IMG/VR virus record: IMGVR_UViG_3300002030_000028 | Length of the DNA: 64,000 bases | Direction: 5' to 3' (one strand) | Origin: a virus | Shown here: positions 1 to 64,000 of the stretch, piece by piece | Layout: every line of letters starts with the position of its first letter | Numbering within the stretch: the first letter of the stretch is position 1 | Program-made: the position numbers and the translations under genes | The notes under the pieces: model-generated | Told to the model about the DNA's origin: nothing | The model's input: only the letters and a program-made list of their open reading frames with translations | The model's database searches: none

Positions 1-2
1 TT

Positions 3-731
3 GAGCGCGGCACTGATGGCTTTCTGAGGCATAAGCAGGCGTTGACCGATCGTGGTGAGAAGATAGCCGCTTGGGCTCTGATCAGAACAAAGGATGGCGG
101 CAAGTATTTCGACGTGATGGGCAAGGATGAAATCTTGCAAATTAAAGCTGCCGTTAAAGCCAAGAAGGGGCCTTGGTTCAACGCAGCCCATGAAGGTGAG
201 ATGTGGCGTAAGACCGCTCTCCGACGCGCGGGTAAAGTGGCGCCTCTTTCGAGTGATGTTCAGAATATATTCGACCGCGATAACTCGATGTATGATTTTA
301 GCGGTACGCAGGAGGAAACTGTTGCGGACAGAATGCGCCGGAACGTCACCGATATGCAGAACGGGAAATCATTACCCCTGATACCCCCCGAGGGCGGTGA
401 TGCGGAGCCTGAACCTGAAGCGAAACCTAAAGCCAAAGACCCTGAGCCGGAAGTTATCGAACACCAAAGGGCTAAACCAAGCGGTCGGCAGCGTCTGGGT
501 GAGCCTCAAAAGACACCTGATAGCGCTGATGGAAGTCGCGTCAGTTTCTCCAAAGACCCAGATGAAATGACTGATGCTGATTGGGAGGCGTTTGCCACGG
601 CCCTCATTGATGATTTCAACACGCGCGGTATGTCGTTTGAGGATTTCGATCAGTTTTATGTCGAAGAGCTCAATCACCTCGCCGAAGCGTCAGATACTCA
701 ATACAGTCGGATTCTGGGATTGAGTAAATAA
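3..731 (+). CDS. recT: RecT-family single-strand annealing protein, 5' end cut by window edge
   Basis: Frame is open back to base 3. Core KKGPWFNAAHEGEMWRKTALRRAGKVAPLSSD resembles the conserved RecT core, followed by an acidic tail. The ATG at 42 is probably internal. Confidence 0.7.
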   Translation, partial: ERGTDGFLRHKQALTDRGEKIAAWALIRTKDGGKYFDVMGKDEILQIKAAVKAKKGPWFNAAHEGEMWRKTALRRAGKVAPLSSDVQNIFDRDNSMYDFSGTQEETVADRMRRNVTDMQNGKSLPLIPPEGGDAEPEPEAKPKAKDPEPEVIEHQRAKPSGRQRLGEPQKTPDSADGSRVSFSKDPDEMTDADWEAFATALIDDFNTRGMSFEDFDQFYVEELNHLAEASDTQYSRILGLSK

Positions 732-770
732 ATATCAAACTGCACAGGTTTTGTTAACCACAGAGTTATA

Positions 771-811
771 TCCTTTCGGCAGGGCAATGACGCCCACCGA
801 AAGGAAAAACC
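771..811 (+). promoter_or_regulatory. Structured 5' leader with copy 1 of a 26-nt motif (781-806)
   Basis: TCCTTTCGG (771-779) pairs with CCGAAAGGA (797-805), which is the SD region, and encloses a GGGC-AATGAC-GCCC hairpin. The motif AGGGCAATGACGCCCACCGAAAGGAA recurs on the minus strand at 53782-53807. Confidence 0.45.
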
Positions 812-1015
812 ATGTTCTCGTTAACCCAAAGCATAGCCGATCACCACGTCAGGGTGGCCCGTCAGGCCGAAAGAGGAGTCATCAGAGCTCTTAGGGTAGG
901 TCGGCCCAATGCAGAGACAGCCTGCCGCCTCGTAACGCCGTTGCAAAAGCTAACTAAACGTCACAGAATTGATGCTGAGGATAAACTTCACAGAATAAGG
1001 GAAAAAGATGGATAA
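812..1015 (+). CDS. hypothetical protein (67 aa)
   Basis: ORF track entry. ATG lies 6 nt after GAAAGGAAAAA. Confidence 0.5.
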   Translation: MFSLTQSIADHHVRVARQAERGVIRALRVGRPNAETACRLVTPLQKLTKRHRIDAEDKLHRIREKDG

Positions 1016-1160
1016 GGATGATTTCAATTCTTTACTGCGGGAAGCCAAAATGCTTCGGCAGAAGGCCGATGCGGTCAGAAAATCGAAGCCCATAGAGGCG
1101 TCTCGGCTTGATGAGCAAGCACGTAAGCTGGAAGAGAAAGCCGATACTTACAAAACATGA
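1008..1160 (+). CDS. hypothetical small coiled-coil protein (50 aa)
   Basis: Hand-translated MDKDDFNSLLREAKMLRQKADAVRKSKPIEASRLDEQARKLEEKADTYKT. SD-like GGGAAAAAG upstream. Below the track size cutoff. Confidence 0.3.
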   Translation: MDKDDFNSLLREAKMLRQKADAVRKSKPIEASRLDEQARKLEEKADTYKT

Positions 1161-1173
1161 TTGTGTGAAATAT

Positions 1174-1216
1174 ACCCCTCCGGATGTAAAATAGGATAAA
1201 AACATCACGGAGGGGT
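1174..1216. other. 14-bp imperfect hairpin upstream of terS
   Basis: ACCCCTCCGGATGT (1174-1187) pairs with ACATCaCGGAGGGGT (1202-1216) with one bulged A and a 14-nt loop. No U-tract follows. Confidence 0.5.
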
Positions 1217-1403
1217 AAACAAGCTAATTTGAGTTGCTGCTTCACAACCCGACTCCCAGATTCGTCGGCAAACTCTGCTTATGTCGTTTTTGGGAAGACA
1301 GTCAAAACAGAGAAAATCGGTCTTCACGAACGAGCCTATCAAATCAATTCTGGAAATCAAGCATGAGATTGCCTGTCGTTAAAAAATACGATAGGAATTT
1401 TTC

Positions 1404-1949
1404 ATGCCTAAAAAAGTACAAACACCAAGAGACGTTCTGGACGACCCAAAATATACCGAGGCCGCTCGGAACTTGATGGAAAATTCAGGAAAGCCCGGTC
1501 CAAAAGGCGGCAGGCCAACAGATTATCATCTGGTATTGACGCAAAGTCTTTGGGATCTGAGGGATGAAAATCCCGATAAGGTTTGGACACAAGCGGAGAT
1601 ATGCCGGTTTCTGGATATATCGGAAACCACATGCAGGTCATGGAAAAGAAAATATTCTGAATTTGCTGAAGTGGTCGATTCTCATCGTTTGGGCAATAAG
1701 GTCTTCTATGAAAAGGCGTTACGTCACAGCGCGGCAACCGGAAAAGGTAACAGTAGAAGCATTCAATTTGGTTTGATGAATTCCTACGAAGAGGACTATC
1801 GAAACCGTAATTCAGATGAGTCGATCGTTGATCAGAAGGTAAACACATCTGATGCACCGGATGTTTCTTTCCTGTCTCTCGACAGAAAGCGAAAAATGCT
1901 CGCTTTGATCAACTCCGGAGAGCCGCATGAACCTGCCGACGACGCATGA
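1404..1949 (+). CDS. terS: terminase small subunit (putative)
   Basis: 181 aa, directly upstream of terL and overlapping it by 23 nt. HTH-like segment QAEICRFLDISETTCRSWKRKY. Confidence 0.6.
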   Translation: MPKKVQTPRDVLDDPKYTEAARNLMENSGKPGPKGGRPTDYHLVLTQSLWDLRDENPDKVWTQAEICRFLDISETTCRSWKRKYSEFAEVVDSHRLGNKVFYEKALRHSAATGKGNSRSIQFGLMNSYEEDYRNRNSDESIVDQKVNTSDAPDVSFLSLDRKRKMLALINSGEPHEPADDA

Positions 1950-4431
1950 TGTAATCGAGTACGCGGAAAAGAACCCAGACCGGTTACAGTACATACTCGA
2001 AAAATCTCTGTGTCAGGAAAGCCTGATTGACTTCATACGTGTGTTTTGGAGTGAGGTTGAGCCATCGGTTGACCTCGCAACGAATTGGGCGCTCGAGGCT
2101 ATGGCGGAACATCTCGAGGCCGTTTCAAATGATGAGATAGATAATTTACTCATAAATGTCCCGCCGGGCATGATGAAAGCCGCCCCTTACTACCTCCCTG
2201 TTTTAACAACACACGGATGGAAGCAGCACGGTGATCTTGATGTAGGTGATTTTGTGTATGGGCCTGATGGTCGGCCTAAGTGCGTGCAAGCCAGAACTCC
2301 AGAGGTGATGGAGGCTTGCTATAGGGTCGAATTTAATGATGGTACAAGCGTTGATATTGGATCAGGGCATGAGTGGGTTGTCGAACGCGACATATCGGAC
2401 GCCACGACGAAGCATAAAAGGCGACGGATCTTGAAAACCGTCACAACGCTTGATTTGAAAGCTGGCGAGCGGGGGGACAGGATACCAACCGCTGCGCCAA
2501 TTCATATGCCACCGTCAAAACAATACATAGACCCGTATCTTCTAGGGGCGTGGCTTGGCGATGGCTCAAGTCGTGGCGGGACTATCTTTGCCGCAGAAGA
2601 CGATGCTGAAACAATTTTGCCCTATGGTGAGGTATCTAAGCGACTGCCTGCTGATGGGCTTCGCAGAAAAAAACCATTCTTAAAAATAAAAGTGCTGGGG
2701 CTTGCCAAATCTTTGCGGGTCATGGGGCTTATTGAGAACAAGCACATACCGTATGAATACCTTCATGCATCTATTGATCAGCGGATTGCTCTTTTGCAGG
2801 GGCTTATGGACACGGACGGGCACTGTGACAAAGGTGGGCGATGCACATTTACAAACAAAGAAAAACGCCTCGCTGATGGCGTCAAGTGGATCGCGGAGTC
2901 GCTAGGAATGGTCGCGACCATAAAAAGCCGATTCACTGAATTGAATGGAAAAACATATGGTCCTCATTACAGCGTTGGATTTAGGCCTTGGGATGGACTG
3001 CAAGTCTTTCGGATGAAAAGAAAGCAAGACCGAATTATTCCAGTTAAGCAGTCACGTTATAGATCAAGATATGTTAAATCTGTTTCTCCCATAGGAAAAA
3101 AACGCGTTAGGTGCATTCAGGTCGAAGGCGGTATCTATCTGATTGATCGCCATATGTGCCCTACTCACAACAGTCTTATGTGCGGGACTTTTTGGCAGGC
3201 TTGGGAGTGGGGTCCGAGGGGCAGGCCGGATCTTCAATATATTACGACCTCTTATGCCGCCGATCTCGCTAAACGCAATCACATGAAGACAAGAAGCCTC
3301 ATCGAAACTGATAAGTTTATGGAGTTTTATGGCTATCTTGTAAGTAAAAACCCAAAGAAAAAAGACAATGAAACTGAATACTGGCTGGCTGCTAACGGTA
3401 TGTCGTTCGCCACCGGAACGTTGGGGAAGCTTACGGGGTATCGCGCCGACCGCATCATCGTTGATGACCCTCACTCAGTCGACGGGGCTGAGAGTGAGCT
3501 TGATCGAGAGAGGACCGTTCGGTGGTTTACCGAAACTCTTTCAACGCGCTTCAACAACGCTAAAACGATCAAGCGCTTGGTGATTATGCAGCGTATTCAT
3601 GAGGGTGATGTTAGCGGCCATATTCTTGAAAACATGAAGGGTCGATATGAGCATTTGATGCTTCCGATGCGGTATGAGCCTGATCGTCGCTGCCATACCG
3701 TCATTGGTTTCAAAGACCCTCGTAAGGAAGATGGGGAGCTTTTGTTCCCTGAGCGTTTTCCTGAAAAAGAACAGACGGAAATCGAAGAAGATATGATGTC
3801 TCAGGGCGGTGAGTATTCGGTTGCGGGTCAAATGCAGCAAAGGCCGGCACCTCGCGGTGGTGGAATGTTCAAGGTCGACAAATTGAACTATTGCGAAATG
3901 GCTCCATCAGGGGGGAAGTTCGCAAGAGGCTGGGATTTTGCAGGTTCGGTCAAAAAGAAAAGTCCATACACGGCGGGCGTTAAGGGGAAGCTTGTTAAAG
4001 GCAACCTGTATATAACTGACGTGGTTAGGGTTCGGCAGAAGATTTATGAAGCCGAGGACACGATTGTTACCACATGCAAGGACGACACAAGATCCGTCCG
4101 GCAGTCACTTCCCCAAGACCCCGGACAAGCTGGTTTGTCTCAAGTGAATAATTTGGCGGGCCGATTGATAGGTTTAGATTTTACTTTCTCGCCCGAATCC
4201 GGGGCCAAAGAGGATCGCGCTATTCCGTTTGCCAGCTATGTGAATGCCGGCAAGGTTTACCTCGTTAAGGGCGATTGGAATAAGGCTTTCGTGAGTGAGC
4301 TGAAAACTTTCCCGCGCGGTACTTACAAAGATCAGGTCGACGCTGCGTCTCGTATGTTCACGGAGGTTCAGCGTATGCCGAAGCGGGCATCTTCAGGGGC
4401 TAAAGGTAAGAATTTCCCGGCTGAGGAATAA
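1927..4431 (+). CDS. terL: terminase large subunit, intein-containing precursor (834 aa; 503-aa exteins)
   Basis: Walker A is split: INVPPGMMK | intein | SLMCGTFWQAWEW. Walker B-like RIIVDDPHS, and a C-terminal nuclease-like region (WDFAGS, QDPGQAG). Confidence 0.9.
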   Translation: MNLPTTHDVIEYAEKNPDRLQYILEKSLCQESLIDFIRVFWSEVEPSVDLATNWALEAMAEHLEAVSNDEIDNLLINVPPGMMKAAPYYLPVLTTHGWKQHGDLDVGDFVYGPDGRPKCVQARTPEVMEACYRVEFNDGTSVDIGSGHEWVVERDISDATTKHKRRRILKTVTTLDLKAGERGDRIPTAAPIHMPPSKQYIDPYLLGAWLGDGSSRGGTIFAAEDDAETILPYGEVSKRLPADGLRRKKPFLKIKVLGLAKSLRVMGLIENKHIPYEYLHASIDQRIALLQGLMDTDGHCDKGGRCTFTNKEKRLADGVKWIAESLGMVATIKSRFTELNGKTYGPHYSVGFRPWDGLQVFRMKRKQDRIIPVKQSRYRSRYVKSVSPIGKKRVRCIQVEGGIYLIDRHMCPTHNSLMCGTFWQAWEWGPRGRPDLQYITTSYAADLAKRNHMKTRSLIETDKFMEFYGYLVSKNPKKKDNETEYWLAANGMSFATGTLGKLTGYRADRIIVDDPHSVDGAESELDRERTVRWFTETLSTRFNNAKTIKRLVIMQRIHEGDVSGHILENMKGRYEHLMLPMRYEPDRRCHTVIGFKDPRKEDGELLFPERFPEKEQTEIEEDMMSQGGEYSVAGQMQQRPAPRGGGMFKVDKLNYCEMAPSGGKFARGWDFAGSVKKKSPYTAGVKGKLVKGNLYITDVVRVRQKIYEAEDTIVTTCKDDTRSVRQSLPQDPGQAGLSQVNNLAGRLIGLDFTFSPESGAKEDRAIPFASYVNAGKVYLVKGDWNKAFVSELKTFPRGTYKDQVDAASRMFTEVQRMPKRASSGAKGKNFPAEE
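2179..3171 (+). mobile_element. Intein (331 aa) with LAGLIDADG homing endonuclease, class 3 (WCT) signature
   Basis: Starts at Ala (AAPYYLPVL) and ends THN followed by Ser+1. LAGLIDADG motifs LLGAWLGDGS and LLQGLMDTDGH. Block B GSGHEW (Trp at B12), block F VRCIQVE (Cys where Asp is usual), block G T-H-N. Confidence 0.85.
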
Positions 4432-4471
4432 CAAAAAAATAAGATTTATTCTTGACTGCTGTAATCGAAGG

Positions 4472-4870
4472 ATGTTTTCTAACCCTGCGAAATTTGAAAA
4501 AGGTATTCAGGAAATGTCATTGTCGACAGAACAAATGATCAAACGTATTGAGGTGGCCATAACACCTCCCGCTGGATCATTGTCAGTAAACCATATCAAG
4601 GCAAACGCGCTTCTGATGAAAGCTGAAAGCTTGATCTCTGACGGCCCAGAAACACGAGATTTGTTTTTCGATATCGCGACTGTTCATAGCTGCCTTCATG
4701 ATCATATTGTCCCATCAGACATACTGGTGATGTTGCGTCGTCTGGAGGCACTTGAAGAGATGATGGAGTCGATTGAGACGCACTACCCCAATCAAGATAT
4801 GGACCATGTCACTTTCAGAATAAAAGCTATGGAAAACGTCGTTGTAATTCGGGAGAAGTTTTATGATTGA
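4472..4870 (+). CDS. hypothetical protein (132 aa)
   Basis: ORF track entry. GAAGG lies 2 nt upstream of the ATG. First gene of the accessory island. Confidence 0.5.
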   Translation: MFSNPAKFEKGIQEMSLSTEQMIKRIEVAITPPAGSLSVNHIKANALLMKAESLISDGPETRDLFFDIATVHSCLHDHIVPSDILVMLRRLEALEEMMESIETHYPNQDMDHVTFRIKAMENVVVIREKFYD

Positions 4871-5144
4871 TAATCGAAAGTTTACTGCTTTGCTCAGAAA
4901 ATGTTCACGGGCGGCAGCTGCGCATACCGACATTTCTAATAAAATTGGAGAAATTTTTGAGGAACGATATGGCGTAACATATTCAGATGTTGATTGTGAT
5001 TGGTTAATTGATGAGCTCGACATTGTAGGTAGTTACAGCTCTTCAGTAACAGCAAAAATTGCTGATTATTACATGGAAGAATGTGGATACAAGGTTCTTG
5101 AAAAAGAGAATACGGAAATCAAAGAAGATATTAAAAAGCTATGA
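4863..5144 (+). CDS. hypothetical protein (93 aa)
   Basis: ORF track entry. Overlaps the upstream stop, suggesting coupling. Confidence 0.5.
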   Translation: MIDNRKFTALLRKCSRAAAAHTDISNKIGEIFEERYGVTYSDVDCDWLIDELDIVGSYSSSVTAKIADYYMEECGYKVLEKENTEIKEDIKKL

Positions 5145-5383
5145 TCTCTGAGAATTACAGCATTCCAAGGATCAAGGGTTTCGTTATTAGCCTGAACTCC
5201 GTTTCATCAATAAGTGCTGTTATTCTCGATCAATATTCCGTTTATGATTACCGCGTTGAGTTGAATCTCGAGGGTGCCGTATCGGGCTCTCTTCAGTTTC
5301 ATTTGCATGAAATCGAATATAGCGACCTGCGCGATCAATTACATTTTGTAAAACGTTTCACTCAACCAAGGAGGTCAAAATGA
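5141..5383 (+). CDS. hypothetical protein (80 aa)
   Basis: ORF track entry. ATGA overlap with the previous gene. Confidence 0.45.
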   Translation: MISENYSIPRIKGFVISLNSVSSISAVILDQYSVYDYRVELNLEGAVSGSLQFHLHEIEYSDLRDQLHFVKRFTQPRRSK

Positions 5384-5580
5384 ATAAGGAACGTAGGGAG
5401 GCCATCAAGGCCGTATGTCACGCAAGTGGTGAGCTGTTGAGATCCGAGAAGGCCGTCCGGTCTATCGATATAGACACCAAGACGAAGCAGGACGCGCTTG
5501 AGCGCCCATTAAATGCTTTCCTTGAGGCTATGGATACGGCACAAGATTTGTTCGATGAGGAGATCGAGTTAACTAAATAG
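5380..5580 (+). CDS. hypothetical protein (66 aa)
   Basis: ORF track entry. ATGA overlap and AGGAGG SD upstream. Confidence 0.5.
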   Translation: MNKERREAIKAVCHASGELLRSEKAVRSIDIDTKTKQDALERPLNAFLEAMDTAQDLFDEEIELTK

Positions 5581-5597
5581 TAGATTTTGGGTGATGT

Positions 5598-5966
5598 GTG
5601 TTGAAGTATGATGATCGGAAAACAATCGAGTTCTTTCGTTCCTTCATAATTGATGAGAGGCAGGCTCCGATGAGCAATCCGTATGATCTTAGCAACAGAA
5701 CAAACGAGAAGAAGTCTGATGTATGTTGGTTCTGTGACGGGTGGACGGGCTATGAAATAGGCGACCCTTATGCGTTGTATATAGGGGACGCCGGTCCTTT
5801 CTGTGAGCGATGCCACGACAATCTTTTATGCAAAAAATGCAATGGAAGCGGGAAGGTTTCACTTCTTCTCGACCGACGAGGAGACCCAGATTTCCTTACT
5901 GGTTTCCCCAATGGACAGGCGATTGAATGTCAACAATGCAACGGAGAAGGTTGGAAAGATGAGTAA
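5598..5966 (+). CDS. small protein with DnaJ-type CxxCxGxG zinc-finger repeats
   Basis: CKKCNGSGK and CQQCNGEGW, plus CWFC and CERC pairs. Start is uncertain (GTG 5598 or ATG 5670). Confidence 0.5.
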   Translation: MLKYDDRKTIEFFRSFIIDERQAPMSNPYDLSNRTNEKKSDVCWFCDGWTGYEIGDPYALYIGDAGPFCERCHDNLLCKKCNGSGKVSLLLDRRGDPDFLTGFPNGQAIECQQCNGEGWKDE

Positions 5967-6249
5967 AAAGCTAGAAGAATACAGAGCTAGATATGAGATT
6001 GCTGCGCATAGGGTTCAGACGGCTCTTTCTCTTATGCCCGGCGATAGGCGCATGACACCTAAGCATATCAGGGTTGGTCTCGATATGGGTAAATCAGATC
6101 AAGGCGCTTTGGTTACTCTGCTGATTGAAAAAGGTGTTTTCACTGTTGAGGAGTATTACCTCAAAGTCGCTGAGTTCGCTGAACAGGAAGCCGACTCTTA
6201 TGAGAAGGAAATAAATCAGCGCACAGGAATGAACATCAAGACCCTTTAG
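5959..6249 (+). CDS. hypothetical protein (96 aa)
   Basis: Track ORF 5803-6249 trimmed to the ATG at 5959 (MSKKLEEYRARYE), which overlaps the upstream stop by 8 nt. Confidence 0.5.
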   Translation: MSKKLEEYRARYEIAAHRVQTALSLMPGDRRMTPKHIRVGLDMGKSDQGALVTLLIEKGVFTVEEYYLKVAEFAEQEADSYEKEINQRTGMNIKTL

Positions 6250-6251
6250 AT

Positions 6252-6528
6252 ATGTCTTTCGATTTGGAACTATTGAGGCGAAAGGTTGAGCAAGGCCGAA
6301 TCCCTTGCATAGTTCCATTCTGTAGCGTTACGTCTGAAGCCAGACGCGCGATACGGCCAGATGATCTGTCGGACACACTGGAGATGTGTTAAGAAGAGGA
6401 CGCGACGATATCACCCTCTTTGCCAGAAAAGAGCCAGAAAAACGAATTTGGATATTGACTGGCAGCGGGCAAATGAGGCTTGGTTAGCCGTCACTAATGA
6501 GGCTGTTTTGTCAGGATCTCTATTATGA
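6252..6528 (+). pseudogene. Cys/His-rich small gene split over two frames (6252-6392 and 6361-6528)
   Basis: Frame A: MSFDLELLRRKVEQGRIPCIVPFCSV...EMC stop. Frame B: MICRTHWRCVKKRTRRYHPLCQKRARK...SGSLL stop. The span is 277 nt (3n+1). Either two coupled ORFs or a +1 frameshift. Confidence 0.35.
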
Positions 6529-6719
6529 AGTCAGATTTGCTGGATATAGATGTTGAGCTGCATCATGAGACTGATGCGGCATACCGTGTGTCCACTAACG
6601 GCGAAGATAAGAACGCGATATGGATTCCCAAGAGCCAATGCGAAATGGAACGTCAGCGTAACGGGGCCTTCATTTTGACCTGCACGGAGCGGGTGGCTAT
6701 CGATAAGGGTCTGATATGA
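6525..6719 (+). CDS. hypothetical protein (64 aa)
   Basis: ORF track entry. ATGA overlap with the upstream ORF. Confidence 0.5.
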   Translation: MKSDLLDIDVELHHETDAAYRVSTNGEDKNAIWIPKSQCEMERQRNGAFILTCTERVAIDKGLI

Positions 6720-6865
6720 TGTATATCATTTTCGGAGCTATCGCGGGTTACGCCTTATCGGGAGCGTGGGACGAGGTGAAGAAGAATAACAAAGTTCACA
6801 CCATTGCGTATCTATTCCTTTTCTTGATCTGTATCGGCGTTCTCGCGTTCGAGTTTTTCGTATAA
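6716..6865 (+). CDS. small membrane protein (49 aa)
   Basis: Hand-translated MMYIIFGAIAGYALSGAWDEVKKNNKVHTIAYLFLFLICIGVLAFEFFV, with two hydrophobic segments. ATGA overlap. Confidence 0.35.
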   Translation: MMYIIFGAIAGYALSGAWDEVKKNNKVHTIAYLFLFLICIGVLAFEFFV

Positions 6866-6915
6866 AAACATCCATAAAAATCTTGATTTTTTGTTATTTT
6901 TGATGCATCGTTTGA

Positions 6916-7179
6916 ATGCGAAAAATGAAAGATACGTCAATGTCAGAGAATGTCAGCTATAAAGCTCAACCTAAACCCGAGTGGAAGCCCGGCCCGATGT
7001 ATTACACGGCTGTTTATTGGCCGAGACGCGGGCGCCGAGGCTCAACAGTCAAGGACGAGGATGGCAACCCTCAACAATTCATAACAGAAGCCGTCGCTAA
7101 TATGGCGGCTGAGGCGGCTTGGCGAGAATCGCAAGACCTCATCGACGCTGGGGAATTTACTGGGAGTGATGGACGATGA
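6916..7179 (+). CDS. hypothetical protein (87 aa)
   Basis: ORF track entry. Confidence 0.5.
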   Translation: MRKMKDTSMSENVSYKAQPKPEWKPGPMYYTAVYWPRRGRRGSTVKDEDGNPQQFITEAVANMAAEAAWRESQDLIDAGEFTGSDGR

Positions 7180-7346
7180 GATCAAGTGAATGGTCAAGAC
7201 GAAAGCCTGAGATTGAGGCGAAGCTGAAGCGTTATGAGCGTGCCCTTAAGGAAATATCACAGGGGGATGGCTGCTATGGTGCGCAAGGATTTAAGTTCAA
7301 GAATATAGCGCGTGAGGCCCTTGGGCTTAGGAAAGTGGGTTGCTGA
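7176..7346 (+). CDS. hypothetical protein (56 aa)
   Basis: Hand-translated MRSSEWSRRKPEIEAKLKRYERALKEISQGDGCYGAQGFKFKNIAREALGLRKVGC. ATGA overlap. Confidence 0.35.
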   Translation: MRSSEWSRRKPEIEAKLKRYERALKEISQGDGCYGAQGFKFKNIAREALGLRKVGC

Positions 7347-7573
7347 TGTTGATCAAGAATAGGATATTTTATCTATACATCGGTAAGGATGTCGTGAGGC
7401 ATATGCCTTTGAATATTTGGTTTCTCATAGGACCAAGACCAGCGCTTATGAGAGAAGATGAAAATGGCCGTATGCTGTTAGCGGCTTTCGGCTTTGAGTT
7501 TATCTGGGGTGGTCACTTCTATTTGTGGAATGATGTGCGCGAGATAACGCTTAGGATGGCGGGGAAAGCCTGA
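7346..7573 (+). CDS. hypothetical protein (75 aa)
   Basis: Track ORF 7340-7573 trimmed to the ATG at 7346, which overlaps the upstream TGA. Confidence 0.4.
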   Translation: MLIKNRIFYLYIGKDVVRHMPLNIWFLIGPRPALMREDENGRMLLAAFGFEFIWGGHFYLWNDVREITLRMAGKA

Positions 7574-7652
7574 TGCGCGAGAGTTTGAGCGATATTTATC
7601 ACCGATGGGACGAGATTTTGGAATTTCTCCAAGAAGAATGAAAGGAAATATC

Positions 7653-8501
7653 ATGGGATTGACGATAACGAATGAAAACGGGAAACGGGTTAGCTTCAAA
7701 ATGTTCACGTTTCCGGGTGGCGAGCGGCATGTACAGATAAAGAATTTTGAGAAGTCGGATCTGTACAAAGTCCGCGCGGCCCTCAATTCTTCAGATGAGA
7801 TAATGGATCTTCTTCTGGCTTGCGATGCCCTTCAGGAGTTAAGCGGTGGGTGCCGTATAGCGCTCCTGATACCCTATATGCCGTATGCGCGTCAGGATCG
7901 CGTATGTGCGCCCGGTCAGCCTTTCTCCATGAGGGTCATGGCTGATATTCTGCATACAATTCGCAATGTCGTTTCGATCACGACTTACGATATTCATAGT
8001 GATGCGGGATGCGATCTCGTCAATGCCAATAATATTCCGGCCTGCGATTTGATTATGGCCAGTCATGAGATTTCAAGCCTAATCCGTGAGAAAGATACGG
8101 TTATCGTTTGCCCGGATGCTGGCGCCGTTAAGAGGGTTGATGAACTCGCGGACTTATTCGGTAAGGCGCGTGATGTTGTTTACTGCCAAAAGGTCAGAGA
8201 TCCCGAAACTGGATTCATAAGCGAGATCACCGTCGGTGCGGAAACGCTCGAGGGCAAGACGGCTTTCATAGCTGACGATATATGCGACGGCGGCAGAACG
8301 TTCACCATGATCGCGCGCGCGCTCAGGGAGCTATCTGTCGAGCGTGTGGTGCTTTACGTTACGCACGGTATCTTCAGTAAAGGCATTGAGGCCGTCCTGC
8401 GCGACACTGAGACGGACCAACTTCTCATCGACAAGATATTCACCACCGACACGATAACGAACCATGTTCACCCGAACCTTGAAGTAATCAAATTAAAATA
8501 G
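7653..8501 (+). CDS. ribose-phosphate pyrophosphokinase family enzyme (Prs-like; candidate ADPR pyrophosphokinase Adps of NARP1)
   Basis: LLIPYMPYARQDR, TYDIHSD and the PRPP-loop FIADDICDGGRTF. Trimmed to the ATG at 7653, 4 nt after AAAGGAAA. Adjacent to the Nampt-like gene. Confidence 0.85.
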   Translation: MGLTITNENGKRVSFKMFTFPGGERHVQIKNFEKSDLYKVRAALNSSDEIMDLLLACDALQELSGGCRIALLIPYMPYARQDRVCAPGQPFSMRVMADILHTIRNVVSITTYDIHSDAGCDLVNANNIPACDLIMASHEISSLIREKDTVIVCPDAGAVKRVDELADLFGKARDVVYCQKVRDPETGFISEITVGAETLEGKTAFIADDICDGGRTFTMIARALRELSVERVVLYVTHGIFSKGIEAVLRDTETDQLLIDKIFTTDTITNHVHPNLEVIKLK

Positions 8502-8525
8502 CGAAAATTGAAAAGGAAAACAGCT

Positions 8526-10025
8526 ATGCGCTTAAACCCACTGACCGCGATCGACTTCTATAAGGCCGATCACCGCCGACAATACCCTGAAGGGACGGAG
8601 TACGTTTATTCAAATTTCACCCCGCGCTCGTCAAAGCACGCGCCAGTGCTCGATGATTTTGACGACCGCGTGGTTTTCTTTGGCCTTCAGGGTTTCATCA
8701 AAAGCTTTCTGATTGATGCTTGGAATGAAAATTTCTTCAATCGCCCGATAGAGCAGGTTCTGTACGACTATCAGGTCCGGATGGATAAATCGCTTGGCGT
8801 CGGAGTGATATCGGTTGAGCACATCGAGGCGCTCCACCGTCTCGGTGCGCTGCCCATTCACATCAAGGCCCTACCCGAGGGGTCTCGGGTCAATATGCGG
8901 GTTCCGATGTTCACGATCGTAAACACGCTGCCGGAATTCTTCTGGTTGACGAATTATCTCGAGACCTCGATGAGCGCGGGTATTTGGAAATCATGCACCA
9001 CCGCCACGATAGCATTTGAATACCGTCGGCTGCTTACGCATTTCTACAAAGAGACCGGCGCGGATCTTCGCGATATCGCGGTCAACGTCCATGACTTCAG
9101 TTTTCGCGGTATGAGCGGAATACATGACGCTGCTCAATCGGGAGCTGGTCATCTGTTGAGCTTTGTCGGAACCGATACCGTTCAGGCAATTGATTATGTC
9201 GATGAATATTACTTCGGTGCCGAGAGTGGGCCGGCGCCGATCGGCCTGTCTGTGCCCGCGACAGAGCATAGCGTGATGTGCATGGGCACGAAGGGGGATG
9301 AGGTCGGAACGTTTAGGCGCCTAATCACCGAGACCTACCCCACGGGGATTGTCTCGATCGTGTCCGATACATGGGATTTCTGGCAGGTCATCACGGAATA
9401 TTCTGTGTTGCTGAAGGATGAGATATTAGCCAGAGAACCCAATAACCTCGGACTGGCCAAGGTGGTATTCAGACCAGACAGCGGTGATCCGGTCAAAATA
9501 CTATGCGGTGACCCCGCAGCGCCTCTGGGTTCTCCGGCCCGTAAAGGGGCTGTGGAATGTCTCTGGGACATTTTCGGCGGCACTCACACGCCTGCTGGCT
9601 ATATGCAGCTACATGAGCGCGTGGGCCTCATCTATGGGGATTCTATAACGCTTCAACGCGCGAAGGACATTATGGAACGATTGAAGCTGAAGGGCTTCGC
9701 GGCAAATAACGTGGTGTTCGGGGTCGGGAGTTACACGTACCAATACGTGACCCGCGATAGCTTTGGGTTCGCGATGAAAGCCACTTGGGGTCAGGTCGAC
9801 GGTGAAGGCCGGGATATATTCAAAGACCCGATTACGGATGATGGATTGAAGAAATCCGCCAAAGGTCTGTTGAGGGTTGAGGAGACAGATCAGGGCTTTG
9901 TGCTTCATGATCAACAAACCGCCGATCAGGAACGCGAAGGCGCCATGAGGTCGGTGTTCCATGAGGGACGGTTGATTGTTGAGGATACGTTTCAGCAAAT
10001 CCGTCACCGCCTTATGGGCTTTTAG
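8526..10025 (+). CDS. nicotinamide phosphoribosyltransferase family enzyme (NadV/Nampt-like; candidate Namat of NARP1)
   Basis: N-terminus NPLTAIDFYKADHRRQYPEGTEYVYSNFTPRS plus FRGMSG, PATEHSVM, RPDSGDP and IYGDSIT, all typical of the Nampt family. ATG at 8526 follows AAAAGGAAAA. Confidence 0.9.
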   Translation: MRLNPLTAIDFYKADHRRQYPEGTEYVYSNFTPRSSKHAPVLDDFDDRVVFFGLQGFIKSFLIDAWNENFFNRPIEQVLYDYQVRMDKSLGVGVISVEHIEALHRLGALPIHIKALPEGSRVNMRVPMFTIVNTLPEFFWLTNYLETSMSAGIWKSCTTATIAFEYRRLLTHFYKETGADLRDIAVNVHDFSFRGMSGIHDAAQSGAGHLLSFVGTDTVQAIDYVDEYYFGAESGPAPIGLSVPATEHSVMCMGTKGDEVGTFRRLITETYPTGIVSIVSDTWDFWQVITEYSVLLKDEILAREPNNLGLAKVVFRPDSGDPVKILCGDPAAPLGSPARKGAVECLWDIFGGTHTPAGYMQLHERVGLIYGDSITLQRAKDIMERLKLKGFAANNVVFGVGSYTYQYVTRDSFGFAMKATWGQVDGEGRDIFKDPITDDGLKKSAKGLLRVEETDQGFVLHDQQTADQEREGAMRSVFHEGRLIVEDTFQQIRHRLMGF

Positions 10026-10149
10026 GATGCGGCCCCGGTTCTTCCGCATAGCGAGAACGCTTGATAAATGTAACCGGCATCCCCCGGCGGAGGGTTGATA
10101 ATATCCGCCACTTTTCACGAATACCAATTCCCATAGGCGAGGCTTTGAG

Positions 10150-10347
10150 ATGAATATTAGCGATATGATAGTGGTGGTGAAGACGTTCGACGATGAGAAC
10201 CAAATCAAAAACGTAACGTTTGAAGGCACGAACGGCTATACCATCGATGGTGGGGTTTTGCAGATAGTCTATGCCGATCATTGCGCCCACGTTTATGCGC
10301 CAGATCAATGGCTCGAGATATCCTGTACACCTAAAAAGGATTCGTGA
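10150..10347 (+). CDS. hypothetical protein (65 aa)
   Basis: ORF track entry. Confidence 0.45.
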   Translation: MNISDMIVVVKTFDDENQIKNVTFEGTNGYTIDGGVLQIVYADHCAHVYAPDQWLEISCTPKKDS

Positions 10348-10383
10348 TGTTCATTTTTGCTGCCTCATTTGTGGTCGAAAAAA

Positions 10384-10575
10384 TTAACATGGTGGTTCTT
10401 TTTTAAGAAAGCGATCGACCATAACCTCTGGGCTAGGCATCTCTAATCCTAATTCTTCAAGTTCATTTTTCGTATATTGAGCAGTCTCAATTAGCTTGCA
10501 CCTTTCCCTACATACGCGATACGCCACAGCAAGCCTCAAGGTAACGAAATCACTAGGGGGCATATGCATCATCAT
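10384..10575 (-). CDS. hypothetical protein (63 aa), co-transcribed with the XRE regulator
   Basis: ORF track entry. 4-nt overlap with the upstream minus-strand gene. Confidence 0.45.
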   Translation of the reverse strand: MMMHMPPSDFVTLRLAVAYRVCRERCKLIETAQYTKNELEELGLEMPSPEVMVDRFLKKEPPC

Positions 10576-10784
10576 TTTTGCTCAAGCTCCCTATCAAGCA
10601 GGAACTTGTATATAGCGGCCTGCGCTATACCGGGGACGTTCTTACGCCCGCTCTCAAATGCACTTATTTCGGGCGCGCTATAGGGTTTATTTTTCCCCGT
10701 TCTGTCCGATAGCCATTGACCAAATTCAATTTGCTTCATCTCCATGTGGGATCGGAAGTCCTTAAAGTCTTTTGCTGTCATCAT
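10572..10784 (-). CDS. XRE/Cro-type helix-turn-helix regulator (70 aa)
   Basis: MKQIEFGQWLSDRTGKNKPYSAPEISAFESGRKNVP is a typical HTH_XRE layout. GAGGAG SD. Divergent from the ribozyme operon. Confidence 0.7.
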   Translation of the reverse strand: MMTAKDFKDFRSHMEMKQIEFGQWLSDRTGKNKPYSAPEISAFESGRKNVPGIAQAAIYKFLLDRELEQK

Positions 10785-10833
10785 GTGATCAGTCTCCTCT
10801 GTATTTTCCCGAGATAATCATGTTATGTAAAAA

Positions 10834-10886
10834 AATCAAGTTTTTTAATTTTAGGACTTGATTAAAAAGCATAAGTTATCTATATA
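10834..10886. promoter_or_regulatory. Divergent promoter/operator: inverted repeat AATCAAGT(10834-10841)/ACTTGATT(10856-10863) plus a plus-strand promoter
   Basis: Plus strand: TTGATT (10858-10863), 17-nt spacer, TATATA (10881-10886). The left arm read on the minus strand is also TTGATT, so both -35 boxes lie inside the palindrome. Confidence 0.5.
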
Positions 10887-11023
10887 GGTTGTATCAGAGA
10901 TGATCACGGCGGACGCGAAACCGCCACGGCATAAACCAAAACTCGACGCCACTACGCGGGAAACAACGACCCGCGCGAACGTGGGAATCGCGACGATGAA
11001 ACGAGACGCGGTGAGGGAGACAG

Positions 11024-11074
11024 GTCAACGGCAGATAAGCGAGCCGTTCTGATGAGATAGCTTAATTCGAAACC
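11024..11074 (+). ncRNA. Hammerhead-like element HHR-0, permuted (type III-like) variant, activity doubtful
   Basis: GUC 11024-11026. Stem I 11027-11032/11043-11048. CUGAUGA 11049-11055. 5-bp pseudoknot 11036-11040 with 11060-11064. UUCGAAAC (11066-11073) lies 3' of the core. Stems II and III are only 2-3 bp. Confidence 0.3.
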
Positions 11075-11085
11075 GAGGAAATATT

Positions 11086-11298
11086 ATGAAACTTACATAT
11101 TGGATTGCGAAGCAAGAAAATGACCATACTTGCTATGATGTGCGAGCCAAAACGCGCAAAGAATGTTCACGTCTAGTGTCTGAACTACATAACGCGAAAT
11201 ATTATGGCAAGCCTGAAAAGGTAACTGTCGAATATGAAGATGCTTTTGATCTTATGATTGAGTGTCGCGGGCATGAGGATTCAGGATATTGGGAATAG
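11086..11298 (+). CDS. hypothetical protein (70 aa), cistron 1 of the ribozyme operon
   Basis: ORF track entry. GAGGAAA SD. The TAG stop overlaps HHR-A stem II. Confidence 0.6.
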   Translation: MKLTYWIAKQENDHTCYDVRAKTRKECSRLVSELHNAKYYGKPEKVTVEYEDAFDLMIECRGHEDSGYWE

Positions 11299-11360
11299 TC
11301 GAAACCGGGTTTTACCCGGTCAGCCGAGGACCAGCCACCCGGCTCTGATGAGACAGGCTG
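11296..11360 (+). ncRNA. Type II hammerhead ribozyme HHR-A
   Basis: UAGUC-GAAAC (11301-11305). Stem III 11305-11309/11315-11319. Cleavage after C11321. Stem I 11322-11326/11340-11344. CUGAUGA 11345-11351. GAC pairs GUC. Pseudoknot CAGCC 11332-11336 with GGCUG 11356-11360. Confidence 0.85.
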
Positions 11361-11376
11361 CAATAAGGAATTTATC

Positions 11377-11609
11377 ATGAATATCGACGCAATTTTTACC
11401 GGCCTATATGCTTCAATCATGGTTCGTGACGGCAATGTCACCCATGTCGTTCAATACACGAAAGAAGAGGTTCGGGAGCTTTAACCGATGAGCAGCTTAC
11501 CTTTCTGATTAACGGTGAGATGCCAATCATCACGGACCCCGTCACGAGAGCTCAGACGGTTCATATCAGTATGGACATTCAGGCTCGCAGGGTTCTGTGT
11601 CCGAAATAA
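11377..11609 (+). pseudogene. Cistron 2: two short ORFs (11377-11484, 35 aa; 11520-11609, 29 aa) or one frameshifted gene of about 77 aa
   Basis: The span is 233 nt (3n+2). ...KEEVREL stop in one frame reads on in the -1 frame as ...LTDEQLTFLINGEMPIITDPVTRAQ... The TAA at 11607 is embedded in HHR-B. Confidence 0.35.
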
Positions 11610-11669
11610 TCGAAACCGCCCCTTGGCGGTCTGTCGGGAATGATCCCCCGGCACTGATGAGATAGATTG
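11607..11669 (+). ncRNA. Type II hammerhead ribozyme HHR-B
   Basis: UAAUC-GAAAC (11612-11616). Stem III 11616-11620/11625-11629. Cleavage after C11631. Stem I 11632-11638/11647-11653. CUGAUGA 11654-11660. GAU pairs AUC. Pseudoknot UGAUC 11641-11645 with GAUUG 11665-11669 (two wobbles). Confidence 0.8.
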
Positions 11670-11681
11670 AAAGGAAAAATT

Positions 11682-11909
11682 ATGCCTCACGTATCAACAT
11701 ACGATAGCGCGCCGTTTGCAAAAGCTTATAAAGCTACAGATAGACTAGAAACTTCTGATAGACGCGCTATGGCGAAGGTCGGGGTTGAGTATGCATATTA
11801 TTCATACTTGCTGTTTTTAGGCGTAAGTTATGAGACTGCAATTCAGGCATTTGAAGGAATAGGATCTAACGCTCATAATTTAAATGAGGTTGCTCGTAAA
11901 TTTCCATAA
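11682..11909 (+). CDS. hypothetical protein (75 aa), cistron 3
   Basis: Track ORF trimmed to the ATG at 11682, after GAAAGGAAAAA. Tandem TAA TAA stops. Confidence 0.55.
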   Translation: MPHVSTYDSAPFAKAYKATDRLETSDRRAMAKVGVEYAYYSYLLFLGVSYETAIQAFEGIGSNAHNLNEVARKFP

Positions 11910-11913
11910 TAAA

Positions 11914-11979
11914 TAATCGAAACCGGCGCGCACCGCCGGTCTGGCAAGGGTTAGCCGCCTGCCACTGATGAGATAGGCT
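11914..11979 (+). ncRNA. Type II hammerhead ribozyme HHR-C
   Basis: UAAUC-GAAAC (11919-11923). Stem III 11923-11928/11934-11939. Cleavage after C11941. Stem I 11942-11946/11960-11964. CUGAUGA 11965-11971. Pseudoknot AGCC 11953-11956 with GGCU 11976-11979. Confidence 0.85.
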
Positions 11980-11995
11980 TTTAAAGGATGAACAC

Positions 11996-12145
11996 ATGAC
12001 AAGATCAGAACGTTTCGCGAAAGGCTTTGTTGGCTTGCTTCTGGGTGGTTTCGCCATCTGGTGTTGGCTCAAGGCCGTACCCGCGTACCCGATGATTTTC
12101 GGAATGGGAGCGATGTATTTTTTCTATCGCGCCGCTGAAACCTAG
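11996..12145 (+). CDS. small membrane protein (49 aa), cistron 4
   Basis: Hand-translated MTRSERFAKGFVGLLLGGFAIWCWLKAVPAYPMIFGMGAMYFFYRAAET. AAAGGA SD. The TAG stop is embedded in HHR-D. Confidence 0.5.
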   Translation: MTRSERFAKGFVGLLLGGFAIWCWLKAVPAYPMIFGMGAMYFFYRAAET

Positions 12146-12205
12146 TCGAAACGCGCTCCGGCGCGTCAGCTTGGATTTATCACCATGCTCTGATGAGACA
12201 GATTG
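12143..12205 (+). ncRNA. Type II hammerhead ribozyme HHR-D
   Basis: UAGUC-GAAAC (12148-12152). Stem III 12152-12156/12161-12165 with a UCCG loop. Cleavage after C12167. Stem I 12168-12174/12183-12189 (one U-U mismatch). CUGAUGA 12190-12196. Pseudoknot is only weak (AUC/GAU). Confidence 0.8.
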
Positions 12206-12218
12206 AAAGGAAAACGGC

Positions 12219-12389
12219 ATGGGACCGACAAAGGTAGATATAGAGCCAGTGACTGATCAGGTCTTCTGGGTCACGGTAGACGGAAAGCGGTTTAAGAAAT
12301 TCACAAACATGGGATTAGCATGGGCGCACGCGAAAACGATAGTCGATTTCTATGAGTTTGAAGGCCGGACTGCTGAGTTAGTTCAATAA
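12219..12389 (+). CDS. hypothetical protein (56 aa), cistron 5
   Basis: Hand-translated MGPTKVDIEPVTDQVFWVTVDGKRFKKFTNMGLAWAHAKTIVDFYEFEGRTAELVQ. GAAAGGAAAA SD. The TAA stop is embedded in HHR-E. Confidence 0.5.
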   Translation: MGPTKVDIEPVTDQVFWVTVDGKRFKKFTNMGLAWAHAKTIVDFYEFEGRTAELVQ

Positions 12390-12447
12390 TCGAAACGCCT
12401 TCGGGCGTCTGTCGCATATGGGCAAGCGGCACTGATGAGATAGCCCA
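12387..12447 (+). ncRNA. Type II hammerhead ribozyme HHR-E
   Basis: UAAUC-GAAAC (12392-12396). Stem III 12396-12399/12404-12407 with a UUCG loop. Cleavage after C12409. Stem I 12410-12415/12426-12431. CUGAUGA 12432-12438. Pseudoknot UGGGC 12419-12423 with GCCCA 12443-12447. Confidence 0.85.
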
Positions 12448-12462
12448 CAGTGGAGAATGTAT

Positions 12463-12702
12463 ATGTCGAAAACATCCAAAACCATTAAGCGTGCTCGCCG
12501 GATCAACCTCCGGATGGAGCGCATAAAGAAAGCCGTACAGGCGACCGACGTGTTGCTTGATACCTATTTCGATATGCGGGCCTCGGAAATCGAGGACTTC
12601 AATGCTGATCTGGAGAAGATGACCACTACGGTTGACGCCGATAAAATGGCTGACACCGAGCCGCCTAAGAAGAAGGCAGGCAATTCCGGAAAAACCGGAT
12701 AG
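12463..12702 (+). CDS. hypothetical protein (79 aa), cistron 6
   Basis: Track ORF 12457-12702. The ATG at 12463 has better spacing from GGAG (12452-12455). The TAG stop is embedded in HHR-F. Confidence 0.55.
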   Translation: MSKTSKTIKRARRINLRMERIKKAVQATDVLLDTYFDMRASEIEDFNADLEKMTTTVDADKMADTEPPKKKAGNSGKTG

Positions 12703-12836
12703 TCGAAACCCAAAGATTCCCCACAGCTAAAGGCTTTAAGGGAATGGGGTACTGCTGAAATTCATCATTACCGAAAATCAGGAATACCCCTTGGGTCCGC
12801 GTAGACTTATCCCTGCGCGCTGATGAGACAGATAAG
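12700..12836 (+). ncRNA. Type II hammerhead ribozyme HHR-F with an 86-nt branched insertion in stem III
   Basis: UAGUC-GAAAC (12705-12709). Stem III base 12709-12713/12791-12795, with hairpins 12716-12745 and 12746-12790. Cleavage after C12797. Stem I 12798-12804/12813-12819. CUGAUGA 12820-12826. Pseudoknot CUUAUC 12806-12811 with GAUAAG 12831-12836. Confidence 0.85.
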
Positions 12837-12847
12837 GGAGATTGATA

Positions 12848-13051
12848 ATGAAAAAAGTGCCAAGTGTAATAATGCACCATACCTTCAGTAACGGTAGTGA
12901 ATTGGGCACCTCTGTTCATGCAGATGGGTTCAGAGTCGAGTATTATAACGCTAAGAACGGGCAATTTAGGACTTTGAGTAGCGGCCATAAAACACAGCAG
13001 TTATGCCGTCAATCATTCTGGGACATACGCGACCACATCTGGAGCAATTGA
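12848..13051 (+). CDS. hypothetical protein (67 aa), cistron 7
   Basis: Track ORF trimmed to the ATG at 12848, 7 nt after AAGGGAG. Confidence 0.55.
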   Translation: MKKVPSVIMHHTFSNGSELGTSVHADGFRVEYYNAKNGQFRTLSSGHKTQQLCRQSFWDIRDHIWSN

Positions 13052-13111
13052 ATTCGAAACGCCGCGAGGCGTCATGCCGAGATGACCACCGGCATCTGAT
13101 GAGATAGGTCA
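13051..13111 (+). ncRNA. Type II hammerhead ribozyme HHR-G (stem II weakened)
   Basis: AAUUC-GAAAC (13056-13060). Stem III 13060-13063/13068-13071 with a GCGA loop. Cleavage after C13073. Stem I 13074-13079/13090-13095. CUGAUGA 13096-13102. Pseudoknot UGACC 13083-13087 with GGUCA 13107-13111. The third stem II pair is U-U. Confidence 0.65.
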
Positions 13112-13124
13112 AGGAGAACATTCA

Positions 13125-13955
13125 ATGAAAAATGTAACCCATATCATTACCGGAGCTGCGATAGCGGCTTGCGGTTTGCTCATTCTCGCCGTTTCAGCAT
13201 CCATGAGCTTTCAGGGATATGAGCGGGAATTCGAAAGCCTGTCGGGTGCGGGCCTCATAGGGGTCGGTATCGCGGGTCTGGCTTTCCTCTGCGCTGGCGC
13301 GGTCAGGATATCCCTTAAACAGGATATGCGGGACGTCGCCATCATCGCGGCCATCATGGCTGCGGTGTGCTTTGCCGGAGACGTATACGGTAACAACCTC
13401 GCCACCGGCGGGGACGTGGAACAAGAGATACAGCAGGCCCTCGCGGGTCAAGCGGCTTATGATACCGCCGAGACAGCGCTTCCACTGGTGAGGCAACGCT
13501 TGAAAACATCTCAGTCAAAGCTCGATACCGTATCGGGTGATGACATTTGCGCCGCGCAGCGCCTTCTTAAAGCTGAAGGTTTGTACGGCGGCGCTATCGA
13601 TTGTCGCAACGGACCAGTGACCGAAGCGGCCATGCTGTCCTTTGGCAGTGATCTGCGGGTAAAAATAGCCACTCTCGAGGCATCAGAAATGAAGCATCAA
13701 GGGGTAGTTTCTGTGGGTCGGCCTACAGCACCCCATGATTTATCTAAATTGTGGGCCAGCATAATCGCTTTTTTACTGACCTCGCTCTCTATGGCGTCGT
13801 CAGCGATCGGCCTACCTCTCATGGTGGGTCAGAAGCGTGAGCCGAGCGTCGATGAGGCGTTCAGCGAGATTGAGGATAGCCTTGATGACATGGAGGACGG
13901 CCTTGGTGAGTTGTTTGACTTCGTTAAGGAGGTGAGCGAGCGCCGGGCCGCATAG
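13125..13955 (+). CDS. membrane protein with peptidoglycan-binding-like repeat (276 aa), cistron 8
   Basis: Several hydrophobic segments. CAAQRLLKAEGLYGGAIDCRNGPVTEAAMLSFG resembles the PG_binding_1 motif. AAGGAG SD. The TAG stop is embedded in HHR-H. Confidence 0.6.
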   Translation: MKNVTHIITGAAIAACGLLILAVSASMSFQGYEREFESLSGAGLIGVGIAGLAFLCAGAVRISLKQDMRDVAIIAAIMAAVCFAGDVYGNNLATGGDVEQEIQQALAGQAAYDTAETALPLVRQRLKTSQSKLDTVSGDDICAAQRLLKAEGLYGGAIDCRNGPVTEAAMLSFGSDLRVKIATLEASEMKHQGVVSVGRPTAPHDLSKLWASIIAFLLTSLSMASSAIGLPLMVGQKREPSVDEAFSEIEDSLDDMEDGLGELFDFVKEVSERRAA

Positions 13956-14013
13956 TCGAAACCCGCTTCGGCGGGTCCATCGGGGATAATCTTCCGATGC
14001 TGATGAGACAGAT
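13953..14013 (+). ncRNA. Type II hammerhead ribozyme HHR-H
   Basis: UAGUC-GAAAC (13958-13962). Stem III 13962-13966/13971-13975 with a UUCG loop. Cleavage after C13977. Stem I 13978-13983/13994-13999. CUGAUGA 14000-14006. 4-bp pseudoknot AUCU 13989-13992 with AGAU 14010-14013. Confidence 0.8.
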
Positions 14014-14027
14014 AAAGGAGAATATTT

Positions 14028-14309
14028 ATGGGAAAATTCATTTATCATCACCCAAGCCGAAGAGTTGATGACTATCGTTTCTTGTCTTTGAGCAAATATA
14101 AAGCTGGACATACGCCGTTAAGTTACGAGGTCGCTATGCGAGGACTAGAAAATCTGGGTCTTTATTGTGATCCTTATTTTTCTGATTTGACGCATCATAG
14201 GCGAAACGAACGCCCAGATTTAAATGACCTGTCTGTGATCTCTTATTGCAAGATACGCGATGAAAGCTCTGGCATGGTTTGCGATGAATTATTACAAATA
14301 AAAACTTAG
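14028..14309 (+). CDS. hypothetical protein (93 aa), cistron 9
   Basis: ORF track entry. AAAGGAG SD. The TAG stop is embedded in HHR-I. Confidence 0.6.
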   Translation: MGKFIYHHPSRRVDDYRFLSLSKYKAGHTPLSYEVAMRGLENLGLYCDPYFSDLTHHRRNERPDLNDLSVISYCKIRDESSGMVCDELLQIKT

Positions 14310-14386
14310 TCGAAACGCTGTTTTGCGAAATTTCGTAATTCGGCGTCTGCCGGAGATTGGTTCCCCGGTACTGATGAGACAGACCA
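14307..14386 (+). ncRNA. Type II hammerhead ribozyme HHR-I (extended stem III)
   Basis: UAGUC-GAAAC (14312-14316). Stem III 14316-14320/14341-14345 plus inner helix 14325-14328/14333-14336. Cleavage after C14347. Stem I 14348-14353/14365-14370. CUGAUGA 14371-14377. Pseudoknot UGGUU 14358-14362 with GACCA 14382-14386. Confidence 0.85.
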
Positions 14387-14400
14387 GAAAGGTAATATCA

Positions 14401-15027
14401 ATGTTCAATAAGGAAGAAATTAAGAGCCAACTCGAGGCGTTTATCACGGCAGCGGGTATCGTTGATTTTAAGGTGAGCGCGACCCAAACGGGCACATTTG
14501 CATGCCTGTTTCAGGAGCAAGAGGATGCCGAAACAGTTAAGGGGCTTATGCCTCCAAGGTTTTCGAACAAAAGAGTCCTTTATGATCGTACAGAAAACGC
14601 ATACGTCGTGACGGGTTCATATTCTCCGCCTGTTATGAAAGAAGAAACCGTCCTTCATATAACGAACAAGACCATCACGACGGCCAAAACGGCTGACGGC
14701 GCCGAGGCGTCTGTGACGAGCATCACGGAGCATGAAGCACCGCGCACCGATCGCCTGCCCGATACGACGATTGAACAGGTCAATAAAGCTATCGTGATGG
14801 GCAATTTTCACGATATGACGGCAACGGAATTCATCATGTTGTCATCAGGCTTCAGCATCTATCCCGGCACAAAGTACCGGATACACAAGCCGCCACAGAA
14901 CTCTGAAGCCGTCATCATGTGCATGAGGCATGACATTCCCAGAATATCGCTAACGATTATTGACCTCCGCGACCCTGATATGATCTGGGGCGTGGATATG
15001 GAGAAAAATGAGATTTACCAGACATAA
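14401..15027 (+). CDS. hypothetical protein (208 aa), cistron 10
   Basis: Track ORF 14323-15027 trimmed to the ATG at 14401 (MFNKEEIKSQ) after GAAAGG. The longer version would read through HHR-I. Confidence 0.6.
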   Translation: MFNKEEIKSQLEAFITAAGIVDFKVSATQTGTFACLFQEQEDAETVKGLMPPRFSNKRVLYDRTENAYVVTGSYSPPVMKEETVLHITNKTITTAKTADGAEASVTSITEHEAPRTDRLPDTTIEQVNKAIVMGNFHDMTATEFIMLSSGFSIYPGTKYRIHKPPQNSEAVIMCMRHDIPRISLTIIDLRDPDMIWGVDMEKNEIYQT

Positions 15028-15113
15028 ACGCCTGTCTCCCTTAGCGCCCTTGTGCCGGCGAATTATTTGTGAGACGAAGGGTTATTGGTTAAGTCTTACG
15101 TAGTGACCTCCCT

Positions 15114-15140
15114 AGCCCGCCACGTGCGGGCTTTTTTTTT
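15114..15140 (+). terminator. Rho-independent terminator closing the ribozyme operon
   Basis: GCCCGC (15115-15120) pairs with GCGGGC (15126-15131), followed by nine T residues (15132-15140). Confidence 0.8.
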
Positions 15141-15148
15141 GCCGCGTT

Positions 15149-16666
15149 ATGACCCATAAGGGTGAAAACGAGGAGTTGATGTTTATGGCCAAGGGTAGCG
15201 CAAAAAGCTCAAGTACAATTCAGAAGGCTATTCTGAGCAGCCGGGGCTCATCGGGCTCTTCAAATCTTGGCGGCATTAAGAGCCGCTCGACCAGTATCAC
15301 CAAGCCCGGCGGTACGTCGGCGGTACGGCATTACGCTGGTTTCATCGCCACGCGTGAGCGAAACCCCAAGCTTCAACGCCACAAACGCTATGAAGAGTTT
15401 GGCGAGATGCTTCTCAATCAGCCCGTGGTGGCAGCGAGCGTTCGGTTATTTCTTCAAATCGTTAAAGGCATCGAGTGGAACGTTGTGCCGATCGAGGGTG
15501 ATGCGGACTCGAAACGATACGCTGAAGATCTTGAGGAGGTGATTGATAATCTCGAGAGCGGCTGGCCTCAAATTGTTCAACGTTTGTCAGCTTTCGTATA
15601 TTGGGGTTTTAGCATAAGCGAGTGGACAGCGAAGCAGCTCGAGAGCGGGATTGTGGGCTTCAGCGATATCGAGCCCCGTTCTCAACATACCATTCACCGT
15701 TGGGAAATTCAGGATACGGGGAAGATTACCGCCGTTACGCAGCTAAATCCCAACACCGGGGAAGAGCTATTGCTTGAGCGCCGGCGTCTCATATACGCGG
15801 TCGACAACAGCCTGAATGATGACCCGGAGGGGCTTGGCCTGTTTAGGCAGCTGTATTCGGCATACCGGCGTATTGAGAATTACAAGGTCATCGAGGAGAT
15901 TGGTTTTGATACCGACCTGCGCGGGGTGCCGATCGTCAAAGCGCCCCTCGAGGAGCTCAATCAAATGGTTGAGGAGGAAATCATAACGCCTGAGCGCCGT
16001 GAGGAAATCCTATCCGTGTATGAGAACTTCCTGAAAAACCATCAGCGCAAGAAGTCTCAAGGCATGATGATCGATAGTGAGACCTATCTTGATAACGATC
16101 GTAATCCTAGCAACATTCAGAAGTTTGAGATTGAGCTTCTGCGCGGCGATAGCTCAGGCATCATGACGGATTTGCAGAACGCCATTAACCGCGAGCGCAA
16201 CAACATAGCGATGATTGCGAACACGGGATTTCTGCTTCTGGGTGAAGACGGCGCGGGCTCTCTGGCCCTAAGTGAAACGAAGATGGAAACGATATTCATG
16301 TTCGTGAGCTCAACGCTTCAGGATCTGGCGTTCATTCTGAAGCGCGATATGTTCAGATCAGTGGCAAAGCTGAACGGCTGGAATGAGGCTTCGCTGCCGG
16401 ATCTCGATTACGAAAAACCGACAGTTCAGGATATCATCAAAATCACGGAGGCGCTGCGTAACACCTCGACGGCCTTTGGTCCGCTGCCCTCAACGTCTCA
16501 AACCATCAACGAAATCTTCTCAATCATGGGTCTTGAGCCTATACCGGAAGAGGAGTTTGATGCTCAGGACGACGCCCTATTGCCGGGCTTTGATGCTGGC
16601 GGCACTGGGGATCAGCTCGATATGTTCAACGAACCAAAGGAGGAGCCTGAAGATGGCGACGATTGA
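15149..16666 (+). CDS. portal protein (putative)
   Basis: 505 aa, first large gene of the morphogenesis block, acidic C-terminus. Start is uncertain (15149, 15179 or 15185). Assigned by size and position plus general resemblance, no diagnostic motif. Confidence 0.6.
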   Translation: MTHKGENEELMFMAKGSAKSSSTIQKAILSSRGSSGSSNLGGIKSRSTSITKPGGTSAVRHYAGFIATRERNPKLQRHKRYEEFGEMLLNQPVVAASVRLFLQIVKGIEWNVVPIEGDADSKRYAEDLEEVIDNLESGWPQIVQRLSAFVYWGFSISEWTAKQLESGIVGFSDIEPRSQHTIHRWEIQDTGKITAVTQLNPNTGEELLLERRRLIYAVDNSLNDDPEGLGLFRQLYSAYRRIENYKVIEEIGFDTDLRGVPIVKAPLEELNQMVEEEIITPERREEILSVYENFLKNHQRKKSQGMMIDSETYLDNDRNPSNIQKFEIELLRGDSSGIMTDLQNAINRERNNIAMIANTGFLLLGEDGAGSLALSETKMETIFMFVSSTLQDLAFILKRDMFRSVAKLNGWNEASLPDLDYEKPTVQDIIKITEALRNTSTAFGPLPSTSQTINEIFSIMGLEPIPEEEFDAQDDALLPGFDAGGTGDQLDMFNEPKEEPEDGDD

Positions 16667-17159
16667 TTTAGGCGATAACCAGTATTCCTCATATGCGACC
16701 GCTGCTGAAGCCGATACATATCTCGCGGCTGATGTGGGCTTGTCCGCGCCGTGGGCCGCGCTGAGCGATGAACAGAAGGCCCGAGCCCTCATAAGCGCCA
16801 CCCGTCACCTTGTGGGCCTCACGTGGACAGCCGGTGATGCGCCGGAGTTTACCGATATACCGGACACCGTGCGGGACGTGTGTTCAATCCTTGCCGCTAA
16901 TGTAGCGGCTGACCCGTCAATTCTCGATGGCACTTCAGGGGAGTCGAACATTCGCAAAGCCGGCGCCGGTAGCGCGCAGGTTGAGTTTTTCAGTCCGACA
17001 CGAGGCCGTATATTGCCTAAGCGTTTGACCGGTATGCTGGGAGCTCTTGTGTCGATCGGTAGGGGCGCGTCCGGTGCCGCTGGTCCGTTTGACGCCTCTG
17101 TGGGCGCCGAGCGTTGCCCCGATGGGGTTAATCTGGGCCTCATAGGCCCGCTGTCGTAA
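16653..17159 (+). CDS. head-tail adaptor-like protein (gp6/DnaT_2-like N-terminus)
   Basis: Track ORF 16383-17159 trimmed to the ATG at 16653. MATIDLGDNQYSSYATAAEADTYLAADVGLSAPWAALSDEQKARALISATRHL resembles the connector/adaptor N-terminal pattern. Confidence 0.45.
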   Translation: MATIDLGDNQYSSYATAAEADTYLAADVGLSAPWAALSDEQKARALISATRHLVGLTWTAGDAPEFTDIPDTVRDVCSILAANVAADPSILDGTSGESNIRKAGAGSAQVEFFSPTRGRILPKRLTGMLGALVSIGRGASGAAGPFDASVGAERCPDGVNLGLIGPLS

Positions 17160-17169
17160 GGGGTTTGTC

Positions 17170-17583
17170 ATGGGTAACAATCTATTTGGTGCGAATATTT
17201 CGGGCGTTATCGCGAATGCGCTGGGCTCAGGTGGGCCGGCGCCATTGTTGGGCTTGACGTTGACGCAGTTTACCGAGCGCCCAAACCCCGCGCGGGCTTT
17301 GGGTAAACCCCTGAAGACCCCGACGCCATATACCTCGAGCGGTATCGAGGACCAATTCAGCAAGCGTGAGCGTGAGAGGCCAGAGATCCAATCAAACGAT
17401 GTGAAGATATTGGTACTCGGTGACCCGCTAGGTAACGACGCAGATGGTAATCCCGTTGTCCCCCAAGAGGGCGATACGATTGTTTTCACCGATGGCGTAA
17501 CTGCCGGCAAGGTGTATAACGTTCAGGACTTACTTGAGCGCGACCCCGATGCCGCGACATATCTGGTTCACGCGAGGCCTTAA
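17170..17583 (+). CDS. hypothetical structural-module protein (137 aa)
   Basis: ORF track entry, tightly packed within the module. Confidence 0.5.
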   Translation: MGNNLFGANISGVIANALGSGGPAPLLGLTLTQFTERPNPARALGKPLKTPTPYTSSGIEDQFSKRERERPEIQSNDVKILVLGDPLGNDADGNPVVPQEGDTIVFTDGVTAGKVYNVQDLLERDPDAATYLVHARP

Positions 17584-18564
17584 ATGCTTGAAGAGAAGCA
17601 ATTCAGAAGAATACTCAATCGTCAAGAAAGACGAATTAGACGTGTATTCACATTGGCTCTTGAGGAGTACAAAGATAATCTTAATCTATCTCAAATAATA
17701 CGCTCTCTTGAGGCTGGTAATATACCACAAGCTTTAGTTGAGGTTGAAACTGTAGCCCGAACAGTGACCTCAGCATCGCAGCAAGCTTTTATCTCAACCG
17801 CACAGGCAATAACAGCTTCTATTCCCACCACTCAAATTGCATTTAATGTTGTTAACGATCAGGCCGTATCTGTTCTTAGAACAAATGATCTTCGCTTCGT
17901 TCGTAACTTCACCGAGCAGCAAATAGCCGCCACGAGATTGGCCTTAACTGAGGGCGTAAGGGAGGGCCTCGGGCCGCGCGCGCTTGCGCGATCGTTTCGG
18001 GATAGCATTGGTTTGACAGAAAAGGGGGAGGCATCAGTTCGTAATTATCGAAGACTTCTTCAGCGCATAGGACAAGATGATATTCCAAAAAAGATCCAGC
18101 GTGAATCTTTATCTAGAGCCCTGCGTGACCGAAGAAGTGATAGCCTATTGAGGAGGCTTGTAAGAGAAGAAAAGAGCCTTACAGCAGCTGAGATTGATCG
18201 TATGGTTGGGCTCTATCGTGACCGGGCGATTAAGCATAGAGCCTTAACAATCGCTCGAACTGAAGCGCTATCAAGCGTTCATCAAGGCCAAGAAAACGCA
18301 ATTCGGGAGGCTATCCAAAATGGAAAACTCAATCATGAAACCCTTGTATCCGAGTGGCTAACCCGTGTTGATGGTCGTGAACGTGAGTGGCATGAGGCCC
18401 TGAATGGCGTGATGGTTCCTTACGGCACAGCCTTTGAAAACGAAAAGGGCCTCATCATGCACCCCGGTGATAGATCAGCCTCGGCGGAGAATATCATAAA
18501 TTGCAGATGTGTTCGCACAATACGGATACGCAGTCAGGCTTTTGTCGAGCGTCTCGCGGCATAG
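17584..18564 (+). CDS. head morphogenesis protein, SPP1 gp7 / Mu F family
   Basis: 326 aa. C-terminal ...SAENIINCRCV... matches the conserved NCRC signature of this family. Lies downstream of the portal gene. Confidence 0.7.
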   Translation: MLEEKQFRRILNRQERRIRRVFTLALEEYKDNLNLSQIIRSLEAGNIPQALVEVETVARTVTSASQQAFISTAQAITASIPTTQIAFNVVNDQAVSVLRTNDLRFVRNFTEQQIAATRLALTEGVREGLGPRALARSFRDSIGLTEKGEASVRNYRRLLQRIGQDDIPKKIQRESLSRALRDRRSDSLLRRLVREEKSLTAAEIDRMVGLYRDRAIKHRALTIARTEALSSVHQGQENAIREAIQNGKLNHETLVSEWLTRVDGREREWHEALNGVMVPYGTAFENEKGLIMHPGDRSASAENIINCRCVRTIRIRSQAFVERLAA

Positions 18565-18619
18565 CGAATTATTTACACACCAAGCTCGCTGACATACAGG
18601 TCAATAAAGGAGACCTGTC

Positions 18620-18937
18620 ATGGAATTTAAGCGCGGCGATAGTTTTGACTTCAGCGGACCCGTAACGATCAAGAACGCTGACGGCGCCGAGGTCACTGAT
18701 CTGACGGGCTGGACGGCAACATCACAGATTCGGGATAAGGATGGCGAGCTCATATCTGACCTCGAGGTGACGATCACGGACCCCGCAACGCGGAAAATAC
18801 GTGTTCGCGCTACCGGCTCAACATCTGATTGGACCCTCGGGAGGGCCTTTACGGATATTCAATTCCTCAGTCCTGATGGGATTATTTCATCAACCCAAAC
18901 CCGAGAGTTTGAAATCACAGAAGGGCCTACGCGATAG
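18620..18937 (+). CDS. hypothetical protein (105 aa), beta-rich
   Basis: ORF track entry. AAAGGAG SD. Confidence 0.5.
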   Translation: MEFKRGDSFDFSGPVTIKNADGAEVTDLTGWTATSQIRDKDGELISDLEVTITDPATRKIRVRATGSTSDWTLGRAFTDIQFLSPDGIISSTQTREFEITEGPTR

Positions 18938-19435
18938 ATGCCTTTGAGACCCGCATACCGTGTTTCGGCTTATCTGATCAGTAACGCTCTGGGGGAAATT
19001 GACCTTCAATCCTCGGGCGCACAGATAAGCGCAAACCTCAGACTGACCTCGTTATTTGACGATGACGTGGTTCCGGGCACGCCGTCAGGGGGCGGTGGGG
19101 GCGATGTAACGTCAGATCAGTTGGCCGCGCTACTGTATGGAACCGACGGCACTGATGGCGTTCTGCGTCTCAGCTCGGGCTTGAGCTTTCAGTTTGATGA
19201 GCAGAACAATTTCTTCACTATCGTTTTGCGAAGCCCGTTCCTACCCGTACCTACCGAGATTGATGAGACCGGCGATACGTTCTTTTATTTCGGTTGGCAG
19301 GACGGTGATTTCTGGCGTGTCGAGCGTCAGGTTAGAGCAACATCTCAACGCCAGCTTGCCATGATGGATAATAACCCATCATATGATGATTTAGATGAAG
19401 CTTGGCCTGATCGCTTCATTCTGACATATGAATAA
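18938..19435 (+). CDS. hypothetical protein (165 aa)
   Basis: ORF track entry. Starts at the base after the upstream stop. Confidence 0.5.
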   Translation: MPLRPAYRVSAYLISNALGEIDLQSSGAQISANLRLTSLFDDDVVPGTPSGGGGGDVTSDQLAALLYGTDGTDGVLRLSSGLSFQFDEQNNFFTIVLRSPFLPVPTEIDETGDTFFYFGWQDGDFWRVERQVRATSQRQLAMMDNNPSYDDLDEAWPDRFILTYE

Positions 19436-19447
19436 TGTGAGGTAAAA

Positions 19448-19678
19448 ATGACACAGAAATGCGATCAATGCTCCCGCGAGACAGATACGTATTATACCCT
19501 TAAGATGGATTTTTTCATTAGTGAGGATAAGCAGCCAAATCAAAACGAATATCCAAAAAAGCAAACAGTGTGCGGGCCAAAATGCGCGCGCATCGCGGCG
19601 GCTAATATCGCTTATGCTTATGAAGCGCAACCTGATGCTGATGCCAAAGCGAAAGCACGCGCGAAAGATAAAGGTTAA
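19448..19678 (+). CDS. hypothetical protein (76 aa)
   Basis: ORF track entry. Confidence 0.45.
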   Translation: MTQKCDQCSRETDTYYTLKMDFFISEDKQPNQNEYPKKQTVCGPKCARIAAANIAYAYEAQPDADAKAKARAKDKG

Positions 19679-19683
19679 GCGAG

Positions 19684-22377
19684 ATGTCGTTTAATATTAG
19701 CTTTAATACTGGCAATCGCGCTGAAATGAATTCGGCATTCACATTTGTCGATAGAAGTGGTGCCGTTCAACCGGACCTGTCTGATGATGGGGTTCAGGGT
19801 GATCTTGATTTCGGTGATGGGACTACTGCTTCAGGTAATACTGGACCAACCGTCAATCCCGCTGGATTTAATGGTTACATCTACAGTGAAGCATCAGGCG
19901 GTGGTACTCCAGCATCATCTACTTGGTGTATGGCTCTTGATGCAGGTCAGCCTGTTGTTGCTGGCGAAGAAGTAACGATTGAATTTCAAGCCTCCTTAGA
20001 CGGGCTGGCGGGGTCTGAATTAATTGTAGAATACGCGCCAGCCGGGACAGCAATCACGGGAAACGCTGGATGGGTTAATATTGCAAATATTCCCGCGACT
20101 GATGGGAATGGTGCCTTTGTGGCGCAATCATTCACGTTCACGGCCATTACCACTGGCTCAACAGTTTTCCGTATTCGTTGGAACACGACGGGTAATTTTG
20201 CAAACGATTTAGCGGTTGGCGGCACTTTGAGTATTGTAAGTGTTTCGACGGTTATTGGCGCAGCGCCAGAGATCACGCTTTCAGGTGATGCAAATATTAT
20301 TCTGCAGCGCGGTGACGTTTACACAGATCCGGGCTTTAGCGCTATGGATGCAGAGGATGGTGATTTAACTGCTAACGTTGTTGTGGGTGGCGATACGGTT
20401 GATGTCGATAATTTCGGAACTTACGAGGTCACATATACAGTAACGGATGCTGATAGTAATACTGTCACGGTTTCACGCTTTGTAAGCGTAAGTCCGTATT
20501 TGTTTATAACAGATCCGTTTGTCGGTCCTTTTCCAAGCGGTCCAAGCACATGGACTCTTAACGGCAACCAGATCGTTCAAACCGGCTCAGGTACGCTTGA
20601 AGGCATGGACGCAATTGCAGGAGTTCAGCTTTGCGAAATAGACGGAAAAAGGGTCTATGACGTACAGGACGGAAACCGAGAAGTCATTGTTGAAGGAACA
20701 CTATTTATTGACCCGGAAGAGGAGCAACTTCTTAATGGGTATGATGGAACCACTGATTTATTTCAGGTCGTTAATAACGGTCATCTCATTATTGGTAGGT
20801 TCATAGATCAGAATGGATTTCGCAGACACAGTTCCGGCACGGCTATAGACTTTGAAAACACCAATACCGTTGGAGCATTTATTGATCGGGTTTCATTTCG
20901 TGACAATGCTAGGTTTGACTGGTTCGGTGGAACTATCGCGCTAGAAGGCGGAAAGTTTGGGTTCTATGATGATAACGTTACGGTTAGAATATATAGCCTT
21001 GAAGCTCGGTTAATTTTTAGAACGCAAGATGTTCAAAACCAGATACGGCAAGAGACTGATGATTTCATCTCTGAACAATTAGACTTTATCAATGGTGAGC
21101 TAACTATCGTTGGGGTGGACCAACAATTAAACGGATACCGACCTACACATTGCACTGGCGCATTAGCTTTTTCGAGCGCTACGCCGAATGTTGACGTGCC
21201 GATAAGAAACTATGCCGGGGGCGGGCGCGGAAACGTCATAGACGTGAAGCACTGGCAAGGTTCCAGACCATTTCTGATCAACTCAGAAACTGGATCAGAT
21301 CTGAATACAGGTCCGCACATCGCAGGAAATAATTTGTCCTTTGGCGCGGCCCGTGTCGAGCAAGAAATAGTCGTACAGCTTCAAGATCAGGCAAATAACG
21401 CGATTGCGGGCGCGTCCATATTCATCAGAGATGCGAACCACGGTAATCGTAGAACTTATACTCAGGAGGGTAATAATTTTAATCAACTTGCCGATAATGT
21501 TTATTTCGAGACTACGAGTTTAGGTGGTTCAAGCCCTACGCTTTCTGTTCGACTCGCTAACTGTTTTGCTTCGCAAGCGGTCGGATCAGCTAATGATCCT
21601 GTGAATACAGGAAGGTACACATGGGATCGCCGGGGAAAAACAAATGACGGACAAGACTTATTTGATATTCACGTCTGGGCATATGAGTTTATTTATCAAC
21701 CTTTCGCTGACGCTGTTCTGAAAGGCGCGAACGGACTTTCATTGTCTCAACGCATGTCCACCGATGCTTTGGTTACGAACCCTGATAGGACAGCCGTGGT
21801 TGCCTATACGGTTCTTGAAACCCCGCAAAAAGCTTATGATTATGTTAAGCAGTGGAAGTTAGAACAGGCGAATATAGAGCTGCCGACAATCGAGACCTTG
21901 CCGCTCACTCGCGAAGGAGACTTGATTGATGCCGGAAGCTTTGATGTTGACTTAGTTGATACCGGTCCGCCTTTTGCGCTCGCGGGAAGCACGTTGACGA
22001 TCAATACAGGTCCAACTTTCACCGGATCGATTATTACAACGGGCATTGTAACAAACCCTGATGTTTCTGTGGTTGGTCTTGTGACGGATGCTAATGGCCA
22101 GCGATCAACAGTCAGTATTGATTTCACAACAATTGTGCCGGGTTCTCGGTTGCTAGTGCAAGCCTTGTCCGGCGGGCCTCTTGCTGAAGGTTCTGTAATT
22201 TTCAATGATATCGTTACCGGGTCGAATGAATCTATTCCTTTCGCATTTGCTGGAAATCAGCCCATCATTGTTCGAGTGAGAAACTCTTCTAATGAGCCAT
22301 TTTATCAACCATTTATCGCGTCAGGCACAATCACAAGCTCAGGCTTTTCGTTATCTGTAAATCAAATCCTTGATTAA
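19684..22377 (+). CDS. large virion-associated/adhesin-like protein with Ig-like (DUF5011/HYR-type) domain
   Basis: 897 aa. PEITLSGDANIILQRGDVYTDPGFSAMDAEDGDLTANVVVGGDTVDVDNFGTYEVTYTVTDADSNTVTVSRFVSV fits the bacterial Ig-like repeat consensus. Remainder is beta-rich. Confidence 0.55.
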   Translation: MSFNISFNTGNRAEMNSAFTFVDRSGAVQPDLSDDGVQGDLDFGDGTTASGNTGPTVNPAGFNGYIYSEASGGGTPASSTWCMALDAGQPVVAGEEVTIEFQASLDGLAGSELIVEYAPAGTAITGNAGWVNIANIPATDGNGAFVAQSFTFTAITTGSTVFRIRWNTTGNFANDLAVGGTLSIVSVSTVIGAAPEITLSGDANIILQRGDVYTDPGFSAMDAEDGDLTANVVVGGDTVDVDNFGTYEVTYTVTDADSNTVTVSRFVSVSPYLFITDPFVGPFPSGPSTWTLNGNQIVQTGSGTLEGMDAIAGVQLCEIDGKRVYDVQDGNREVIVEGTLFIDPEEEQLLNGYDGTTDLFQVVNNGHLIIGRFIDQNGFRRHSSGTAIDFENTNTVGAFIDRVSFRDNARFDWFGGTIALEGGKFGFYDDNVTVRIYSLEARLIFRTQDVQNQIRQETDDFISEQLDFINGELTIVGVDQQLNGYRPTHCTGALAFSSATPNVDVPIRNYAGGGRGNVIDVKHWQGSRPFLINSETGSDLNTGPHIAGNNLSFGAARVEQEIVVQLQDQANNAIAGASIFIRDANHGNRRTYTQEGNNFNQLADNVYFETTSLGGSSPTLSVRLANCFASQAVGSANDPVNTGRYTWDRRGKTNDGQDLFDIHVWAYEFIYQPFADAVLKGANGLSLSQRMSTDALVTNPDRTAVVAYTVLETPQKAYDYVKQWKLEQANIELPTIETLPLTREGDLIDAGSFDVDLVDTGPPFALAGSTLTINTGPTFTGSIITTGIVTNPDVSVVGLVTDANGQRSTVSIDFTTIVPGSRLLVQALSGGPLAEGSVIFNDIVTGSNESIPFAFAGNQPIIVRVRNSSNEPFYQPFIASGTITSSGFSLSVNQILD

Positions 22378-22452
22378 CTGATGGGGGATTGTGCGAGGTC
22401 TTTGCCTTTGTTACAGGCAAATTAAGCACTTCACCCTAAGAGGATTTGACGA

Positions 22453-23904
22453 ATGGCATTTTTTGACGATTTCAGCATCACACAAAACGGTGCCGCGTAT
22501 GACTTGAGACACGTGAGCGGGACCACGCGATACAGCGTTCTGGAGGCATATCGAGCTATTCAGGCGCTCGCTGATGACGAGACCGCGGCCAGCGACGATT
22601 TCAACGATATCTTGCAACCAAACCTTGCCACACGTCAGACGGACCAAGCGATCACGTTCATCAACGGATTGAACATCGATGACGCTTCAGCGCAATTCAT
22701 ATTCGGTGGCTCTATTACACAAGCGGGCGGTGACGAACGTTACTCAGGCATTGACCTTCAGTTCCTTGTGCAGCCATTCACCGCTAACGTTTATATGGAC
22801 CAAGGCGGCTCGCGTGTTGATCTTCCGGTTCCGAGCGGTAACTCGATTACGAATAGCTTGGCGTTCTTGGTCAATGTTCGTTCAGGTGGAACCGATATCG
22901 CGAACGGCGACATTCGCTTTTACACGCGCGACCTTGGCAATGTTTATTCTGACTTGGCGGTTAATGTTGCCGCCGGTGGCCAAACAACGGTCTTCTTGGG
23001 GCCGGGTCAGGATTCTAACGTAGATGCTGCTGATGGGACAACTTACGCAGCTGTGCTGGCCGACCTCACCGTTGAGACTGGCTCATTCACAAATAACGCC
23101 AACAATGGAAATGGCTCTCAGAACTATGACGTCCGTGTCACCGTGGCGGGGGGACGCTCGCCGGTCGAGGTCTATCAGGCGCTTCAATATCTCACGCGGG
23201 ATGGATCAGCAGAGCTCGTGGGCGGCGTCGGTGGTCTCGCGGGGCAATTCTATCGCCTTGCTGACCCGACATATACGCCGATTCCGGGCTCTCCTCTGGC
23301 CACCTTCGCGGGCGGTAACATCACCGGTGCGCAGGGCGTATTCTTCACCGGATTTGATGCCGAGTTTGCTCAAAACTTTATCGGTCGTGATGCCAACAAT
23401 ACCGCGCAGACGCCTCCGAATACCGTGCCGGTCAGCATGACTGGTGTGGTAACGGGTGACCGGATTGGTATCTACAGAACCGCAACGCTTGGTGGTCCTA
23501 TTCAAACGGATGAGTTTACCCTTGCGGCTGACAACCTGACCGGCGAAAGCGTTCTCGAAGTGACGACAACCATCGGCCCTGATCACCCCCAATCGGGTAT
23601 CGTTAGGGTTCAGGATGGGAACCGCTTCCTTGCTCTGGCCTATGACAGTTTCTCCGGATCTGCATTCAACTTATCGGCGCCACTCGCTCAGGATTTGGTC
23701 GATGGAGCTGATGCATTTGTGCCATTCCTCGATGAGCTCGCAGCGGCTGACGGTACGGCCTCAACGACAATCATTCAGACCGCGCCTATCTTCGTGCTGT
23801 CTCGTTTGAGAAATGGTGGCCAGAACATTGTACCTTTCCAAGTTCCGGGTACTATCGGCCCAGCGGGTATTTCGGTATCAGCTATTAGAAACTCGGATGC
23901 TTAA
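22453..23904 (+). CDS. hypothetical structural protein (483 aa)
   Basis: ORF track entry. Gly/Thr/Ala-rich and beta-rich composition. Confidence 0.5.
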   Translation: MAFFDDFSITQNGAAYDLRHVSGTTRYSVLEAYRAIQALADDETAASDDFNDILQPNLATRQTDQAITFINGLNIDDASAQFIFGGSITQAGGDERYSGIDLQFLVQPFTANVYMDQGGSRVDLPVPSGNSITNSLAFLVNVRSGGTDIANGDIRFYTRDLGNVYSDLAVNVAAGGQTTVFLGPGQDSNVDAADGTTYAAVLADLTVETGSFTNNANNGNGSQNYDVRVTVAGGRSPVEVYQALQYLTRDGSAELVGGVGGLAGQFYRLADPTYTPIPGSPLATFAGGNITGAQGVFFTGFDAEFAQNFIGRDANNTAQTPPNTVPVSMTGVVTGDRIGIYRTATLGGPIQTDEFTLAADNLTGESVLEVTTTIGPDHPQSGIVRVQDGNRFLALAYDSFSGSAFNLSAPLAQDLVDGADAFVPFLDELAAADGTASTTIIQTAPIFVLSRLRNGGQNIVPFQVPGTIGPAGISVSAIRNSDA

Positions 23905-23912
23905 ACGGATGA

Positions 23913-24335
23913 TTGCTTGTGGGTGTTACTTCGGTCGAATGGGATACAAGAACAATATTCTTCGATGGCAACATTGATGTTCCGGTAACTCGTCGTGAGT
24001 TGCGGGAGATCGAGGCCAGTCAGGATGGTATTGTTTTTGACGAAATCATAAGTGTGACCGGAAACACCCTCATCGGAGCAGGCCGGAACGCTCTCAACGT
24101 CACACTCATAAACGGTTACGAATGGGTGTTTAACGGGGTTGGAGATAGAGAATCCTTTAATGGAAACTTTATCGGTATCGTTCGCCCTATACCGGGCATC
24201 TTCTTTCAGAGAGAGCTATCGCTGGCGTTTGCCGCGACCACGGCGCCGCTCAGTGATGAGCAGGACCGTAGCCTCGAGCTCGCGCGCGATCACGCAAGGG
24301 CCGCTAATATGCAGACGAAGCCTAATCCTGATTGA
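23913..24335 (+). CDS. hypothetical protein (140 aa)
   Basis: ORF track entry with a TTG start. Convergent with the minus-strand methylase. Confidence 0.45.
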   Translation: MLVGVTSVEWDTRTIFFDGNIDVPVTRRELREIEASQDGIVFDEIISVTGNTLIGAGRNALNVTLINGYEWVFNGVGDRESFNGNFIGIVRPIPGIFFQRELSLAFAATTAPLSDEQDRSLELARDHARAANMQTKPNPD

Positions 24336-25572
24336 CGGTTCGCTCGGCGGTGATCTGATCGAACGTCTTATCGGTGCCGTTCAGGATAGCCTTCTGGCCC
24401 GTATAATCCTGCCAGCGCTTAACGATCACGTCGATATAGTTCGGTGAGAGCTCAATCATAAATCCACGCTTGCCTAAATCATGACAGGCCAGAAGCGTTG
24501 ACCCTGAGCCCGTGAACATGTCGAGGATGTTGTTGCAGTTTTCCCCGTATGTCTCGAGGCACCACACCGCAAGCGCAACAGGCTTTTGGGTTGGATGTAC
24601 CCGTTTATTGCTGCGCTCTGACGCGCGGAGCATGCCATTCCACATATGTTTAAACTGACGAACAGCGGTCTTCTGATTTGTCCAAGCAAGCTCGCAATCT
24701 GCAAAATTATTTTTGCCATTCTCTTTGTCCCATACAATCCAGCATGGGGAGTTTGGTAATTCGTTCGCGTAATAATTTCCGCCCCATATGATTTGAAGCC
24801 TTGGTGCTATCTTCTCGATGAGCCTTATGGATCTGACGGCTGTATCGATACTGTCGTCACCAATAACAGGAGCATAATTTGTGGCCTTTGCTAGCTTGCC
24901 TGTCCCTATAGTTCCCTTTTTCACTTTACCGACCGGCGCATCACCGCCGACCTTACCGCCACCGTTCACGATAGATACACCATAGGGCGGGTCCGTATAT
25001 ACGCAGTCCACAGCGGCGCCATCCATGAGCGTGTTGACGGTATCCTCGCTTGTTCCGTCGCCACATATGACGCGGTGAGGGCCGCATATCCACAGATCAC
25101 CCTCTCGGCTGATAGCGGCATCCTGATATTCAGGGGTCGCGGGCTCCTTTTTCTCAGCCGGGTTCGTTGATTTCAGGACTTCACTGAGAAAGCTTTCATC
25201 GAAGCCCACCATATCCATATCAATATCGGTCTCCATGAGGTCCGAAATCTCGCTTGCGAGAAGGTCTTCATCCCACCCGGCGTTAAGCGCCACCTGATTG
25301 TCTGCGAGGATGTAAGCGCGCTTGGCGTCCTCGGCCCAATCTTTGGCGATAATCACCGGGACTTTATCAAGCCCCATCTTGAGCGCGGCTTTCTGACGGC
25401 CATGCCCAGCTATAATCTCATCGTTCTCATCAACCAGAATAGGCGTGGTCCAGCCGTACTTGTCTATGAGGGCGATGATCTGTTCGACTTGTTTGTCGCT
25501 GTGCGTGCGCGCATTGCGGGGGTTTGGCTTCAGCTTATTGGGGTCGCGGCGGTAAATCTTTGAGGCGGCCAT
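24322..25572 (-). CDS. ParB-like nuclease domain fused to a beta-class (DPPY) DNA methyltransferase
   Basis: N-terminus LKPNPRNARTHSDKQVEQI...GHGR (ParB/Srx fold). Motif IV VYTDPPYG followed by C-terminal motif I ILDMFTGSGSTL, the circular order of CcrM-type N6A/N4C methylases. Confidence 0.85.
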   Translation of the reverse strand: MAASKIYRRDPNKLKPNPRNARTHSDKQVEQIIALIDKYGWTTPILVDENDEIIAGHGRQKAALKMGLDKVPVIIAKDWAEDAKRAYILADNQVALNAGWDEDLLASEISDLMETDIDMDMVGFDESFLSEVLKSTNPAEKKEPATPEYQDAAISREGDLWICGPHRVICGDGTSEDTVNTLMDGAAVDCVYTDPPYGVSIVNGGGKVGGDAPVGKVKKGTIGTGKLAKATNYAPVIGDDSIDTAVRSIRLIEKIAPRLQIIWGGNYYANELPNSPCWIVWDKENGKNNFADCELAWTNQKTAVRQFKHMWNGMLRASERSNKRVHPTQKPVALAVWCLETYGENCNNILDMFTGSGSTLLACHDLGKRGFMIELSPNYIDVIVKRWQDYTGQKAILNGTDKTFDQITAERTVNQD

Positions 25573-25582
25573 GCTTGTTCGG

Positions 25583-25957
25583 TCATTTGTTTCTTTCTTT
25601 TTCTATTGATCTATAATCAAGAGATATGTGTGATCTGTTGCCGTCGTGGTGTTGATTTGCATGATCCTGTGATTGAATTTTGAAATCAACAGGAAGCCCA
25701 ATAATGTCAAAACCAAGAGCCATCCATGCTCGACAAATTGCACGCCATTTTGGTTTTAATGGAGCGTGTTCGGGGTCTCCGTATTCCTCGCGATAAACCT
25801 CGTCCGGAAGCATTACCACTATATCAATATCGTTGAAGTCTTTTCGGTGAAGGCTTGATCCCACCTGATAGACTGAATACCCAAAGGCATCTTTTACTAA
25901 GCACCCAAAATCCATTATCTTCATTTGTGTATAAACGTCAGGACCAGTTTTACCCAC
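25583..25957 (-). CDS. minimal nucleotidyltransferase-fold protein (124 aa)
   Basis: YQVGSSLHRKDFNDIDIVVML matches the GS-x(n)-DxD Pol-beta-type NTase signature. Confidence 0.55.
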   Translation of the reverse strand: MGKTGPDVYTQMKIMDFGCLVKDAFGYSVYQVGSSLHRKDFNDIDIVVMLPDEVYREEYGDPEHAPLKPKWRAICRAWMALGFDIIGLPVDFKIQSQDHANQHHDGNRSHISLDYRSIEKERNK

Positions 25958-26363
25958 TATATATATCCTCTGAATATGTTAAACAGCAAATTCTCTGCAT
26001 AGGGTTCCTAACGATAGATATTTCAACCAAGTCAACAAGAGATATGGTTCTTATGTGCTTGGATATCGTGTAATGGTGGGCTCTAAACCCTACAGATAAG
26101 CCGTCTATTCCGGCTATAATTAGCCTTCTAACAGCTCTGTCTGTAACGATACCCGACACGTGTAGGCCGGTATTGTCTTCTTTGATGGATGACCATTTTC
26201 CGATTGGGTGTAAAGAGCGATGCTGATGCAGCATGGGTATAGGCCGTTGATCGATATCCACATTCCGGAAGGCGCCTATAATGAACCTATCTTTTGACAA
26301 ATCGATATGATCGAATATCGCGGCATAACCTGATACGATGAATTGTTTCTCAGGCTTCTGCAT
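25950..26363 (-). CDS. HK97-type (S78) prohead protease homolog, antisense to the head module
   Basis: FIVSGYAAIFDHIDLSKDRFIIGAFRN, IPMLHQHRSLHPIGKW, GLSVGFR and LVEISIVRNPM match S78 blocks including the His and Ser. Track ORF extends to 26531. The ATG at 26363 is the likely start. Confidence 0.65.
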   Translation of the reverse strand: MQKPEKQFIVSGYAAIFDHIDLSKDRFIIGAFRNVDIDQRPIPMLHQHRSLHPIGKWSSIKEDNTGLHVSGIVTDRAVRRLIIAGIDGLSVGFRAHHYTISKHIRTISLVDLVEISIVRNPMQRICCLTYSEDIYSG

Positions 26364-26469
26364 ATCCGTTTTCCCATCCGCATTTACAACAGGTGAGGGG
26401 CGTTTCTGTGCAGGCTGAGCAAGGCGGATTGCCCATGTGACATGAGCAGCCTTTAATATCGTAACCCAT
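26350..26469 (-). CDS. Cys-rich mini-ORF (39 aa) inside a 97-codon open frame lacking an upstream ATG
   Basis: Hand-translated MGYDIKGCSCHMGNPPCSACTETPLTCCKCGWENGYAEA. Its stop overlaps the protease start. The frame is open back to 26643. Confidence 0.25.
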   Translation of the reverse strand: MGYDIKGCSCHMGNPPCSACTETPLTCCKCGWENGYAEA

Positions 26470-26755
26470 GATGCCTTCACATTCAGAGGCAGGACATTGG
26501 TCGCCTTCTTCGCGATTAAAAGCAGCAACAAATCCTAACCGAAAGCAGTCTGATAATTGAGAAGGCGTTTCTGTCGCGAGCCCATGTTTTCTCAGTCCAG
26601 AAAGTATTTCGAATAACGTGGCTTCCTGAATTGTCCAAGCAGTTTAACAAAAAAATACGATTTATCTGGTTTCAGGCATCCCGATACGAGGCATTTTCTT
26701 GACCTTTTTGCTCATCGCGCATACGGGGAATTATAGATTGAATTGGGAAAGCCTC

Positions 26756-27169
26756 ATGAAAAAGCGCTTAGCGACAACGCAGATCCTGAAAGTAGATAAA
26801 GAGCTAGGTCTCGTTTTCGGGTATGCGATTGTCTGCAAAGAGATGCAGGGCGGGCAAATGGTTGAGCATTTTGACCTTCAGGATGACCATATTCCGGAAG
26901 AAACAATGCTGAAGTCTGCGCTTGATTTTCAGATGAACTATAGTGTGGCGAAAGAGATGCACATCGGCAAGACGTTCGGTGGTTATCCTTTCCTCTTTCC
27001 CATGACTGAAGAGATTGCTAAGTCGCTCAAAATCCAGATTAAGAAATCAGGACTTTTGGTTGGCTTTAAACCCGATCGCGCTGAAGTTTTGGAGAAGTTT
27101 GCCAGCGGCGAGTACACTGGGTTTTCGATCGGAGGTTCTGAAATCTCCGTGGAAGAGGTGGAAGACTAG
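26756..27169 (+). CDS. XkdF-like putative prohead serine protease domain protein (137 aa)
   Basis: Track ORF trimmed to the ATG at 26756. ILKVDKELGLVFGYAIV...FDLQDDHIPEE...SGEYTGFSIGGSEISVEEVED parallels the body of B. subtilis XkdF-type proteins. Confidence 0.6.
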   Translation: MKKRLATTQILKVDKELGLVFGYAIVCKEMQGGQMVEHFDLQDDHIPEETMLKSALDFQMNYSVAKEMHIGKTFGGYPFLFPMTEEIAKSLKIQIKKSGLLVGFKPDRAEVLEKFASGEYTGFSIGGSEISVEEVED

Positions 27170-27853
27170 ATGTTTATTTGTAAATCTTGTGGCATCCATT
27201 TTGATGCTCCATCAAGCAGAAAGAGGGATCAAAACCGTATATACTGTACGTCTTCTTGTTACCGAAATCATATGCGTAAAAATGGCCGTCCAGAAATATC
27301 TAAACAAGCGTCCAAGAAATGCGGTCATTGCCAAAATTTGTTTACAGACAAACCTAGCAAAATTCAAAATAGAATATTTTGTTCATCAAAATGTAGGGCC
27401 AAATGGCAATCTAGCCTTCCTTATGATCAATGGCGGAATAAAATAAGTGAAGGCAACAAGGGAAAATGCGTCGGAAACAAGAATGGAATGTATGGCGTAA
27501 GCCCAAAGCACCCCGGAAAGATTAAACCATTTGTTGATAGGTTGGGCCGAATTACAGTCTTTCGAAGCTCTTGGGAGGTTGTGGTTGCCAAGTATTTGGA
27601 TGGCCTGTCTATAAATTGGCTCTATGAACACAAAAGATTCCGTTTCCCCACGGGCACATATGTGCCGGATTTTTATTTGCCTGATCTTGATTGCTATTGG
27701 GAGGTAAAGGGGTGGTTTAACGAGAAGTCACAAGAAAAGGTATCTCAGTTTAGACGCCTATATCCTGAATTAAATTTAGTCGTTCTTACGAAACCCGCAT
27801 ACGATCAAATCGTGAAATTGAACAAATCCTTAATTAGGGAAGATGCCGAGTAA
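27170..27853 (+). mobile_element. free-standing homing-endonuclease-like gene (zinc-ribbon repeats, NUMOD3-like, PD-(D/E)xK core)
   Basis: CKSC...CTSSC and CGHC...CSSKC pairs, GNKNGMYG, and TYVPDFYLPDLDCYWEVKG (nuclease core). Stop/start overlaps with both neighbours (TAGATG, TAATG). Confidence 0.6.
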
Positions 27854-29109
27854 TGGGAAAGAAACGTATCCTCAAAGAAATCAAAATCATGGAAATCAGC
27901 GCGGTTGATAAACCCGCTCAGCCCGGCGCGACGGCGACAATCATGAAGCGTCATTCCAATGATATTATTGGTAAAAACGTAAAAATGACGACGATTTCGG
28001 GTGATCACCAACACCTGATTGATATGACGGATTATGAAGGCCGTCAGATCAGCGGCGGCATGACGAGTTACGTTGAAAATGATGAGGGGGAAGGCATGCA
28101 TGCCCACCCTTGGGTCATACTACCCGACGGCACTATTGCCATTGGAATGGCTTTAGGTCACAAGCATGAAATCGACAGCGTTAGTAAATCGCACCACTTA
28201 AACGGAGATAAATCGATGAAATTTAACAAAAGCCTTCTTACTACAGCGGCATCGGTTGCCGTTCTGGTGGCAAAATCTGGAACCGATGAAGCCTCAGATT
28301 GGGGTGATGAGGAGCATACCGCTATCCGAAAGGCCGCGGTTGACCTGAATGTCGTGGGTATCCTTCCCAATGATGGCCCTCTGAAGCTTACGAAAGCTGA
28401 CGAGGATGACCTGGACGACGATGCTAAGAAGAAGCGTGAGAAGCAACTCGCGGATGAAGAGGCCGAGAAGGTCAAGAAACGTCTCGCGCGCGCTGAAAAG
28501 ATTGCTGAACTCACTGCCGTCGAGAAGGGTCATTTCGATACCCTCGATGATGCCGGCAAAGACAGCTTCCTTGGTCTTGAGAAATCAGACCGCACGACCG
28601 CGATCAGCAAGGCAAACGAGGCCGACCCCGTTATCGCAACGATCGACGGTATCGAGATCCGCAAATCAGCCGACCCCGCTATGGTTGCTATGGCGAAGCG
28701 GATGGTTGACCTCGAGAAGAGGGCTAAAATTGAGAAGGCTGCGGCTCGCGGTTCTGAGATTGAGAAGCGTGTCGACAAGCTCGATAAGCTTCCGGGTAAA
28801 TCTGATGTCAAGAAAGCGCTCGTTGGCGCGGTTCTGGATATCGAGGACGGCGATATTCGCAAGCAGGCTTTTGAAATTCTCAAGGCCGCTAACGATCGTA
28901 ACGATGGCGACTTCAAGACCGGCGGCAGCATCAGCAAAGCCGACGCGGAAGACGCTGAAACTAAAATTGAGACTATGGCGAAAGCCTTGGTCGCTGAGAA
29001 CCCTGAGCTTTCCGAAGAGCAGGCATTCAATAAGGTTCTGTCCACTCCGGATGGCCGGAAGCTTTACGCCAAAATGAGAACCTATGAGGCGGAACAAGAC
29101 GAAGACTAA
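27853..29109 (+). CDS. scaffolding-like protein with protease-type N-terminal strand motif
   Basis: 418 aa. N-terminus IKIMEISAVDKPAQPGATATIMK. Long charged coiled-coil region (KKKREKQLADEEAEKVKKRLARAEKIAEL). Lies upstream of the capsid genes. Confidence 0.6.
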   Translation: MGKKRILKEIKIMEISAVDKPAQPGATATIMKRHSNDIIGKNVKMTTISGDHQHLIDMTDYEGRQISGGMTSYVENDEGEGMHAHPWVILPDGTIAIGMALGHKHEIDSVSKSHHLNGDKSMKFNKSLLTTAASVAVLVAKSGTDEASDWGDEEHTAIRKAAVDLNVVGILPNDGPLKLTKADEDDLDDDAKKKREKQLADEEAEKVKKRLARAEKIAELTAVEKGHFDTLDDAGKDSFLGLEKSDRTTAISKANEADPVIATIDGIEIRKSADPAMVAMAKRMVDLEKRAKIEKAAARGSEIEKRVDKLDKLPGKSDVKKALVGAVLDIEDGDIRKQAFEILKAANDRNDGDFKTGGSISKADAEDAETKIETMAKALVAENPELSEEQAFNKVLSTPDGRKLYAKMRTYEAEQDED

Positions 29110-29163
29110 TCAGGCCCGTAACAAAGGTCATTTACCTAACGATAACGCCTAAAGGAGCAAAAA

Positions 29164-29541
29164 ATGCACAAGGCAAATTATGAACAGCAGAAAGTTATCA
29201 CGGTCTTCGCTCCAAATGGAACGCAGCGTGGTCTCTTCACAACCATTCTAGCCACCGGACTCATCGGTGTTGCACCGGCAGGTACTATGCCGGATGTCAT
29301 CACTATGGCTCAGGCCGAGTCCGAGGGCGATGCGATCGAGGGTGCTATCCCGAACGGCGGTATCGTTCTGGTTCAGGCCGGCACCGCTATCACTCGGGGA
29401 ACCGAAGTGACCGGTGATGCGAATGGGCGTGCGGTTGCGGCAGCATCCGGAAATGCCATCGCTGGCAAAGCTCTAACGTCCGCTGATGCGGCCCGAGAGT
29501 TCATTGCCGTTCAATTCAACTATCGCGGTACGGCGGCATAA
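29164..29541 (+). CDS. DUF2190-like head decoration/capsid-associated protein
   Basis: 125 aa, Gly/Ala-rich, with the GDANGRAVAAASGNAIAGKALTSA pattern. Immediately precedes the major capsid gene. Confidence 0.5.
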   Translation: MHKANYEQQKVITVFAPNGTQRGLFTTILATGLIGVAPAGTMPDVITMAQAESEGDAIEGAIPNGGIVLVQAGTAITRGTEVTGDANGRAVAAASGNAIAGKALTSADAAREFIAVQFNYRGTAA

Positions 29542-29578
29542 GCCGAGCCATAACGGAATCTCAAACAGAGGATATAAA

Positions 29579-30607
29579 ATGTTTAAAGCTAAAATGCTAA
29601 AATCCGTGCCGAGGAATCTCCGGAGCAATCGTCACACGGACAAGCCCCTCACCAACATGCTGGTGGGTTTCTTTCAGGACGATGATGCGTTCATCGCTGA
29701 TAAGGTTTTCCCAATTGTGACGGTCAAGAAATCAACCGATTTCTATTACCGCATTCCTCGTGGTTACTTTAACCGCAATCAGATGCAACGCCGCGCGCGT
29801 GGCGCCGAGCCAGCAATCGCGAACTTCGATTATGAGAAGACCGCGTTCAACGTCGATATCTATGCCCTCATGCTGGGACAGACAGACGAGGACGAAGTCG
29901 ATATCGATGAGGTTCTTGATTGGGATATGGATGCGGTTGAGTTCCTTCAGGGGCAAGCCCGCCTTCAACGTGAAATCTCCTTCAACGACAACTTCTTCAA
30001 GTCTGGCGTTTGGGAAACCAGTCGCACAGGTGTCGCGGCAGCGCCCGCGAACGCCAATGAGTTCAGACGTTGGAGCGATGATGCATCAAACCCCATCAAG
30101 GATATTCGGAATGCACGCCGGACTGTTCTTGAGAGCACGGGCAAGATGCTGAACACGCTGACAATCGATTACGATACCAAGGACGTTCTTATGGAGCACC
30201 CTGAGATCATTGATCGCTTGAACCGTGGGCAAACTCCCGGCGGTGCCGCTCAGGTATCCCTGAATGACCTGAAGGCATTGTTCGAAGTCGACAACATCTA
30301 TGTCGGTAAAGGCATTCATAACGTCGCGGTCGAGTCCAATGACCCTGATGCAGAAGATAGCCATGAGTTCATCATGAGCAATGGCGCGCTTCTCACGCAT
30401 ACACCTAACCGTATTGGTCGCCGTCAAGCGGCAGCCGGTTACAACTTTGTGTGGGACGTGTATTCGGATCTTGGCATGCGTATGCGTAAGCACCGCAAAG
30501 ACCTTGCGTTGACCGACCTGCATATCATTGATGACGCTTACAAGCAGAACCAAGTTTCTAGCGAACTGGGCTACTTCTTTGATCAGACGGGTACTCTTCC
30601 TAACTAG
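29579..30607 (+). CDS. major capsid protein (lambda gpE-like family)
   Basis: Track ORF trimmed to the ATG at 29579 after AGAGGA. 342 aa. FIADKVFPIVTVKKSTDFYYRIPRGYF...AEPAIANFDYEKTAFNVDIYAL resembles the capsid E family. A strong terminator follows. Confidence 0.75.
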   Translation: MFKAKMLKSVPRNLRSNRHTDKPLTNMLVGFFQDDDAFIADKVFPIVTVKKSTDFYYRIPRGYFNRNQMQRRARGAEPAIANFDYEKTAFNVDIYALMLGQTDEDEVDIDEVLDWDMDAVEFLQGQARLQREISFNDNFFKSGVWETSRTGVAAAPANANEFRRWSDDASNPIKDIRNARRTVLESTGKMLNTLTIDYDTKDVLMEHPEIIDRLNRGQTPGGAAQVSLNDLKALFEVDNIYVGKGIHNVAVESNDPDAEDSHEFIMSNGALLTHTPNRIGRRQAAAGYNFVWDVYSDLGMRMRKHRKDLALTDLHIIDDAYKQNQVSSELGYFFDQTGTLPN

Positions 30608-30635
30608 GGGAGTGTAATTTAACCCATTGTGAAAT

Positions 30636-30670
30636 AGCCCCGCTGGAGTATTCTGGCGGGGCTTTTATTT
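30636..30670 (+). terminator. Rho-independent terminator after the capsid gene
   Basis: AGCCCCGC (30636-30643) pairs with GCGGGGCT (30656-30663), then TTTATTT. Confidence 0.75.
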
Positions 30671-30684
30671 GAAAGGAAAGAACT

Positions 30685-31473
30685 ATGAAGAGAATACGAC
30701 GAGACCGCCGCCTTTATGACGATAGCCGTACAACGGTGGCATGCCTGCGTCCTATCAATACAAACGGTGAGCAGATTGCCGTTGGTGATCCTATCCCGAA
30801 AGACAAGACAGACGTTGCCTTTAGGCGCCGTTTTTGGTCTTCAGGCCGGATTTGCTACATAGAGGAATACGTTCCTGTCGATGTAGCTGAAGACCTTGTT
30901 CAGCTTTCTGACGACCAGAAGAAAGAGCTTCTGATCGCGCGCATCAAGGAGCTTAATTCTGAAGCCAAGGTCGATAAGCGTAAGAAGGTCGATACACTTG
31001 AGGCTGAGCTTAAAGCTTACGGCCTTGACCCATATCACCTATACGGGCAAGCCGTTAAAGAGGGTCTTAAGCCAGAAGGCGCGCCGGATGAAGGTGAAGA
31101 AGGCTCAGGTGATGGCTCTGAAGGTGGCGAAGGTAATGAAGGTGGCGAAGGAGAAGGCTCTGACACCGGTGACGGTGAAGATGGTTCCGGTACTCCCGGA
31201 TCTGACGGACAGTCTGGTGATGAAAACACTGGTGAAGGAACTACCGACACTGGAACCGGTGAAAATTCTGAGCAATCCGAGGGTACCGAAACTCAGGACA
31301 CCGGTGAAGGTACGGATGGTGCCGGTGATACCGGAAACCAGGCCGACACAACCGACGAAACCACAGTAGATACTGGTGAGGGCGAGGGTGAAGGTACTGA
31401 AACTCAGGACACACCCCCGATTGAAGGGGTTACTGAGGATCAGGAAGGCACTGACACCGGTGCCGGTAACTAA
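30685..31473 (+). CDS. protein with folded N-terminal domain and a roughly 130-aa acidic Gly/Glu/Asp/Thr-rich tail
   Basis: 262 aa. Tail sequence EGEEGSGDGSEGGEGNEGGEGEGSDTGDGEDGSGTPGSDGQSGDENTGEGTTDTGTGENSEQSEGTETQDTGEGTDG... Confidence 0.55.
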   Translation: MKRIRRDRRLYDDSRTTVACLRPINTNGEQIAVGDPIPKDKTDVAFRRRFWSSGRICYIEEYVPVDVAEDLVQLSDDQKKELLIARIKELNSEAKVDKRKKVDTLEAELKAYGLDPYHLYGQAVKEGLKPEGAPDEGEEGSGDGSEGGEGNEGGEGEGSDTGDGEDGSGTPGSDGQSGDENTGEGTTDTGTGENSEQSEGTETQDTGEGTDGAGDTGNQADTTDETTVDTGEGEGEGTETQDTPPIEGVTEDQEGTDTGAGN

Positions 31474-31486
31474 TTTTGGTGAATAA

Positions 31487-31894
31487 ATGCCGGTCGACAA
31501 ACTTGAAATCGTCTTTGATGAGCTTGATGAGTTTGTCGACCAGCAGATGATAGGTCTCCTGTTCGAGGTTCATGCTAACCTCGTTCAGGATACGCCGGTT
31601 GACCTCGGCTGGGCTCGGTCACAATTCGTTCCCCGCATTGGACAGCCTTACAGAATTTCTCTCACCGATATCGAACCCTCGAGCGGCGCGGCGGCAGCGG
31701 CTTCAAGTCAGGCTCAATCTGAATTAACCGCGATCGCGGCATCATATAGTTCCAGTCAGGGTAAGATTTTCATTTCCAACAATGTGCCGTACATACAAGC
31801 TTTGAATGACGGACACAGCCCACAGGCCCCTCCGGGGTATATACCGGCTGCGGTTCAAAGAGCCGTTATGAGGTTTGGAGGCAGGTTGATATGA
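31487..31894 (+). CDS. HK97 gp10-like head-tail joining protein
   Basis: SNNVPYIQALNDGHSPQAPPGYI matches the conserved C-terminal block of the gp10 family. Confidence 0.65.
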   Translation: MPVDKLEIVFDELDEFVDQQMIGLLFEVHANLVQDTPVDLGWARSQFVPRIGQPYRISLTDIEPSSGAAAAASSQAQSELTAIAASYSSSQGKIFISNNVPYIQALNDGHSPQAPPGYIPAAVQRAVMRFGGRLI

Positions 31895-32313
31895 GCGTTA
31901 AAAAAGACTTTAAGGCCGAAGTTGCGGATAGATTTCTAGCCGAAGGGCCGGGCGATATCGTTAAGATATTACCTGAAATGACCACAAAACCGGGTCTTGA
32001 TGAAGATGAATATCTTCGTCTTAGCATACGTCATAGCGCGGGACGACAGATTACGATCGCCGGCAAGGGTAAGCGCCGATATGAATTTACGGGACTGATA
32101 AGCATCCAGATATTCGTACCCCCAAATGAGGGTCCGGAGCGCGGTGATGAGTTGGCCGATATCATGGAATCCATGTGGAGGGGGCGCTCAATAGCTGGTT
32201 TTCAGTCCCTTCGCTTCACGGGTGTTCACACTCGAGAAACCGGTAAGGATGAAACCGGCAGATACAATGTACTTTTAACCGAGGCTACTTTCGTTTACAG
32301 GGCAATAATGTAG
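31891..32313 (+). CDS. tail completion/terminator-like protein (putative)
   Basis: 140 aa. ATGA overlap. Assigned by its position between the gp10-like and tail tube genes. Confidence 0.4.
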   Translation: MSVKKDFKAEVADRFLAEGPGDIVKILPEMTTKPGLDEDEYLRLSIRHSAGRQITIAGKGKRRYEFTGLISIQIFVPPNEGPERGDELADIMESMWRGRSIAGFQSLRFTGVHTRETGKDETGRYNVLLTEATFVYRAIM

Positions 32314-32336
32314 CCGCCTGTCTTAAGGAGAAAAAA

Positions 32337-33848
32337 ATGGCCGATACAAACAACACCGAATTGCTATTCGCGCGCCAGTCAGGATTTGGCGGAACACTTC
32401 CGGCAACACCGGATTGGAGAATTATGGAACGCGCGGATATTAGCGCTTTCGGAAACACAGTGTCGAAAACGGAGCCGACACGGATCTCACGCAATCGTAA
32501 CGCTCGCAGGAAGAAAGTTACGGCGATCGATAGCACCGTTGAGGCTTCAGCGCCTATGGATTTTGATGGCGTTCTGGAATTCATGCAGGGCTTTATTCAT
32601 GCTGAGCTTGCCGGCACAGCCGTTCTCATCGGTACTGGGGCAACAGCCACCGGGGTGACCATTCAGGCGCTCGATGCGGCTGTATCGGGTCAGTTTGTTG
32701 ATGGAGAGACATTGATTGAGGTCAAGGGCTTCAAAACCCAAAGCAATAACGGCCTTAAGGTTCTGGACGGTGCTGCCGCGACAGGCGCCACCGAGATACC
32801 TCTCGCGGGGATTGTTGCTGAGACAGTACCAGCCACACGCCGCGTCGACGCTTATGTCGCAGGTCGCCGCTTCCCTTCAGGTGACCTATCGGTAAATGCT
32901 GACGGTAATCTCGTAACCGCCGGTGGCGCGGGCTCGGTTGATTTCACGACGTTGGGTATTGTCGAGGGTCAGGCGATTTATGTTGGGGGCGTCGACGCCA
33001 TCAACACCTTTTCAGAGGAAGAAAACTCTGGGTTCGCAATCGTTTCCCGTATTGAGGCAAACCTTCTGACCCTTGTTAAGCGTGATCAGGCATATGTTGC
33101 TGAGAGCGGTGCCGGCCTTCAAGTTGATCTTTTGTTCGGCCCGTATCTGCGAAACTATTCTCGAGACCACGCCAAGTTCCTTCGTGCGTATTACATGTTT
33201 GGCCTGAAAACGGTGTTTGAAGACCCCGCTGTGGCCACCACGTATGAGTATGCGAAAGACAACGCGTGCGACTCCCTCGCGATTGAAGCCAGCACTGACG
33301 GCTTCGTTAACCTGTCATTTGGCTTCATCGGAAGTATTACCGATAACCCCGTGACCACGCAGGCCACCGGCCTGGCTGACGCTAAGGCTTTCAATGCAAC
33401 CGAGGAATTCAGCACATCAACTGACCTTATCCGGTTGTCGATCGATGACCTTGACGAAACTGGCCTGATGACTGACTTCGATAGCCTGAACCTTACGGTC
33501 GGAAACGGCCTCTCAGCTCGCAAAGTTATGGGTCAGGTTGAAGCTGCTCAGATCAATCTGGGTGATCTGGCGGTTACGACAGAAGGCACGGCGTTGTTTA
33601 CGAACCCAGATGTGATCGAGCGTATTCGCTGCGATAAGGTTGTAAGCCTGCGTATGCCGTTCTGGAATGAGGATGGCGGCGTTTATTTTCATATCCCGCA
33701 AATGACCCTTGAGGGCGGAAATCGTTCATTCCCTGAGAATGAGAGTGTAACGATCGCCAGCACGGGCTCGGCCTTCAATCAGGATATCGACGGTTCATCT
33801 CTTGAGGTGAGCTTCTTCCCGGCCTTGCCTGAACGCCCATGCGCGTAG
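32337..33848 (+). CDS. major tail (tube) protein, putative
   Basis: 503 aa. AAGGAGAAAAA SD. Lies before the chaperone pair and tape measure gene and is followed by two terminator-like hairpins. Confidence 0.5.
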   Translation: MADTNNTELLFARQSGFGGTLPATPDWRIMERADISAFGNTVSKTEPTRISRNRNARRKKVTAIDSTVEASAPMDFDGVLEFMQGFIHAELAGTAVLIGTGATATGVTIQALDAAVSGQFVDGETLIEVKGFKTQSNNGLKVLDGAAATGATEIPLAGIVAETVPATRRVDAYVAGRRFPSGDLSVNADGNLVTAGGAGSVDFTTLGIVEGQAIYVGGVDAINTFSEEENSGFAIVSRIEANLLTLVKRDQAYVAESGAGLQVDLLFGPYLRNYSRDHAKFLRAYYMFGLKTVFEDPAVATTYEYAKDNACDSLAIEASTDGFVNLSFGFIGSITDNPVTTQATGLADAKAFNATEEFSTSTDLIRLSIDDLDETGLMTDFDSLNLTVGNGLSARKVMGQVEAAQINLGDLAVTTEGTALFTNPDVIERIRCDKVVSLRMPFWNEDGGVYFHIPQMTLEGGNRSFPENESVTIASTGSAFNQDIDGSSLEVSFFPALPERPCA

Positions 33849-33894
33849 TATAGATAAATCCTGCCTCCTAGTGATGTGGGTTGATCTGGTGAAA

Positions 33895-33924
33895 GTCCTC
33901 GGTTGTTTGACCGGGGGCTTTTTT
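33895..33924 (+). terminator. terminator-like hairpin 1 after the tail tube gene
   Basis: Stem 33895-33903/33910-33918 followed by TTTTTT (33919-33924). Confidence 0.6.
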
Positions 33925-34006
33925 CATGTCAGAAATGAATGCGGATAGGATTTCCCGGCATACCACACCCCCCGAGAGGGGCTGAGTCCCAGCCCCATAC
34001 ACCGAG

Positions 34007-34041
34007 CCTCCTGATCATTTTGGGTCAGGGGGTTTCCTTTT
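34007..34041 (+). terminator. terminator-like hairpin 2
   Basis: CCTCCTGA (34007-34014) pairs with TCAGGGGG (34025-34032, one G-U pair), then TTTCCTTTT. Confidence 0.5.
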
Positions 34042-34089
34042 GGATAACAATAAAATATGAATTGTTGACCATAGAAAAGGACTTACCAG

Positions 34090-34707
34090 ATGAAAAACAA
34101 CTTCTCTCAGCTCTTTGATGGCCTCACGATCACCGATGAGACCACGAAGCCATATCAGTTTAGCGTTTTGCCAGAAGGCATCACTTGTTTCTTCAAGCCC
34201 GGCACAGAGGATAATAAGGCTTTCGCGTCTGCTCTCTTGGCTTTGTCAGATAAGCGCTCGCGTCGGAACAAGCGCGGCAATAAGATCAAGAAACCAACGA
34301 CCAAGATGATGCAGCGTAATCGCTCTGAGAACATTATTCTGGTAGCGAAATACTGTCTTGTCGGCTGGGAAGGCATGACATACCAAAAAGAAGACGGAAC
34401 GACCACCGGCGAGTTCTCTCAGGCGGCTGGATTGGACTTCCTGAAACAGCTTCCGCATTGGGCTTTTGATGATCTGTTTCATAACTGGCTTCAAGATCCG
34501 CTCAACTTCATTGATGACGATAGCGGAGACGATGACGACGATGACGACGATGATGAAGTCACTATCGACAATATTGATCAAATCGTCGCGGATGCTACAA
34601 ACCCAAACCAGACGGATAAAAAGGATGAAGAGCCTGAAACGCTGGGAAAGCCCTCAGAAAGTCCGTCGAATGGCAACTCCGATATCAGCGAGAAAAGTTC
34701 CGCATAG
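34090..34707 (+). CDS. tail assembly chaperone (lambda gpG-like)
   Basis: 205 aa with an acidic C-terminal region including a poly-Asp run. Lies directly upstream of the tape measure gene and contains the slippery site. Confidence 0.7.
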   Translation: MKNNFSQLFDGLTITDETTKPYQFSVLPEGITCFFKPGTEDNKAFASALLALSDKRSRRNKRGNKIKKPTTKMMQRNRSENIILVAKYCLVGWEGMTYQKEDGTTTGEFSQAAGLDFLKQLPHWAFDDLFHNWLQDPLNFIDDDSGDDDDDDDDDEVTIDNIDQIVADATNPNQTDKKDEEPETLGKPSESPSNGNSDISEKSSA

Positions 34708-34973
34708 AAAAAGACATAAAATATAATCGTGATTTCCCGGAGTGGTACTTGGATAAACCCGAGGTGCCGCCGGGATCTTACTTCATCATAGATGCGTTTT
34801 GGGACTTAGATACCGATCGCTCTCATGACGGCAACATTAGATGGTCCGTAGCTCGAGAATGGTTTGAGTTTAGCGGATATGATGAAAGAGTTTGGTCTAT
34901 ATTTTGGGATTGTGTAACCGAAATTGACATAGGCTATCGCGCCGCAAGGGCGCGTGCTACGAGGAATCAATAA
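34090..34973 (+). CDS. tail assembly chaperone frameshift product (gpGT-like), join(34090..34650,34650..34973)
   Basis: After the slip the read is ...GKALRKSVEWQLRYQREKFRIEKDIKYNRDFPEWYLDKPEVPPGSYF... to the stop at 34973. The downstream ORF has no ATG of its own. Confidence 0.65.
34644..34650 (+). other. -1 programmed ribosomal frameshift slippery heptamer G GGA AAG
   Basis: GGGAAAG lies in the X XXY YYZ register of the chaperone frame. The -1 frame is open from 34638 to 34973. Confidence 0.75.
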
Positions 34974-34997
34974 CAGTTTTCTTGGGAGGCACGCGCC

Positions 34998-37900
34998 GTG
35001 GCCACGTTTCCAATTGATGTAACCCTAGACCCCGCCGGCGTGAGAGCTGGCGCTCGTCGGGCCAAAGGTGAGCTTAGGGGCGTCCGTCAGGAAGGCGAGC
35101 GCACCCAATCAACTCTTTTAAAGCTATTCAGCGGCGCCGCGCTCGGTGTTGGTATTCAGCGCGGCATCAGCCTGCTGGCGGACTTCAGCCAACAAATGTC
35201 AACCGTTCAGGCGGTTTCCCGCGCGACAGAGACGGAGTTTCGACAGTTACAGGCCACGGCGGAGCGTCTGGGCCGTACAACGCGCTTCAGCGCCTCGCAG
35301 GCCGCTGAGGGCATGACGTTCCTCGCGCGCGCTGGTTTCAGTGCCAGTGAGGTTCTGGGGACCATCGAGGGAACGCTTCAACTTGCGCAAGCGGGTGCGT
35401 TGGGTCTCGGACAGGCTGCTGATATCGCCTCAAACGTATTGCAGGGCTTTCAGCTTAATGTCGCGGAAACCGGTCGGGTCGTTGATGTTCTGGCTCTCGG
35501 TGCGAACTCGGCGAATACAAGCGTTAGTCAACTTGGTAATGCGTTGTCCTTCGCCGCGCCCGTGGCATCTGGTCTGGGCGTGAGCCTTGAGGAAACAACA
35601 TCGGCGATCGGGGCACTATCGAATGCTGGTGTACAAGGTAGCCGCGCCGGTACTGGTCTCAACAGAGTTCTGGCCGAGCTTGAGAACCCGGCGGCTGGTC
35701 TCAAAGGTGTGCTGGAAGAGCTTGGATTGGCCGCTGATGAAGTGAGTATCAGTAACGTCGGCCTTGCCGGCGCCCTGAAGGTTCTGGCGGACGCGAATAT
35801 TGATACCGGGCAGGCTCTGGCGGCGTTCGGGCAGCGCGGTGGACCGGCGGCAAATATCCTGATTGATCTATTCCGTAACACTGAGCTGGCCGATAGCGCA
35901 TTCGTTCAATTTACAGGGTCTCTTGAAAATGCAGATGGGACGGCGCAGCGTATCGCGGATACGATGGACGACAATCTCAACGGCGCCATATTGTCAGCCC
36001 GTTCAGCCCTCGAGGGGTTTATTATTGCGGTCGGGAACGCCGGTGCCACCGAGGCTCTCGTTATGGGTGCTCAGGGACTCGCGACAACACTTCGTTTCGC
36101 AGCCGATAATGCCGATATTTTGGTCGTCGGTCTTGGGGCGTATGTGGCTGCTACGGCGCTCGCGGCGGCGGCAAACTCGACCCTCGTAGCAAGTACGGTC
36201 GCAAGTACGCAGGCGTTTTTCGCAAAAACGGCACAGCTCAGGGTCTCCACAATTGCTATGATCGCCGCCAGCGGCGCTGCAAGGACGTTGGGCGCGGGAT
36301 TGTTGGCGCTCGCTGCGAACCCCGTCGTGATCGGCGTCACGGCTGTCGTGGGTGCATTCCTGCTTCTGCGTGATACTGCCAAGGATACCGGTGACGAAAT
36401 ACAGAAAACAGAGTCGCTTTTACAGCAATATCAGAAGACCGCGAGCAGTGTTGAGCGTGATACTGACCTATTGAGGCGCCGTAATGAAGAGCTGGCGAAG
36501 GCCATTAAGAGCACAGGTGAAGAGGCCACAGAGGCCGTGCTGCTTGAGCGTGATGCTATTCGGCGCCGGATAGGTAATAATCGTAAGCTTCTGAGGGAGT
36601 ATCAAGCTCAGTTACGCGCGCAGCTTGCCGTCACAAGAGCAACTCAGAAAACGAATGATGTTCGGGCTCTCTCTGACGTAACGGGCCTTCGCCGGGAATC
36701 CAGACAGGTTCAGGACTTTGGTGCAGGCACAGGCCCGAGCGGCATCAGCACAATACGTGAAAGTGAAGCATCCTTCATCTCTCGAGCAACAAGAGAGCTT
36801 GAGCGTCAAGCAGAGCTGGCCGTTGAAGCTGATCAGAATGGCATGATTATAAGCGACCGTCAGGTCAAGATACTTGAGTTCACGCAGCGCCGGCGACAGG
36901 AATTAGAGAAGATCAATGGTCTTGAGGAGGCTATTGCCGCTCTCGACCCGAGTTCTGAATTTGATGAATTTGGCGGATTGTCTGCGTTCCTTGAGGACCA
37001 GAGGAATAGACCCCCTCCCCCTCCCCCTTCTGCCGGCAGCGCGGCTAGCCCAGATTTTGATAAGCAATTTTCTGAGCTTCAGTCTCTCACAAACGCTATC
37101 GGTGAAAACGAAGCAGCGCTTGAGCGCCGGAACGGTGTTCTTGAATTTGCTCGTGAGCTCGAAAGAGACCTTACGGCGGAGGAATCCGCGCGCGTGGACG
37201 CTGAACTTCGTCGCCAGCAAGTGCTGACAGATAATCAGGCGTTTGAGCAACGAGCTCAAGATATCGCACGCGAAACGACCCTGATTGGCGAGAACGCGCG
37301 TGAAGCCGAGATACTTGCCGAGATATACGACGCTGAGCGTAACTCGCTCCTTGGCCTGTCTACGGCCCAAGAACAGCGTATTCGTAACCTCGTCGAGGAA
37401 GGTCAGGCCGCTCGGGATGATGCAACGATACAGCAGCGCCTCGATACGCTTGGGCAGGAGGCTCAACTTTTGATGCTTGTGGGCACTGAGGCCCGTGTGA
37501 TGACGGAGGTTCTCAGGCTTCAGAACCAGCTTCAGCGTGATTTGACGGAGACAGAGGTTGACTGGATCGATACCGCTATCCGGACAAATGAAGAGCTCGA
37601 GCGCCGTAATCGCATTCTGACAAATGCCCAGAACCCGACGCAACAGGCGAAGGATGATTTACGGTCTCTGATAGACCTTTATGAAGAAGGAAGGCTTTCG
37701 CTTCAGGAATTCAATCGTGAGCTTCAGGACAATCAAGTCGCTAACGATGTCGCTCGGCTTGATCAGCAGCTGGGGGCTTCTGGTTTTGGTGTGGGGCCGT
37801 CTGCGTTTGAAGAGCAAAGGCGTAATGCCGAGCTCGCGCAACGTGCGCAAGAGGGCGGCGGGATAGATGATGGCTTTGGTGGAAGCTTCTTCGGCCTTGG

Positions 37901-38792
37901 CGCTGATGCGCTTGGCGTCGGTGATGAAGCTGAACGCCTGCGTGAACAGACGCAACAACGTCTCGAGCTTCTTCGTGAGGCGCGCGAACAAGAGCTTTTG
38001 ACCGAGCAGGAGTTCATCGAACGCAAAAACGCTCTCTTTGAAAGCTCAAACCAACAGCAAACTACTATCTTGCAGCGCGGGCTTAATGATCAGCTTCAGG
38101 GCGCCCAGAACCTATTTGGTAGCCTTGCGGATATCGCTCGCCAGACCGCCGGCGAACAGTCAGGTATCTATCGGGGCTTGGTAGCGGTTCAGCGCGCTGC
38201 CGGCATTGCGCAGGCGACTATCGCTATCAGTACAGCTATCGCTCAGGGTATACAGCAATCTCAGTCCTTGCCATTTCCCGGTAATATCGCCGCGATCGCC
38301 ACAACTATCGGCGCGGTGACGGCTCAAACCGCTGGCATCATATCGACCATCAGGGGTGTGCAGCCTAATTTTCGTGATGGTGGATTGCCGGGCGGCGTTC
38401 TGGGCGGGGTAGGGGGGCCGCGTGAAGATAGTAATCTGGTACGGGTGAGCCGTGGTGAGTTCATCGCTAACGCGGAATCGACGCGCCGTAACCTGCCGCT
38501 TCTTCAGGCGATCAATGATTTCGGTCGAAACAGAACACTCAACTTCCGCGATGGCGGGCTTGTAACGGGTCGTGATCTGGCCAGGCCGAGGCGTGCCGCA
38601 AATGACAACATACCGCGTGCCGGTATCATGATATCGGTGGAAGGTATCAATATACAGATGCCTGAGAGCGCCGATCGTGATACGGCCCGCGAGCTTGGAG
38701 AAGAAGCTGGTCGGGCATTCGTTCGGTCGGTTATTCAAGAGGAATCCCGGTACGGTGGTTTGCTTGATCCCGGTGCGAGAAGGGCCTCTTAA
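34998..38792 (+). CDS. tape measure protein
   Basis: 1264 aa, GTG start after GGGAGG. N-terminal TMP-type region (SVSQLGNALSFAAPVASGLGVSLEETTSAIGALSNAGVQGSRAGTGL), hydrophobic segments and long coiled coils. Confidence 0.9.
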   Translation: MATFPIDVTLDPAGVRAGARRAKGELRGVRQEGERTQSTLLKLFSGAALGVGIQRGISLLADFSQQMSTVQAVSRATETEFRQLQATAERLGRTTRFSASQAAEGMTFLARAGFSASEVLGTIEGTLQLAQAGALGLGQAADIASNVLQGFQLNVAETGRVVDVLALGANSANTSVSQLGNALSFAAPVASGLGVSLEETTSAIGALSNAGVQGSRAGTGLNRVLAELENPAAGLKGVLEELGLAADEVSISNVGLAGALKVLADANIDTGQALAAFGQRGGPAANILIDLFRNTELADSAFVQFTGSLENADGTAQRIADTMDDNLNGAILSARSALEGFIIAVGNAGATEALVMGAQGLATTLRFAADNADILVVGLGAYVAATALAAAANSTLVASTVASTQAFFAKTAQLRVSTIAMIAASGAARTLGAGLLALAANPVVIGVTAVVGAFLLLRDTAKDTGDEIQKTESLLQQYQKTASSVERDTDLLRRRNEELAKAIKSTGEEATEAVLLERDAIRRRIGNNRKLLREYQAQLRAQLAVTRATQKTNDVRALSDVTGLRRESRQVQDFGAGTGPSGISTIRESEASFISRATRELERQAELAVEADQNGMIISDRQVKILEFTQRRRQELEKINGLEEAIAALDPSSEFDEFGGLSAFLEDQRNRPPPPPPSAGSAASPDFDKQFSELQSLTNAIGENEAALERRNGVLEFARELERDLTAEESARVDAELRRQQVLTDNQAFEQRAQDIARETTLIGENAREAEILAEIYDAERNSLLGLSTAQEQRIRNLVEEGQAARDDATIQQRLDTLGQEAQLLMLVGTEARVMTEVLRLQNQLQRDLTETEVDWIDTAIRTNEELERRNRILTNAQNPTQQAKDDLRSLIDLYEEGRLSLQEFNRELQDNQVANDVARLDQQLGASGFGVGPSAFEEQRRNAELAQRAQEGGGIDDGFGGSFFGLGADALGVGDEAERLREQTQQRLELLREAREQELLTEQEFIERKNALFESSNQQQTTILQRGLNDQLQGAQNLFGSLADIARQTAGEQSGIYRGLVAVQRAAGIAQATIAISTAIAQGIQQSQSLPFPGNIAAIATTIGAVTAQTAGIISTIRGVQPNFRDGGLPGGVLGGVGGPREDSNLVRVSRGEFIANAESTRRNLPLLQAINDFGRNRTLNFRDGGLVTGRDLARPRRAANDNIPRAGIMISVEGINIQMPESADRDTARELGEEAGRAFVRSVIQEESRYGGLLDPGARRAS

Positions 38793-38794
38793 CC

Positions 38795-39142
38795 ATGCAA
38801 CAACTCCCTGATATTCTGATTTCAACAGCTCGTTTGAGGCAAGACCTCGGCATGAAAAGCTTTACGTTTGGTGAGAATTACGCTGCGCAGGGGTTGCGCG
38901 GTATCAACTCGAGGCGTGAAATATGGCAGTGGACTTGGGATGATCTGACGCTCGAGCAGTATACGACGCTCTCGAATTTCTTTCTGGCTCTCGAGGGTGA
39001 TGTGATATTGTGGACCGCACCCGGTCGTACCGAGAAGCGCTATGAGGTCATAAGCTCTGAAATCGGAACCAATATACCGGACGGTCAGGTTGACGGATTT
39101 TCTATTCGGGTTGAAGTAGGGCAGACATTCCGAAACGGGTAA
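38795..39142 (+). CDS. minor tail protein, lambda gpM-like
   Basis: 115 aa. FTFGENYAAQGLRGINS...ILWTAPG... parallels gpM. Position follows the tape measure gene. Confidence 0.65.
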   Translation: MQQLPDILISTARLRQDLGMKSFTFGENYAAQGLRGINSRREIWQWTWDDLTLEQYTTLSNFFLALEGDVILWTAPGRTEKRYEVISSEIGTNIPDGQVDGFSIRVEVGQTFRNG

Positions 39143-39148
39143 CGCAAT

Positions 39149-39916
39149 ATGGTCACTATCATCAAAGAACATGTTCAGGGATTGAATTTAGGTCTCGATA
39201 TCACCCTGTATGAATTTGATCTTCAATCATATGGGCTGGGTTTTATCAGAATTTATGGTGGTGATCAGAACGCAAACGAGCTCGGGACCGGTGTAGGGCC
39301 GATATCGTTCGCCGGCCTTCAGTACAATCCGTGGCCAATACAAACCACAGGGTGGCGCACGGGCTCCGGTGGATCTCTGCCGCGCCCTAGATTTGCTGTA
39401 ACCAATGTCAATCAGGTGTTCACACCAATGCTTTTGCAGGCTGATGGATTTCGTTACTCGCCATTCAAGCGCATCAGAACATATGAGCGCTTTCTTGATC
39501 AGCTCAGAGATGGCACCCCGAACCCTAATGCTGATGGAACCCAGCATAAGCCGATTGACCGGTATGAGGTGAATAGAGTTCTCAACCAAGGCCGAATTGA
39601 TGACGTTGAGGTGGTGCAATGGGAATTACGAGCACCGATCGACCGACCGAATGCGACCCTTCCGAGGATTACGCTTACGCGCGATATCTGCCAGCATACC
39701 TATCGCGTATTTGATCCCGCGACGGGAGACTTCAATTATGAAAATGTGACTTGTCCCTATGTTGGCGCGGCATCTTTTGATGCTGATAACAACCCAACGA
39801 CACCGCAAAATGACGAGTGTCCTCAGTTTGAAAGAAACTGCACGAGGCGTTTTGGTGACAACGCTGTGCTGCCACGTATTGCTTTTCCGGGGATTGAGCG
39901 CGTAAGATTGCGCTGA
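39149..39916 (+). CDS. minor tail protein, lambda gpL-like
   Basis: 255 aa. C-terminal Cys cluster ICQHTYRV...VTCPYVG...DECPQFERNCTRRFG, as in the gpL Fe-S region. Confidence 0.8.
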   Translation: MVTIIKEHVQGLNLGLDITLYEFDLQSYGLGFIRIYGGDQNANELGTGVGPISFAGLQYNPWPIQTTGWRTGSGGSLPRPRFAVTNVNQVFTPMLLQADGFRYSPFKRIRTYERFLDQLRDGTPNPNADGTQHKPIDRYEVNRVLNQGRIDDVEVVQWELRAPIDRPNATLPRITLTRDICQHTYRVFDPATGDFNYENVTCPYVGAASFDADNNPTTPQNDECPQFERNCTRRFGDNAVLPRIAFPGIERVRLR

Positions 39917-40692
39917 TGGAACTTGTTTACCGTGATGAAATTATGCCGCGCGATATCGAAGACGATATTCGCTTCGATGCCACAGCCCGCTATCCGGAGG
40001 AATCCATAGGCGTTATAGCGCAGGGAAAGTACGTCGCGCTTAAAAATGTCGCTGAAGATCCCAAGCATTTCGCAATACCGGAGCCAGAGAAGTATAGAAA
40101 TATGCTCGCTGACGGCATCATTGACGCTGTTGTCCACAGTCACCCAGATGCACCTTTTTGTCCAAGCGGCGCCGATATGCAGTCACAAATAAACACCGAT
40201 GTTCCCTTTGGGGTTCTGGGAGTTTACGGCGGTGCGTGCTCGAGGGTTGCTTTGTGGGGCGATACCCTTGTCCGACCTGATATGTACGACCGTCCATTTC
40301 AGCACGGTATAACGGACTGTTATGAGGCAATCAGGGATTGGTATTTCGTCGAGAAGAATATCCTGATGAAGCAATTTGTTCGAGATTGGGAATGGTGGAT
40401 AGGCTCAGAAAACCAGCGTTTGTATATTGAGGGATTCGGGGAAGCTGGGTTTGAGGTCGTGCCTACGTCTGAGGGTCAGCCCGGAGATGTGATCTTATTT
40501 CGTATAAGAAGCCAGACGCATAATCACGCCAGCGTCTATCTGGGCAACAATCTGATGTATCATCATTCGACGCATTTTGAGCCATACGCGCCAAAGCATC
40601 TCGCTAAAAAAGAGCCGATCGCGAGATGGATGAACTATGACCCTATATTCGTCAGACCGATTGAGGGACATGAAGCCATAGAGCGCGTTTAG
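39916..40692 (+). CDS. tail tip assembly protein, lambda gpK-like (JAB/MPN plus NlpC/P60)
   Basis: JAMM motif AVVHSHPDAPFCPSGADM. NlpC/P60-like DCYEAIRDWY...GDVILF...HNHASVYL. Confidence 0.85.
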   Translation: MELVYRDEIMPRDIEDDIRFDATARYPEESIGVIAQGKYVALKNVAEDPKHFAIPEPEKYRNMLADGIIDAVVHSHPDAPFCPSGADMQSQINTDVPFGVLGVYGGACSRVALWGDTLVRPDMYDRPFQHGITDCYEAIRDWYFVEKNILMKQFVRDWEWWIGSENQRLYIEGFGEAGFEVVPTSEGQPGDVILFRIRSQTHNHASVYLGNNLMYHHSTHFEPYAPKHLAKKEPIARWMNYDPIFVRPIEGHEAIERV

Positions 40693-40753
40693 CTTGTGCT
40701 GATTTGCGTTAGGTTTTACACGGCTAAGAGACACCTAACTCCGGAGCCAACTC

Positions 40754-43700
40754 TTGAAAACCGTAAAACTACATGGCCTGCTGGCCAAGAAATTCGGTAA
40801 AGAGCATCGTTTTGATGTTGAGAGTCCGACCGAAGCGGTCGCGGCTCTGCGCTCGAATTTCCCCGGATTTATGGGCATCATACGTGATGGTAACTGGTGT
40901 TTCTACAAAACGCGGGATGACGAAACCGGGGATGTTATCGATGAGAGAACGCTCGGTTTTCCTTTCAAAAGCTCAGAGACGCTCCACATCATGCCGGCCT
41001 CTGAGGCGTCAGGTATTGTCGCGGGTATCGTAATTACGGGTGTTCTAGTTGCAGCTGCCGTGACAGCAGCTTTCACACTTCTGGCTCCAAGCCCGCAAGC
41101 CCCGGACCCAGATGAGCGCGAGCAGGACACCACAAGCGGTATCGCGGACGGCTCCACGAACCGTGTGTCACAAGGGCATGTCGCGCCTCTGATATACGGT
41201 GAAGTTATCACTGGAACGATTGTCGTTTCAGCCGGGTTTGAGGTCAGCGATATCACTGACAGCTATTTCGGTTCTGGTGACGGCGGAACGGGCACTACTT
41301 TTGGGGGTGGCGGGTCAAGATTTTGGACAAATGGATTTGGTTTCACGCCTCTCCAGAAAGGCGGTAAGGGCGGGGGAGGTCAGGCTCGGGCGGCGCAGGA
41401 AGACCCCAACACGCTTCAGTCAAATGCTATCGTTCGCACGCTCGAGGTTGTCGGGGCCGGCCATAACGAGGGTTTGGTGAATGGCCTTCAATCTCTTTTC
41501 CTCGACGACACGCCGGTTGCTAATCCAGATGGATCTCTGAATTTTAACGGAGTAGCGATCGATGTTCGAACAGGTGATGAGAACCAGACATATATTGAGG
41601 GATTCCCCGGTCAGGAAGCGACAATTCAAATCAATACGGAGGTGTCTCAAGCGAGTGGCGCTATAACGCACACCGTTACGGACCCGGAGATTGATACTCT
41701 CAGAGTGACATTGCGCCTGCCGCAATTGTACAGGCAGAACACCGAGAACGGTGATCTCAACTTCCATCAGGTTAGCTGCGATATTGAAATCCAGTCAGAC
41801 GGCGGCGGCTTCACCAGTATATTCCCTGCCGGCAGTCCTCGCGCATTCTTTGATGGCAAAAACACATCACCATATCAGCGTGATTATTCCCTGAGATTGC
41901 CGCCCGGCGGTGATCCGTGGGATGTTCGTGTTCGAAGAATCTCTCCAGATGAAGATCTGGCCAGTATTCAGAGTGATACGTTTTTTGATTTCGTAACTGA
42001 AGTCACGGAGACGAAGCTCAATTGGCCGGGTATCGCGCATATCGGCGTTACAGCAAACCTGAAGCAGCTTGGCTCAAATGTTCGCCGGCGCAGCGTTCAC
42101 TGGCGTGGCCTTCACGTACAGGTTCCGACAAACTTCGACCCTGTGGCGCGTACCTATACAGGCGTTTGGGATGGCACGTTCAAAACCGCATACACCGATG
42201 ACCCCGCGTGGTGCCTCTATGACCTTGCGAATAACACTTTCTATGGTGGCGGTCAGCTCACTCAGGGCATGATCGATAAATGGTCATTCTTTGAAGCTAG
42301 CGTTTATTGCAACGAGATGGTTCCAGATGGCCTTGGGGGCATGGAGCCGCGCTATCGCATCTCGGCAATCATTCGAACACGCCAGCAGGCAATTCGTATA
42401 TTTAACCAGATGGCGTCTGTTTTCCGAGGCGCGGCATTCTGGGGAACCAACGGTCTTACGGTTACGCAGGACAGGCCCGAGCTCGATGCCGATAAACCTC
42501 TTCTGGTTCCCGCGAACATAGGCCGAGAAGGCTTGAATTATGATGACCCGGATTCCGGTGACCAGTTTAGCGCTGTCATCGTATGGTGGAACGATATCGA
42601 TGAGGGTTATGAGCTTCGTCCGGTTCCGGTGCGCGACAATGCCCTGATACAAAGGCTTGGCTTTGACCCTTGTGAGATCACCGCTTGGGGTGCTCCGTCT
42701 CTTGGACAAGCTCGGCGTATGGGTCTGTGGAAGCTCGAAGAGCAAGCCCGGCAATCAAATGGAGTAACGATACCGGTCGGCCCTGATCAGTCTTTCACGC
42801 AGCCCGGACAGGTTGTGAAGGTCCATGATGATCGATTGACCCAAAACAGTATGGGTGGGCGGCTGCGCGGAGCCACGGCTACGGTTTTGACGCTCGATAG
42901 GGTTTTCACCGAACAGGCCGGACAAACCTATACGATCAATGCCATTCTCCCGAACGGTGAGGCCGAGATACGCAACGTCGTCAGCTTCCAAACCGTTCAG
43001 GTTGATGGTGTAGATAGCCATAGCCAAGTCACGGTTGACCAAGCATTTACAGCGGTGCCGGTTGTGGATGGTGTATGGGCGATTGAAAGTAACGTTGTAC
43101 GGCTTCAGCAATTCCGTGTTGTTGGCATCGAGGATCTCGACGACGGCCTTGGTTATCGGGTGCGCGGGGAGTCCCATGATCCCACAAGCTATCCGCGCGT
43201 CGAGCTTAATGCTGACATAGCTCCCGAGCCATTTACGGACTTGCCGTCCGGATCTCTGCCAACCATCATGCCCGGAAGCATATCGGTTCTGGAATATCAA
43301 GCGATCGATGGCGATAGCAGCGTTCCCTCGGTCCGCATTAGCTGGACGCCGGCACGCGACCCTCGGATAACCGGTTATGATTGTGAGATCCGTGAAGCGG
43401 ATTCTATGGGTTATACGCGCGTCGTTGGGAATGATGAGACTGCCCGAGATTTTGAGGCGATCGGTCAGGGTGATTTCAGCATACGCGTGAGAGCTTATGA
43501 TGGCCTTGGACGTGCGAGCGCTTGGGTTGAGCAGGACTTCACTCTCGATGGCGGAACCGCGACACTGCCTGCCGTCACGGGTCTTGCTATCCGTTCCGAT
43601 AATGAGGCTATGCAGACATGGCTAACATGGATTTCACCGCAAGACGTAAGGCCGCTTCGGTTTGACGTGTTCAAAGGGTCGACAGCGGTATTCGCTAACG

Positions 43701-46441
43701 CTGAGCTCATCGGTCAGACAACCGAGATGGAACAAATCATCACGGAGTCGGGGTTCTATTTTGTCAGAACCGCATACATGGACACGCGATCGGCTGTTGT
43801 TTCAACTGAGGTCACGACCTTACTTTTAGCCGCCCCTTTATGGGACAGAACCGTTGGGCGTCCAACGACGCTTGCTGAGCTTGACGCCGCAGCTCAATCA
43901 TCACTCGATGGCGTTGAAATGTCTGTAGCCGCTGCGAACGTAGCCGTAGCTCAAGCTCAATCTGACGCAACGCAAGCAATCGCGGATGCACAAGCTGCAT
44001 TCGATGCGTCTAACGCAAACGCCTCAGATATTTTGAACGTTGAAAGTCAAATAGCTAACGAAACATCTGCCAGAACGTCTCAGTTTAATGGTCTGATAGC
44101 CAGCACAACCCGTTTGGGGATAATCGATAATGGAAATTTCCAGCAAGGTGATGTTGGCACAGGAACACCGGTTTCTTGGCCGTTAAGTCCTCAGAACGCT
44201 GCCGGTATATCAACCATAATTTCCGAAGATCCATTTTCAGAATTACAGGTCATCAGGGTAAACGCGCCTGCTGGTGTGAATACATCTTTCAGGCAGGCGA
44301 CAAATGTAACGCCAGAAGCTTTCTATGATCTTGAGTATACGCTTGAGCAAATTTCCGGTGACGGAACTGGCTCAGGGGTGCTGCTAATATGGAGGGACGC
44401 AGCTGCCGCTCAGGTTCAGCCCATTCATAGATCAAGAGTAAGGCTCATACCTGATACTGAGGGTGACGTTAGTGTTACGAAAACAGGTGTTAGAACTTTT
44501 TATGAGCGTGTGCAGGTTCCGCCTCTAGCTGTCCGATGTGATGTACTTGTCGGATCGAGCGCGAGCCTTGGAACCGTGAATGCGAATGTTACAGATTATC
44601 ACCGTGTCGAGTTCAAGCCTTCCGGTGGAGCTGAAGCCATAGCAACATCAAATGTTGTGGCGATAGCTAATGAGGAAACAGCTCGCATCAATGCGGATAA
44701 TGTAATTTCAGCCAATGTGGCGAGTAACAACGGATTTATCGTCCAGAACCAACAGGCGATTGCAACTGAGGTTTCCGTAAGAACGTCTGAAACCTCTTCG
44801 CTCCAATCTCAAGCAAACAACAATAACGCGCTCATAGTCTCAAACCAAACAGCTATCGCAAACGAAACTTCAGCTCGGTCGACAGCTATAGGGGTTGTTG
44901 AGGCAAGTCTTGCTGATGAAACAAACAGAAACTTGCGAAATAGTTTCCCAATTGGTTGGGCTGATAACACTCAATGGACAACAAGTAGTTCTGGCGCACC
45001 TTCTGTGGTGGCTGACAATCCAATTGGAGATTTTGTTAGCGTCAGTCCTCATGGATTTGGGCCTCACTTTGGGAGGACTGGGCAAAGAACAGTCTATGCA
45101 AAAGCTCAAGTTCCTTTCATCCCGGATCAGGGTGTTACAATGAGGGTAACTGGTTATGTTGATACCGTTGGGGATGGTGAAGTGCCGGGCACAAACACTA
45201 TCAATCTTGTAGGTATCGCGCATGATGAGAACTCAGCGAATATTGGTGGAAGATTATTTTTCGTAGACCAAGATAATAGAGCTAGGGTAAGGCCTTCCAC
45301 TACAGGTGAGTTTGTACTTACGGCAGAGCTTACACCGGACGATGTTAATGCGATTATTAACTCTCGAACTGGAATGGTCTATATGCGGCCCGGAGTTGAG
45401 GTAAATCGCGGAAGCTCAAACGGTCGTGCTGAACTTTGGACTTTTGACATATCTTTCGGTCAAGAAACATCTCGTGTCAGTCAGGTTAGCGAAGCAGTCT
45501 TTGAGCCAAACGGAAGCTTTTCACGTTGGGGTATCAACACCTCAGTGCCGGGCGCTGATGCGTTCATTCAGGCTCAGGCGTTTAACGCTGACGGAACCAG
45601 TCAAGGCACTGTGGCTATCGGCGCGGACGTATTCACAATATTCAATCCCGTTGGAGGTGAATTTGTCCCTGTGGTCAGTGTATCTGGTGGCGATGTGATC
45701 GTCGCAGGCTCTCTGACTGCTGGCGCGGGCATATTTGTTGGCGCCGGCACCACACGCTGGCCGGTAGCTCTTGAGCCCCGAGATTTCGCTTTGCTTGATG
45801 GTGAGAGCGTGAGTTACGGGTTTGATTTTGGCATCCCGGCGCAAATAGGTTTTGATACAAGAAACCTTCCCGGCCTTGATCCAACTGATGTCTATGACAT
45901 TCAAGCGATCAATAGCAGCGGAACCGGATTTACGCTTAGTGCCAAGAAAAGAGCCGCCGGAACAATCACGACAAGAACCGGAACTGTTGACGGCAGTGGT
46001 GCGTCAGAAGGATTTGACCGCCTGATGACTTCATTCTTTAACGATGAAGCATTTGACGGAAACTATCAGTTTGATTTTGATGTTAATGTTCAATTTCAAG
46101 AGGATTTTCTAGGTGGGGGAACGACTTCGTTTGGCTTTGCGAACGTAGATGTATTTGTTCACAATGGCAGCGGATGGGTTTTGATAGGCCAGCTTGGCGC
46201 TGGTGGCTCAGGAAGCTCACCCGGAATACAAAATGTCAGGACAACAGGCACAATAAATTATACAGGTTTGGTAAGAAACTCAGGAGCCGCGTTTGCGGCT
46301 GAGGTTAGAAACCCAGCTACAGGCGAGGCCGTTACGGACATAAACAGTGTGTCATATGAAACACAATCATCGGCCTCAGAAACAAGTGCAACGGTAGGAG
46401 GTCAGCGTGTCATCTGCACAGTCCAGCCACGGAACGCCTAA
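40754..46441 (+). CDS. fused tail assembly protein I-like and host specificity protein J-like central tail fiber (1895 aa)
   Basis: Roughly the first 170 aa (boundaries approximate) parallel lambda gpI (VKLHGLLAKKFG..., TM segment, APLIYGEVITGTIVVS). After a Gly-rich linker the sequence parallels gpJ (EDPNTLQSNAIVRTLEVVGAGHNEGLVNGLQSLFLDDTPV..., YTGVWDGTFKTAYTDDPAWCLYDL). The C-terminus has fiber-like ANETSAR repeats. Confidence 0.85.
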   Translation: MKTVKLHGLLAKKFGKEHRFDVESPTEAVAALRSNFPGFMGIIRDGNWCFYKTRDDETGDVIDERTLGFPFKSSETLHIMPASEASGIVAGIVITGVLVAAAVTAAFTLLAPSPQAPDPDEREQDTTSGIADGSTNRVSQGHVAPLIYGEVITGTIVVSAGFEVSDITDSYFGSGDGGTGTTFGGGGSRFWTNGFGFTPLQKGGKGGGGQARAAQEDPNTLQSNAIVRTLEVVGAGHNEGLVNGLQSLFLDDTPVANPDGSLNFNGVAIDVRTGDENQTYIEGFPGQEATIQINTEVSQASGAITHTVTDPEIDTLRVTLRLPQLYRQNTENGDLNFHQVSCDIEIQSDGGGFTSIFPAGSPRAFFDGKNTSPYQRDYSLRLPPGGDPWDVRVRRISPDEDLASIQSDTFFDFVTEVTETKLNWPGIAHIGVTANLKQLGSNVRRRSVHWRGLHVQVPTNFDPVARTYTGVWDGTFKTAYTDDPAWCLYDLANNTFYGGGQLTQGMIDKWSFFEASVYCNEMVPDGLGGMEPRYRISAIIRTRQQAIRIFNQMASVFRGAAFWGTNGLTVTQDRPELDADKPLLVPANIGREGLNYDDPDSGDQFSAVIVWWNDIDEGYELRPVPVRDNALIQRLGFDPCEITAWGAPSLGQARRMGLWKLEEQARQSNGVTIPVGPDQSFTQPGQVVKVHDDRLTQNSMGGRLRGATATVLTLDRVFTEQAGQTYTINAILPNGEAEIRNVVSFQTVQVDGVDSHSQVTVDQAFTAVPVVDGVWAIESNVVRLQQFRVVGIEDLDDGLGYRVRGESHDPTSYPRVELNADIAPEPFTDLPSGSLPTIMPGSISVLEYQAIDGDSSVPSVRISWTPARDPRITGYDCEIREADSMGYTRVVGNDETARDFEAIGQGDFSIRVRAYDGLGRASAWVEQDFTLDGGTATLPAVTGLAIRSDNEAMQTWLTWISPQDVRPLRFDVFKGSTAVFANAELIGQTTEMEQIITESGFYFVRTAYMDTRSAVVSTEVTTLLLAAPLWDRTVGRPTTLAELDAAAQSSLDGVEMSVAAANVAVAQAQSDATQAIADAQAAFDASNANASDILNVESQIANETSARTSQFNGLIASTTRLGIIDNGNFQQGDVGTGTPVSWPLSPQNAAGISTIISEDPFSELQVIRVNAPAGVNTSFRQATNVTPEAFYDLEYTLEQISGDGTGSGVLLIWRDAAAAQVQPIHRSRVRLIPDTEGDVSVTKTGVRTFYERVQVPPLAVRCDVLVGSSASLGTVNANVTDYHRVEFKPSGGAEAIATSNVVAIANEETARINADNVISANVASNNGFIVQNQQAIATEVSVRTSETSSLQSQANNNNALIVSNQTAIANETSARSTAIGVVEASLADETNRNLRNSFPIGWADNTQWTTSSSGAPSVVADNPIGDFVSVSPHGFGPHFGRTGQRTVYAKAQVPFIPDQGVTMRVTGYVDTVGDGEVPGTNTINLVGIAHDENSANIGGRLFFVDQDNRARVRPSTTGEFVLTAELTPDDVNAIINSRTGMVYMRPGVEVNRGSSNGRAELWTFDISFGQETSRVSQVSEAVFEPNGSFSRWGINTSVPGADAFIQAQAFNADGTSQGTVAIGADVFTIFNPVGGEFVPVVSVSGGDVIVAGSLTAGAGIFVGAGTTRWPVALEPRDFALLDGESVSYGFDFGIPAQIGFDTRNLPGLDPTDVYDIQAINSSGTGFTLSAKKRAAGTITTRTGTVDGSGASEGFDRLMTSFFNDEAFDGNYQFDFDVNVQFQEDFLGGGTTSFGFANVDVFVHNGSGWVLIGQLGAGGSGSSPGIQNVRTTGTINYTGLVRNSGAAFAAEVRNPATGEAVTDINSVSYETQSSASETSATVGGQRVICTVQPRNA

Positions 46442-46757
46442 AGGATGGGTCAAGTGTCCAACTTGTGAGACCTTTCGCCCTCATCAGACTATCAGAAGCA
46501 ACCTAACTTGCGATGAGTGTGAAACTCTCGAGGTTCGGCTTTCCACTGTCCCGCACAAGATAAGATGGGATGATGTTCGTGCTCAGCGTGACGCCTTGGT
46601 CCGCCAGTGCGATTGGGTGGATATGCCGAATGCTATAGCTCGTTTAGGCGCCGAGAAGCATGCGGAGTGGATTGAATACCGGGAAATCCTTTTTGATATT
46701 ACGAAAATATTTGGTAATCCTTGGGAGGTCGTTTTTCCAGAGCGGCCAAAAACATAA
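46407..46757 (+). CDS. tail fiber assembly/chaperone-like protein
   Basis: GTG start 5 nt after AGGAGG, overlapping the end of J. RAQRDALVRQCDWVDMPNA...EWIEYREILFDITKIFGNPWEVVFPERP matches the tail-fiber-assembly C-terminal pattern. Confidence 0.55.
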   Translation: MSSAQSSHGTPKGWVKCPTCETFRPHQTIRSNLTCDECETLEVRLSTVPHKIRWDDVRAQRDALVRQCDWVDMPNAIARLGAEKHAEWIEYREILFDITKIFGNPWEVVFPERPKT

Positions 46758-46767
46758 GGATAAGACT

Positions 46768-47070
46768 ATGACCAAAGCGAAAATGCAGAAACTGGCCAAA
46801 ATTCAACGCCAGCAAACAATAGACCTCGCTACATTATTTGAGCCTATGATTGAAGACCTTGAGACTGCTGTTGAACATCTGAAGCTCTTTACCGAACATG
46901 GTCCAAATATGCCGGGATCAAACGAAGCTCGTGCTGCCGTATCTCAGCTTGAGCAAGGGTTTTTAGGAACCGCGAAGGCATACATTAACGCTGCTGAAAC
47001 TTACAGAGAAGAAGATGCGGCGGCAAAAAAAACCGCTAAAGCCACACCTAGAAAGAGTAAAACGTCATGA
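46768..47070 (+). CDS. hypothetical protein (100 aa)
   Basis: Track ORF 46660-47070 trimmed to the ATG at 46768 (MTKAKMQKLAK). Confidence 0.45.
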   Translation: MTKAKMQKLAKIQRQQTIDLATLFEPMIEDLETAVEHLKLFTEHGPNMPGSNEARAAVSQLEQGFLGTAKAYINAAETYREEDAAAKKTAKATPRKSKTS

Positions 47071-47858
47071 ATAAAATTAGGGTAAATGCAGGGCAAATAG
47101 GTGTTGAGGTTATCGAGGATATATATCGTCGAGCTCAGGCTGACCCAACAAACGCCGGTATGACATTCAATGAATCCATGCTCGCGATGTCGATGACACA
47201 GATAGCGCCGAGCAGCGTACAGCGTCTAAGCAGTATCGCGGCATATGGATTTACTTCCCTTGGTCCAGACACCATAGCTAGACTTCAGAATGATTATTTC
47301 GTCACCGCTGAGGTATCCAATATCTTATCTTCACCACCAGCAGAATGGCCGGCGCCCATCGAGGCTGAAGACACGACTGATGAAGTGACACCTGAAGACC
47401 TCTCCTTGTATAAGGCCCAGCAAAGGCGGCGAGTCACCAATTCGGCTAATGATCAATTGTCTCGCATCGCGACACAAAATTTCCGTAAGATCATGACCTA
47501 TATCGAAAAGCGGCGTGAGGCGGCTAAGTATAGGTCAGAAGTTACAGCCGGTGGGACGCCAGATCCGCTAGGAAGCAATTACATTCATCTGATGGTGGAT
47601 GTTGCTGCTGGTGAGGTTCCGGATCTTGAAGCGTCTGTGACGCGGGTTGAGGAAACGGCGGAACAATGGCGCGGTATCAATGCCAGCATTGAAGGAATTG
47701 AACGCACGGCCAATCAATTGATTGAAAACTCTTCTGATCTGGGCGGGGTGTTGGTGGCCGCAAATAATGCCGTGACCGAGATGCGTATCACTATGGATAC
47801 GGTATTGCAGCAACAGCAACAGGCCGAAGAGGGCTCTGGTTCTGAAACGCCTGAGTAA
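47067..47858 (+). CDS. hypothetical protein (263 aa)
   Basis: ORF track entry. ATGA overlap. Confidence 0.5.
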   Translation: MNKIRVNAGQIGVEVIEDIYRRAQADPTNAGMTFNESMLAMSMTQIAPSSVQRLSSIAAYGFTSLGPDTIARLQNDYFVTAEVSNILSSPPAEWPAPIEAEDTTDEVTPEDLSLYKAQQRRRVTNSANDQLSRIATQNFRKIMTYIEKRREAAKYRSEVTAGGTPDPLGSNYIHLMVDVAAGEVPDLEASVTRVEETAEQWRGINASIEGIERTANQLIENSSDLGGVLVAANNAVTEMRITMDTVLQQQQQAEEGSGSETPE

Positions 47859-47882
47859 GCGGCTCACGATCAAATTATGAAT

Positions 47883-47914
47883 AAGGGCGATCAATCAATG
47901 GTCGCCCTTTTTGT
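47883..47914 (+). terminator. Rho-independent terminator after the tail module
   Basis: AAGGGCGA (47883-47890) pairs with TCGCCCTT (47902-47909), then TTTGT. Confidence 0.65.
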
Positions 47915-47993
47915 ATGTATCCATATTCTTGTCAGGATTTACAGACAGGTTCGCCTATGACACAGATGATTTTAGCAACTAAAAGGTGCGGTC

Positions 47994-48305
47994 ATGGGAA
48001 ACGATATCAATAGAAAAATTCATGAAGCTGTCGAGCGCGTGATTCCGGCGTATTACCAGCCTGATGGTACGGCTTTCAAAACCGGTGAAATTCTTCCACC
48101 CGAGGACGTTGAGCATTTTCGCGGATTTCTACAAGCCGGTATTTCTCAATACGTTGGCCAGCGCGTTGTCATTGATTTCAACGATGCCGAGGAGTCCATA
48201 ACCATAACGCCGGTATCGGAATCCGGGGAACGCCTCGATGACCTTTCGGCTATGTGTAAATACGAGCTCGGAACTGGAATTGATATTGACGGGGACGGAA
48301 AATGA
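47994..48305 (+). CDS. hypothetical protein (103 aa)
   Basis: ORF track entry. AAAGGTG SD. Confidence 0.5.
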   Translation: MGNDINRKIHEAVERVIPAYYQPDGTAFKTGEILPPEDVEHFRGFLQAGISQYVGQRVVIDFNDAEESITITPVSESGERLDDLSAMCKYELGTGIDIDGDGK

Positions 48306-48814
48306 CACCTCTCGCGACACATAACGCTGTCGCCATCCACCGAGGCGTTCACGGTCAATCGTGGGACGTTCTCGAGGGAGAGGTTTGGGGGCCGGCGCCG
48401 CACACAGATTTCTATTCTATCGTTTCCAAAAAGCGATGGCGTCAGGTTTCCCCATACTTCAGTCCGAGCGAATTAGCCTCAAAGGGTGACGGGTATCTGC
48501 TTGTGCATTTACCGATGCTCATGGCGTTTAACCAGGTTCGGAAAGAGGGGAAGATTACCGCCCACACTCCGAACAGTTTTTATCGGTCGCCTCCACATAA
48601 CAAAAACGAAGGTGGCTCCAAGCGCTCGCGCCACATGTTCTCCGCTGTTGATGTGCCGAGATCAGCTATCCCGAACGTATCAGCGATGCTCAAGCGAGCC
48701 GCTGAGCTCGGGTTTAACGGTTTCGGAAGGTACAATTCATTCATTCATATGGATTGGCGAGCGAGGCCGGCTATTTTCCCATCCTCTGCCAGAGCCTCAT
48801 GGCCTAACTGGTAG
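48302..48814 (+). CDS. endolysin, peptidase M15 (DD/LD-peptidase, DUF882-like) family
   Basis: YRSPPHNKNEGGSKRSRHMFSAVDV ... GFGRYNSFIHMDWR carries the H-x-D ... H zinc-peptidase pattern of M15 lysins. Confidence 0.75.
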   Translation: MTPLATHNAVAIHRGVHGQSWDVLEGEVWGPAPHTDFYSIVSKKRWRQVSPYFSPSELASKGDGYLLVHLPMLMAFNQVRKEGKITAHTPNSFYRSPPHNKNEGGSKRSRHMFSAVDVPRSAIPNVSAMLKRAAELGFNGFGRYNSFIHMDWRARPAIFPSSARASWPNW

Positions 48815-48872
48815 GGTTTCAGCAGAGCCGGTCGGCTGTGAGTGATCGGCAATTAGGAAGAAGGAATTCGAT

Positions 48873-49163
48873 ATGAAAGACCGTATTCTTAGCTCCTTGG
48901 AGCCTCTTGCGTTTTTGGCACTGAACTCAGTTGCCGGTATGCTGGACGATGAGGCCGTGGAGATTGGCGCAAAGCTTGGTGACAAGCTTAATGATTTGAT
49001 TGAGTCCACCGAGACTGAGTTTGATGATTATGCCAAAGCACGTCTTGTGGTTGGTCTCGAAGCCGCTATTGCTCAATTGAAAGTCGAGGGTGTCGATGAC
49101 GATTTCCCGGCTGAGGCTGAGGAAGCGCCGGCTGAGGCACCACCAGAAGGTGGAGTCGCATAG
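48873..49163 (+). CDS. hypothetical acidic protein (96 aa)
   Basis: ORF track entry, within the lysis cassette. Confidence 0.45.
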   Translation: MKDRILSSLEPLAFLALNSVAGMLDDEAVEIGAKLGDKLNDLIESTETEFDDYAKARLVVGLEAAIAQLKVEGVDDDFPAEAEEAPAEAPPEGGVA

Positions 49164-49397
49164 GTGTCAACCGAGCTAATCGGAGCCCTTGCGGGTATTG
49201 GTGGGGTCATAGGTTTACTCCTATGGTCCCACTTTCGCACGCGTAAACAGACCCGGCTTGAAGAGCGGGTAAAAGCGCAAGACGAAACTATTGAAAATCA
49301 GGAGGCAAGAATTGAAGCTGTATCGGAAAATGCTAATCGGAGCGATGATGCTCTGTCTGACCGGTTGTCTAACCTCGAGAGAAACACGGACGATTGA
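49164..49397 (+). CDS. i-spanin-like protein
   Basis: GTG start. N-terminal TM segment (LIGALAGIGGVIGLLLW) followed by a charged coiled-coil. Confidence 0.55.
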   Translation: MSTELIGALAGIGGVIGLLLWSHFRTRKQTRLEERVKAQDETIENQEARIEAVSENANRSDDALSDRLSNLERNTDD

Positions 49398-49554
49398 TTG
49401 CCCTATCAAGCCCACTTGGGTAAAGGGCGAAACCGTAAACTGGTCGACGGTGCATAAGCGTCAGGTCAGCACAATTATTGATGAAGGAATAAAACGAAAG
49501 AATTGTGATTGGACCGACGACACGGTTTTTCATGTAGATGAAGATACTGAATAA
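49291..49554 (+). CDS. o-spanin-like lipoprotein, overlapping the i-spanin in another frame
   Basis: Lipobox MLCLTG|C. Alternative start at 49330 (MLIGAMM). Begins inside the i-spanin gene and extends past it. Confidence 0.5.
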   Translation: MKIRRQELKLYRKMLIGAMMLCLTGCLTSRETRTIDCPIKPTWVKGETVNWSTVHKRQVSTIIDEGIKRKNCDWTDDTVFHVDEDTE

Positions 49555-49613
49555 GTCGCACACGTTTTTTTGATCCCGGAAGCACGCAAAAACATTCTAC
49601 AAGAAAGCCTATT

Positions 49614-49964
49614 ATGAGCAAAGAAACCAGATCAACACCACTTGAAAGTATCCTAGTTCGTTTGACGGCGCTTGGGACGGCGCTTAGCGCTGCTTTGTAC
49701 TTTTTGTTCGACAATTGGGGGATGTTGGAGCCTATTCTTATGTCACCGACTGGCGGCATAATGGCTATCATATCCTCATTTCTGGGCGGAGCGACGGGAT
49801 ACCACATATGCGTATACGCCCCGCTTGTGACCCGCTTTCAAAAACTCGAGGTCAAATTCGATATCGAGCGTGCCGCGAGGCTTGAAGAAACTGCTGAACT
49901 TGGCATGCTGAGAGGCCGAATAAAGGCTCTTGAGGAAATGAATGTTTTAGGTCAAAGAGAGTAA
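49614..49964 (+). CDS. holin-like membrane protein (putative)
   Basis: 116 aa with two hydrophobic segments (LTALGTALSAALYFLF; GGIMAIISSFLGGATGY) and a charged C-terminus. Lysis-cassette context only. Confidence 0.4.
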   Translation: MSKETRSTPLESILVRLTALGTALSAALYFLFDNWGMLEPILMSPTGGIMAIISSFLGGATGYHICVYAPLVTRFQKLEVKFDIERAARLEETAELGMLRGRIKALEEMNVLGQRE

Positions 49965-49966
49965 TC

Positions 49967-50368
49967 ATGGATGGTAGCATCAACGATTTCGCAAGGAATC
50001 AAGCTGTTGGTATGGCTTGCCTTGAATACAGCGACAAACCGATATTGATGATCAGTGCCGACAATATAATTGTTCGGATATCTCATGCGTTCTGTGACCT
50101 AATCGGAAAGACCCAAGAGGAAATGCTCGGGCAGCACTTGGGTAAATTCATACCAGACAGCCACAGCGATCACCCTCATAATGAGCCAATCGACTGGATT
50201 GCCGAGAAGTATCATACCGATCAAGTGCCGAGTATCACGCGCGTTCCTTTTATGTGTCCCAGCGTGAAGCAGAAAGTATGGTTAAACCTTCGTGTTCTGA
50301 TCTTGAAATGGCCCGGTGATGTCAGACCGGACTTCATAGCTTTCGCCCAAGTCGCGAAAGATAACTAG
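49967..50368 (+). CDS. stand-alone PAS-like domain protein
   Basis: ILMISADNIIVRISHAFCDLIGKTQEEMLGQHLGKFIP resembles the PAS core pattern. 133 aa with no output domain. Confidence 0.45.
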   Translation: MDGSINDFARNQAVGMACLEYSDKPILMISADNIIVRISHAFCDLIGKTQEEMLGQHLGKFIPDSHSDHPHNEPIDWIAEKYHTDQVPSITRVPFMCPSVKQKVWLNLRVLILKWPGDVRPDFIAFAQVAKDN

Positions 50369-51459
50369 TACACAATCGTTATCTGGTCAGACGCCCGTGT
50401 GATGCCGGTATAAAGATGCCTTTCCCACTCTTTAAAATTAGAGCTCTGGTCAAACAAAACGACATTTCCCCACTGCGAGCCCTGAGATTTATGGACCGTC
50501 AGAGCATACCCGTAAGTAAACTGTTGAAGTCCCATAAGGTCTTGCCAAGGTATGTCCTTCTCGCCGCCGAGAAAAAACTCTTTGCGAACTTCAGCCTCGA
50601 CGAAATCCGCCTCCGGAAAGTCTTCTGAGCGAACCACAAGCCCTATGGTTTCGGGATCACCCGTTGAAGCGATACTATCAACTGTGTAAATCCCGCCATT
50701 GAATATTCCGAGTGCGTGGTCATTCTTCAAACATACCAGACGGTCGCCCGGAACCGGCAAGCCTTTAGGTTTTTCAAGCAGCTCACGTATCCGGTTGTTA
50801 TAAAGCTCACGCGTTTTGTTCCTCCCGACGAGGATCTGATCAGCGGACATAATGGTTTGAGAGGTTATGGAAGCCGAGTCGATGACTGCTGACTGGCCAT
50901 ACGTGTTTATCGGGGGCCGCTGCCCATTTCGAACCATAGTAGCTAGATGAATGATTGGGTTCCCTTCAGCTTGACGGTGAATTTCTGTCAACATCATATT
51001 CGGCTCTCGCTCTGTGAAGAATCCACCTGATTTGATTGGTGGAAGCTGAGCAGGGTCACCAAGTACAAGAACAGGGCGCCCATAACGAAGAAGATCCGCG
51101 CCAATCTTTTCGCCCACCATCGAACACTCATCAATGACGATAATGCCGGCATCCGCGCAGGCACCGTTTTCATTGAAACGAAACACATACTTTCCGGTTC
51201 TCTCATTGCGCTTTGCTTCATAAATTGTGCTGTGGATAGTGTTCGCGTTATAGCAACCCGATTTCCTCATGACGACAGCAGCCTTACCGGTATAGGCCGC
51301 ATACACGGTCTTGCCCTTAGCCTGTTTGGCCAAGATTTGCGCGATCGTGGTTTTACCGGTGCCAGCGTAACCCGCTAGATAGAAGACCTGCTCTTGCCCG
51401 GCCTTAAGCCATGCTGATATTTTTTCTGAAGCTTCTTTTTGCTGAGGTGATAATTCCAT
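50365..51459 (-). CDS. SF1B RecD/Dda-like DNA helicase
   Basis: Walker A GYAGTGKT, Walker B IIVIDECSMV, VLGDPAQLPPI, and C-terminal ALTVHKSQGSQW. Confidence 0.85.
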   Translation of the reverse strand: MELSPQQKEASEKISAWLKAGQEQVFYLAGYAGTGKTTIAQILAKQAKGKTVYAAYTGKAAVVMRKSGCYNANTIHSTIYEAKRNERTGKYVFRFNENGACADAGIIVIDECSMVGEKIGADLLRYGRPVLVLGDPAQLPPIKSGGFFTEREPNMMLTEIHRQAEGNPIIHLATMVRNGQRPPINTYGQSAVIDSASITSQTIMSADQILVGRNKTRELYNNRIRELLEKPKGLPVPGDRLVCLKNDHALGIFNGGIYTVDSIASTGDPETIGLVVRSEDFPEADFVEAEVRKEFFLGGEKDIPWQDLMGLQQFTYGYALTVHKSQGSQWGNVVLFDQSSNFKEWERHLYTGITRASDQITIVY

Positions 51460-51716
51460 TATTTTTTCTCCCCACCCTTGTGAAATAAAGCTCTATGCTC
51501 CCAATCAAAGAAGCCAGATTTACGCATGACCATAGCGGCCTTTCCGGTATAAGCCATATAGACAGGTCGCCCGCCAAACTGCTTAGCTATATGGCGCGCA
51601 ATGGTTGTTTTGCCCGTGCCCGCGTATCCAGCCAGATAAAAGAATGGGAAGTTCATTGTCTTCTTCCATTCCAGGATCATATCAATCGCTTGTTTTTGCT
51701 GTGGTGAAAAATCCAT
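51459..51716 (-). CDS. truncated paralog of the helicase N-terminus (85 aa, P-loop only)
   Basis: MDFSPQQKQAIDMILEW...FYLAGYAGTGKTTIARHIAKQ...VYMAYTGKAAMVMRKSG aligns with residues 1-68 of the downstream helicase. Its stop shares one base with the helicase ATG. Confidence 0.6.
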   Translation of the reverse strand: MDFSPQQKQAIDMILEWKKTMNFPFFYLAGYAGTGKTTIARHIAKQFGGRPVYMAYTGKAAMVMRKSGFFDWEHRALFHKGGEKK

Positions 51717-51717
51717 T

Positions 51718-52245
51718 TTAACCCCCTAAATCTTTGCTTGTGAATTCAGTCATCCACTTAGCTGGAGAAACACCAGATTTTTTTGCAATGCGTGGGCGCC
51801 AATTAAAAAAACCAAGATTTCCTTTAACGATATCACCATCATCAATGGGGGCGGCATAATCTATAACCAGAGCTTTAGGGCCAAAGAACCAGGGTGACTT
51901 ATGATCTGTTACAAAGTCTGTAGCGTTTGCGACTCCTACAATTCTTCCTCTTATCAACTCATCAGGGCGTGGGCACGTTACGCCAAGTTCAGCCATGAAT
52001 GCAGCGGCTTCTATATATTCATCACGTTTCATGCCTGCTGAAGCATGAACGGCAAAATTGCCTCTAAATTTTGAGGCCGGATTGCGCCATCCCCAATCCC
52101 TATTTTCAACATCCTTATGACCATTCACAACAGCCCATGCCCATGGCTGGCGTATTGAAAGCGCCTTTCCGGGCAGTACGAGTTCTTCTGGTTCTTGTTC
52201 CAATGTCTTTTTCCTTTTCGCATTTGTTTCACGTGAAACGTTCAA
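51718..52245 (-). CDS. ASCH (PUA-fold) domain protein
   Basis: LSIRQPWAWAVVNGHKDVENRDW is the typical ASCH N-terminal block. Confidence 0.65.
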   Translation of the reverse strand: MNVSRETNAKRKKTLEQEPEELVLPGKALSIRQPWAWAVVNGHKDVENRDWGWRNPASKFRGNFAVHASAGMKRDEYIEAAAFMAELGVTCPRPDELIRGRIVGVANATDFVTDHKSPWFFGPKALVIDYAAPIDDGDIVKGNLGFFNWRPRIAKKSGVSPAKWMTEFTSKDLGG

Positions 52246-52820
52246 AATTTACCAACTTCATCACCGAACGCATCCCAGCCCTCGCGTTCCTCGCGCGCAA
52301 ACAAATCCATACGGTTATTGTTCGGGAACGGGTTCGGGAATAAGCTGATCATGTGATTGATGAGCTCATAAGCTTCTTCAGGTTTCCGGCTATGCTCACG
52401 CGCAAGCCCATCAAAACAAGTCGGGATATCTCTGGGTGTAGGGATATCTCCCATGATACCCAGAATGAAAGGCTCGGTCACTGATCTCAGGCGGTAGCCT
52501 GTACCCCATCGCATTTTCTGGTTTTTTGTGACCTTGCGCCAAACCCCATTGGCGATCGGGTTAAATCCCCACGCGCGCACGACACTAAATTGATGTTCAA
52601 GCATCGGGTGTGTTGCCCATAGCCATAGGAGGCAATCTCGTGCGCATGTCTGACCGATCGGCATGGCTTTAATTTGGTCGAGGCTCATAGTTTTGTATTG
52701 CCCGCCCGCGCCCTTCTCATTGCCGGCCTCGCTATACGTCTCAAAGCGCCACGGAGGGTCAGCGCATATAAGACTATATCTGAACAAAGGAACTTTTGAG
52801 ATGTCAGTGTAAACCGTCAT
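52242..52820 (-). CDS. MT-A70 family N6-adenine methyltransferase
   Basis: Catalytic CADPPWRF motif. 192 aa. Confidence 0.8.
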   Translation of the reverse strand: MTVYTDISKVPLFRYSLICADPPWRFETYSEAGNEKGAGGQYKTMSLDQIKAMPIGQTCARDCLLWLWATHPMLEHQFSVVRAWGFNPIANGVWRKVTKNQKMRWGTGYRLRSVTEPFILGIMGDIPTPRDIPTCFDGLAREHSRKPEEAYELINHMISLFPNPFPNNNRMDLFAREEREGWDAFGDEVGKF

Positions 52821-53311
52821 GACAATGACCGACTAAGGGCTTTATCAAAAGGATAATTATCAATTGTGGTCCCACGAGTCCTTTTGTGTTGACCTTTAAA
52901 AGAGTAGCCCGGCGGCATAAATTGACAGGTCTGAGCCACTTCTTCTATTGGTAAGTACGCAATTTTCATAATATCAAACGCAAGCATAGCAACTATATCG
53001 CACTGCTGTTTTGTTAAACGCTTACCGCCTGATTTACCTCTACGCCTTACATGAAAAGAATAACCTATTCTCTCGGTCTTACCTCGAGTGTTTATGTTTT
53101 TAGCAAATACTGTTGATTTCACCTGAACTCTTATAAGTCTCCCATCTATATCGACGACGATATCATACGGAAGTCCTTGGTCGCTTAGATACGCCTGATA
53201 ACCCATCATGATCAGATGCGCGCACACCATATGTTCAGCGGCCTTACCTGTTGGAAGCGCGCTTATAGGATTAGCTAGTGCCTTTAGTTGAGCTTCTGTA
53301 ATATCCATCAA
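52817..53311 (-). CDS. PD-(D/E)xK nuclease-fold protein
   Basis: AEHMVCAHLIMMGYQAYLSDQGLPYDIVVDIDGRLIRVQVKS fits the D...(D/E)xK core arrangement. Confidence 0.5.
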   Translation of the reverse strand: MMDITEAQLKALANPISALPTGKAAEHMVCAHLIMMGYQAYLSDQGLPYDIVVDIDGRLIRVQVKSTVFAKNINTRGKTERIGYSFHVRRRGKSGGKRLTKQQCDIVAMLAFDIMKIAYLPIEEVAQTCQFMPPGYSFKGQHKRTRGTTIDNYPFDKALSRSLS

Positions 53312-53547
53312 ATCACCCAGACTTTGATTTCAAGGAGGGGGTCTGGATTGTTTGGTTCTGCGTAGCTGTAATCGACGCTCTCAATCTTATACCTAGCATT
53401 CTCGATTGTTACCAAATCGCCTTTATTTGGGATGTGACGGAATGGCCATTCGGTTATAAATCTCGGCATGGTGGCCGATATGTTTTGCCAAACCTCGGCC
53501 TTATATTGCGCTTCAATCGCCATTGTATTGCTCCTCTTGATCTTCAA
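53308..53547 (-). CDS. hypothetical protein (79 aa)
   Basis: ORF track entry. Confidence 0.45.
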   Translation of the reverse strand: MKIKRSNTMAIEAQYKAEVWQNISATMPRFITEWPFRHIPNKGDLVTIENARYKIESVDYSYAEPNNPDPLLEIKVWVI

Positions 53548-53776
53548 TGAGCCGTCCGGGCCAGAACGGTGGTATCAGCAATGGGAATGATTTGATTACC
53601 TGAAGGTAAATAACAGCCGTTGGGTGCGGTCCAATCCCGCCTTTTTTCTGCCCTTCCCATTTCCGAAGTGTGTCGACCGTCACGTTCAGGACTTTAGCGG
53701 CCTCAGCGCGATCAAGCCCGAGGGACTTTCTCAGCGCGTAAAACTCATCTTTGGTCATTGACGTTTTAAAAGTCAT
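53513..53776 (-). CDS. helix-turn-helix protein (87 aa)
   Basis: MTKDEFYALRKSLGLDRAEAAKVLNVTVDTLRKWEG. The ATG at 53776 is preceded by copy 2 of the 26-nt leader motif. Confidence 0.6.
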   Translation of the reverse strand: MTFKTSMTKDEFYALRKSLGLDRAEAAKVLNVTVDTLRKWEGQKKGGIGPHPTAVIYLQVIKSFPLLIPPFWPGRLIEDQEEQYNGD

Positions 53777-53781
53777 CAAGC

Positions 53782-53807
53782 TTCCCTTCGGTGGGCGTCA
53801 TTGCCCT
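53782..53807 (-). repeat. Copy 2 of the 26-nt leader motif AGGGCAATGACGCCCACCGAAGGGAA
   Basis: The reverse complement of 53782-53807 matches 781-806 at 25 of 26 positions. Both copies end 5-6 nt before a start codon. Confidence 0.6.
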
Positions 53808-54041
53808 AAAAATGATGCGGGCCGGTCGTTACCCCGGCTCGGTCGGTTCCCGGTATTTCACCGGCTCGCCACCACACGTAGCACTCACGACCTGACCCCC
53901 AATCTAATTTAACGTCTCTCGAATTACCCGTGAGCACAGGACACCCCGAAGGGGTTATTGGTCAGGCTTGCGCTTCTAACTTTCAGCGCCGCCGCATCTC
54001 GATGCACCATACGCATCCGTGATACGCATGCAAGTGAAATC

Positions 54042-54230
54042 TTATTTTTTTGTTATTTTTGTTAACGTAAGGCATCCTGCGAAAGTCCTAAGAATGCGTT
54101 CAAATTCTTGATGGCATTCGTCATCTTGATGAGGATGAATAAGGTCATAATAATCTTCGATATGATTTTCGATATCCTGTATAAATCTGTAATAATCATG
54201 GGAATCAAATTTTAGAGTTAAAGTCATCAT
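54042..54230 (-). CDS. hypothetical protein (62 aa)
   Basis: ORF track entry. 4-nt overlap with the primase gene. Confidence 0.45.
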   Translation of the reverse strand: MMTLTLKFDSHDYYRFIQDIENHIEDYYDLIHPHQDDECHQEFERILRTFAGCLTLTKITKK

Positions 54231-55909
54231 TTTTCTGTCCTCCGTCTTCGACGCTGTTCAAAAATAGCGTCATGAAGGGCTTTAGGTTCATCTGAGGGTG
54301 GTTTAAGGTGATAAACAGATCTCACAACCGAATGCCACTGTGACGAGCCTGAATCTATGCTGCCGGAATAAGGGTAACTCTCAAGCATATCAGCGGCGAT
54401 ATTGTTGAACTTGACCAATAGCGTATCTATTACCACTGATCTGTTGATATCCATCCCGTCTTGGTAAAGTTGAAACATGGCTTCAAAAATGGAGTGGCAT
54501 TCCGATGACCAATGAGCGGTGGCTAAGTCCTCGGCTATCTCGTCAATGAGGTCCGGATTATCGATACATGTCGCTAATATGCCCAGCCCCCTGTGGGAAG
54601 CGATATCCCCTGATGCAATTGACTTGCTGTTATTCTTCTGGCCCCGGCGATAGTGCTCTCGGGTCCATTGAAAGAAAGCTTCGCGATAGTGCTTCTGAGT
54701 TTCGCGGTCTTTTATCAAAGACAGGTGTTCATTCAGCCGAGTTTTGAACGCTGTCCGGCGCTCGGGGGTGTCGAGGGCGTCAACTTCCCGTTCAAGTTCC
54801 CATGTCTTGCGTGGCAACGAGGTGGGGTTTTTGACAATATCAGCAAGCCCGCGCGAGCCTTTTTGTCTTAATACGTCATCAGGGTCTTGCCCGGCTGGTA
54901 TCTGGGCAAATAGCACCGTTCGGCCTTGTTCAACCTCGGGGAGAACCTTTTTTATCAGCCTCAAGGCCGCGCGACGGCCCGCTGCATCGCCATCAAGGCA
55001 TATTATGGGCTCCGGTCCCCATCGCCATATCTCGCGCATATGGGCTTCTGTAACGCTGGTTCCGAGAGGCGCGACCGCTATTGGAAGACCTGCTCGAGCG
55101 AAAGCGATAACATCAAGATACCCTTCGGAGAGTATGAGGCCCTGTGCATCGCGCTTTACCGTAAGTCCTTTTTTGGCAGTATCGATGCCGTACAGCGTGT
55201 TTGATTTGTGAAATACCGGGGAGTCCGGTCCATTAAGATATTTTGGTTTTTGGTCCTGATCGAGAGCTCGGGCACCGAATGAAACAACGCGGCCTTGCGT
55301 ATCACGTATCGGAAAGGTCAGACGGTTTCTATAAAAGCCGAATTGCCCGCGCGAGCTCTGTTTTGTCAGACCGGCCTCGATAAGGATATCGTTATTGTAT
55401 TTTCCAGATAGAAATCTTGGTATCGCGCTCCAGTCTTCTGGCGCGAAACCGATACCCCATTCCTTTATGGTTTGAGCGTCTATCCCTCTTGACTGAACAT
55501 ATGATTTTGCAAGTTCGCTATTGTTGAGCTCGGCAGAAAATAACGCTTGAGCGTCATTCATCGCGGCGTATATGAGCTTCCGGCGGTCATCTTTCTGACG
55601 CTCTTCCGGGGTATATTTTGGCAGCTCAACGCCGGCCATATCCGCAAGCCGTTCAATCGCTTGCGGGAAGGTGCAATTTTCAAACTCCATAAATAGCGTG
55701 AATACGTCACCACCTATTCCTGAAGAGAAGCATTTAAATATTTGCTTAGTGTCATTGACGTAAAAGCTTGGCGTCTTCTCTTGGGTGAATGGTGACAGGC
55801 CCGCGAGCTCACGGCCCGAGCGTTTAAGCTTGACCCGCTTGCTCGCGATATCACTGACCTTTATTCGTTTGCGAATCTCATCTTTGAAACTGTCCGAATA
55901 GCGAGGCAT
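54227..55909 (-). CDS. dnaG: DnaG-type primase (TOPRIM) with a degenerate zinc-binding domain
   Basis: SPFTQEKTPSFYVN...FKCFSSGIGGDVF aligns with CPFHxEKTPSF...CFGCG, but three of the four ligands are replaced. TOPRIM motifs LSEGYLDV and CLDGDAAG. Confidence 0.8.
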   Translation of the reverse strand: MPRYSDSFKDEIRKRIKVSDIASKRVKLKRSGRELAGLSPFTQEKTPSFYVNDTKQIFKCFSSGIGGDVFTLFMEFENCTFPQAIERLADMAGVELPKYTPEERQKDDRRKLIYAAMNDAQALFSAELNNSELAKSYVQSRGIDAQTIKEWGIGFAPEDWSAIPRFLSGKYNNDILIEAGLTKQSSRGQFGFYRNRLTFPIRDTQGRVVSFGARALDQDQKPKYLNGPDSPVFHKSNTLYGIDTAKKGLTVKRDAQGLILSEGYLDVIAFARAGLPIAVAPLGTSVTEAHMREIWRWGPEPIICLDGDAAGRRAALRLIKKVLPEVEQGRTVLFAQIPAGQDPDDVLRQKGSRGLADIVKNPTSLPRKTWELEREVDALDTPERRTAFKTRLNEHLSLIKDRETQKHYREAFFQWTREHYRRGQKNNSKSIASGDIASHRGLGILATCIDNPDLIDEIAEDLATAHWSSECHSIFEAMFQLYQDGMDINRSVVIDTLLVKFNNIAADMLESYPYSGSIDSGSSQWHSVVRSVYHLKPPSDEPKALHDAIFEQRRRRRTEK

Positions 55910-56118
55910 TACCGCGCCTGCTTTTTCACCGGATAGCCATTATGGGTTTCGGAGACAATCACATGCCGAATTTGCTTTCGATGACCGTTCCCAAATTTTT
56001 GTTTTTTTGGTCTCGCGCGTGACAGAAAGCCTCTGGATAACCAGTACTCATTGATCTTTTTGGCGAGTATCTGGTTGTTACGCAGGTCAGTTTCCAAGTC
56101 TCTTTTCGCGGAAAGCAT
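55909..56118 (-). CDS. hypothetical basic protein (69 aa)
   Basis: Track ORF trimmed to the ATG at 56118, 6 nt after GGAGG and 1 nt after the upstream stop. Confidence 0.45.
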   Translation of the reverse strand: MLSAKRDLETDLRNNQILAKKINEYWLSRGFLSRARPKKQKFGNGHRKQIRHVIVSETHNGYPVKKQAR

Positions 56119-56119
56119 A

Positions 56120-57415
56120 TTACGCCTCCGAGTTAATCTGACCGTTCTCAATAACGATGCCAGATTTTCCACTTTGATCAACACGCTCAATCCAGATTTG
56201 GAAATCGTGCTTCTCGGCGTATTCTGCGAGGGCTTTCATGCCATCCTTATCGATCAGAGATCCGTCGCGCACCCGGCATATGCGGAGCTGAGGGTTCATC
56301 GCGATCGCTATCTCAATAGCCGCGCGAAGCTGTTGCGCGTCACTGGCTTGCGAGAAGGGGATATCGTTGAGCAGGATATGATCGTCACTAAACGAAATAC
56401 CGTCGACCGGCATATCGCTATTCAAAACAGCAGTGGCCTGCTCTGCATCTAAGGCTTCTATCTTCGCACTGAGCTCTTCCGATGACCGTTGCGCTTCTTC
56501 AAATTCAGCTTGAAGGCGTTCACGCTCTTTTTGTTGGGAGACTAATTCTGATTGTGATCGCGCTGTATCGAGGTCTGCTTTGAAAGGCATCAGGTCAACA
56601 TCTTCTGCATGGTCCCGCTGCGATATACGCTTTAACCCTATAATCTGATCATTGTGGGTGCCGCGCTGGGATTGCAGGCTTGATATTTTTGCTTGCAAGT
56701 CAATAATCTCATTATCAATTACCGCGATTTGCGTTTCATGATGTGCTTGATCTGATATCGCTTTAGTTATTTTAGCGTTTCTCTCTGAGACCTCGCGGGA
56801 TCTTTTCATAGCCTCTTCGTAAGCCGACATTGCTTTATCGAGGTCAATAATCTCTCCATCAGATGGTTCAGGAATCGCATCAATGCGGCTTTTGAGGTTT
56901 TTCACATCCCGGTTCGCGTCTGTGCGATCGTCATACAGACCCTTTCGGCGTTGCGCCGCGTCCTGAAAGTCAAAGTCAGTGACGAATTCCCGTAATATTT
57001 TGAGCTGATCGACGGGCTTTTGGCGTGTGAAATGTAGCGGATCAAAGGTGAGGTCGCCCACGATGGCGTCGAGAATGGATTGGGGTGAACCGTATTTCGC
57101 GCCGTCTTCATTTTGAACCAGAAGCTTAGTGGTATAGCCGCCATCTTCTTTGGCCGTGAAGGTGCGGGTGACGATCAGAGATCCGAGGCTCAATTCGATC
57201 ACGGCCTGCTCTTCACCGTCACGGATAGGTTTACCTTGAACATTTTTGGTTCCCGCGAGCGCCCACCAGATGGCATCCAGAACGCTGGTTTTGCCGGCGC
57301 CATTCCGGCCCGTTATCTCAACCATGTTGCCATCAGGTTGGATGTCGACCGCCACAAGGCGTTTGATGTTCTCGGCTGTTAGGCGGACAATGCGATATGA
57401 TTTGTCGTTTGACAT
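56120..57415 (-). CDS. SMC/RecF/SbcC-like AAA ATPase (431 aa)
   Basis: Track ORF trimmed to the ATG at 57415 after AAGGAG. N-terminus RLTAENIKRLVAVDIQPDGNMVEITGRNGAGKTSVLDAIWWAL, central coiled coil, C-terminal ATPase lobe. Confidence 0.7.
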   Translation of the reverse strand: MSNDKSYRIVRLTAENIKRLVAVDIQPDGNMVEITGRNGAGKTSVLDAIWWALAGTKNVQGKPIRDGEEQAVIELSLGSLIVTRTFTAKEDGGYTTKLLVQNEDGAKYGSPQSILDAIVGDLTFDPLHFTRQKPVDQLKILREFVTDFDFQDAAQRRKGLYDDRTDANRDVKNLKSRIDAIPEPSDGEIIDLDKAMSAYEEAMKRSREVSERNAKITKAISDQAHHETQIAVIDNEIIDLQAKISSLQSQRGTHNDQIIGLKRISQRDHAEDVDLMPFKADLDTARSQSELVSQQKERERLQAEFEEAQRSSEELSAKIEALDAEQATAVLNSDMPVDGISFSDDHILLNDIPFSQASDAQQLRAAIEIAIAMNPQLRICRVRDGSLIDKDGMKALAEYAEKHDFQIWIERVDQSGKSGIVIENGQINSEA

Positions 57416-57497
57416 GATGTTCTCCTTTTCAATTTTCGCTCTTCCAGCATAGCTGCACCTAAAAACCACTTCAAGTAAAATATGAAAATATTGTGCT

Positions 57498-58172
57498 GTG
57501 GCTGGATCTCGGTATGATCTGCGAATGCGAGAAATACCCCAGCCCCCGGCTGTCAAAACCATTCCTGATAAGAAATGCGATACACCCAGCTTGAGGGTTG
57601 ATCGCTACTGGCACCGCCACCCCGTGCGGGCCTTCGCGCTTATGCGTGCCCTGATGAGGTCAAACCCGAAACCATATGAAAATGAATGGCCGAAGTTTGT
57701 TGCGCCATCTAAGTGGTGCCCGGTTGAAAGAAAACGCATCTATGGAACCGAAAAACCAAAATTCAGAATACCCCCACAGCCCTATAAGTACGGATGCCCA
57801 ATGTGTGGTTTGACGCGCTATAATTTAGGGTGGCATAGTGATTGGGACGGTCAAGGAATGTCCGATAGGGGGTATTGGCACAAAGCCTGCGGGGCCGCAT
57901 TTGGAATGATGCAGGCGCCCAATAGTTACAATAAGTTTTTCAAAGAACGTCAGAACGGGCTGTGCGCCATAACGGGAGAAAAGCTTGTTTCGAATGAATA
58001 TAATATAGATCACATGATACCGCTTTACCGAGTATACCGTGATTTCGGTCACTTGCCTCTCGATGAGATTATAGGGTTTTGGGGTCCGAAAAATTTGAGA
58101 GCGATATCGCTCGAGGCCCATAAGGTGAAAAACAAAGAAGAAGCTGAAGAGCGCGCATCTTATGCCGGGTGA
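57498..58172 (+). CDS. HNH endonuclease (plus-strand gene inside the minus-strand module)
   Basis: YNIDHMIPLYRV...NLRAISLEAHKVKN is an HNH core. Start is uncertain (GTG 57498 or ATG 57525). Confidence 0.6.
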   Translation: MAGSRYDLRMREIPQPPAVKTIPDKKCDTPSLRVDRYWHRHPVRAFALMRALMRSNPKPYENEWPKFVAPSKWCPVERKRIYGTEKPKFRIPPQPYKYGCPMCGLTRYNLGWHSDWDGQGMSDRGYWHKACGAAFGMMQAPNSYNKFFKERQNGLCAITGEKLVSNEYNIDHMIPLYRVYRDFGHLPLDEIIGFWGPKNLRAISLEAHKVKNKEEAEERASYAG

Positions 58173-58714
58173 CGGCCCAGCGATCGGCAGTAATGAGCGC
58201 CACAGTATTTCCCTTTTTCACGCTTTGCCCCGCATGCTCTGACGTGATCGATCGGCCATAGGCATGTGTCGGCCACTATCGCGTCGTAATAATCAATCGG
58301 GTTAATTTCGTGAATGGATAGCTCATAATTACACCTTTTCGCCGCGATACGGATATCGGTGATATTGCAATCAAACCCATGTTTTCGAGCTGCCCAGCAT
58401 ATGGTTTCTTCGCTCTGTCCCTTTGGTCTCGCATTGACGTAATCGACGAGAGCCTTTGTCTTTTTCAAGACCCTTCTCCCCGGAGGCGCTGCGGTTATTC
58501 CGATTATCTGAGATTTAGAACGCGCTTCTGAGGCTATCCTGATTTCATCAATTATGTGCGGCGCGCGCTCGGTTATTTCATCCTCGATACGCTGCGCCGT
58601 CATGAGGCCAGAACCGTTACGGCTCATAATTTCAGCGGTTTCTTTGAAACCGTACCCCTGAACGCTCGTAAGTTTTATTGCCAAATCGAGTTCGTTTGTC
58701 GTGAATGGCGTCAT
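58160..58714 (-). CDS. gcrA: GcrA-like cell-cycle regulator homolog
   Basis: C-terminus CLWPIDHVRACGAKREKGKYCGAHYCRS resembles the conserved GcrA C-terminal block (C-WP...CG...YC..H). Confidence 0.5.
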   Translation of the reverse strand: MTPFTTNELDLAIKLTSVQGYGFKETAEIMSRNGSGLMTAQRIEDEITERAPHIIDEIRIASEARSKSQIIGITAAPPGRRVLKKTKALVDYVNARPKGQSEETICWAARKHGFDCNITDIRIAAKRCNYELSIHEINPIDYYDAIVADTCLWPIDHVRACGAKREKGKYCGAHYCRSLGRHPA

Positions 58715-58742
58715 AAATTTTTCTCAAAAGAATCGGTGTGTA

Positions 58743-59711
58743 TTATTTTTCTATCCCAAAACCGTTTTCTTTCAAAATATCAGCAGGCGCTAAGCAGCCT
58801 TCATCGCCCGGGGGTGGTCCCATTCCGCTCCAATCGCCCTGATCGGCAAAACGCCGGACGCATCCGCGCCAATAATCCAGCGGAAGACTTTCAACATCAA
58901 CGCCGGCGGAATCTTCCGTCTCATTACCGGATCTATGATCGAAAGGTTTATCGCGATATCTGGTTTTATAATCGATAGCTTTTCGGTCCAGCCAGCTTTT
59001 GAATGTTCGCTTCCATCCGCTAGCCGTCTTCTTACCTTTTTTGGTCTTTGCCTGATCTCGCCAGTAATCCACCATCTCAGCAATGATGTTATTGAACTCC
59101 TGAAGTTCAAAGCGTTTATCGATAAGGGCGTAATCCTTGAGCTCAGCACCGATATAGAACGGTGTTGGTAAAGCATACTTTTGGTCTTTCTCCATAATCG
59201 CAAGACTGCCAGCTTTTTTGTCAGCCTTTGACCAATCTATATCAGGCTTTTTCGCAGGAGGGTCGCTCGCGACCCCACCTTGTTTATCCTTTATATTTGT
59301 CTTTCCTTTATCTTGTTTATCCTTATGCGGGCGGGTTTCCCGAACTTCGGTTTTACCGACGGTCGGGTTTTCCGGCGGTCGGTTATCCGGTAGTGTGTCC
59401 GGGTTTTCAGGAATGGATTTGTCAGGGGTTGGGTAGATATGCCAATCATATCCCTGCCATCTGCCTTGAGCATCATGAGCTTTTTTTATCTCAAGATATC
59501 CCGCGTCGATCAACTCCCGCCTCATGCGATCATATTTCTCTTTACCGCACGCGCATTTTTTAATCATATCGTTGCGGTTAAAGGTCCACTCAGAGCTATG
59601 CGTCATCATGAGAGCCAAGAGACCGCGCGCGCCAATCGATATATTCTCATCCCTCATAGCGGCGTATGGAACGGGAGCAAATCCGCTTTCATATACAAAC
59701 CTATTGCCCAT
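58743..59711 (-). CDS. replication initiation/organizer-like HTH protein
   Basis: Track ORF trimmed to the ATG at 59711 after GGGAGGA. Winged-helix-like N-terminus FAPVPYAAMRDENISIGARGLLALMMTH...RRELIDAGYLEI. Lies upstream of the GcrA-like gene and downstream of dnaB. Confidence 0.5.
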   Translation of the reverse strand: MGNRFVYESGFAPVPYAAMRDENISIGARGLLALMMTHSSEWTFNRNDMIKKCACGKEKYDRMRRELIDAGYLEIKKAHDAQGRWQGYDWHIYPTPDKSIPENPDTLPDNRPPENPTVGKTEVRETRPHKDKQDKGKTNIKDKQGGVASDPPAKKPDIDWSKADKKAGSLAIMEKDQKYALPTPFYIGAELKDYALIDKRFELQEFNNIIAEMVDYWRDQAKTKKGKKTASGWKRTFKSWLDRKAIDYKTRYRDKPFDHRSGNETEDSAGVDVESLPLDYWRGCVRRFADQGDWSGMGPPPGDEGCLAPADILKENGFGIEK

Positions 59712-59867
59712 TTTTGTCCTCCCGTTTGATGTAAATTCTTTTCTTGTCTTTAGTGTTGAACATGCGGTAAAACCTATTTGTTGATGATGGTGACGCGCCT
59801 TTGGCCGTTTAACTTTTTCAATTTTCGCACGAGCCTCAGATTTCGGTCTGAGGCTCATTCGTATCTG

Positions 59868-61316
59868 TTAGAATATTGATGTGCCGTGGAGGTCATGCGG
59901 GTCGCAGTCGCCGACATAACCGGTCAGTGTGTCACACCAAAACGTATCAGATCCCACAGGTCCAATCCTTTGTTTTCCGATGATCAGTTGAAACTGATGG
60001 CGTGTTCTTTCGAGCTCGACAGTCCATTGAATATGTTTTTCGTTGGATTTGTCAGCTGGTTCAGAGCGTTCGACATAGTAGTGATGCCGGTACGCGAACA
60101 TTACGATATCGGCGTCTTGCTCAATCGAGCCGGAGTCTCTGAGGTCGGATAATTGAGGGCGTTTGTCGTCTCTGTTCTCAACTTGTCTCGATAGTTGAGA
60201 GAGAGCTATAACGGGTATGTCGAGCTTTTTAGCGATACGCTTCAGGCCCGCCGATATGTTGGTTATAGCGGCCTGCTTATTGCCTCGGTCTTCAGGTGGC
60301 GGGTTAATGATTTGAAGATAGTCAACCACGATCATATCGAGATAACCGTGCATGCGGATAAGGTTGAGTGCGCGGATCTCGATATCGCGAATTGTGATGC
60401 CAGCATCGTCATCAATACTGATGTTCTCACCGATATCGGCGGCATGGGTGCCCATAGCGTCCAGATGCTCTTCAGAGATATCGTATGATCGCATGTTCAG
60501 TGATGAGTATCGTTTACCGAAACGCTTGTGCGAATTGGTTGTCATAAAGCGCCCGAGAACCTTATCGGTATCCATCTCGAGGCTGAAAAATGCCACATGT
60601 GCGCGTTTTCCGGGAGCCTTCAGAGAGGGGCTTGAGGCCACGCCTTCGATGATATTCAGGGCTTTCATGGTCTTACCCATACTTGGGCGCCCGGCAAGGA
60701 TGATCAGGTCGCTGGGAAAGAACCCGCCGCCAAGTCGCCTGTCCAGAACCCCGCTGCCACTTGATAGAAACGGTTTATCATCGGCATTTTTTCCCGCCCG
60801 TATGCGCTCCACGTACTCTCTGATGCCCGGAATGATCTTCACCGGGGGTTTGACGGTACTGCCCATCATGACGGCTGATAGCGTCTCTGATGCTTTCACC
60901 GCTATATCGCCAGCTTTTTGGCCGACCTCTGGCTTAACGCATGCGGCTTCGATCGATTGCGACATTCTGATCAGCTCTCGCCGGTTTTGAAGGTCGATCA
61001 GGATTTCAGCATATTCAGGTATCTCTGGCTCGAGCGCCGCGTTGCTAACCATCTTCGCGAGGTATTGTTCACCGCCAATCTTTTTCAAAAGGTCTTCGCG
61101 GTGAAAGAACTCAAGCAGTGTATTTGGGTCCGCTGAGCTTCCCTCAGAGTTTAATTTTGTGAGTGCGTTCCATATGATTTGATGTTGTTCACCAAAAAAA
61201 GAGGCGTCGGACAGTTTGTCCGACACCATTATGATTTCGCGGTTGTCAAAGATCAGGGCGCCCAAAAGTGACTGCTCAACGCCCAGATTACAGGGTAGTG
61301 TATGTATGTCTTGCAT
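59868..61316 (-). CDS. dnaB: replicative DNA helicase DnaB
   Basis: LPCNLGVEQSLLGALIFDN N-terminus, Walker A GRPSMGKT, Walker B MIVVDYLQ, ALSQLSRQVENR, DSGSIEQDADIV. Confidence 0.9.
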   Translation of the reverse strand: MQDIHTLPCNLGVEQSLLGALIFDNREIIMVSDKLSDASFFGEQHQIIWNALTKLNSEGSSADPNTLLEFFHREDLLKKIGGEQYLAKMVSNAALEPEIPEYAEILIDLQNRRELIRMSQSIEAACVKPEVGQKAGDIAVKASETLSAVMMGSTVKPPVKIIPGIREYVERIRAGKNADDKPFLSSGSGVLDRRLGGGFFPSDLIILAGRPSMGKTMKALNIIEGVASSPSLKAPGKRAHVAFFSLEMDTDKVLGRFMTTNSHKRFGKRYSSLNMRSYDISEEHLDAMGTHAADIGENISIDDDAGITIRDIEIRALNLIRMHGYLDMIVVDYLQIINPPPEDRGNKQAAITNISAGLKRIAKKLDIPVIALSQLSRQVENRDDKRPQLSDLRDSGSIEQDADIVMFAYRHHYYVERSEPADKSNEKHIQWTVELERTRHQFQLIIGKQRIGPVGSDTFWCDTLTGYVGDCDPHDLHGTSIF

Positions 61317-61317
61317 C

Positions 61318-61887
61318 TTATGCCCATCTCTTCTTGTTTTTTATTCTGCTTATTTGAGATTGGTTAACCCCATATAGTTTTGCTATTTCGTACTGTGGTG
61401 CTTTTGATTTTTTTATCTGGTCCACCTGTTCTTGCGTTAACTTCGAGACAGGTGACTTGTCTCCTCCAAGGTCCGTTCCGTCTAACACGCGGTCTTTTTG
61501 ATTTTCAGATCTGGTGGCCCAGCGTAAATGTCTTGGGTTAACGCATGCGCGATTATGACAAATCACCGGAGCATGAGCTGCGTCGTGTTTTTGAGGTCTT
61601 GGGCCTACGGACTTTGTGAGAACATAAGCATGAGCAAGCCACCTGATTCCATCAATCTGTATTTCTCCATACCCCTTGCATGCGAGACTATAGGGCCAGA
61701 TGATACATTCATCTGTTTGACTGTTAATTGCCTCATTTATGAAATCGAGTTTATCGCTTGAGCTGATTTGAATGAAGTGTTCTGGATCTCCATACTTACG
61801 CCATTTTTGATAATGCTTTGAGCACATTTGTTTAGCGCGCACGCTATTGCCGCAGTGTCTAATTTTGCATATATTGGGGGTATTCAA
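61318..61887 (-). CDS. HNH_3-type homing endonuclease-like protein with C-terminal HTH
   Basis: CIIWPYSLACKGYGEIQIDGIRWLAHAYV...ICHNRACVNPRHLRWATRSENQKD. TTG start after AGGAGG. Ends 1 nt before the dnaB start. Confidence 0.7.
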   Translation of the reverse strand: MNTPNICKIRHCGNSVRAKQMCSKHYQKWRKYGDPEHFIQISSSDKLDFINEAINSQTDECIIWPYSLACKGYGEIQIDGIRWLAHAYVLTKSVGPRPQKHDAAHAPVICHNRACVNPRHLRWATRSENQKDRVLDGTDLGGDKSPVSKLTQEQVDQIKKSKAPQYEIAKLYGVNQSQISRIKNKKRWA

Positions 61888-61964
61888 ATCGAACCTCCTA
61901 TGTTCGTTTGTTGTTAAGGCTGACCTTGTGATGGAGGTCAGCCTTTTTATTAACTACAAAATGA

Positions 61965-62555
61965 TTATAGCAGAGAATCGGAACCTGCAACTGGTTTAAA
62001 TTTTTGTGGCTTCTTTTTCTTCTCTTTAGCCATGAAAGGAACAAGGGGAGATTGAACTTTTATGGTTTCCCAATGTTTAAAATCTTCCTCATACATCTTC
62101 TGAGTGGCATATAGAAAAACCCCGCACGCGTCAGCCTCGTCGTCGTTTTCGCATTCAAACCCCCATGCACCTGCCAGCTCAACAGTGTTGGTAGGCTTAG
62201 CTCCGCCTTTACCATATATGAGCTTTTTGTGCTTGCCGTTTTGAACGTCATAACACGGGATATCGTAATCGATTGCCAAAACCTCGACAATTCCAGCTAT
62301 GCCATATAGGACTCGCAGCGTATCGTAATTCAGCTTTCCGAACGGAAGAACGGGGCGTTCAAGTAGAACAATCTCAACGCCTTTCATTCTGGGTATCAGT
62401 TGCTCTCTGAAGTTATGGATTTGAGCACCAACATCTCCTCGGCATTTCTTATTTACCGAGAAGGACGAAATAGTAAGGGGGCCAGACCCATCGGTCGGCC
62501 CCCTCACGTACCCGGTCCTGCTGGACGAGGTATCGAGCGCAAGAGCGATCGGCAT
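61965..62555 (-). CDS. ruvC: RuvC-like Holliday junction resolvase
   Basis: IALALDTSSSRTGY (catalytic Asp block), LLERPV, DDEADACGV. Confidence 0.7.
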   Translation of the reverse strand: MPIALALDTSSSRTGYVRGPTDGSGPLTISSFSVNKKCRGDVGAQIHNFREQLIPRMKGVEIVLLERPVLPFGKLNYDTLRVLYGIAGIVEVLAIDYDIPCYDVQNGKHKKLIYGKGGAKPTNTVELAGAWGFECENDDEADACGVFLYATQKMYEEDFKHWETIKVQSPLVPFMAKEKKKKPQKFKPVAGSDSLL

Positions 62556-63061
62556 CAGGTGTCGTCTTTCTCTTTAGCCTTCTTTTTCTTGGCAATCATA
62601 TCCATCGCGAGGCTATTTTGCCCGGCATCGTATCCCTCAAGCCATTTCTGACTGTTATCAAGATGTTCCTCCGGCGCCTTTTTGACCCCCCCAATGATCC
62701 CGGCCTGATAACCCTTAGAAAAGGCGATATCTTCGGATGTTTCAGTCCCAGTGGTGTCTTCTTCGTAAGCTAGTCGGCCTTGGGTACCGATCGGGAGATT
62801 GAGCCATTGAGCGTATTGAAGTCGGCGATCGAATGTCTCCGCAACCTCTTCACGTTGCCAATCCATCATACGCATCATGGCGTCAAAGTCGCCGAGTTGA
62901 ACGCCGGCGGCTTTAAGCTCTTTTCTGAGCTTCTTTCGTTTTTCGTTAGCGGCCTTACATTCCTGATCGGCCTCACTCATCATTCTAACGAACGCCCTAA
63001 GCTGGTCGCCCGTAAGCTGATTGCTGCCATCTTTAGCAGCATCATCAACAGATTTTGCCAT
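62555..63061 (-). CDS. hypothetical protein (168 aa), possibly DUF2312/GapR-like N-terminus
   Basis: Track ORF trimmed to the ATG at 63061. QLRAFVRMMSEADQECKAANEKRKKLRKELKAAGVQLGDFDAMMRMM loosely resembles DUF2312. Confidence 0.4.
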   Translation of the reverse strand: MAKSVDDAAKDGSNQLTGDQLRAFVRMMSEADQECKAANEKRKKLRKELKAAGVQLGDFDAMMRMMDWQREEVAETFDRRLQYAQWLNLPIGTQGRLAYEEDTTGTETSEDIAFSKGYQAGIIGGVKKAPEEHLDNSQKWLEGYDAGQNSLAMDMIAKKKKAKEKDDT

Positions 63062-63065
63062 TGGT

Positions 63066-63326
63066 TTAAGTCTCCTTTTGCGCCTTTCTATTTTTCTTGA
63101 GCTTTGAAGGGCGCGATTTCCCCAAAGCCTTACACAAACTATCGATGGCCTCATCGAGTTTAGCCAAATTGTCGAGAGTTCGATTTGTCTTACCCGGCTT
63201 CAATATGCTGCGCAGGGTCGGATCATGAATACCCGATTCCGAAGATAGCTTCGCGATTGTTATTTTGTACTCAGGATCGTTTACGATTTTCCGAGCTTCT
63301 TCGAGTAATTCATATGCCTGTTTCAT
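63066..63326 (-). CDS. small HTH-like regulator (86 aa)
   Basis: Track ORF trimmed to the ATG at 63326 (MKQAYELLEEARKIV...ITIAKLSSESGIHDPTLRSIL). Divergent from the exonuclease gene. Confidence 0.5.
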   Translation of the reverse strand: MKQAYELLEEARKIVNDPEYKITIAKLSSESGIHDPTLRSILKPGKTNRTLDNLAKLDEAIDSLCKALGKSRPSKLKKNRKAQKET

Positions 63327-63454
63327 GGCGAGAGAATTAGCGGATGGTTTTTTCAAGTCAATAAAAATTACAAAAAAATACGATATTCTGCTTGACTGAA
63401 GCCTCAACGGATGGCTAACCGGAGAGGCGAAAATTAGAAAAAGGAACTATCACA
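63327..63454. promoter_or_regulatory. Divergent control region between the regulator and recombination genes
   Basis: Near-palindromic AAGTCAA (63355-63361) and TTGACT (63391-63396) give facing -35-like boxes. CGGATGG is repeated directly (63341-63347, 63407-63413). The -10 elements are weak. Confidence 0.35.
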
Positions 63455-64000
63455 ATGTCAGAAATAACTGTTCGTGAAATCAATGATGGCCAGCAGATTA
63501 CCGAAGATGGTGTCTATCTTGTCCCGATTGATCGTTACCATAACGACCCTAATTTATTTCCCGGTCATTCGGTCTCGAGCACAGGTCTTCGGCGCGCGGC
63601 GAACAGCAAAGTCAGCATGCTTGAATACTGGTATAAATCAACGCTGAACCCGAACCGTGCGCAAGATGAGGGCTCTGAAGCCCTTCGCTTTGGTAAAGGG
63701 GTTCACTCATATTTGCTCGAAGGAAAACTTCCCGAAGACGAGTTCGCTTACCATGAGTTTGAAAACTGGTCCTCGAATGAAGGTCATGAGGGTGCCTTCA
63801 AAGACGAAAGCGGTGGTCGCCATAAGAGCTTTCTTGCCTACAAGCGCGCTTGGAAAGCTGAACAGGAGGCGGCTGGTAAAACCCTTGTGTCTCAAAAAGA
63901 CATTGAGGTTTTTGACAGGATGGCGTCTGTCTTAGCCGATGACCCTATGGTTAAGGTCGGTTTGATGGAAGGGCTCGTTGAGCACACGATTGCTTTCAAA
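63455..64000 (+). CDS. PD-(D/E)xK exonuclease (RecE/YqaJ-like), 3' end cut by window edge
   Basis: Hand-translated MSEITVREINDGQQITEDGVYLVPIDRYHNDPNLFPGHSVSSTGLRR...ALRFGKGVHSYLLEG..., open through base 64000. AAAGGAA SD. Confidence 0.6.
   Translation, partial: MSEITVREINDGQQITEDGVYLVPIDRYHNDPNLFPGHSVSSTGLRRAANSKVSMLEYWYKSTLNPNRAQDEGSEALRFGKGVHSYLLEGKLPEDEFAYHEFENWSSNEGHEGAFKDESGGRHKSFLAYKRAWKAEQEAAGKTLVSQKDIEVFDRMASVLADDPMVKVGLMEGLVEHTIAFK

Follow-up and report, generated by a model that had tools for sequence, protein, structure and literature searches.

The stretch of viral DNA analysed here (IMG/VR record IMGVR_UViG_3300002030_000028; 64,000 nucleotides, hereafter the window) contains on its forward strand a single, uninterrupted reading frame of 834 codons for the large terminase subunit (TerL), directly downstream of the small subunit gene. 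The frame is longer than a terminase requires by a predicted intein of 331 residues, and the initial annotation, which had placed an insert of this size at 2179-3171, was confirmed to the base by the ORF list, the codons at either junction and the intein-less homologues described below. The features of the locus are as follows.

1404..1949, + strand: small terminase subunit gene (phrog_309, 9.6e-10), overlapping the start of terL by 23 nt
1927..4431, + strand: terL precursor ORF from the ORF list, 834 aa = 503-aa terminase + 331-aa intein (Pfam Terminase_6C; phrog_38 at 1e-78)
1927..2178, + strand: N-extein, aa 1-84, with PPGMMK at nt 2161-2178 and Lys84 as the -1 residue (alignments A1 and A2)
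2179..3171, + strand: predicted intein, 331 aa, Ala1 to Asn331, precursor residues 85-415 (from its gap-free absence in intein-less homologues, PDB sequence matches and the structural model)
2179..2217, + strand: splicing block A (AAPYYLPVLTTHG), aligned to MchDnaB1 residues 3-15; Ala at position 1, hence no N-terminal nucleophile
2341..2382, + strand: splicing block B, with His64 (B:10) at nt 2368-2370 and Trp66 (B:12) at nt 2374-2376, aligned to His65/Trp67 of MchDnaB1 and Msm DnaB-1
2491..3048, + strand: predicted LAGLIDADG homing endonuclease domain, approximately intein residues 105-290 (Pfam LAGLIDADG_3 1.4e-9 and Hom_end 2.7e-6, above gathering scores)
2539-2565, + strand: LAGLIDADG motif 1, LLGAWLGDG, intein residues 121-129, including Asp128
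2791-2820, + strand: LAGLIDADG motif 2, LLQGLMDTDG, intein residues 205-214, including Asp213
3103..3150, + strand: splicing block F, with Cys312 (F:4), the predicted branch-point nucleophile, at nt 3112-3114; VRCIQVE aligned to VRCVEVD of MchDnaB1 (Cys124)
3151..3171, + strand: splicing block G, with Thr329 (G:5) at nt 3163-3165, His330, and Asn331 at nt 3169-3171; CPTHN aligned to VPTHN of MchDnaB1 (Thr143, Asn145)
3172..4431, + strand: C-extein, beginning at Ser+1 (nt 3172-3174, AGT), which is the Walker A Ser, and ending in an RNase H-like nuclease domain
3451-3474, + strand: Walker B-like RIIVDDPH inside the C-extein

The host protein is a large terminase composed of an N-terminal ASCE ATPase and a C-terminal RNase H-like nuclease. 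The Pfam Terminase_6C match spans precursor residues 667-807, and Foldseek relates the AlphaFold model of the spliced extein to the terminases of PhiV-1, T4 (gp17), D6E, HK97 and Sf6. It is the only large subunit seen when the large ORFs of the window were checked, and none of these ORFs is a further terL able to relieve the phage of the need for splicing. An identical precursor (P0001) is encoded on a 65.7-kb JGI contig. The phage itself is uncultured and siphovirus-like, with a genome of about 65 kb of which the 64 kb at hand looks otherwise complete; it is seen on metagenome contigs only, so that its viability is assumed. A megablast search of terL against 50,697 phage genomes returned zero matches, and none of the cultured phages is closely related to this one; the nearest cultured relatives of the extein, at 41% identity, infect Shewanella, Rhizobium and Erythrobacter.

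The boundaries of the insert can be fixed independently of any intein motif because intein-less homologues align straight through the junction. In P0002 (77% identical), P0003, P0004, P0005 and P0008-P0011 the sequence NVPPGMMK↓SLMCGTFW (the arrow marks the junction) is colinear and has no gap, and the same continuity is seen at the DNA level in two alleles that lack the intein, L001 and L005. Nucleotide 2179 opens codon 85 (GCC, Ala) and nucleotide 3171 closes codon 415 (AAC, Asn), followed by AGT (Ser). Moving the boundaries by one residue in either direction was rejected, as it breaks the invariant K84-S85 pair; in alignments A1 and A2, N77, P79, P80, G81, K84 and S85 (spliced numbering) are all invariant. 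The initial annotation had also claimed that the insert interrupts Walker A and that splicing religates it to PPGMMKS. Alignment to the homologues left the boundaries where they had been drawn and restored K84-S85, and the model places the junction in a P-loop.

PPGMMKS is a deviant Walker A with no Gly before the Lys, and a search of PDB sequences with a profile built from the intein-less exteins found no match. The P-loop assignment is therefore drawn from the AlphaFold model, Foldseek and an alignment to terminases carrying PPRHGK[ST]. In the model of the spliced protein, a strand (73-77) is followed by the PPGMMK loop and by a helix starting from K84-S85, and in more distant terminases whose homologous position is occupied by related inteins the loop reads PPRHGK↓S/T, which aligns to PPGMMK↓S. 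As judged from the model and the alignments, the insertion falls between Walker A Lys84 and Ser85 within a strand-loop-helix P-loop.

By its sequence, the insert bears the complete class 3 signature of Ala1, His B:10, Trp B:12, Cys F:4, Thr G:5, a terminal His-Asn and Ser+1. His64, Trp66, Cys312, Thr329 and Asn331 align one-to-one with His65, Trp67, Cys124, Thr143 and Asn145 of the MchDnaB1 intein, of which Cys124, His65 and Thr143 form the triad, and equally with the Msm DnaB-1 intein, bearing out residue for residue the Trp-Cys-Thr (WCT) triplet that had been read from the motifs GSGHEW, VRCIQVE and PTHN (intein residues 61-66, 310-316 and 328-331). The Ala start, the two LAGLIDADG motifs and the His-Asn followed by Ser+1 were likewise found where they had been reported. 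A comparison with class 3 examples, proposed in the initial annotation, was run: the best matches of the intein among solved structures are the class 3 inteins MchDnaB1 (6rix/6riy) and Msm DnaB-1 (6bs8), at E = 1.5e-13 to 3e-12, while PI-SceI reaches 1e-7 and the class 1 gp41-1 intein only E ~1 in the same PDB sequences. Altogether 134 proteins match the intein in the database (best E = 2e-59), and its nearest cultured-phage relatives all carry WCT. Across 108 sequences, comprising the window intein and 107 full-length relatives, Trp B:12 is present in every one, with His B:10 in 106, Thr G:5 in 104, Cys F:4 in 103, the penultimate His in 103, the terminal Asn in 101, Ser or Thr at +1 in 99 and Ala1 in 96. 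Minor departures are found in block A, which lies somewhat off the family consensus (AAPYYLPV vs ALALDTPI) with a Tyr at position 5 shared with MchDnaB1, and at B:7, which is Gly here and Asp in most relatives; in the MP-Be DnaB intein B:7 is dispensable. The AlphaFold model of the intein (pLDDT 94) shows a HINT domain joined to a LAGLIDADG domain, and its Foldseek matches are PI-SceI (TMq 0.78), TliVMA, PI-PfuI, I-DmoI, MchDnaB1 and Msm DnaB-1.

Several other identities were considered for the insert and rejected. A class 1 intein is incompatible with Ala as residue 1, and a class 2 intein of the KlbA type with Ser+1, Cys F:4, His G:6 and a host protein that is not a KlbA orthologue. The presence of a +1 nucleophile and a complete block G speaks against a bacterial intein-like domain. 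A free-standing homing endonuclease gene or an intron was discarded on account of the continuous frame and the HINT blocks on both sides of the endonuclease.

Two rival readings concern splicing. The insert could be a decayed, non-splicing element like the pseudogene Arsp-FB24 Arth_1007, making the contig that of a defective phage; the assumed viability of an uncultured phage leaves room for this, and class 3-like pseudo-inteins do exist. Yet neither His B:10 nor Cys F:4, the catalytic positions that the Arthrobacter pseudogene has lost, is missing here, the frame is intact across 2.5 kb, and the interrupted gene is the only terminase of an otherwise complete-looking 64-kb phage genome, so that we hold decay to be very unlikely. 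Least probable of all, in our estimation, is that the intein splices by another route, either as in class 2, with Ser+1 attacking the N-terminal junction directly, or by an unknown variant, and that Cys312 plays a purely structural role. Ala1 is indeed shared with the class 2 KlbA inteins, but the known members of class 2 are without exception KlbA orthologues and have Cys+1, Asp F:4 and Ser G:6, as opposed to the Ser+1, Cys F:4 and His G:6 found here; moreover, the homologues of the window intein are proven class 3 inteins, in which replacing Cys F:4 by Ala abolishes every reaction.

A class 3 intein in a terminase P-loop is already known: hundreds are catalogued in actinobacteriophage terminases, and both splicing and homing activity have been demonstrated. 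Class 3 was defined on a phage protein, and terminase large subunits were reported to have class 3 inteins, mostly in P-loops (Tori et al. 2010, PMC2807308). The closest systems are the mycobacteriophage TerL P-loop inteins TerL1-a and TerL1-b, for example in Dusk gp8, Baka gp6 and Minerva gp9, and the Baka intein has been shown both to splice and to cleave an intein-less TerL allele (Kelley et al. 2016, mBio, PMC5050341). Like the window intein, these elements combine a non-nucleophilic residue 1, H-x-W, Cys F:4, T-H-N and Ser/Thr+1 with a nested two-motif LAGLIDADG endonuclease, and interrupt a large terminase behind its Walker A Lys. The junctions read ARKNGK↓ALDVE...TPTHN↓T in Dusk and SRQNGK↓GDLGH...IPTHN↓S in Baka, and alignment of these two inteins to that of the window covers 98% of the latter at 34-36% identity (Baka, 36%). 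The hosts differ, in that the actinobacteriophage proteins are of the Terminase_1 type with a canonical GK[ST] P-loop, whereas the window TerL is of the phrog_38/Terminase_6C type with PPGMMKS. Class 3 inteins had been called a small minority in the initial annotation, which holds for inteins as a whole but not for phages, where they are common: they make up 287/784 of the actinobacteriophage inteins in one survey, and 496 records of cultured phages contain a match to at least 80% of the window intein.

Further comparisons come from inteins outside terminases. In MchDnaB1 and Msm DnaB-1, blocks A/B and F/G align with those of the window intein, the catalytic His, Trp, Cys, Thr and Asn are the same, Ser+1 and the P-loop insertion are shared, and the HINT part superimposes with Foldseek TM (target) scores of 0.81-0.84; unlike the window element, however, both are mini-inteins without an endonuclease and reside in a bacterial DnaB helicase. 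The class 3 prototype, MP-Be DnaB of mycobacteriophage Bethlehem, is of phage origin, also lacks an N-terminal nucleophile and combines WCT and Ser/Thr+1 with a LAGLIDADG domain. It interrupts the ATPase of a protein resembling a helicase, but it has Pro1 and Thr+1 in place of Ala1 and Ser+1 and a different host protein. For two-domain architecture, the best whole-model structural match is PI-SceI, the yeast VMA1 intein, with the endonuclease regions aligning (PI-SceI residues 301-384 with intein residues 188-267); it differs in being class 1 (Cys1, Cys+1), larger (454 aa) and from a eukaryotic host.

We conclude that nucleotides 2179-3171 very probably encode a bifunctional class 3 intein, consisting of a HINT domain with a nested LAGLIDADG homing endonuclease, which splits the sole TerL at Lys84/Ser85, splices through Cys312 and homes into intein-less terL. 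For the window intein, we infer splicing, the block F thioester and endonuclease activity by homology. The 834-aa precursor would fold as one chain; N-S acyl shift being impossible because residue 1 is Ala, the thiol of Cys312 would attack the carbonyl of Lys84, activated by His64 together with Trp66 and Thr329, to form a branched thioester. The N-extein would then be handed to the side chain of Ser+1, His330-assisted cyclisation of Asn331 would release the intein, and an O-to-N shift would create the Lys-Ser peptide bond, restoring PPGMMKS and with it a packaging-competent ATPase. Packaging in this phage must hinge on one protein-splicing event and, since the window has just one terL, an allele unable to splice would be lethal.

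The freed intein would further be expected to cut the intein-less terL of co-infecting relatives at a specific site, and repair of the break from the intein-bearing allele would copy the element in. The predicted homing target spans ...AATGTCCCGCCGGGCATGATGAAA↓AGTCTTATGTGCGGGAC..., and the reconstructed intein-less terL site reads GATAATTTACTCATAAATGTCCCGCCGGGCATGATGAAAAGTCTTATGTGCGGGACTTTTTGGCAGGCT. Alternatively, the class 3 intein splices but its endonuclease is inactive or finds no susceptible targets, leaving a fixed, vertically inherited passenger. This would fit with the composition of the intein, which is the same as that of the genome (GC3 = 0.45, the 24th percentile of same-size in-frame windows and thus not an outlier). 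It would also fit with the occurrence of the exact allele in one cluster only, on two contigs, and with a closest intein relative that is only 40% identical, no near-identical copy having been found in other terL alleles. On the other hand, neither motif has lost its catalytic Asp (D128, D213) or its Gly residues, Lys188 is in place, and the conservation of these positions across the family is at least 90% (alignment A3). The model of the endonuclease domain is a confident one, the relative in Baka is known to cut DNA, and natural intein-less alleles (L001 and L005) carry almost identical target DNA. We therefore regard a passenger as unlikely. Composition is uninformative on a recent arrival of the intein and provides no evidence of homing still under way.

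The window intein extends the range of terminase class 3 inteins to a different terminase family (the Terminase_6C/phrog_38 type with its deviant PPGMMKS Walker A) and to an uncultured siphovirus-like phage; the closest cultured relatives of its terminase come from phages of Proteobacteria. Annotation pipelines will give this terL the wrong size, and the intein itself is a candidate addition to the few class 3 inteins that protein engineering can use.

The more interesting lead lies outside the window, in a second family of non-WCT inteins that lack an N-terminal nucleophile and occupy the same site. In a 67%-identical TerL (P0007, locus L003) the very same codon is the insertion site of an unrelated intein (L003 3001-5583), which is non-WCT and nucleophile-less. 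Its family conserves Pro1, Cys F:4 (motif CRCLTV) and Ser/Thr+1, with Phe at B:12 and Val at G:5, and is closest by sequence to class 1 mini-inteins. BLASTP between the two inteins gave no meaningful similarity except the LAGLIDADG motif and one short stretch out of register; they were accordingly rejected as alleles of one another and are two independent elements. We tentatively suggest that two unrelated nucleophile-less intein lineages may be rivals for the K↓S site in this clade of terminases, in which case the site would offer a natural system for intein competition. On a smaller scale, the family of the window intein may have moved between two kinds of site, P-loops (GK↓S/T) and, in dCTP deaminase, the phosphate-binding motif RLEGK↓SS. 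In the published view, class 3 inteins have a single monophyletic origin; if the P0007 family also splices via its block F Cys, class 3-type chemistry would have arisen more than once.

The gene for the large terminase subunit (terL) carries, within its Walker A motif, a 331-aa insert whose interpretation as a class 3 intein is supported, subject to experiment. The insert begins at nt 2179 with codon 85 of the terL reading frame (GCC, Ala) and ends at nt 3171, the last base of codon 415 (AAC, Asn), followed by AGT for Ser. ORF and codon positions show that the initial annotation was base-accurate on this extent, on the motifs listed below and on the final His-Asn before Ser+1.

Features of the terL precursor and its insert
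1927..4431, plus strand: terL precursor ORF, one 834-aa reading frame
Intein residues 61-66: GSGHEW
Intein residues 121-129: LLGAWLGDG
Intein residues 205-214: LLQGLMDTDG
Intein residues 310-316: VRCIQVE
Intein residues 328-331: PTHN

A database search with the 503-aa protein obtained by conceptual splicing returned thousands of homologues. The nearest full-length ones, each about 500 aa (P0002, 77% identical, with P0003, P0004, P0005 and P0008-P0011), align without gaps over the junction NVPPGMMK/SLMCGTFW (slash, junction), and the DNA of two intein-less alleles, in loci L001 and L005, runs unbroken through the same sequence. Lys84 and Ser85 are invariant in an alignment of 30 sequences, and the boundaries are unambiguous because a one-residue shift either way would destroy this pair. 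The sequence that religation was proposed to restore in Walker A thus occurs in intein-less homologues at both protein and DNA level, and the boundaries do not lie elsewhere.

The identification of the host as terL, split in Walker A, is likewise upheld. The spliced protein belongs to PHROG 38 'terminase large subunit' (E = 1.2e-78) and to Pfam Terminase_6C, and a small terminase subunit gene (1404-1949) adjoins terL upstream, overlapping its start by 23 nt. A profile of the terminase family found no match among PDB sequences; the AlphaFold model of the spliced protein (pLDDT 87) retrieved with Foldseek the large terminases of PhiV-1, T4 (gp17), D6E, HK97 and Sf6 (E = 1e-19 to 1e-9). In this model, beta-strand 73-77 (LLINV) leads through the loop PPGMMK into a helix starting at K84-S85, which is the canonical P-loop geometry. 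In more distant terminases, related inteins occupy the corresponding position, PPRHGK/S (P0121) and PPRHGK/T (P0218); once spliced, these exteins align with PPGMMK/S of the window. The modelled geometry and this alignment identify the insertion site as Walker A, here in a deviant form that is specific to the clade and has no Gly before Lys. In this PPGMMKS motif (nt 2161-2178 and 3172-3174) Met replaces the usual Gly; N77, P79, P80 and G81 are, like K84 and S85, invariant in 30 homologues, and more distant relatives have PPRHGK[ST].

The best solved-structure sequence matches of the insert are three DnaB mini-intein entries.

Best solved-structure matches
6rix (MchDnaB1): E = 1.5e-13
6riy (MchDnaB1): E = 7.2e-13
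6bs8, deposited as 'The class 3 DnaB intein from Mycobacterium smegmatis': E = 3.1e-12

The alignments span splicing blocks A/B and F/G and place His64, Trp66, Cys312, Thr329 and Asn331 opposite His65, Trp67, Cys124, Thr143 and Asn145 of MchDnaB1, which include the published Cys-His-Thr catalytic triad plus the Trp of the class 3 (WCT) signature. The class 1 gp41-1 intein reaches only E of about 1. This residue-by-residue correspondence argues, at sequence level, for the class 3 assignment with Ala1 that had been made. The two LAGLIDADG motifs previously described, LLGAWLGDG and LLQGLMDTDG, are accompanied by Pfam LAGLIDADG_3 and Hom_end, both over gathering scores, and the endonuclease domain of PI-SceI, a class 1 intein, aligns with the central part of the insert. 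A confident AlphaFold model built from 36 sequences (pLDDT 94, pTM 0.91) matches PI-SceI along its full length (TMq 0.78) as well as the endonuclease-bearing inteins TliVMA and PI-PfuI; its HINT part matches the class 3 mini-inteins (TM target 0.81-0.84).

The intein database search yielded 134 proteins, of which 107 spanning the whole element were aligned with the window sequence.

Conservation among the 108 aligned inteins
Position 1, Ala: 96/108
B:10, His: 106/108
B:12, Trp: 108/108
F:4, Cys: 103/108
G:5, Thr: 104/108
G:6, His: 103/108
G:7, Asn: 101/108
+1, Ser or Thr: 99/108
-1, Lys: 97/108

Given these counts, the class 3 signature characterises the family as a whole and is no coincidence of one sequence. 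A class 2-like splicing route is unlikely, since class 2 is made up of KlbA orthologues, which have Cys+1, Asp F:4 and Ser G:6. That the element is decayed and no longer splices, like the Arthrobacter Arth_1007 pseudogene, is also unlikely: all catalytic residues are retained, the reading frame is unbroken and the insert lies in an essential gene. In the family alignment, Asp128 and Asp213 of the LAGLIDADG motifs, the glycines of these motifs and Lys188 show either no variation or at least 90% conservation, which argues for past selection on the endonuclease. It is possible that the intein splices while its endonuclease is dead or without targets; there is no compositional sign of recent invasion, and the database search found no near-identical intein copies.

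Class 3 chemistry has been shown experimentally in MP-Be DnaB, Msm DnaB-1 and Mle DnaB; in the latter two an Ala substitution at Cys F:4 abolishes every reaction, and one at Trp B:12 prevents splicing. By homology, Cys312 would attack the Lys84 carbonyl to form a branched thioester, the N-extein would be transferred to Ser+1, cyclisation of Asn331 would release the intein, and an O-to-N shift would rebuild PPGMMKS. The free intein is then expected to cut alleles that lack it; those in L001 and L005 are examples, and their DNA near the insertion site is nearly identical to the window's. A check of the window's large ORFs turned up no other terL, and because 331 residues split the P-loop of this one copy, packaging should depend on splicing. 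Cys327 (G:3, nt 3157-3159), two residues before Thr G:5, is Ile or Val in almost all relatives, and another Cys lies at +4 of the C-extein (nt 3181-3183). The idea that one or the other might form a disulfide with catalytic Cys312 is pure speculation; such a bond to the catalytic Cys has been reported in Msm DnaB-1, a redox-sensitive intein.

Class 3 was defined on a mycobacteriophage protein (Tori et al., 2010). Mycobacteriophage TerL inteins have been mapped to sites that include two in the P-loop, one of these between the invariant Lys and Thr; TerL inteins splice, and for that of Baka, TerL1-b, cleavage of an intein-less allele was shown (Kelley et al., 2016). A 2025 survey assigned 287 of 784 actinobacteriophage inteins to class 3, mostly in terminases and Cas4. 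The window intein matches 844 cultured-phage records; in 496 of these the match covers 80% or more of the intein.

Closest cultured-phage matches to the window intein
Gaia gp2: 38% identity, in TerL
Baka gp6 / Minerva gp9: 36%, SRQNGK/GDLGH ... GGHLW ... RCIQV ... IPTHN/S
Dusk gp8: 34.5%, ARKNGK/ALDVE ... HHLW ... VCIQI ... TPTHN/T
Rhodobacter phage RcTiptonus gp25: 36%, GGGK/RLAVD ... VTHN/T

With these matches and the published P-loop inteins, a class 3 LAGLIDADG intein after the TerL Walker A Lys is an established arrangement. Only the host is new: the phage is uncultured and about 65 kb in size, and its terminase is of another family, whose P-loop is deviant. The closest cultured relatives of its TerL, at 41% identity, are in phages of Shewanella, Rhizobium and Erythrobacter, and the phage collection contained no nucleotide-level match to the window terL.

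Most database relatives of the intein (P0123-P0216 and others, 33-39% identity) reside in dCTP deaminase, not terminases. Their insertion site, RLEGK/SSLGRLG, is a phosphate-binding motif resembling the P-loop GK/S, which suggests that the family switched host proteins via short nucleotide-binding motifs.

A terL 67% identical to the window extein (P0007; L003 3001-5583, ena:ERZ23487491 scaffold_241) carries a 356-aa LAGLIDADG intein at the exact same K/S codon, homologous to window nt 2178/2179, yet unrelated in sequence to the window intein. Its family has 23 members in P-loops of TerL, Micromonospora RuvB and DnaB, and conserves Pro1, APDHPF in block B (Phe at B:12), Ser/Thr+1, Val/Ala-His-Asn in block G (Val/Ala at G:5) and CRCLTV in block F, with Cys at F:2 and F:4, the second opposite Asp F:4 of NpuDnaB. 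It lacks an N-terminal nucleophile and has the block F Cys, and departs from WCT at Trp and Thr; by sequence, the solved structures nearest to it are class 1 mini-inteins. The family may represent a second lineage, of independent origin, whose chemistry resembles that of class 3. A limited literature search found no description of this family.

By gene content the phage is siphovirus-like, with a size of about 65 kb.

Genome context
42-731, 1404-1949, 15149-16666, 24322-25572 (minus), 54227-55909 (minus), 59868-61316 (minus): phage genes, listed jointly
7605-8501, plus strand: ribose-phosphate pyrophosphokinase-like gene (Pribosyltran_N/Pribosyltran)
8508-10025, plus strand: nicotinamide/nicotinate phosphoribosyltransferase gene (NAPRTase, NAMPT_N)

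The window encodes a RecT-like annealing protein, TerS, a Mu-type portal, a Mu F-like protein, tail tube, tape measure and GpJ-like tip proteins, a ParB-N6/N4 methylase fusion, DnaG primase and an intein-free DnaB helicase of 481 aa. The adjoining genes at 7605-8501 and 8508-10025 together resemble an NAD+ salvage module carried by the phage.

Follow-up and report, generated by a model that had tools for sequence, protein, structure and literature searches.

When a phage carries a gene of the PRPP synthetase (Prs) family directly ahead of one of the nicotinamide phosphoribosyltransferase (Nampt) family, the question is whether the pair rebuilds NAD+ from ADP-ribose (ADPR), as in the NARP1 anti-defence pathway, or makes NMN by canonical salvage. 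Such a pair is found in the 64,000-nucleotide viral sequence IMGVR_UViG_3300002030_000028, the whole of which is referred to here as the window, and the comparisons set out below make it probable that the pair, borne by a novel phage of siphovirus type, is a NARP1 operon. The original prediction held that sequence alone could not separate NARP1 from a PRPP plus NMN salvage route. This was too pessimistic, as discriminating signatures are available from structural papers of 2026 (PMC12774641, PMC13586617) and are carried by both proteins. The NARP1 reading that it favoured is supported by the operon layout, the placement of the proteins in the Adps and Namat clades, the SCH motif, the truncation and donor site of Adps type, and the lack of an Nmnat. 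The two genes and their ribosome-binding sites (RBS), the latter read from the sequence, are arranged as follows.

7642-7646, plus strand: RBS AAGGA, 6 nt 5' of the start codon of the Adps-like gene
7653-8501, plus strand: Adps-like (Prs-family) gene, 282 aa, assigned from Pfam, NCBIfam and PHROG matches, tree position, Adps-type residues and a truncated C-terminus
8513-8517, plus strand: RBS AAGGA, 8 nt 5' of the start codon of the Namat-like gene, within the 24-nt gap
8526-10025, plus strand: Namat-like (Nampt-family) gene, 499 aa, assigned from its match to SPbetaL1 Namat, the SCH motif, ligand-contact residues and tree position

The full open reading frames extend from 7605 to 8501 and from 8508 to 10025, both on the plus strand. 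Translation of the Prs-like protein is placed at ATG 7653 because the AAGGA at 7642-7646, the N-termini of homologues and a 282-aa database entry (P0001) agree on this codon; an alternative ATG at 7605 has no RBS of AAGGA type 5' of it. The start of the Nampt-like protein is likewise placed at ATG 8526 from the AAGGA at 8513-8517 and agreement with homologue N-termini. The TAG of the Prs-like gene ends at 8501, so that the gap is exactly 24 nt, as originally stated, and the motifs PYARQDR and DDICDGGRT, also claimed for the Prs-like protein, are both found in it. Scanning revealed no terminator between the two genes, and promoter and terminator scans returned no more hits than shuffled sequence did. 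A 6-bp inverted repeat at 10027-10049, 3' of the stop codon, was rejected as a terminator as it lacks a T-run.

The phage itself is tailed, novel and of siphovirus type. Its novelty at the DNA level follows from searches of 50,697 phage records, in which neither megablast with the gene pair nor blastn with a structural region found a match. The pairing of the two genes is not a chance juxtaposition, since viral loci retrieved with the Prs-like protein carry a same-strand downstream Nampt-family gene in 27 of 27 cases, and those retrieved with the Nampt-like protein carry a Prs-like open reading frame at most 3 kb away in 75 of 80. The order of Prs-like followed by Nampt-like gene is also that of SPbetaL1, ICP1, ITTPL, finno, phage K, Wilder and Menlow. 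A Namat gene adjoins 97% of Adps-clade genes and only rarely bacterial prs (Osterman et al., 10.1101/2024.02.11.579819).

The Prs-like protein matches PF13793 and PF00156 in Pfam (PF14572 lies slightly under the cut-off), TIGR01251 in NCBIfam with 154 bits and, over its full length, the phage family PHROG 619 with 250 bits. All of the NCBIfam equivalog models for Prs score far under their cut-offs, the best PRK-level model reaching 122 bits where 297 are required, and while canonical Prs score 287-352 bits among themselves, none of them gives the Prs-like protein more than 88 bits. This maximum is its phmmer score with E. coli Prs, with which ICP1 Adps scores 49 bits; by blastp the protein scores 96 bits with E. 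coli Prs, 106 with ICP1 Adps and 77 with SPbetaL1 Adps. It has thus moved less far from canonical Prs than the known Adps, a point that weighs against the NARP1 reading. In a database of 5.8 billion proteins, no entry shares more than 49% identity with it, and a look-up of its exact sequence retrieved no record.

Phylogenies of both proteins had been proposed as a check, and each separates the relevant groups with 100% bootstrap support, although both are neighbour-joining trees of limited samples. A search of genome contigs with E. coli Prs returned Gammaproteobacteria only, at identities of at least 80%, and the outgroup was widened with Prs from B. subtilis, human and Burkholderia and checked against PDB alignments; the canonical set thus comprised these three, E. 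coli Prs and five other gammaproteobacterial Prs. The canonical enzymes split from the rest at 100%, with the Prs-like protein on the Adps-type side. There it clusters with NrtR-linked Prs2 proteins of chromosomal origin, at only 54-68% support, in a subclade that contains none of the characterised Adps (SPbetaL1, ICP1, Bas63-like phage, mycobacteriophage) and is sister to the subclade that does. In the second tree, the Namat and Nampt groups are divided, with the KVP40 NadV and Xcc Nampt on the far side and the Nampt-like protein falling within the clade spanned by the SPbetaL1 and ICP1 Namats.

Loss of the C-terminal alpha11-alpha12 module has been described as a "defining evolutionary signature" of Adps relative to PRPS (PMC13586617). 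The module is missing from the Prs-like protein, which has 43 residues past THG where E. coli, B. subtilis and human Prs have 62-67, and its alignment stops short of the LAEAIRR...SxSxLF segment. The same work describes a donor site in ICP1 Adps built from a remodelled PP loop and beta-hairpin, involving C215-S220, I194 and F221 (PMC13586617). The PP loop of the Prs-like protein is remodelled to DDICDGGRTF, a sequence that it shares exactly with the Bas63-like phage finno, and its hairpin, KVRDPETGFI, bears a one-residue insertion. The Adps-clade residues I194, C215, G217 and F221 are all kept, at positions where the canonical enzymes carry S/A/V, I, T and L/I; I194 and F221, which correspond to I189 and F217 of the Prs-like protein, are invariant in 34 of 34 Adps-type sequences, and the glycine at 217 contrasts with threonine in all nine canonical Prs. 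An HS motif (HSDA) stands where canonical Prs have LHA-QIQGFF, and the RF loop, RVCAPGQ, is devoid of the canonical basic residues. Of the features of a canonical Prs, the protein has neither the DTGGT loop (DGGRT instead) nor QIQGFF, a basic RF loop or the allosteric module at the C-terminus.

K180 is the equivalent of the catalytic lysine (K185 in ICP1, K162 in SPbetaL1), and the acceptor-site residues R87, H121, D161, D212, D213 and D216 of ICP1 are all kept as R80, H115, D155, D208, D209 and D212. These residues are conserved in PRPS as well, so they do not discriminate between the two activities. Four ICP1 ligand contacts are changed (F92 to C, V195 to S, C197 to I and F223 to M), at positions that are also variable among accepted Adps. 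The product of 7653-8501 is predicted to be an Adps that pyrophosphorylates ADP-ribose to ADPR-PP with ATP.

The Nampt-like protein matches PF18127 and PF04095 in Pfam, NF006629 in NCBIfam (577 bits) and PHROG 448 (637 bits). Its phmmer score in the PDB is 524 bits with SPbetaL1 Namat (9w5x/9w5w), compared with about 200-210 bits for the Xcc and mammalian Nampts. By blastp its identity is 52% with the Namat of SPbetaL1, 50% with that of ICP1 and 30% with KVP40 NadV; identities range over 34-69% for the Namat-type group and 26-32% for the KVP40-type group. The published SCH signature of Namat is GS-X-phi-X-phi-X-phi-TRD (PMC12774641), and residues 401-411 of the Nampt-like protein read GSYTYQYVTRD, identical to ICP1 Namat, with T, Q and V as phi1, phi2 and phi3 in agreement with the published consensus; at this position the KVP40 enzyme has GGGLLQQLDRD and the Xcc enzyme GGALLQKVDRD. 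All 20 of the 20 published contacts to NAM, NMN and AMP are conserved or conservatively replaced, among them Y403 and Y407 (F392 and Y396 in Namat), T409-R410-D411, R316 (R306) and the catalytic histidine of ATEHS. The catalytic core of Namat, F189, D215, R306 and His, corresponds to F191, D217, R316 and the His of ATEHS at 248. A CGDPxxxxGSPxxKG insertion is common to the Nampt-like protein and the Namats and is missing from the KVP40 and Xcc enzymes.

In Namats, the third SCL position is Arg, Lys or Tyr, which provides, or precedes, an adenine-stacking residue, Bas63 being of the "Lys plus next residue" type. K37 of the Nampt-like protein, a residue of this class, aligns with R40 of SPbetaL1 and precedes H38; the loop exceeds that of SPbetaL1 by five residues. 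The pair at this position is K-Y in ICP1 and K-W in a Bas63-like phage, and in the K-H of the Nampt-like protein the histidine is a putative stacking residue. The product of 8526-10025 is predicted to be a Namat, joining ADPR-PP and nicotinamide to give NAD+.

The remainder of the window was searched for further NAD+ genes. Pfam found no match to CTP_transf_like, NUDIX, NadR, PnuC or Macro in 68 open reading frames (58 plus 10 small flanking ones), a PHROG scan identified ten more large frames as structural or replication proteins, and tblastn of the window with a Nudix/NrtR protein found nothing. The claim that no NMN adenylyltransferase is recognisable in the window therefore holds, with no Nmnat, Nudix, NadR or PnuC in 78 further open reading frames (Pfam, PHROG, tblastn). 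No NrtR gene was found near the pair by tblastn or Pfam, its neighbours being phage genes, and the small flanking frames contain none of the accessory NARP1-linked genes (RyDEP/RyR domain, phosphatases, macro domains).

By homology to the characterised enzymes, we infer the following substrates, products and counter-defence role for the pair. A SIR2, TIR or SEFIR effector of an NAD+-depleting defence would cut NAD+ into ADP-ribose and nicotinamide; the Adps-like protein would take the beta,gamma-pyrophosphate from ATP and attach it to the terminal ribose of ADP-ribose, yielding ADPR-PP; and the Namat-like protein would replace the pyrophosphate of ADPR-PP with nicotinamide, regenerating NAD+ directly. 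Such a route would bypass both the NMN intermediate and the adenylyltransferase. NARP1 is a broad-spectrum counter-defence: instead of blocking any single system, it reverses the harm caused by Thoeris type I, DSR1/2, SIR2-HerA, SEFIR and other NADase systems. Its presence in an otherwise unknown siphovirus would predict that this phage infects hosts armed with NADase-based systems.

The main alternative is canonical salvage, in which an unregulated PRPP synthetase serves a true Nampt/NadV that converts PRPP and nicotinamide to NMN, and host NadR, NadM or PncC-NadD-NadE would complete NAD+. This was the view of prs-nadV operons before 2024. It draws on the match of both proteins to the Prs and NAPRTase/NAMPT family models, on the retention in the Prs-like protein of every residue common to PRPS catalysis, and on their closest kin, chromosomal prs-nadV operons that have long been so annotated. 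Namat enzymes also retain PRPP-to-NMN activity in vitro, so that NMN may be made and processed by host enzymes. Against this stands the adenine-stacking clamp of Y403, Y407 and T409, needed for the use of ADPR-PP and dispensable for PRPP chemistry, whose aromatic residues are strictly retained in six of six chromosomal partners too. The tree sets the Prs-like protein apart from canonical Prs, and the protein combines an Adps-type donor site with the truncation. Published work reports no product from SPbetaL1 Adps and ribose-5-phosphate, and a Bas63 operon that functions in a host without pncC and nadR. Considering also that the window frames include no Nmnat, we regard canonical salvage as unlikely.

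A second alternative accepts NARP1 chemistry and denies it an anti-defence role. The pair would be a passenger from a bacterial chromosome, where it serves NrtR-controlled ADPR housekeeping, and in the phage it would merely boost or stabilise NAD+ during infection. The nearest relatives of both proteins are indeed chromosomal, in prs-nadV-nrtR operons of Proteobacteria (Acinetobacter, Shewanella, Marinomonas) that lie beside housekeeping genes, and housekeeping roles for bacterial NARP1 have been raised by Osterman et al. and Lan et al. ADPR is, however, scarce unless NAD+ is cleaved, so that NARP1 would idle without an NADase, and NARP1 from four unrelated phages has been reported to counter NAD+-depleting defences. 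Loss of the NrtR repressor from the phage copy is in keeping with expression that is constitutive or timed to infection. The GC and GC3 of the pair match the rest of the phage, which argues that it is not a recent passenger; no compositional sign of recent horizontal acquisition was found when sought. We consider NARP1 chemistry without an anti-defence role very unlikely. A Nampt-family gene in a phage could also point to a pathway like NARP2 (Nampt with Nmnat) or NARP3 (PnuC with NadR). Either is exceedingly improbable, given a window without Nmnat, NadR or PnuC, an identity of only 30% to KVP40 NadV with separation at 100% bootstrap, and the presence of a Prs-like partner; Osterman et al. 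found both pathways together in no phage.

Returning to the NARP1 reading, the NARP1 of the Bacillus phage SPbetaL1 (Osterman et al. 2024) is among the closest known systems and shares gene order and adjacency with the phage pair. Its Namat has in common with the Nampt-like protein the catalytic core, SCH type and CGDP insertion, and its Adps has in common with the Prs-like protein the truncated C-terminus, catalytic Lys, I194 and F221. The differences lie in the Adps, which are 31% identical with PP loops of DDLSSFGGTF in SPbetaL1 and DDICDGGRTF here, and in the SCL, where the shorter SPbetaL1 loop carries R-V in place of K-H. The NARP1 of the Vibrio phage ICP1, known from Adps structures (PMC13586617), resembles the phage pair in its SCH and Lys-type SCL, and its Adps shares with the Prs-like protein the start of the PP loop, DDICDG, the hairpin pattern K-x-R-D-x-x-T-G-x-I and a similar length (280 compared with 282 aa), at 33% identity over 73% of Adps.

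The NARP2 of the Vibrio phage KVP40 consists of the Nampt NadV and the Nmnat NatV; its nadV was located through a CZ01 homologue. NadV shares a nicotinamide- and ribose-binding core with the Nampt-like protein, but its SCL is short and it lacks both an aromatic SCH and the CGDP insertion; the system has no Prs-like partner and requires an Nmnat. The window, in contrast, holds no KVP40-type Nampt with an Nmnat, and neither the PnuC-like transporter nor the NadR-like bifunctional enzyme of NARP3 was found among its open reading frames by Pfam.

The phage pair adds a divergent member to a family of anti-defence modules that is already well described and present in about 4% of sequenced phages, so that this ordinary representative confirms what is known more than it surprises. 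It appears unusual only in its closest kinship, which is to chromosomal bacterial operons and not to the biochemically tested phage enzymes. The Prs-like protein is 41-49% identical to its chromosomal counterparts and the Nampt-like protein 69%, and the operons resemble the phage pair in gene order, in a PP loop of the form DDICDGG-x-TF, in the SCH aromatics and in a long SCL. They differ in carrying nrtR (Nudix plus wHTH) and in being flanked by housekeeping genes (such as mutL, ileS, uvrA and ssb), while the phage pair has neither an adjacent nrtR nor a chromosomal context, although its enzymes are still closest to that group. An apparent "NadM" beside the Acinetobacter homologue was rejected as a sign of canonical NMN synthesis, as it is a 255-aa Nudix plus wHTH regulator of NrtR type.

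The chromosomal prs-nadV operons are regulated by NrtR and derepressed by ADP-ribose, and their second prs paralogue, committed to NadV, was left unexplained (Rodionov et al. 2008, PMC2330246). The phage pair belongs to this ADP-ribose-derepressed subclade, which appears to keep all of the Adps and Namat specificity features, and we lean, on balance, towards the view that the subclade performs NARP1 chemistry. If so, the second prs paralogue would belong to a chromosomal pathway recycling ADPR to NAD+ that is switched on by its own substrate, and the phage would be a direct case of exchange between a housekeeping operon and an anti-defence module, with loss of the regulator. The chromosomal link bears both on the origin of the module, whether phages acquired it from bacteria or bacteria from phages, and on the real role of the NrtR-controlled operons that the phage pair most closely resembles.

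The Prs-like and Nampt-like genes sit in a series of small plus-strand ORFs within a window that represents most of one phage genome, with the terminase on one side and the portal on the other. The positions of the pair and of the principal phage genes are:

1927-4431, plus strand: large terminase (PHROG scan)
7653-8501, plus strand: Prs-family gene, 282 aa
8526-10025, plus strand: Nampt-family gene, 499 aa
15149-16666: portal (PHROG scan)
34998-38792: tape-measure protein (PHROG scan)
40754-46441: J-like central tail fibre (PHROG scan)

The original prediction of a Prs-like gene followed 24 nt downstream by a Nampt-like gene is confirmed for both ORFs and for the gap, the family assignments are unambiguous, and the motifs PYARQDR and DDICDGGRT are both found in the Prs-like protein. 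AAGGA sits 6-8 nt 5' of the ATG in both genes. The best explanation of the pair, and a probable one, is a NARP1 operon. [quoted passage not shown]

The Nampt-like protein scores 524 bits to the SPbetaL1 Namat crystal structures and 452 bits to the Namat-like entry 9ke8, against ~200-210 bits to Xcc and mammalian Nampt. It is 52% identical to the Namat of SPbetaL1 and 50% to that of ICP1, compared with 30% for KVP40 NadV, and in a set of 2,049 phage records identity falls into two groups, one of 34-69% that includes the characterised NARP1 phages and one of 26-32% made up of T4-like and jumbo phages. [quoted passage not shown] The window protein shares the helix motif GSYTYQYVTRD with ICP1 Namat, whereas KVP40 NadV has GGGLLQQLDRD and Xcc Nampt GGALLQKVDRD at this site. 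Its variable loop is five residues longer than in SPbetaL1 and carries K37-H38, which would correspond to the lysine and following stacking residue described for Bas63, H38 being a putative stacker. The published nicotinamide, NMN and AMP contacts are all identical or conservative, including the catalytic His; R316 is the equivalent of R306, mutation of which abolishes Namat activity. A 12-13 residue insertion, CGDP...GSP..KG, is common to the window protein and Namats and is not in Nampts. In neighbour-joining trees the Namat-Nampt split has 100% bootstrap, and the window protein falls on the Namat side, within the clade bounded by the SPbetaL1 and ICP1 Namats. The solved 'nicotinamide phosphoribosyltransferase' PDB 9ke8/9keo also groups with Namats; it may be an enzyme of that clade whose specificity clamp differs.

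Against E. coli Prs the Prs-like protein scores 88 bits, more than the 49 bits of ICP1 Adps against the same enzyme, and by blastp it is roughly equidistant from E. coli Prs and characterised Adps. Since pairwise scores within canonical Prs (B. subtilis, E. coli, human, Burkholderia and Mycobacterium) are 287-352 bits, it lies far outside them; it is below the cut-off of every NCBIfam Prs equivalog model, and the phage family PHROG 619 fits it across its full length. With an outgroup of E. coli, B. subtilis (checked against 1dkr), human PRPS1 (checked against 8dbc), Burkholderia (3dah) and five other Gammaproteobacteria, neighbour-joining bootstrap separates canonical Prs from the rest with 100% support and places the window protein on the Adps side. 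In Adps the C-terminal alpha11-alpha12 module is gone, the allosteric sites have degenerated, and the PP-loop and beta-hairpin of the ATP-donor site are remodelled (2026 structures, PMC13586617). Column by column, the window protein has a C-terminus ~20-25 residues shorter than canonical Prs, a regulatory loop without the canonical basic residues, HS in place of LHA-QIQGFF, G217 in place of the canonical T, and a hairpin K-x-R-D-x-x-T-G-x-I with one additional residue. The sites of ICP1 I194 and F221 are invariant in 34/34 Adps-type sequences, while canonical Prs have S/A/V and L/I. The PP loop DDICDGGRTF is the same in the Bas63-like phage finno, mycobacteriophage Wilder and Klebsiella phage Menlow. 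The ICP1 contacts F92, V195, C197 and F223 differ in the window, and are variable among accepted Adps too.

Canonical salvage, in which the pair would make PRPP and then NMN, is unlikely: it leaves the conserved adenine clamp, dispensable for PRPP chemistry, and the Adps-type features of the Prs-like protein to be explained, and the window has no Nmnat. This last point, part of the original prediction, was upheld by scans of ORFs from a greedy gene call, 58 against Pfam, with 10 small flanking ORFs added, 20 larger ORFs individually rescanned and 10 further large ORFs compared with PHROGs. Across the 64.0 kb of contig covered (the longest recorded copy is 65.7 kb), the scanned ORFs contained no NMNAT (CTP_transf_like), Nudix, NadR, PnuC, macro or RyR-type domains. 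NARP1 chemistry without a defence role is compatible with the sequence but unlikely, since its substrate depends on NAD+ being cleaved and counter-defence has been demonstrated independently for four phages. NARP2 and NARP3 (PnuC with NadR) were considered and rejected, the pair belonging to neither.

The NARP1 interpretation holds on sequence evidence, with enzyme activities and a counter-defence phenotype predicted. The Adps-like protein would convert ADPR and ATP to ADPR-PP and AMP, and the Namat-like protein would convert ADPR-PP and nicotinamide to NAD+ and PPi, a pathway expected to be active once a host NADase effector fires.

The phage itself has no DNA-level relatives among 50,697 deposited phages, and its terminase is at most ~41% identical to known terminases. 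That ORF is unusually long (834 aa); its matches to other phage terminases are two-piece and cover only 56-59%, with PHROG matches divided between residues 59-311 and 421-824, which may reflect an insertion or fusion. The window also encodes a primase and DnaB-type helicase (PHROG scan), a small terminase-like protein, a Mu-F-like protein, an endolysin-type peptidase, a prohead protease and two DNA methyltransferases; no tRNA genes were found in it. A ParB_N and N6/N4 DNA methylase fusion (24322-25572, minus strand) and the S78 prohead protease (25950-26531, minus) lie inside an otherwise plus-strand structural module, and the second methyltransferase, of the MT-A70 family (52242-52820, minus), within the replication module. 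The two methylases suggest anti-restriction protection beside NARP1. An 897-aa ORF (19684-22377, plus) has a bacterial surface Ig-like domain, no PHROG match and a distinct composition (GC3 0.39, against ~0.5-0.6 in adjoining genes). Directly downstream of the pair, two small minus-strand ORFs (10384-10784) break the plus-strand run; the longer (10572-10784) was part of the batch Pfam scan, and the shorter has no Pfam match.

The closest relatives of the pair are chromosomal. The top 'phage' match to the Nampt-like protein (69%) is a mislabelled Acinetobacter chromosomal contig with prsA_2, nadV and a 255-aa Nudix and wHTH protein, which was rejected as an NMNAT and is an NrtR-type regulator. 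The locus L003 (CAKLQF020000015.1, 'Acinetobacter phage MD-2021a', 45.5-59.0 kb) consists of unremarkable chromosomal DNA of Acinetobacter that also encodes efflux functions, an iron ABC transporter and a step of methionine synthesis; this regulator is wrongly annotated there as 'bifunctional NMNAT/ADP-ribose pyrophosphatase'. The Prs-like protein's closest relatives are only 44-49% identical, and those with readable context are cellular prs2-nadV-nrtR loci (5/5) with neighbours including mutL, ileS, uvrA and ssb. Trees group the window with chromosomal relatives with 54-68% support on the Prs side, where all characterised Adps lie in the other subclade, and 89-100% on the Namat side. Relatives in viral contigs reach at most 65% identity for Namat and 43% for Adps, and none of these contigs carries nrtR.

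ADP-ribose was shown to lift the repression of these chromosomal operons, and their dedicated second prs paralogue was termed unexplained (Rodionov et al., PMC2330246); NARP1 chemistry would account for both. The three adenine-stacking aromatic residues are retained in all six chromosomal Nampt-like partners examined, and the loci L088, L089, L122, L123, L124 and L003 retain all Adps-type and Namat-type specificity features. Because the prs2-nadV-nrtR clusters keep these features, the operons described by Rodionov in 2008 look like putative chromosomal NARP1. Chromosomal NARP1 has already been noted (Osterman et al., 10.1101/2024.02.11.579819; Lan et al.); the sole bacterial pair assayed, from Paenibacillus foliorum, is SPbetaL1-like, and our literature search turned up no such assay for the proteobacterial subclade. 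The pair adds a new and divergent member to a phage counter-defence family that is already known and fairly common, and so will not surprise the specialist; its kinship with ADPR-regulated chromosomal operons adds modest interest.

Follow-up and report, generated by a model that had tools for sequence, protein, structure and literature searches.

Why would a phage place a self-cleaving RNA at every junction of an operon? The purpose of the hundreds of hammerhead ribozymes in phages and prophages is still called unresolved in reviews (PMC6765202, PMC10085705). The window analyzed here (64,000 nucleotides of viral DNA, IMG/VR record IMGVR_UViG_3300002030_000028) carries nine same-strand junction elements inside 3.1 kb of phage DNA. 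With a probability of about 0.8, we read the region from 10.89 to 15.14 kb as a self-contained operon, the single transcript of which would be divided by nine junction ribozymes into about ten mRNAs.

The operon is located in a tailed phage of about 65 kb as an insert between terminase/NAD-salvage genes and a Mu-like portal gene. Phage genes around the operon include TerL, Portal_Mu, Phage_Mu_F and a tail protein. Bacterial hammerheads are enriched near Mu-like phage genes (PMC10085705), and the operon follows this published association with Portal_Mu nearby and Phage_Mu_F 2.4 kb beyond the portal gene. The operon probably has its own promoter. The putative promoter was read by eye and was not called by a consensus promoter scan because the scan rule demands a T at position 6 of the second hexamer. 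Promoter-like matches inside the operon are at chance level in the consensus scan (6 found vs. 7.1 expected), and the terminator scan revealed the closing terminator as the sole strong plus-strand terminator of the operon region. Both the terminator and the internal promoter counts speak for a single transcription unit. A divergent 70-aa ORF outside the array possibly encodes a lambda-repressor-like HTH regulator, a function only weakly suggested because the ORF has just a sub-threshold match to a Pou domain (E 0.0085).

The nine elements are type II hammerheads, as the original prediction had proposed. The Rfam type II model RF02276 (Hammerhead_II; gathering score 37 bits) matches all nine on the plus strand. 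Six matches are at or above the gathering score (39.0-54.7 bits), HH1 and HH7 are just under it, and HH6 scores low with its 3' part only, because the model cannot span an insert of about 80 nt in stem III. None of the other hammerhead models of the Rfam clan performed better than type II on the nine elements. Full-length alignment to RF02276 (model positions 1-66) has stems I and III looped and stem II open, which is the type II topology claimed before. R1, a model derived from the nine copies themselves, recovers all nine at 59-85 bits, a match by construction, with the best unrelated match in the whole 64 kb at 11.9 bits. The 12-mer CTGATGAGAYAG has 10 matches between 11049 and 14382, all on the plus strand, with 0.00 expected (100 shuffles). 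From cistron 1 to cistron 10 no junction lacks an element, and a GUC is read at each of the nine cleavage sites first predicted (Table 1). The HH1-HH2 unit is either two tiny ORFs or one gene of about 75 aa with a 1-nt frame change near 11480, with frame 0 open from about 11427 to a UAA (11607-11609) inside HH2.

Table 1. Features of the hammerhead operon and its surroundings, with covariance-model scores in bits.
Feature	Coordinates	Strand	Predicted cleavage after	RF02276 match (bits)	R1 (bits)	Remarks
Divergent ORF	10572-10784	-				70 aa; context outside array; from ORF list
Putative operon promoter	10858-10886	+				TTGATT, 17 nt, TATATA; AT-rich gap
Leader copy	10985-11072	+			34.9	Degenerate, hammerhead-like
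Cistron 1	11086-11298	+				70 aa; without family
HH1	11296-11360	+	11321	11297-11362 (35.2)	70.6	UAG stop of cistron 1 at positions 11.5-11.3
Cistron 2 unit	11377-11609	+				HH1-HH2; ORFs 11377-11484 (35 aa), 11520-11609 (29 aa)
HH2	11607-11669	+	11631	11608-11671 (54.7)	84.6	
Cistron 3	11682-11909	+				75 aa
HH3	11914-11980	+	11941	11915-11982 (40.6)	64.8	
Cistron 4	11996-12145	+				49 aa; hydrophobic
HH4	12143-12205	+	12167	12144-12207 (40.9)	80.6	
Cistron 5	12219-12389	+				56 aa
HH5	12387-12447	+	12409	12388-12449 (39.0)	65.6	
Cistron 6	12463-12702	+				79 aa
HH6	12700-12836	+	12797	12769-12837 (21.5)	59.3 (over 12700-12843)	Two-hairpin stem III insert, about 12712-12790; fold z-score -3.38
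Cistron 7	12848-13051	+				67 aa
HH7	13051-13111	+	13073	13052-13113 (32.5)	64.4	Weakest stem II: U-U at 10.3-11.3 in 3-bp helix; UGA stop 13049-13051
Cistron 8	13125-13955	+				276 aa; predicted membrane protein; weak PG_binding_1 signal
HH8	13953-14015	+	13977	13954-14017 (51.8)	83.7	
Cistron 9	14028-14309	+				93 aa
HH9	14307-14386	+	14347	14308-14388 (44.5)	67.0	Additional inner hairpin in stem III
Cistron 10	14401-15027	+				208 aa; identical protein on record, 65,661-nt JGI contig
Intrinsic terminator	15114-15140	+				Closes operon; 7-bp GC stem + U8
Mu-like portal gene	15149-16666					Portal_Mu PF06074, E 1.3e-19; starts 9 nt past operon terminator

The core strand CUGAUGA (C3-U4-G5-A6-N7-G8-A9) is unchanged in all nine copies, and the invariant alignment columns are CGAAAC, GTC and CTGATGAGA-AG. 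The A15.1-U16.1 pair (pair 9-97) is AU and C17 is retained in nine of nine, with G12-A13-A14 present as well. The stems differ among copies yet pair: 92.6% of cells are paired, compared to 71.3% in shuffles (0 of 500 as high) and 28-39% with slid partners. Compensatory changes were found in 14 of the 20 pairs of the nine-copy alignment (stem I: 6 of 7; stem III: 3 of 5). The 1.1-2.1 pair covaries (UA in four copies, AU in three, CG in two), and the stem II pair 10.3-11.3 is GC in five copies and AU in three, with one mismatch. The pseudoknot, in which loop I pairs with bases that follow stem II, comprises 5 bp with 93% of cells paired and compensatory changes in four of five pairs. The original prediction had described the constant core, the variable but paired stems, the covarying closing pair and the pseudoknot strand, and was borne out on each. 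The UA(G/A)UC motif that it placed at every junction stands in all copies except HH7, which reads AAUUC. Stems III and I are present in the MFE folds of most copies, with stem I not seen in HH3 and HH5. The perfect cores and covarying stems argue for selection on activity at each site. A REP- or MITE-like hairpin repeat without catalysis, acting as an RNA stabilizer or protein-binding site, would likewise be repeated, intergenic and rich in hairpins. However, sequence conservation is confined to the core, and the stems vary and still pair, which indicates a selected RNA fold rather than a DNA repeat that was copied. The copies also share one strand, keep their register with the stop and start codons, and match a curated ribozyme model (RF02276). 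We give such a repeat next to no credence.

The leader carries a tenth, degenerate element resembling a hammerhead. Stem I (ACGGC/GCCGU) and the pseudoknot (UAAGC/GCUUA) are preserved in this copy, along with CUGAUGA-GAUAG, the GUC at 11024-11026 and AAUC as a strand of stem II. G12-A13-A14 and stem III cannot be recognized (AAUC-GCGA-C...) with no stem III beside the GUC, the MFE fold is not hammerhead-like and the RF02276/Rfam search at E<=10 produced no match at 10985-11072. Given the missing G12-A14 and stem III and the lack of an Rfam match, the copy was not counted as a tenth hammerhead. A stray UUCGAAAC follows at 11066-11073. The interval of the original prediction starts at 11024 and hence touches the leader copy, which was not described there. 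The 5' end of cistron 1 probably stays unprocessed, since the leader copy is without a recognizable G12-A14.

The elements are tightly coupled to the reading frames. In eight of nine copies, the upstream stop codon coincides with positions 11.5-11.3 inside stem II, as it does in about half of the family members. The local subtype has a 3-bp stem II with fixed UAR-UC/GA-Y-AG, the 5' strand of which doubles as a stop codon. This overlap is absent from the 2011 description (PMC3088659). The gap from GAYAG to AUG is 16-20 nt and the predicted post-cleavage 5' UTR 50-55 nt in all nine, with a Shine-Dalgarno sequence 5-10 nt ahead of the AUG in the leaders. Such placement and regularity, together with the ribozyme identity and structure of the nine elements, are what the analysis shows.

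We infer in vivo cutting by all nine, and likewise the purpose of cutting, which would most likely be to turn one transcript into monocistronic mRNAs independently of the host. As the polymerase passes a junction, the ribozyme would fold into the 3-bp stem II, the stem III and stem I hairpins and the 5-bp pseudoknot, and would then cut itself after C17. Because only the 3-bp stem II joins the products, they are expected to come apart, which would make cleavage practically irreversible. Each mRNA would end in its own stop codon followed by 20-25 nt with the stem III hairpin and a 2',3'-cyclic phosphate (longer tails at HH6 and HH9), and at its other end have a uniform leader with a 5'-OH and the stem I hairpin. 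The benefit would likely be processing without a host enzyme, with the stability and translation of each gene uncoupled from its neighbors. A further likely benefit would be that new genes can be slotted between junction elements. Nested folding showed no consistently higher Shine-Dalgarno accessibility after cleavage, hence the insulation benefit finds no computational support. Where the host has RNase J, a 5'-OH end can hasten the decay of an mRNA instead of stabilizing it, as for glmS in B. subtilis. Monocistronic processing is a role already proposed for hammerhead clusters. Clustered prophage hammerheads cut polycistronic transcripts of about 2 kb in vitro, and the A. tumefaciens prophage cluster also cut in E. 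coli (PMC3088659). In Desulfovibrio vulgaris, type II hammerheads cut in vivo (PMC8782182).

Processing might instead be partial or conditional, with inefficient copies or competition with translation generating mixed mono- and oligocistronic RNAs. G12-A14 and one half of stem III would be hidden under a ribosome that terminates on the upstream gene, and the recurrent stop codon in stem II, both here and in the family, is in line with such competition. Some copies may be slow or inactive given the stem II mismatch of HH7, HH3 and HH5 without stem I in the MFE fold, and the insert in HH6. Slower phage variants might be regulated according to Perreault et al. (PMC3088659). The selection on activity everywhere indicated by cores and stems argues against partial processing, as do the tested prophage clusters, which cut at every site (PMC3088659). 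We consider partial processing possible, at well below even odds. Cutting could also be followed by religation, or by joining through a host ligase such as RtcB, which would turn the inter-ribozyme units into circular or spliced RNAs. The substrates of RtcB are 5'-OH and 2',3'-cyclic phosphate ends, as hammerheads would yield. Perreault et al. raised this possibility, sought such products and found none (PMC3088659). Every unit is an ordinary gene with Shine-Dalgarno sequence, ORF and stop codon, and a 3-bp stem II that alone holds the products favors release, making religation very improbable.

Separation into monocistronic mRNAs by same-strand hammerheads has close precedents. Hammerhead clusters flank single prophage genes in Agrobacterium tumefaciens, Azorhizobium caulinodans and Clostridium scindens (PMC3088659), and there, as here, delimit single genes of varying identity. 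The tested clusters were triples, whereas the operon has nine complete copies and one degenerate copy, covers every junction and keeps a near-constant spacing to stop and start codons. Compared with RF02276 type II hammerheads in general (PMC3088659), the core and the three-helix junction open at stem II are the same, and a pseudoknot of at least 4 bp between loop I and the 3' tail (most examples) is common to both. Nothing essential differs, the 3-bp stem II and the large stem III insert of HH6 being local features. Our sample was small, with 119 contigs from IMG/VR and, of the 120 loci that the same motif brought up in bacterial genomes, the 100 that were scanned. Arrays in the sample comprise 8 (L022), 7 (L114), at least 7 (L150), 6 (L023) and 6 (L140) copies, with the same junction layout (stop, hammerhead, Shine-Dalgarno, AUG) wherever genes lie between copies, and the same architecture as here in L022, L114 and L023. 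The arrays in L022, L114, L023 and L140 share the motif subtype and order at periods of 240-870 nt, but have unrelated cargo genes and one to three copies fewer. The rarity suggested for a run of nine is not supported given the 2011 clusters (PMC3088659) and these arrays. Nine copies are the longest array seen in the sample and represent the tail of a known distribution. The operon is a real, unusually long case of an arrangement described in prophages in 2011, and the kind of system is not new.

Two further systems are instructive. Early polycistronic RNA of phage T7 is reportedly cut by RNase III at every intercistronic hairpin (the work of Dunn and Studier). Monocistronic mRNAs with structured ends arise in T7 as they would here, but T7 needs a host enzyme while the operon would cut itself and produce 5'-OH and 2',3'-cyclic phosphate ends. 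Lou et al. in 2012 are said to have placed the insulator ribozyme RiboJ upstream of the RBS. RiboJ trims variable upstream RNA and leaves a standard 5' UTR capped by a hairpin, similar to the leaders predicted for the operon. RiboJ was engineered on the basis of a satellite-RNA hammerhead and is employed as a single copy, in contrast to the natural serial array of the operon.

The roughly ten small genes of the operon have no family matches, and two (c6 and c8) have homologues elsewhere. In other contigs, the c6 homologue immediately precedes the c8 homologue, with the two adjacent in six contigs without hammerheads (L240, L243, L245, L246, L247, L249). The gene c7, flanked here by hammerheads, is absent between c6 and c8 in relatives. 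In contig L250, two additional genes are located between the c6 and c8 homologues, each flanked by a different conserved junction RNA of about 65 nt. This RNA sits exactly at the hammerhead positions, and its motif (ACCGG-N4-hairpin-YUUCCCGU) had no match in Rfam. The motif may represent a self-cleaving or processing element not described before, functionally interchangeable with the hammerhead. The adjacency of c6 and c8 in contigs without hammerheads hints that genes between junctions behave as cassettes. It is a rather unlikely extension that junction RNAs define portable, self-insulating cassettes, with single genes gained or lost and neighbors left undisturbed. If true, junction RNAs would be more than processing sites. 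The c6-c8 pair compared across contigs is a tangible example of a gene inserted between junction elements. As a test bed for the purpose of phage hammerheads, the operon is compact and very regular, offering nine perfect cores, a natural "dead" copy, graded stems, a large stem III insert and built-in stops.

The nine elements at the gene junctions of the operon (HH1 to HH9) are true type II hammerheads, a reading to which we assign a probability of about 0.97. The entire window was searched with Rfam 15, a rerun with E-value reporting was limited to 10-16 kb, and 10,700-15,300 was read directly. The Rfam type II hammerhead model, RF02276, matches at all nine sites where the original prediction had placed a ribozyme. 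Recognition by this model holds for six elements at or above its gathering score of 37 bits, but the other three fall below it and were recovered by E-value reporting (see table). The low score of HH6 arises because only its 3' part is matched; the element starts at 12700 and carries a long stem III insert. We built a covariance model from the nine copies (R1); run unfiltered on both strands, it scores them at 59-85 bits, with a background of 11.9 bits. The 64 kb contain CTGATGAGAYAG ten times, always on the + strand and between 11049 and 14382, where shuffled sequences are expected to contain none. Counting on the sequence confirms the nine predicted cleavage positions exactly. The Rfam search of the window gave no further ribozyme or RNA family at E<=0.05, and no tRNAs were found there. 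The finding is real and was accurately described, and its interpretation is sound.

Coordinates of RF02276 matches, phage genes and features of the comparison loci (L numbers)
Feature	Locus	Coordinates	Remarks
RF02276 match	window	11297-11362	35.2 bits
RF02276 match	window	11608-11671	at or above gathering score
RF02276 match	window	11915-11982	at or above gathering score
RF02276 match	window	12144-12207	at or above gathering score
RF02276 match	window	12388-12449	at or above gathering score
RF02276 match (HH6)	window	12769-12837	21.5 bits
RF02276 match	window	13052-13113	32.5 bits
RF02276 match	window	13954-14017	at or above gathering score
RF02276 match	window	14308-14388	at or above gathering score
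Large terminase	window	1927-4431	834 aa
PRPP synthetase and NAMPT (nicotinamide phosphoribosyltransferase)	window	7605-10025	NAD salvage pair, between terminase and hammerhead operon
Mu-type portal	window	15149-16666	PF06074
Mu F-like head protein	window	17584-18564	
Adjacent c6-c8 homologue pair	L240	7732-8816	same layout in L243, L245, L247, L249
c6-c8 homologues with two extra genes between	L250	5950-7668	
Junction motif spacer	L240	7924-8000	
Junction motif spacer	L247	6191-6267	
Junction motif spacer	L249	3572-3649	

Pairs were counted on the alignment of the nine elements for stems II, III and I and the pseudoknot. Paired cells make up 92.6% of the alignment versus 71% after shuffling, with 0 of 500 shuffles reaching 92.6%, and sliding the partners by 1-3 columns drops pairing to 28-39%. 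Compensatory changes are found in 14 of the 20 pairs, bearing out the covarying stems of the original prediction. Stem II is only 3 bp long (G10.1-C11.1, A10.2-U11.2, Y10.3-R11.3). Its third pair covaries, UAG occurring with GAC and UAA with GAU, and HH7 has a U-U mismatch at this pair. In the pseudoknot that had been proposed, five loop I bases pair with the G of GAYAG and the four bases after it; 93% of its cells are paired, and four of its five positions covary. A pseudoknot of this kind is given for most type II hammerheads by Perreault et al. (PMC3088659). In most copies, stems III and I are present in the minimum-energy fold. The stem III of HH6 holds an insert of ~80 nt (12712-12790) that forms two hairpins in a three-way junction, and the folding z-score of the element is -3.38. 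No Rfam family matches the insert, which may serve regulation or sensing or may be neutral. On the minus strand, HH2 and HH3 have intrinsic terminator-like sites (11613-11632 and 11920-11942), each formed by the stem III hairpin and the UUUCGAUUAUUU after it. These sites could block antisense transcription or be a coincidence.

Beyond the nine copies, the sole R1 match above background on either strand lies in the leader upstream of the first cistron, c1 (10985-11072, 34.9 bits). In the R1 alignment, this leader copy retains the stem II strand (AAUC), GUC, stem I, CUGAUGA-GAUAG and a 5-bp pseudoknot. It has GCGA in place of the G12-A13-A14 segment and forms no stem III. A stray UUCGAAAC lies directly after the leader copy, at 11066-11073. 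Folding the leader copy as a type II hammerhead with a GAAA at 10916, 10958 or 10996 gave a stem III of at most 2-3 bp, as did a type III fold with a closed stem II using UUCGAAAC. Rfam reported nothing at the leader copy. We therefore reject an active hammerhead, since there is no credible stem III and Rfam is silent, and consider the leader copy a relic. It looks like a decayed tenth copy or a recombination scar.

The layout of the junctions is strikingly uniform across the nine copies. The stop codon of the upstream gene occupies ribozyme positions 11.5-11.3 in eight of nine copies (window 11296-14309), the exception being HH7 with a UGA two bases more 5'. The third base of the stop codon pairs with position 10.3, UAG with C and UAA with U. 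GAYAG is separated from the AUG by 16-20 nt that include an AAGGA/GGAG Shine-Dalgarno sequence (SD). Cleavage is predicted to leave each downstream mRNA with a leader of 50-55 nt and each upstream mRNA with a tail of 20-25 nt past the stop codon; this tail is 95 nt at HH6 and 38 nt at HH9. The overlap with the stop codon extends across the family (loci L001-L239), with 72 of the 142 viral matches listed having a stop codon at 11.5-11.3. Of these 72, 86% end an ORF that is 30 codons or longer, versus 19% for random TAA/TAG. Stop codons are not mentioned in Perreault et al. 2011 (PMC3088659). Since the stop codon lies within stem II, competition between ribozyme folding and ribosomes terminating on the upstream gene is plausible. 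Two tiny ORFs, one of 35 aa and one of 29 aa, lie in separate frames in the unit between HH1 and HH2 (11377-11609). With frame 0 open from ~11427, a single protein of ~75 aa would result from a 1-nt change in the run GCTTTAA near 11480. This unit could reflect a frameshift, a pseudogene or an error of assembly.

The window belongs to a tailed phage encoding tail genes in addition to the terminase, portal and head protein. Homing-endonuclease signals (LAGLIDADG_3/Hom_end) at residues ~274-343 of the terminase suggest that it has an intein or an endonuclease domain inserted there. The portal shares only ~35% identity with the portals of Roseobacter phage RDJL Phi 1, Rhizobium phages and Pseudomonas KPP23-like phages. 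No close relative of the phage or operon was found by blastn against 50,697 phage records, by protein-seeded IMG/VR scans with c8 and the portal, by a portal-seeded scan of JGI metagenomes and a search for exact 38-mer matches, or by exact-protein look-ups. Upstream of the operon lie a small divergent ORF and an AT-rich gap with a putative promoter, TTGATT-17-TATATA, identified by eye and not called by the promoter scan. Promoter-like matches inside the operon are at chance level. A strong terminator (15114-15140) closes the operon, and the portal gene starts 9 nt further on. The ten cistrons (c1 to c10) have no PHROG matches and only sub-threshold Pfam matches, and no homologues of their proteins occur in the other hammerhead-bearing loci listed. 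Their GC3 spans 0.28 to 0.65, which suggests mixed origins.

Clusters of hammerheads are known. Perreault et al. (PMC3088659) propose cutting into single-gene mRNAs and report that polycistronic transcripts of ~2 kb from three bacteria were cleaved completely, and that the A. tumefaciens triple was also cleaved in cells. Type II hammerheads cleave in vivo (PMC8782182). Hammerhead and twister ribozymes are enriched in the neighbourhood of Mu-like phage genes and of one another, "although the biological reason ... is still unknown" (PMC10085705; PMC6765202). A subtype pattern scan matched at least 119 IMG/VR contigs and at least 120 bacterial-genome loci, and all 119 IMG/VR contigs listed and 100 of the 120 bacterial-genome loci listed were scanned with R1. 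Hosts among the matches listed include Firmicutes, Acidobacteria, Proteobacteria, Chloroflexi and others. The run of nine, predicted to be unusual, is the longest among the matches listed but clearly the tail of a common pattern, with arrays of eight (L022), seven (L114), at least seven (L150), six (L023, L140) and five (L079, L056). In L022, L114 and L023, too, the stop codon is followed by the hammerhead, the SD and the AUG, with periods of 240-870 nt. The novelty is modest, the operon being a long and very regular instance of known hammerhead clusters. L150 (Marinithermofilum abyssi NZ_BMHQ01000020.1, 7053-7916) has at least seven tandem type II hammerheads with a period of 122-146 nt, downstream of one ORF. 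The spacers are ~70 nt, G-rich and free of ORFs, and the array would yield hammerhead-delimited small RNAs rather than mRNAs. It may extend beyond 8000, where the locus is cut off.

Most of the nine ribozymes probably cut the operon transcript into single-gene mRNAs, because the cores are perfect, every helix is under selection, tested clusters provide a precedent, and the 3-bp stem II should let the cleavage products go. Processing might serve independent mRNA stability, insulation of translation, tolerance of gene insertions or freedom from host RNases. SD accessibility before versus after cleavage showed no consistent difference in ViennaRNA partition functions computed with no pseudoknots.

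Homologues of c8 with ~50% identity occur in other loci. L240-L249 comprise Hyphomonas-like prophages as well as other contigs, and the c8 homologue in them directly follows a homologue of c6 (42-49% identity). The spacer between them is 76-78 nt long, structured and without a hammerhead, and no hammerheads lie beside c8 homologues in L240-L250. The window has the single gene c7 between c6 and c8, flanked by HH6 and HH7, and L250 has two small, unrelated genes in this interval. The c6-c8 interval contains zero (L240-L249), one (window) or two (L250) genes, which is evidence that gene cassettes have been gained or lost at junction elements. The L250 junctions carry a different element, TAA-GAUUUCACCGGUU-hairpin-UUCCCGUGCAAUCCGCACGA. 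This conserved motif of ~65 nt (ACCGG-N4-GC hairpin-YUUCCC(C)GU) lies between stop codon and SD, where the window has hammerheads. It recurs at three successive L250 junctions within 6157-6858 (spacers 6157-6238, 6419-6494 and 6783-6858), and the spacer at 5872-5949 has a different hairpin without the ACCGG...UUCCCGU signature. Spacers in L240, L247 and L249 share ACCGG...hairpin...YUUCCCGU, and the hairpin covaries. The motif matched no Rfam family at E<=0.1 (L247, L249, L250) or E<=1 (L240 7000-9600), and a loose pattern scan of IMG/VR returned single matches only, probably by chance. We consider the ACCGG...YUUCCCGU motif a candidate processing element or ribozyme, and there may be a second kind of junction RNA with the same job as the hammerheads.
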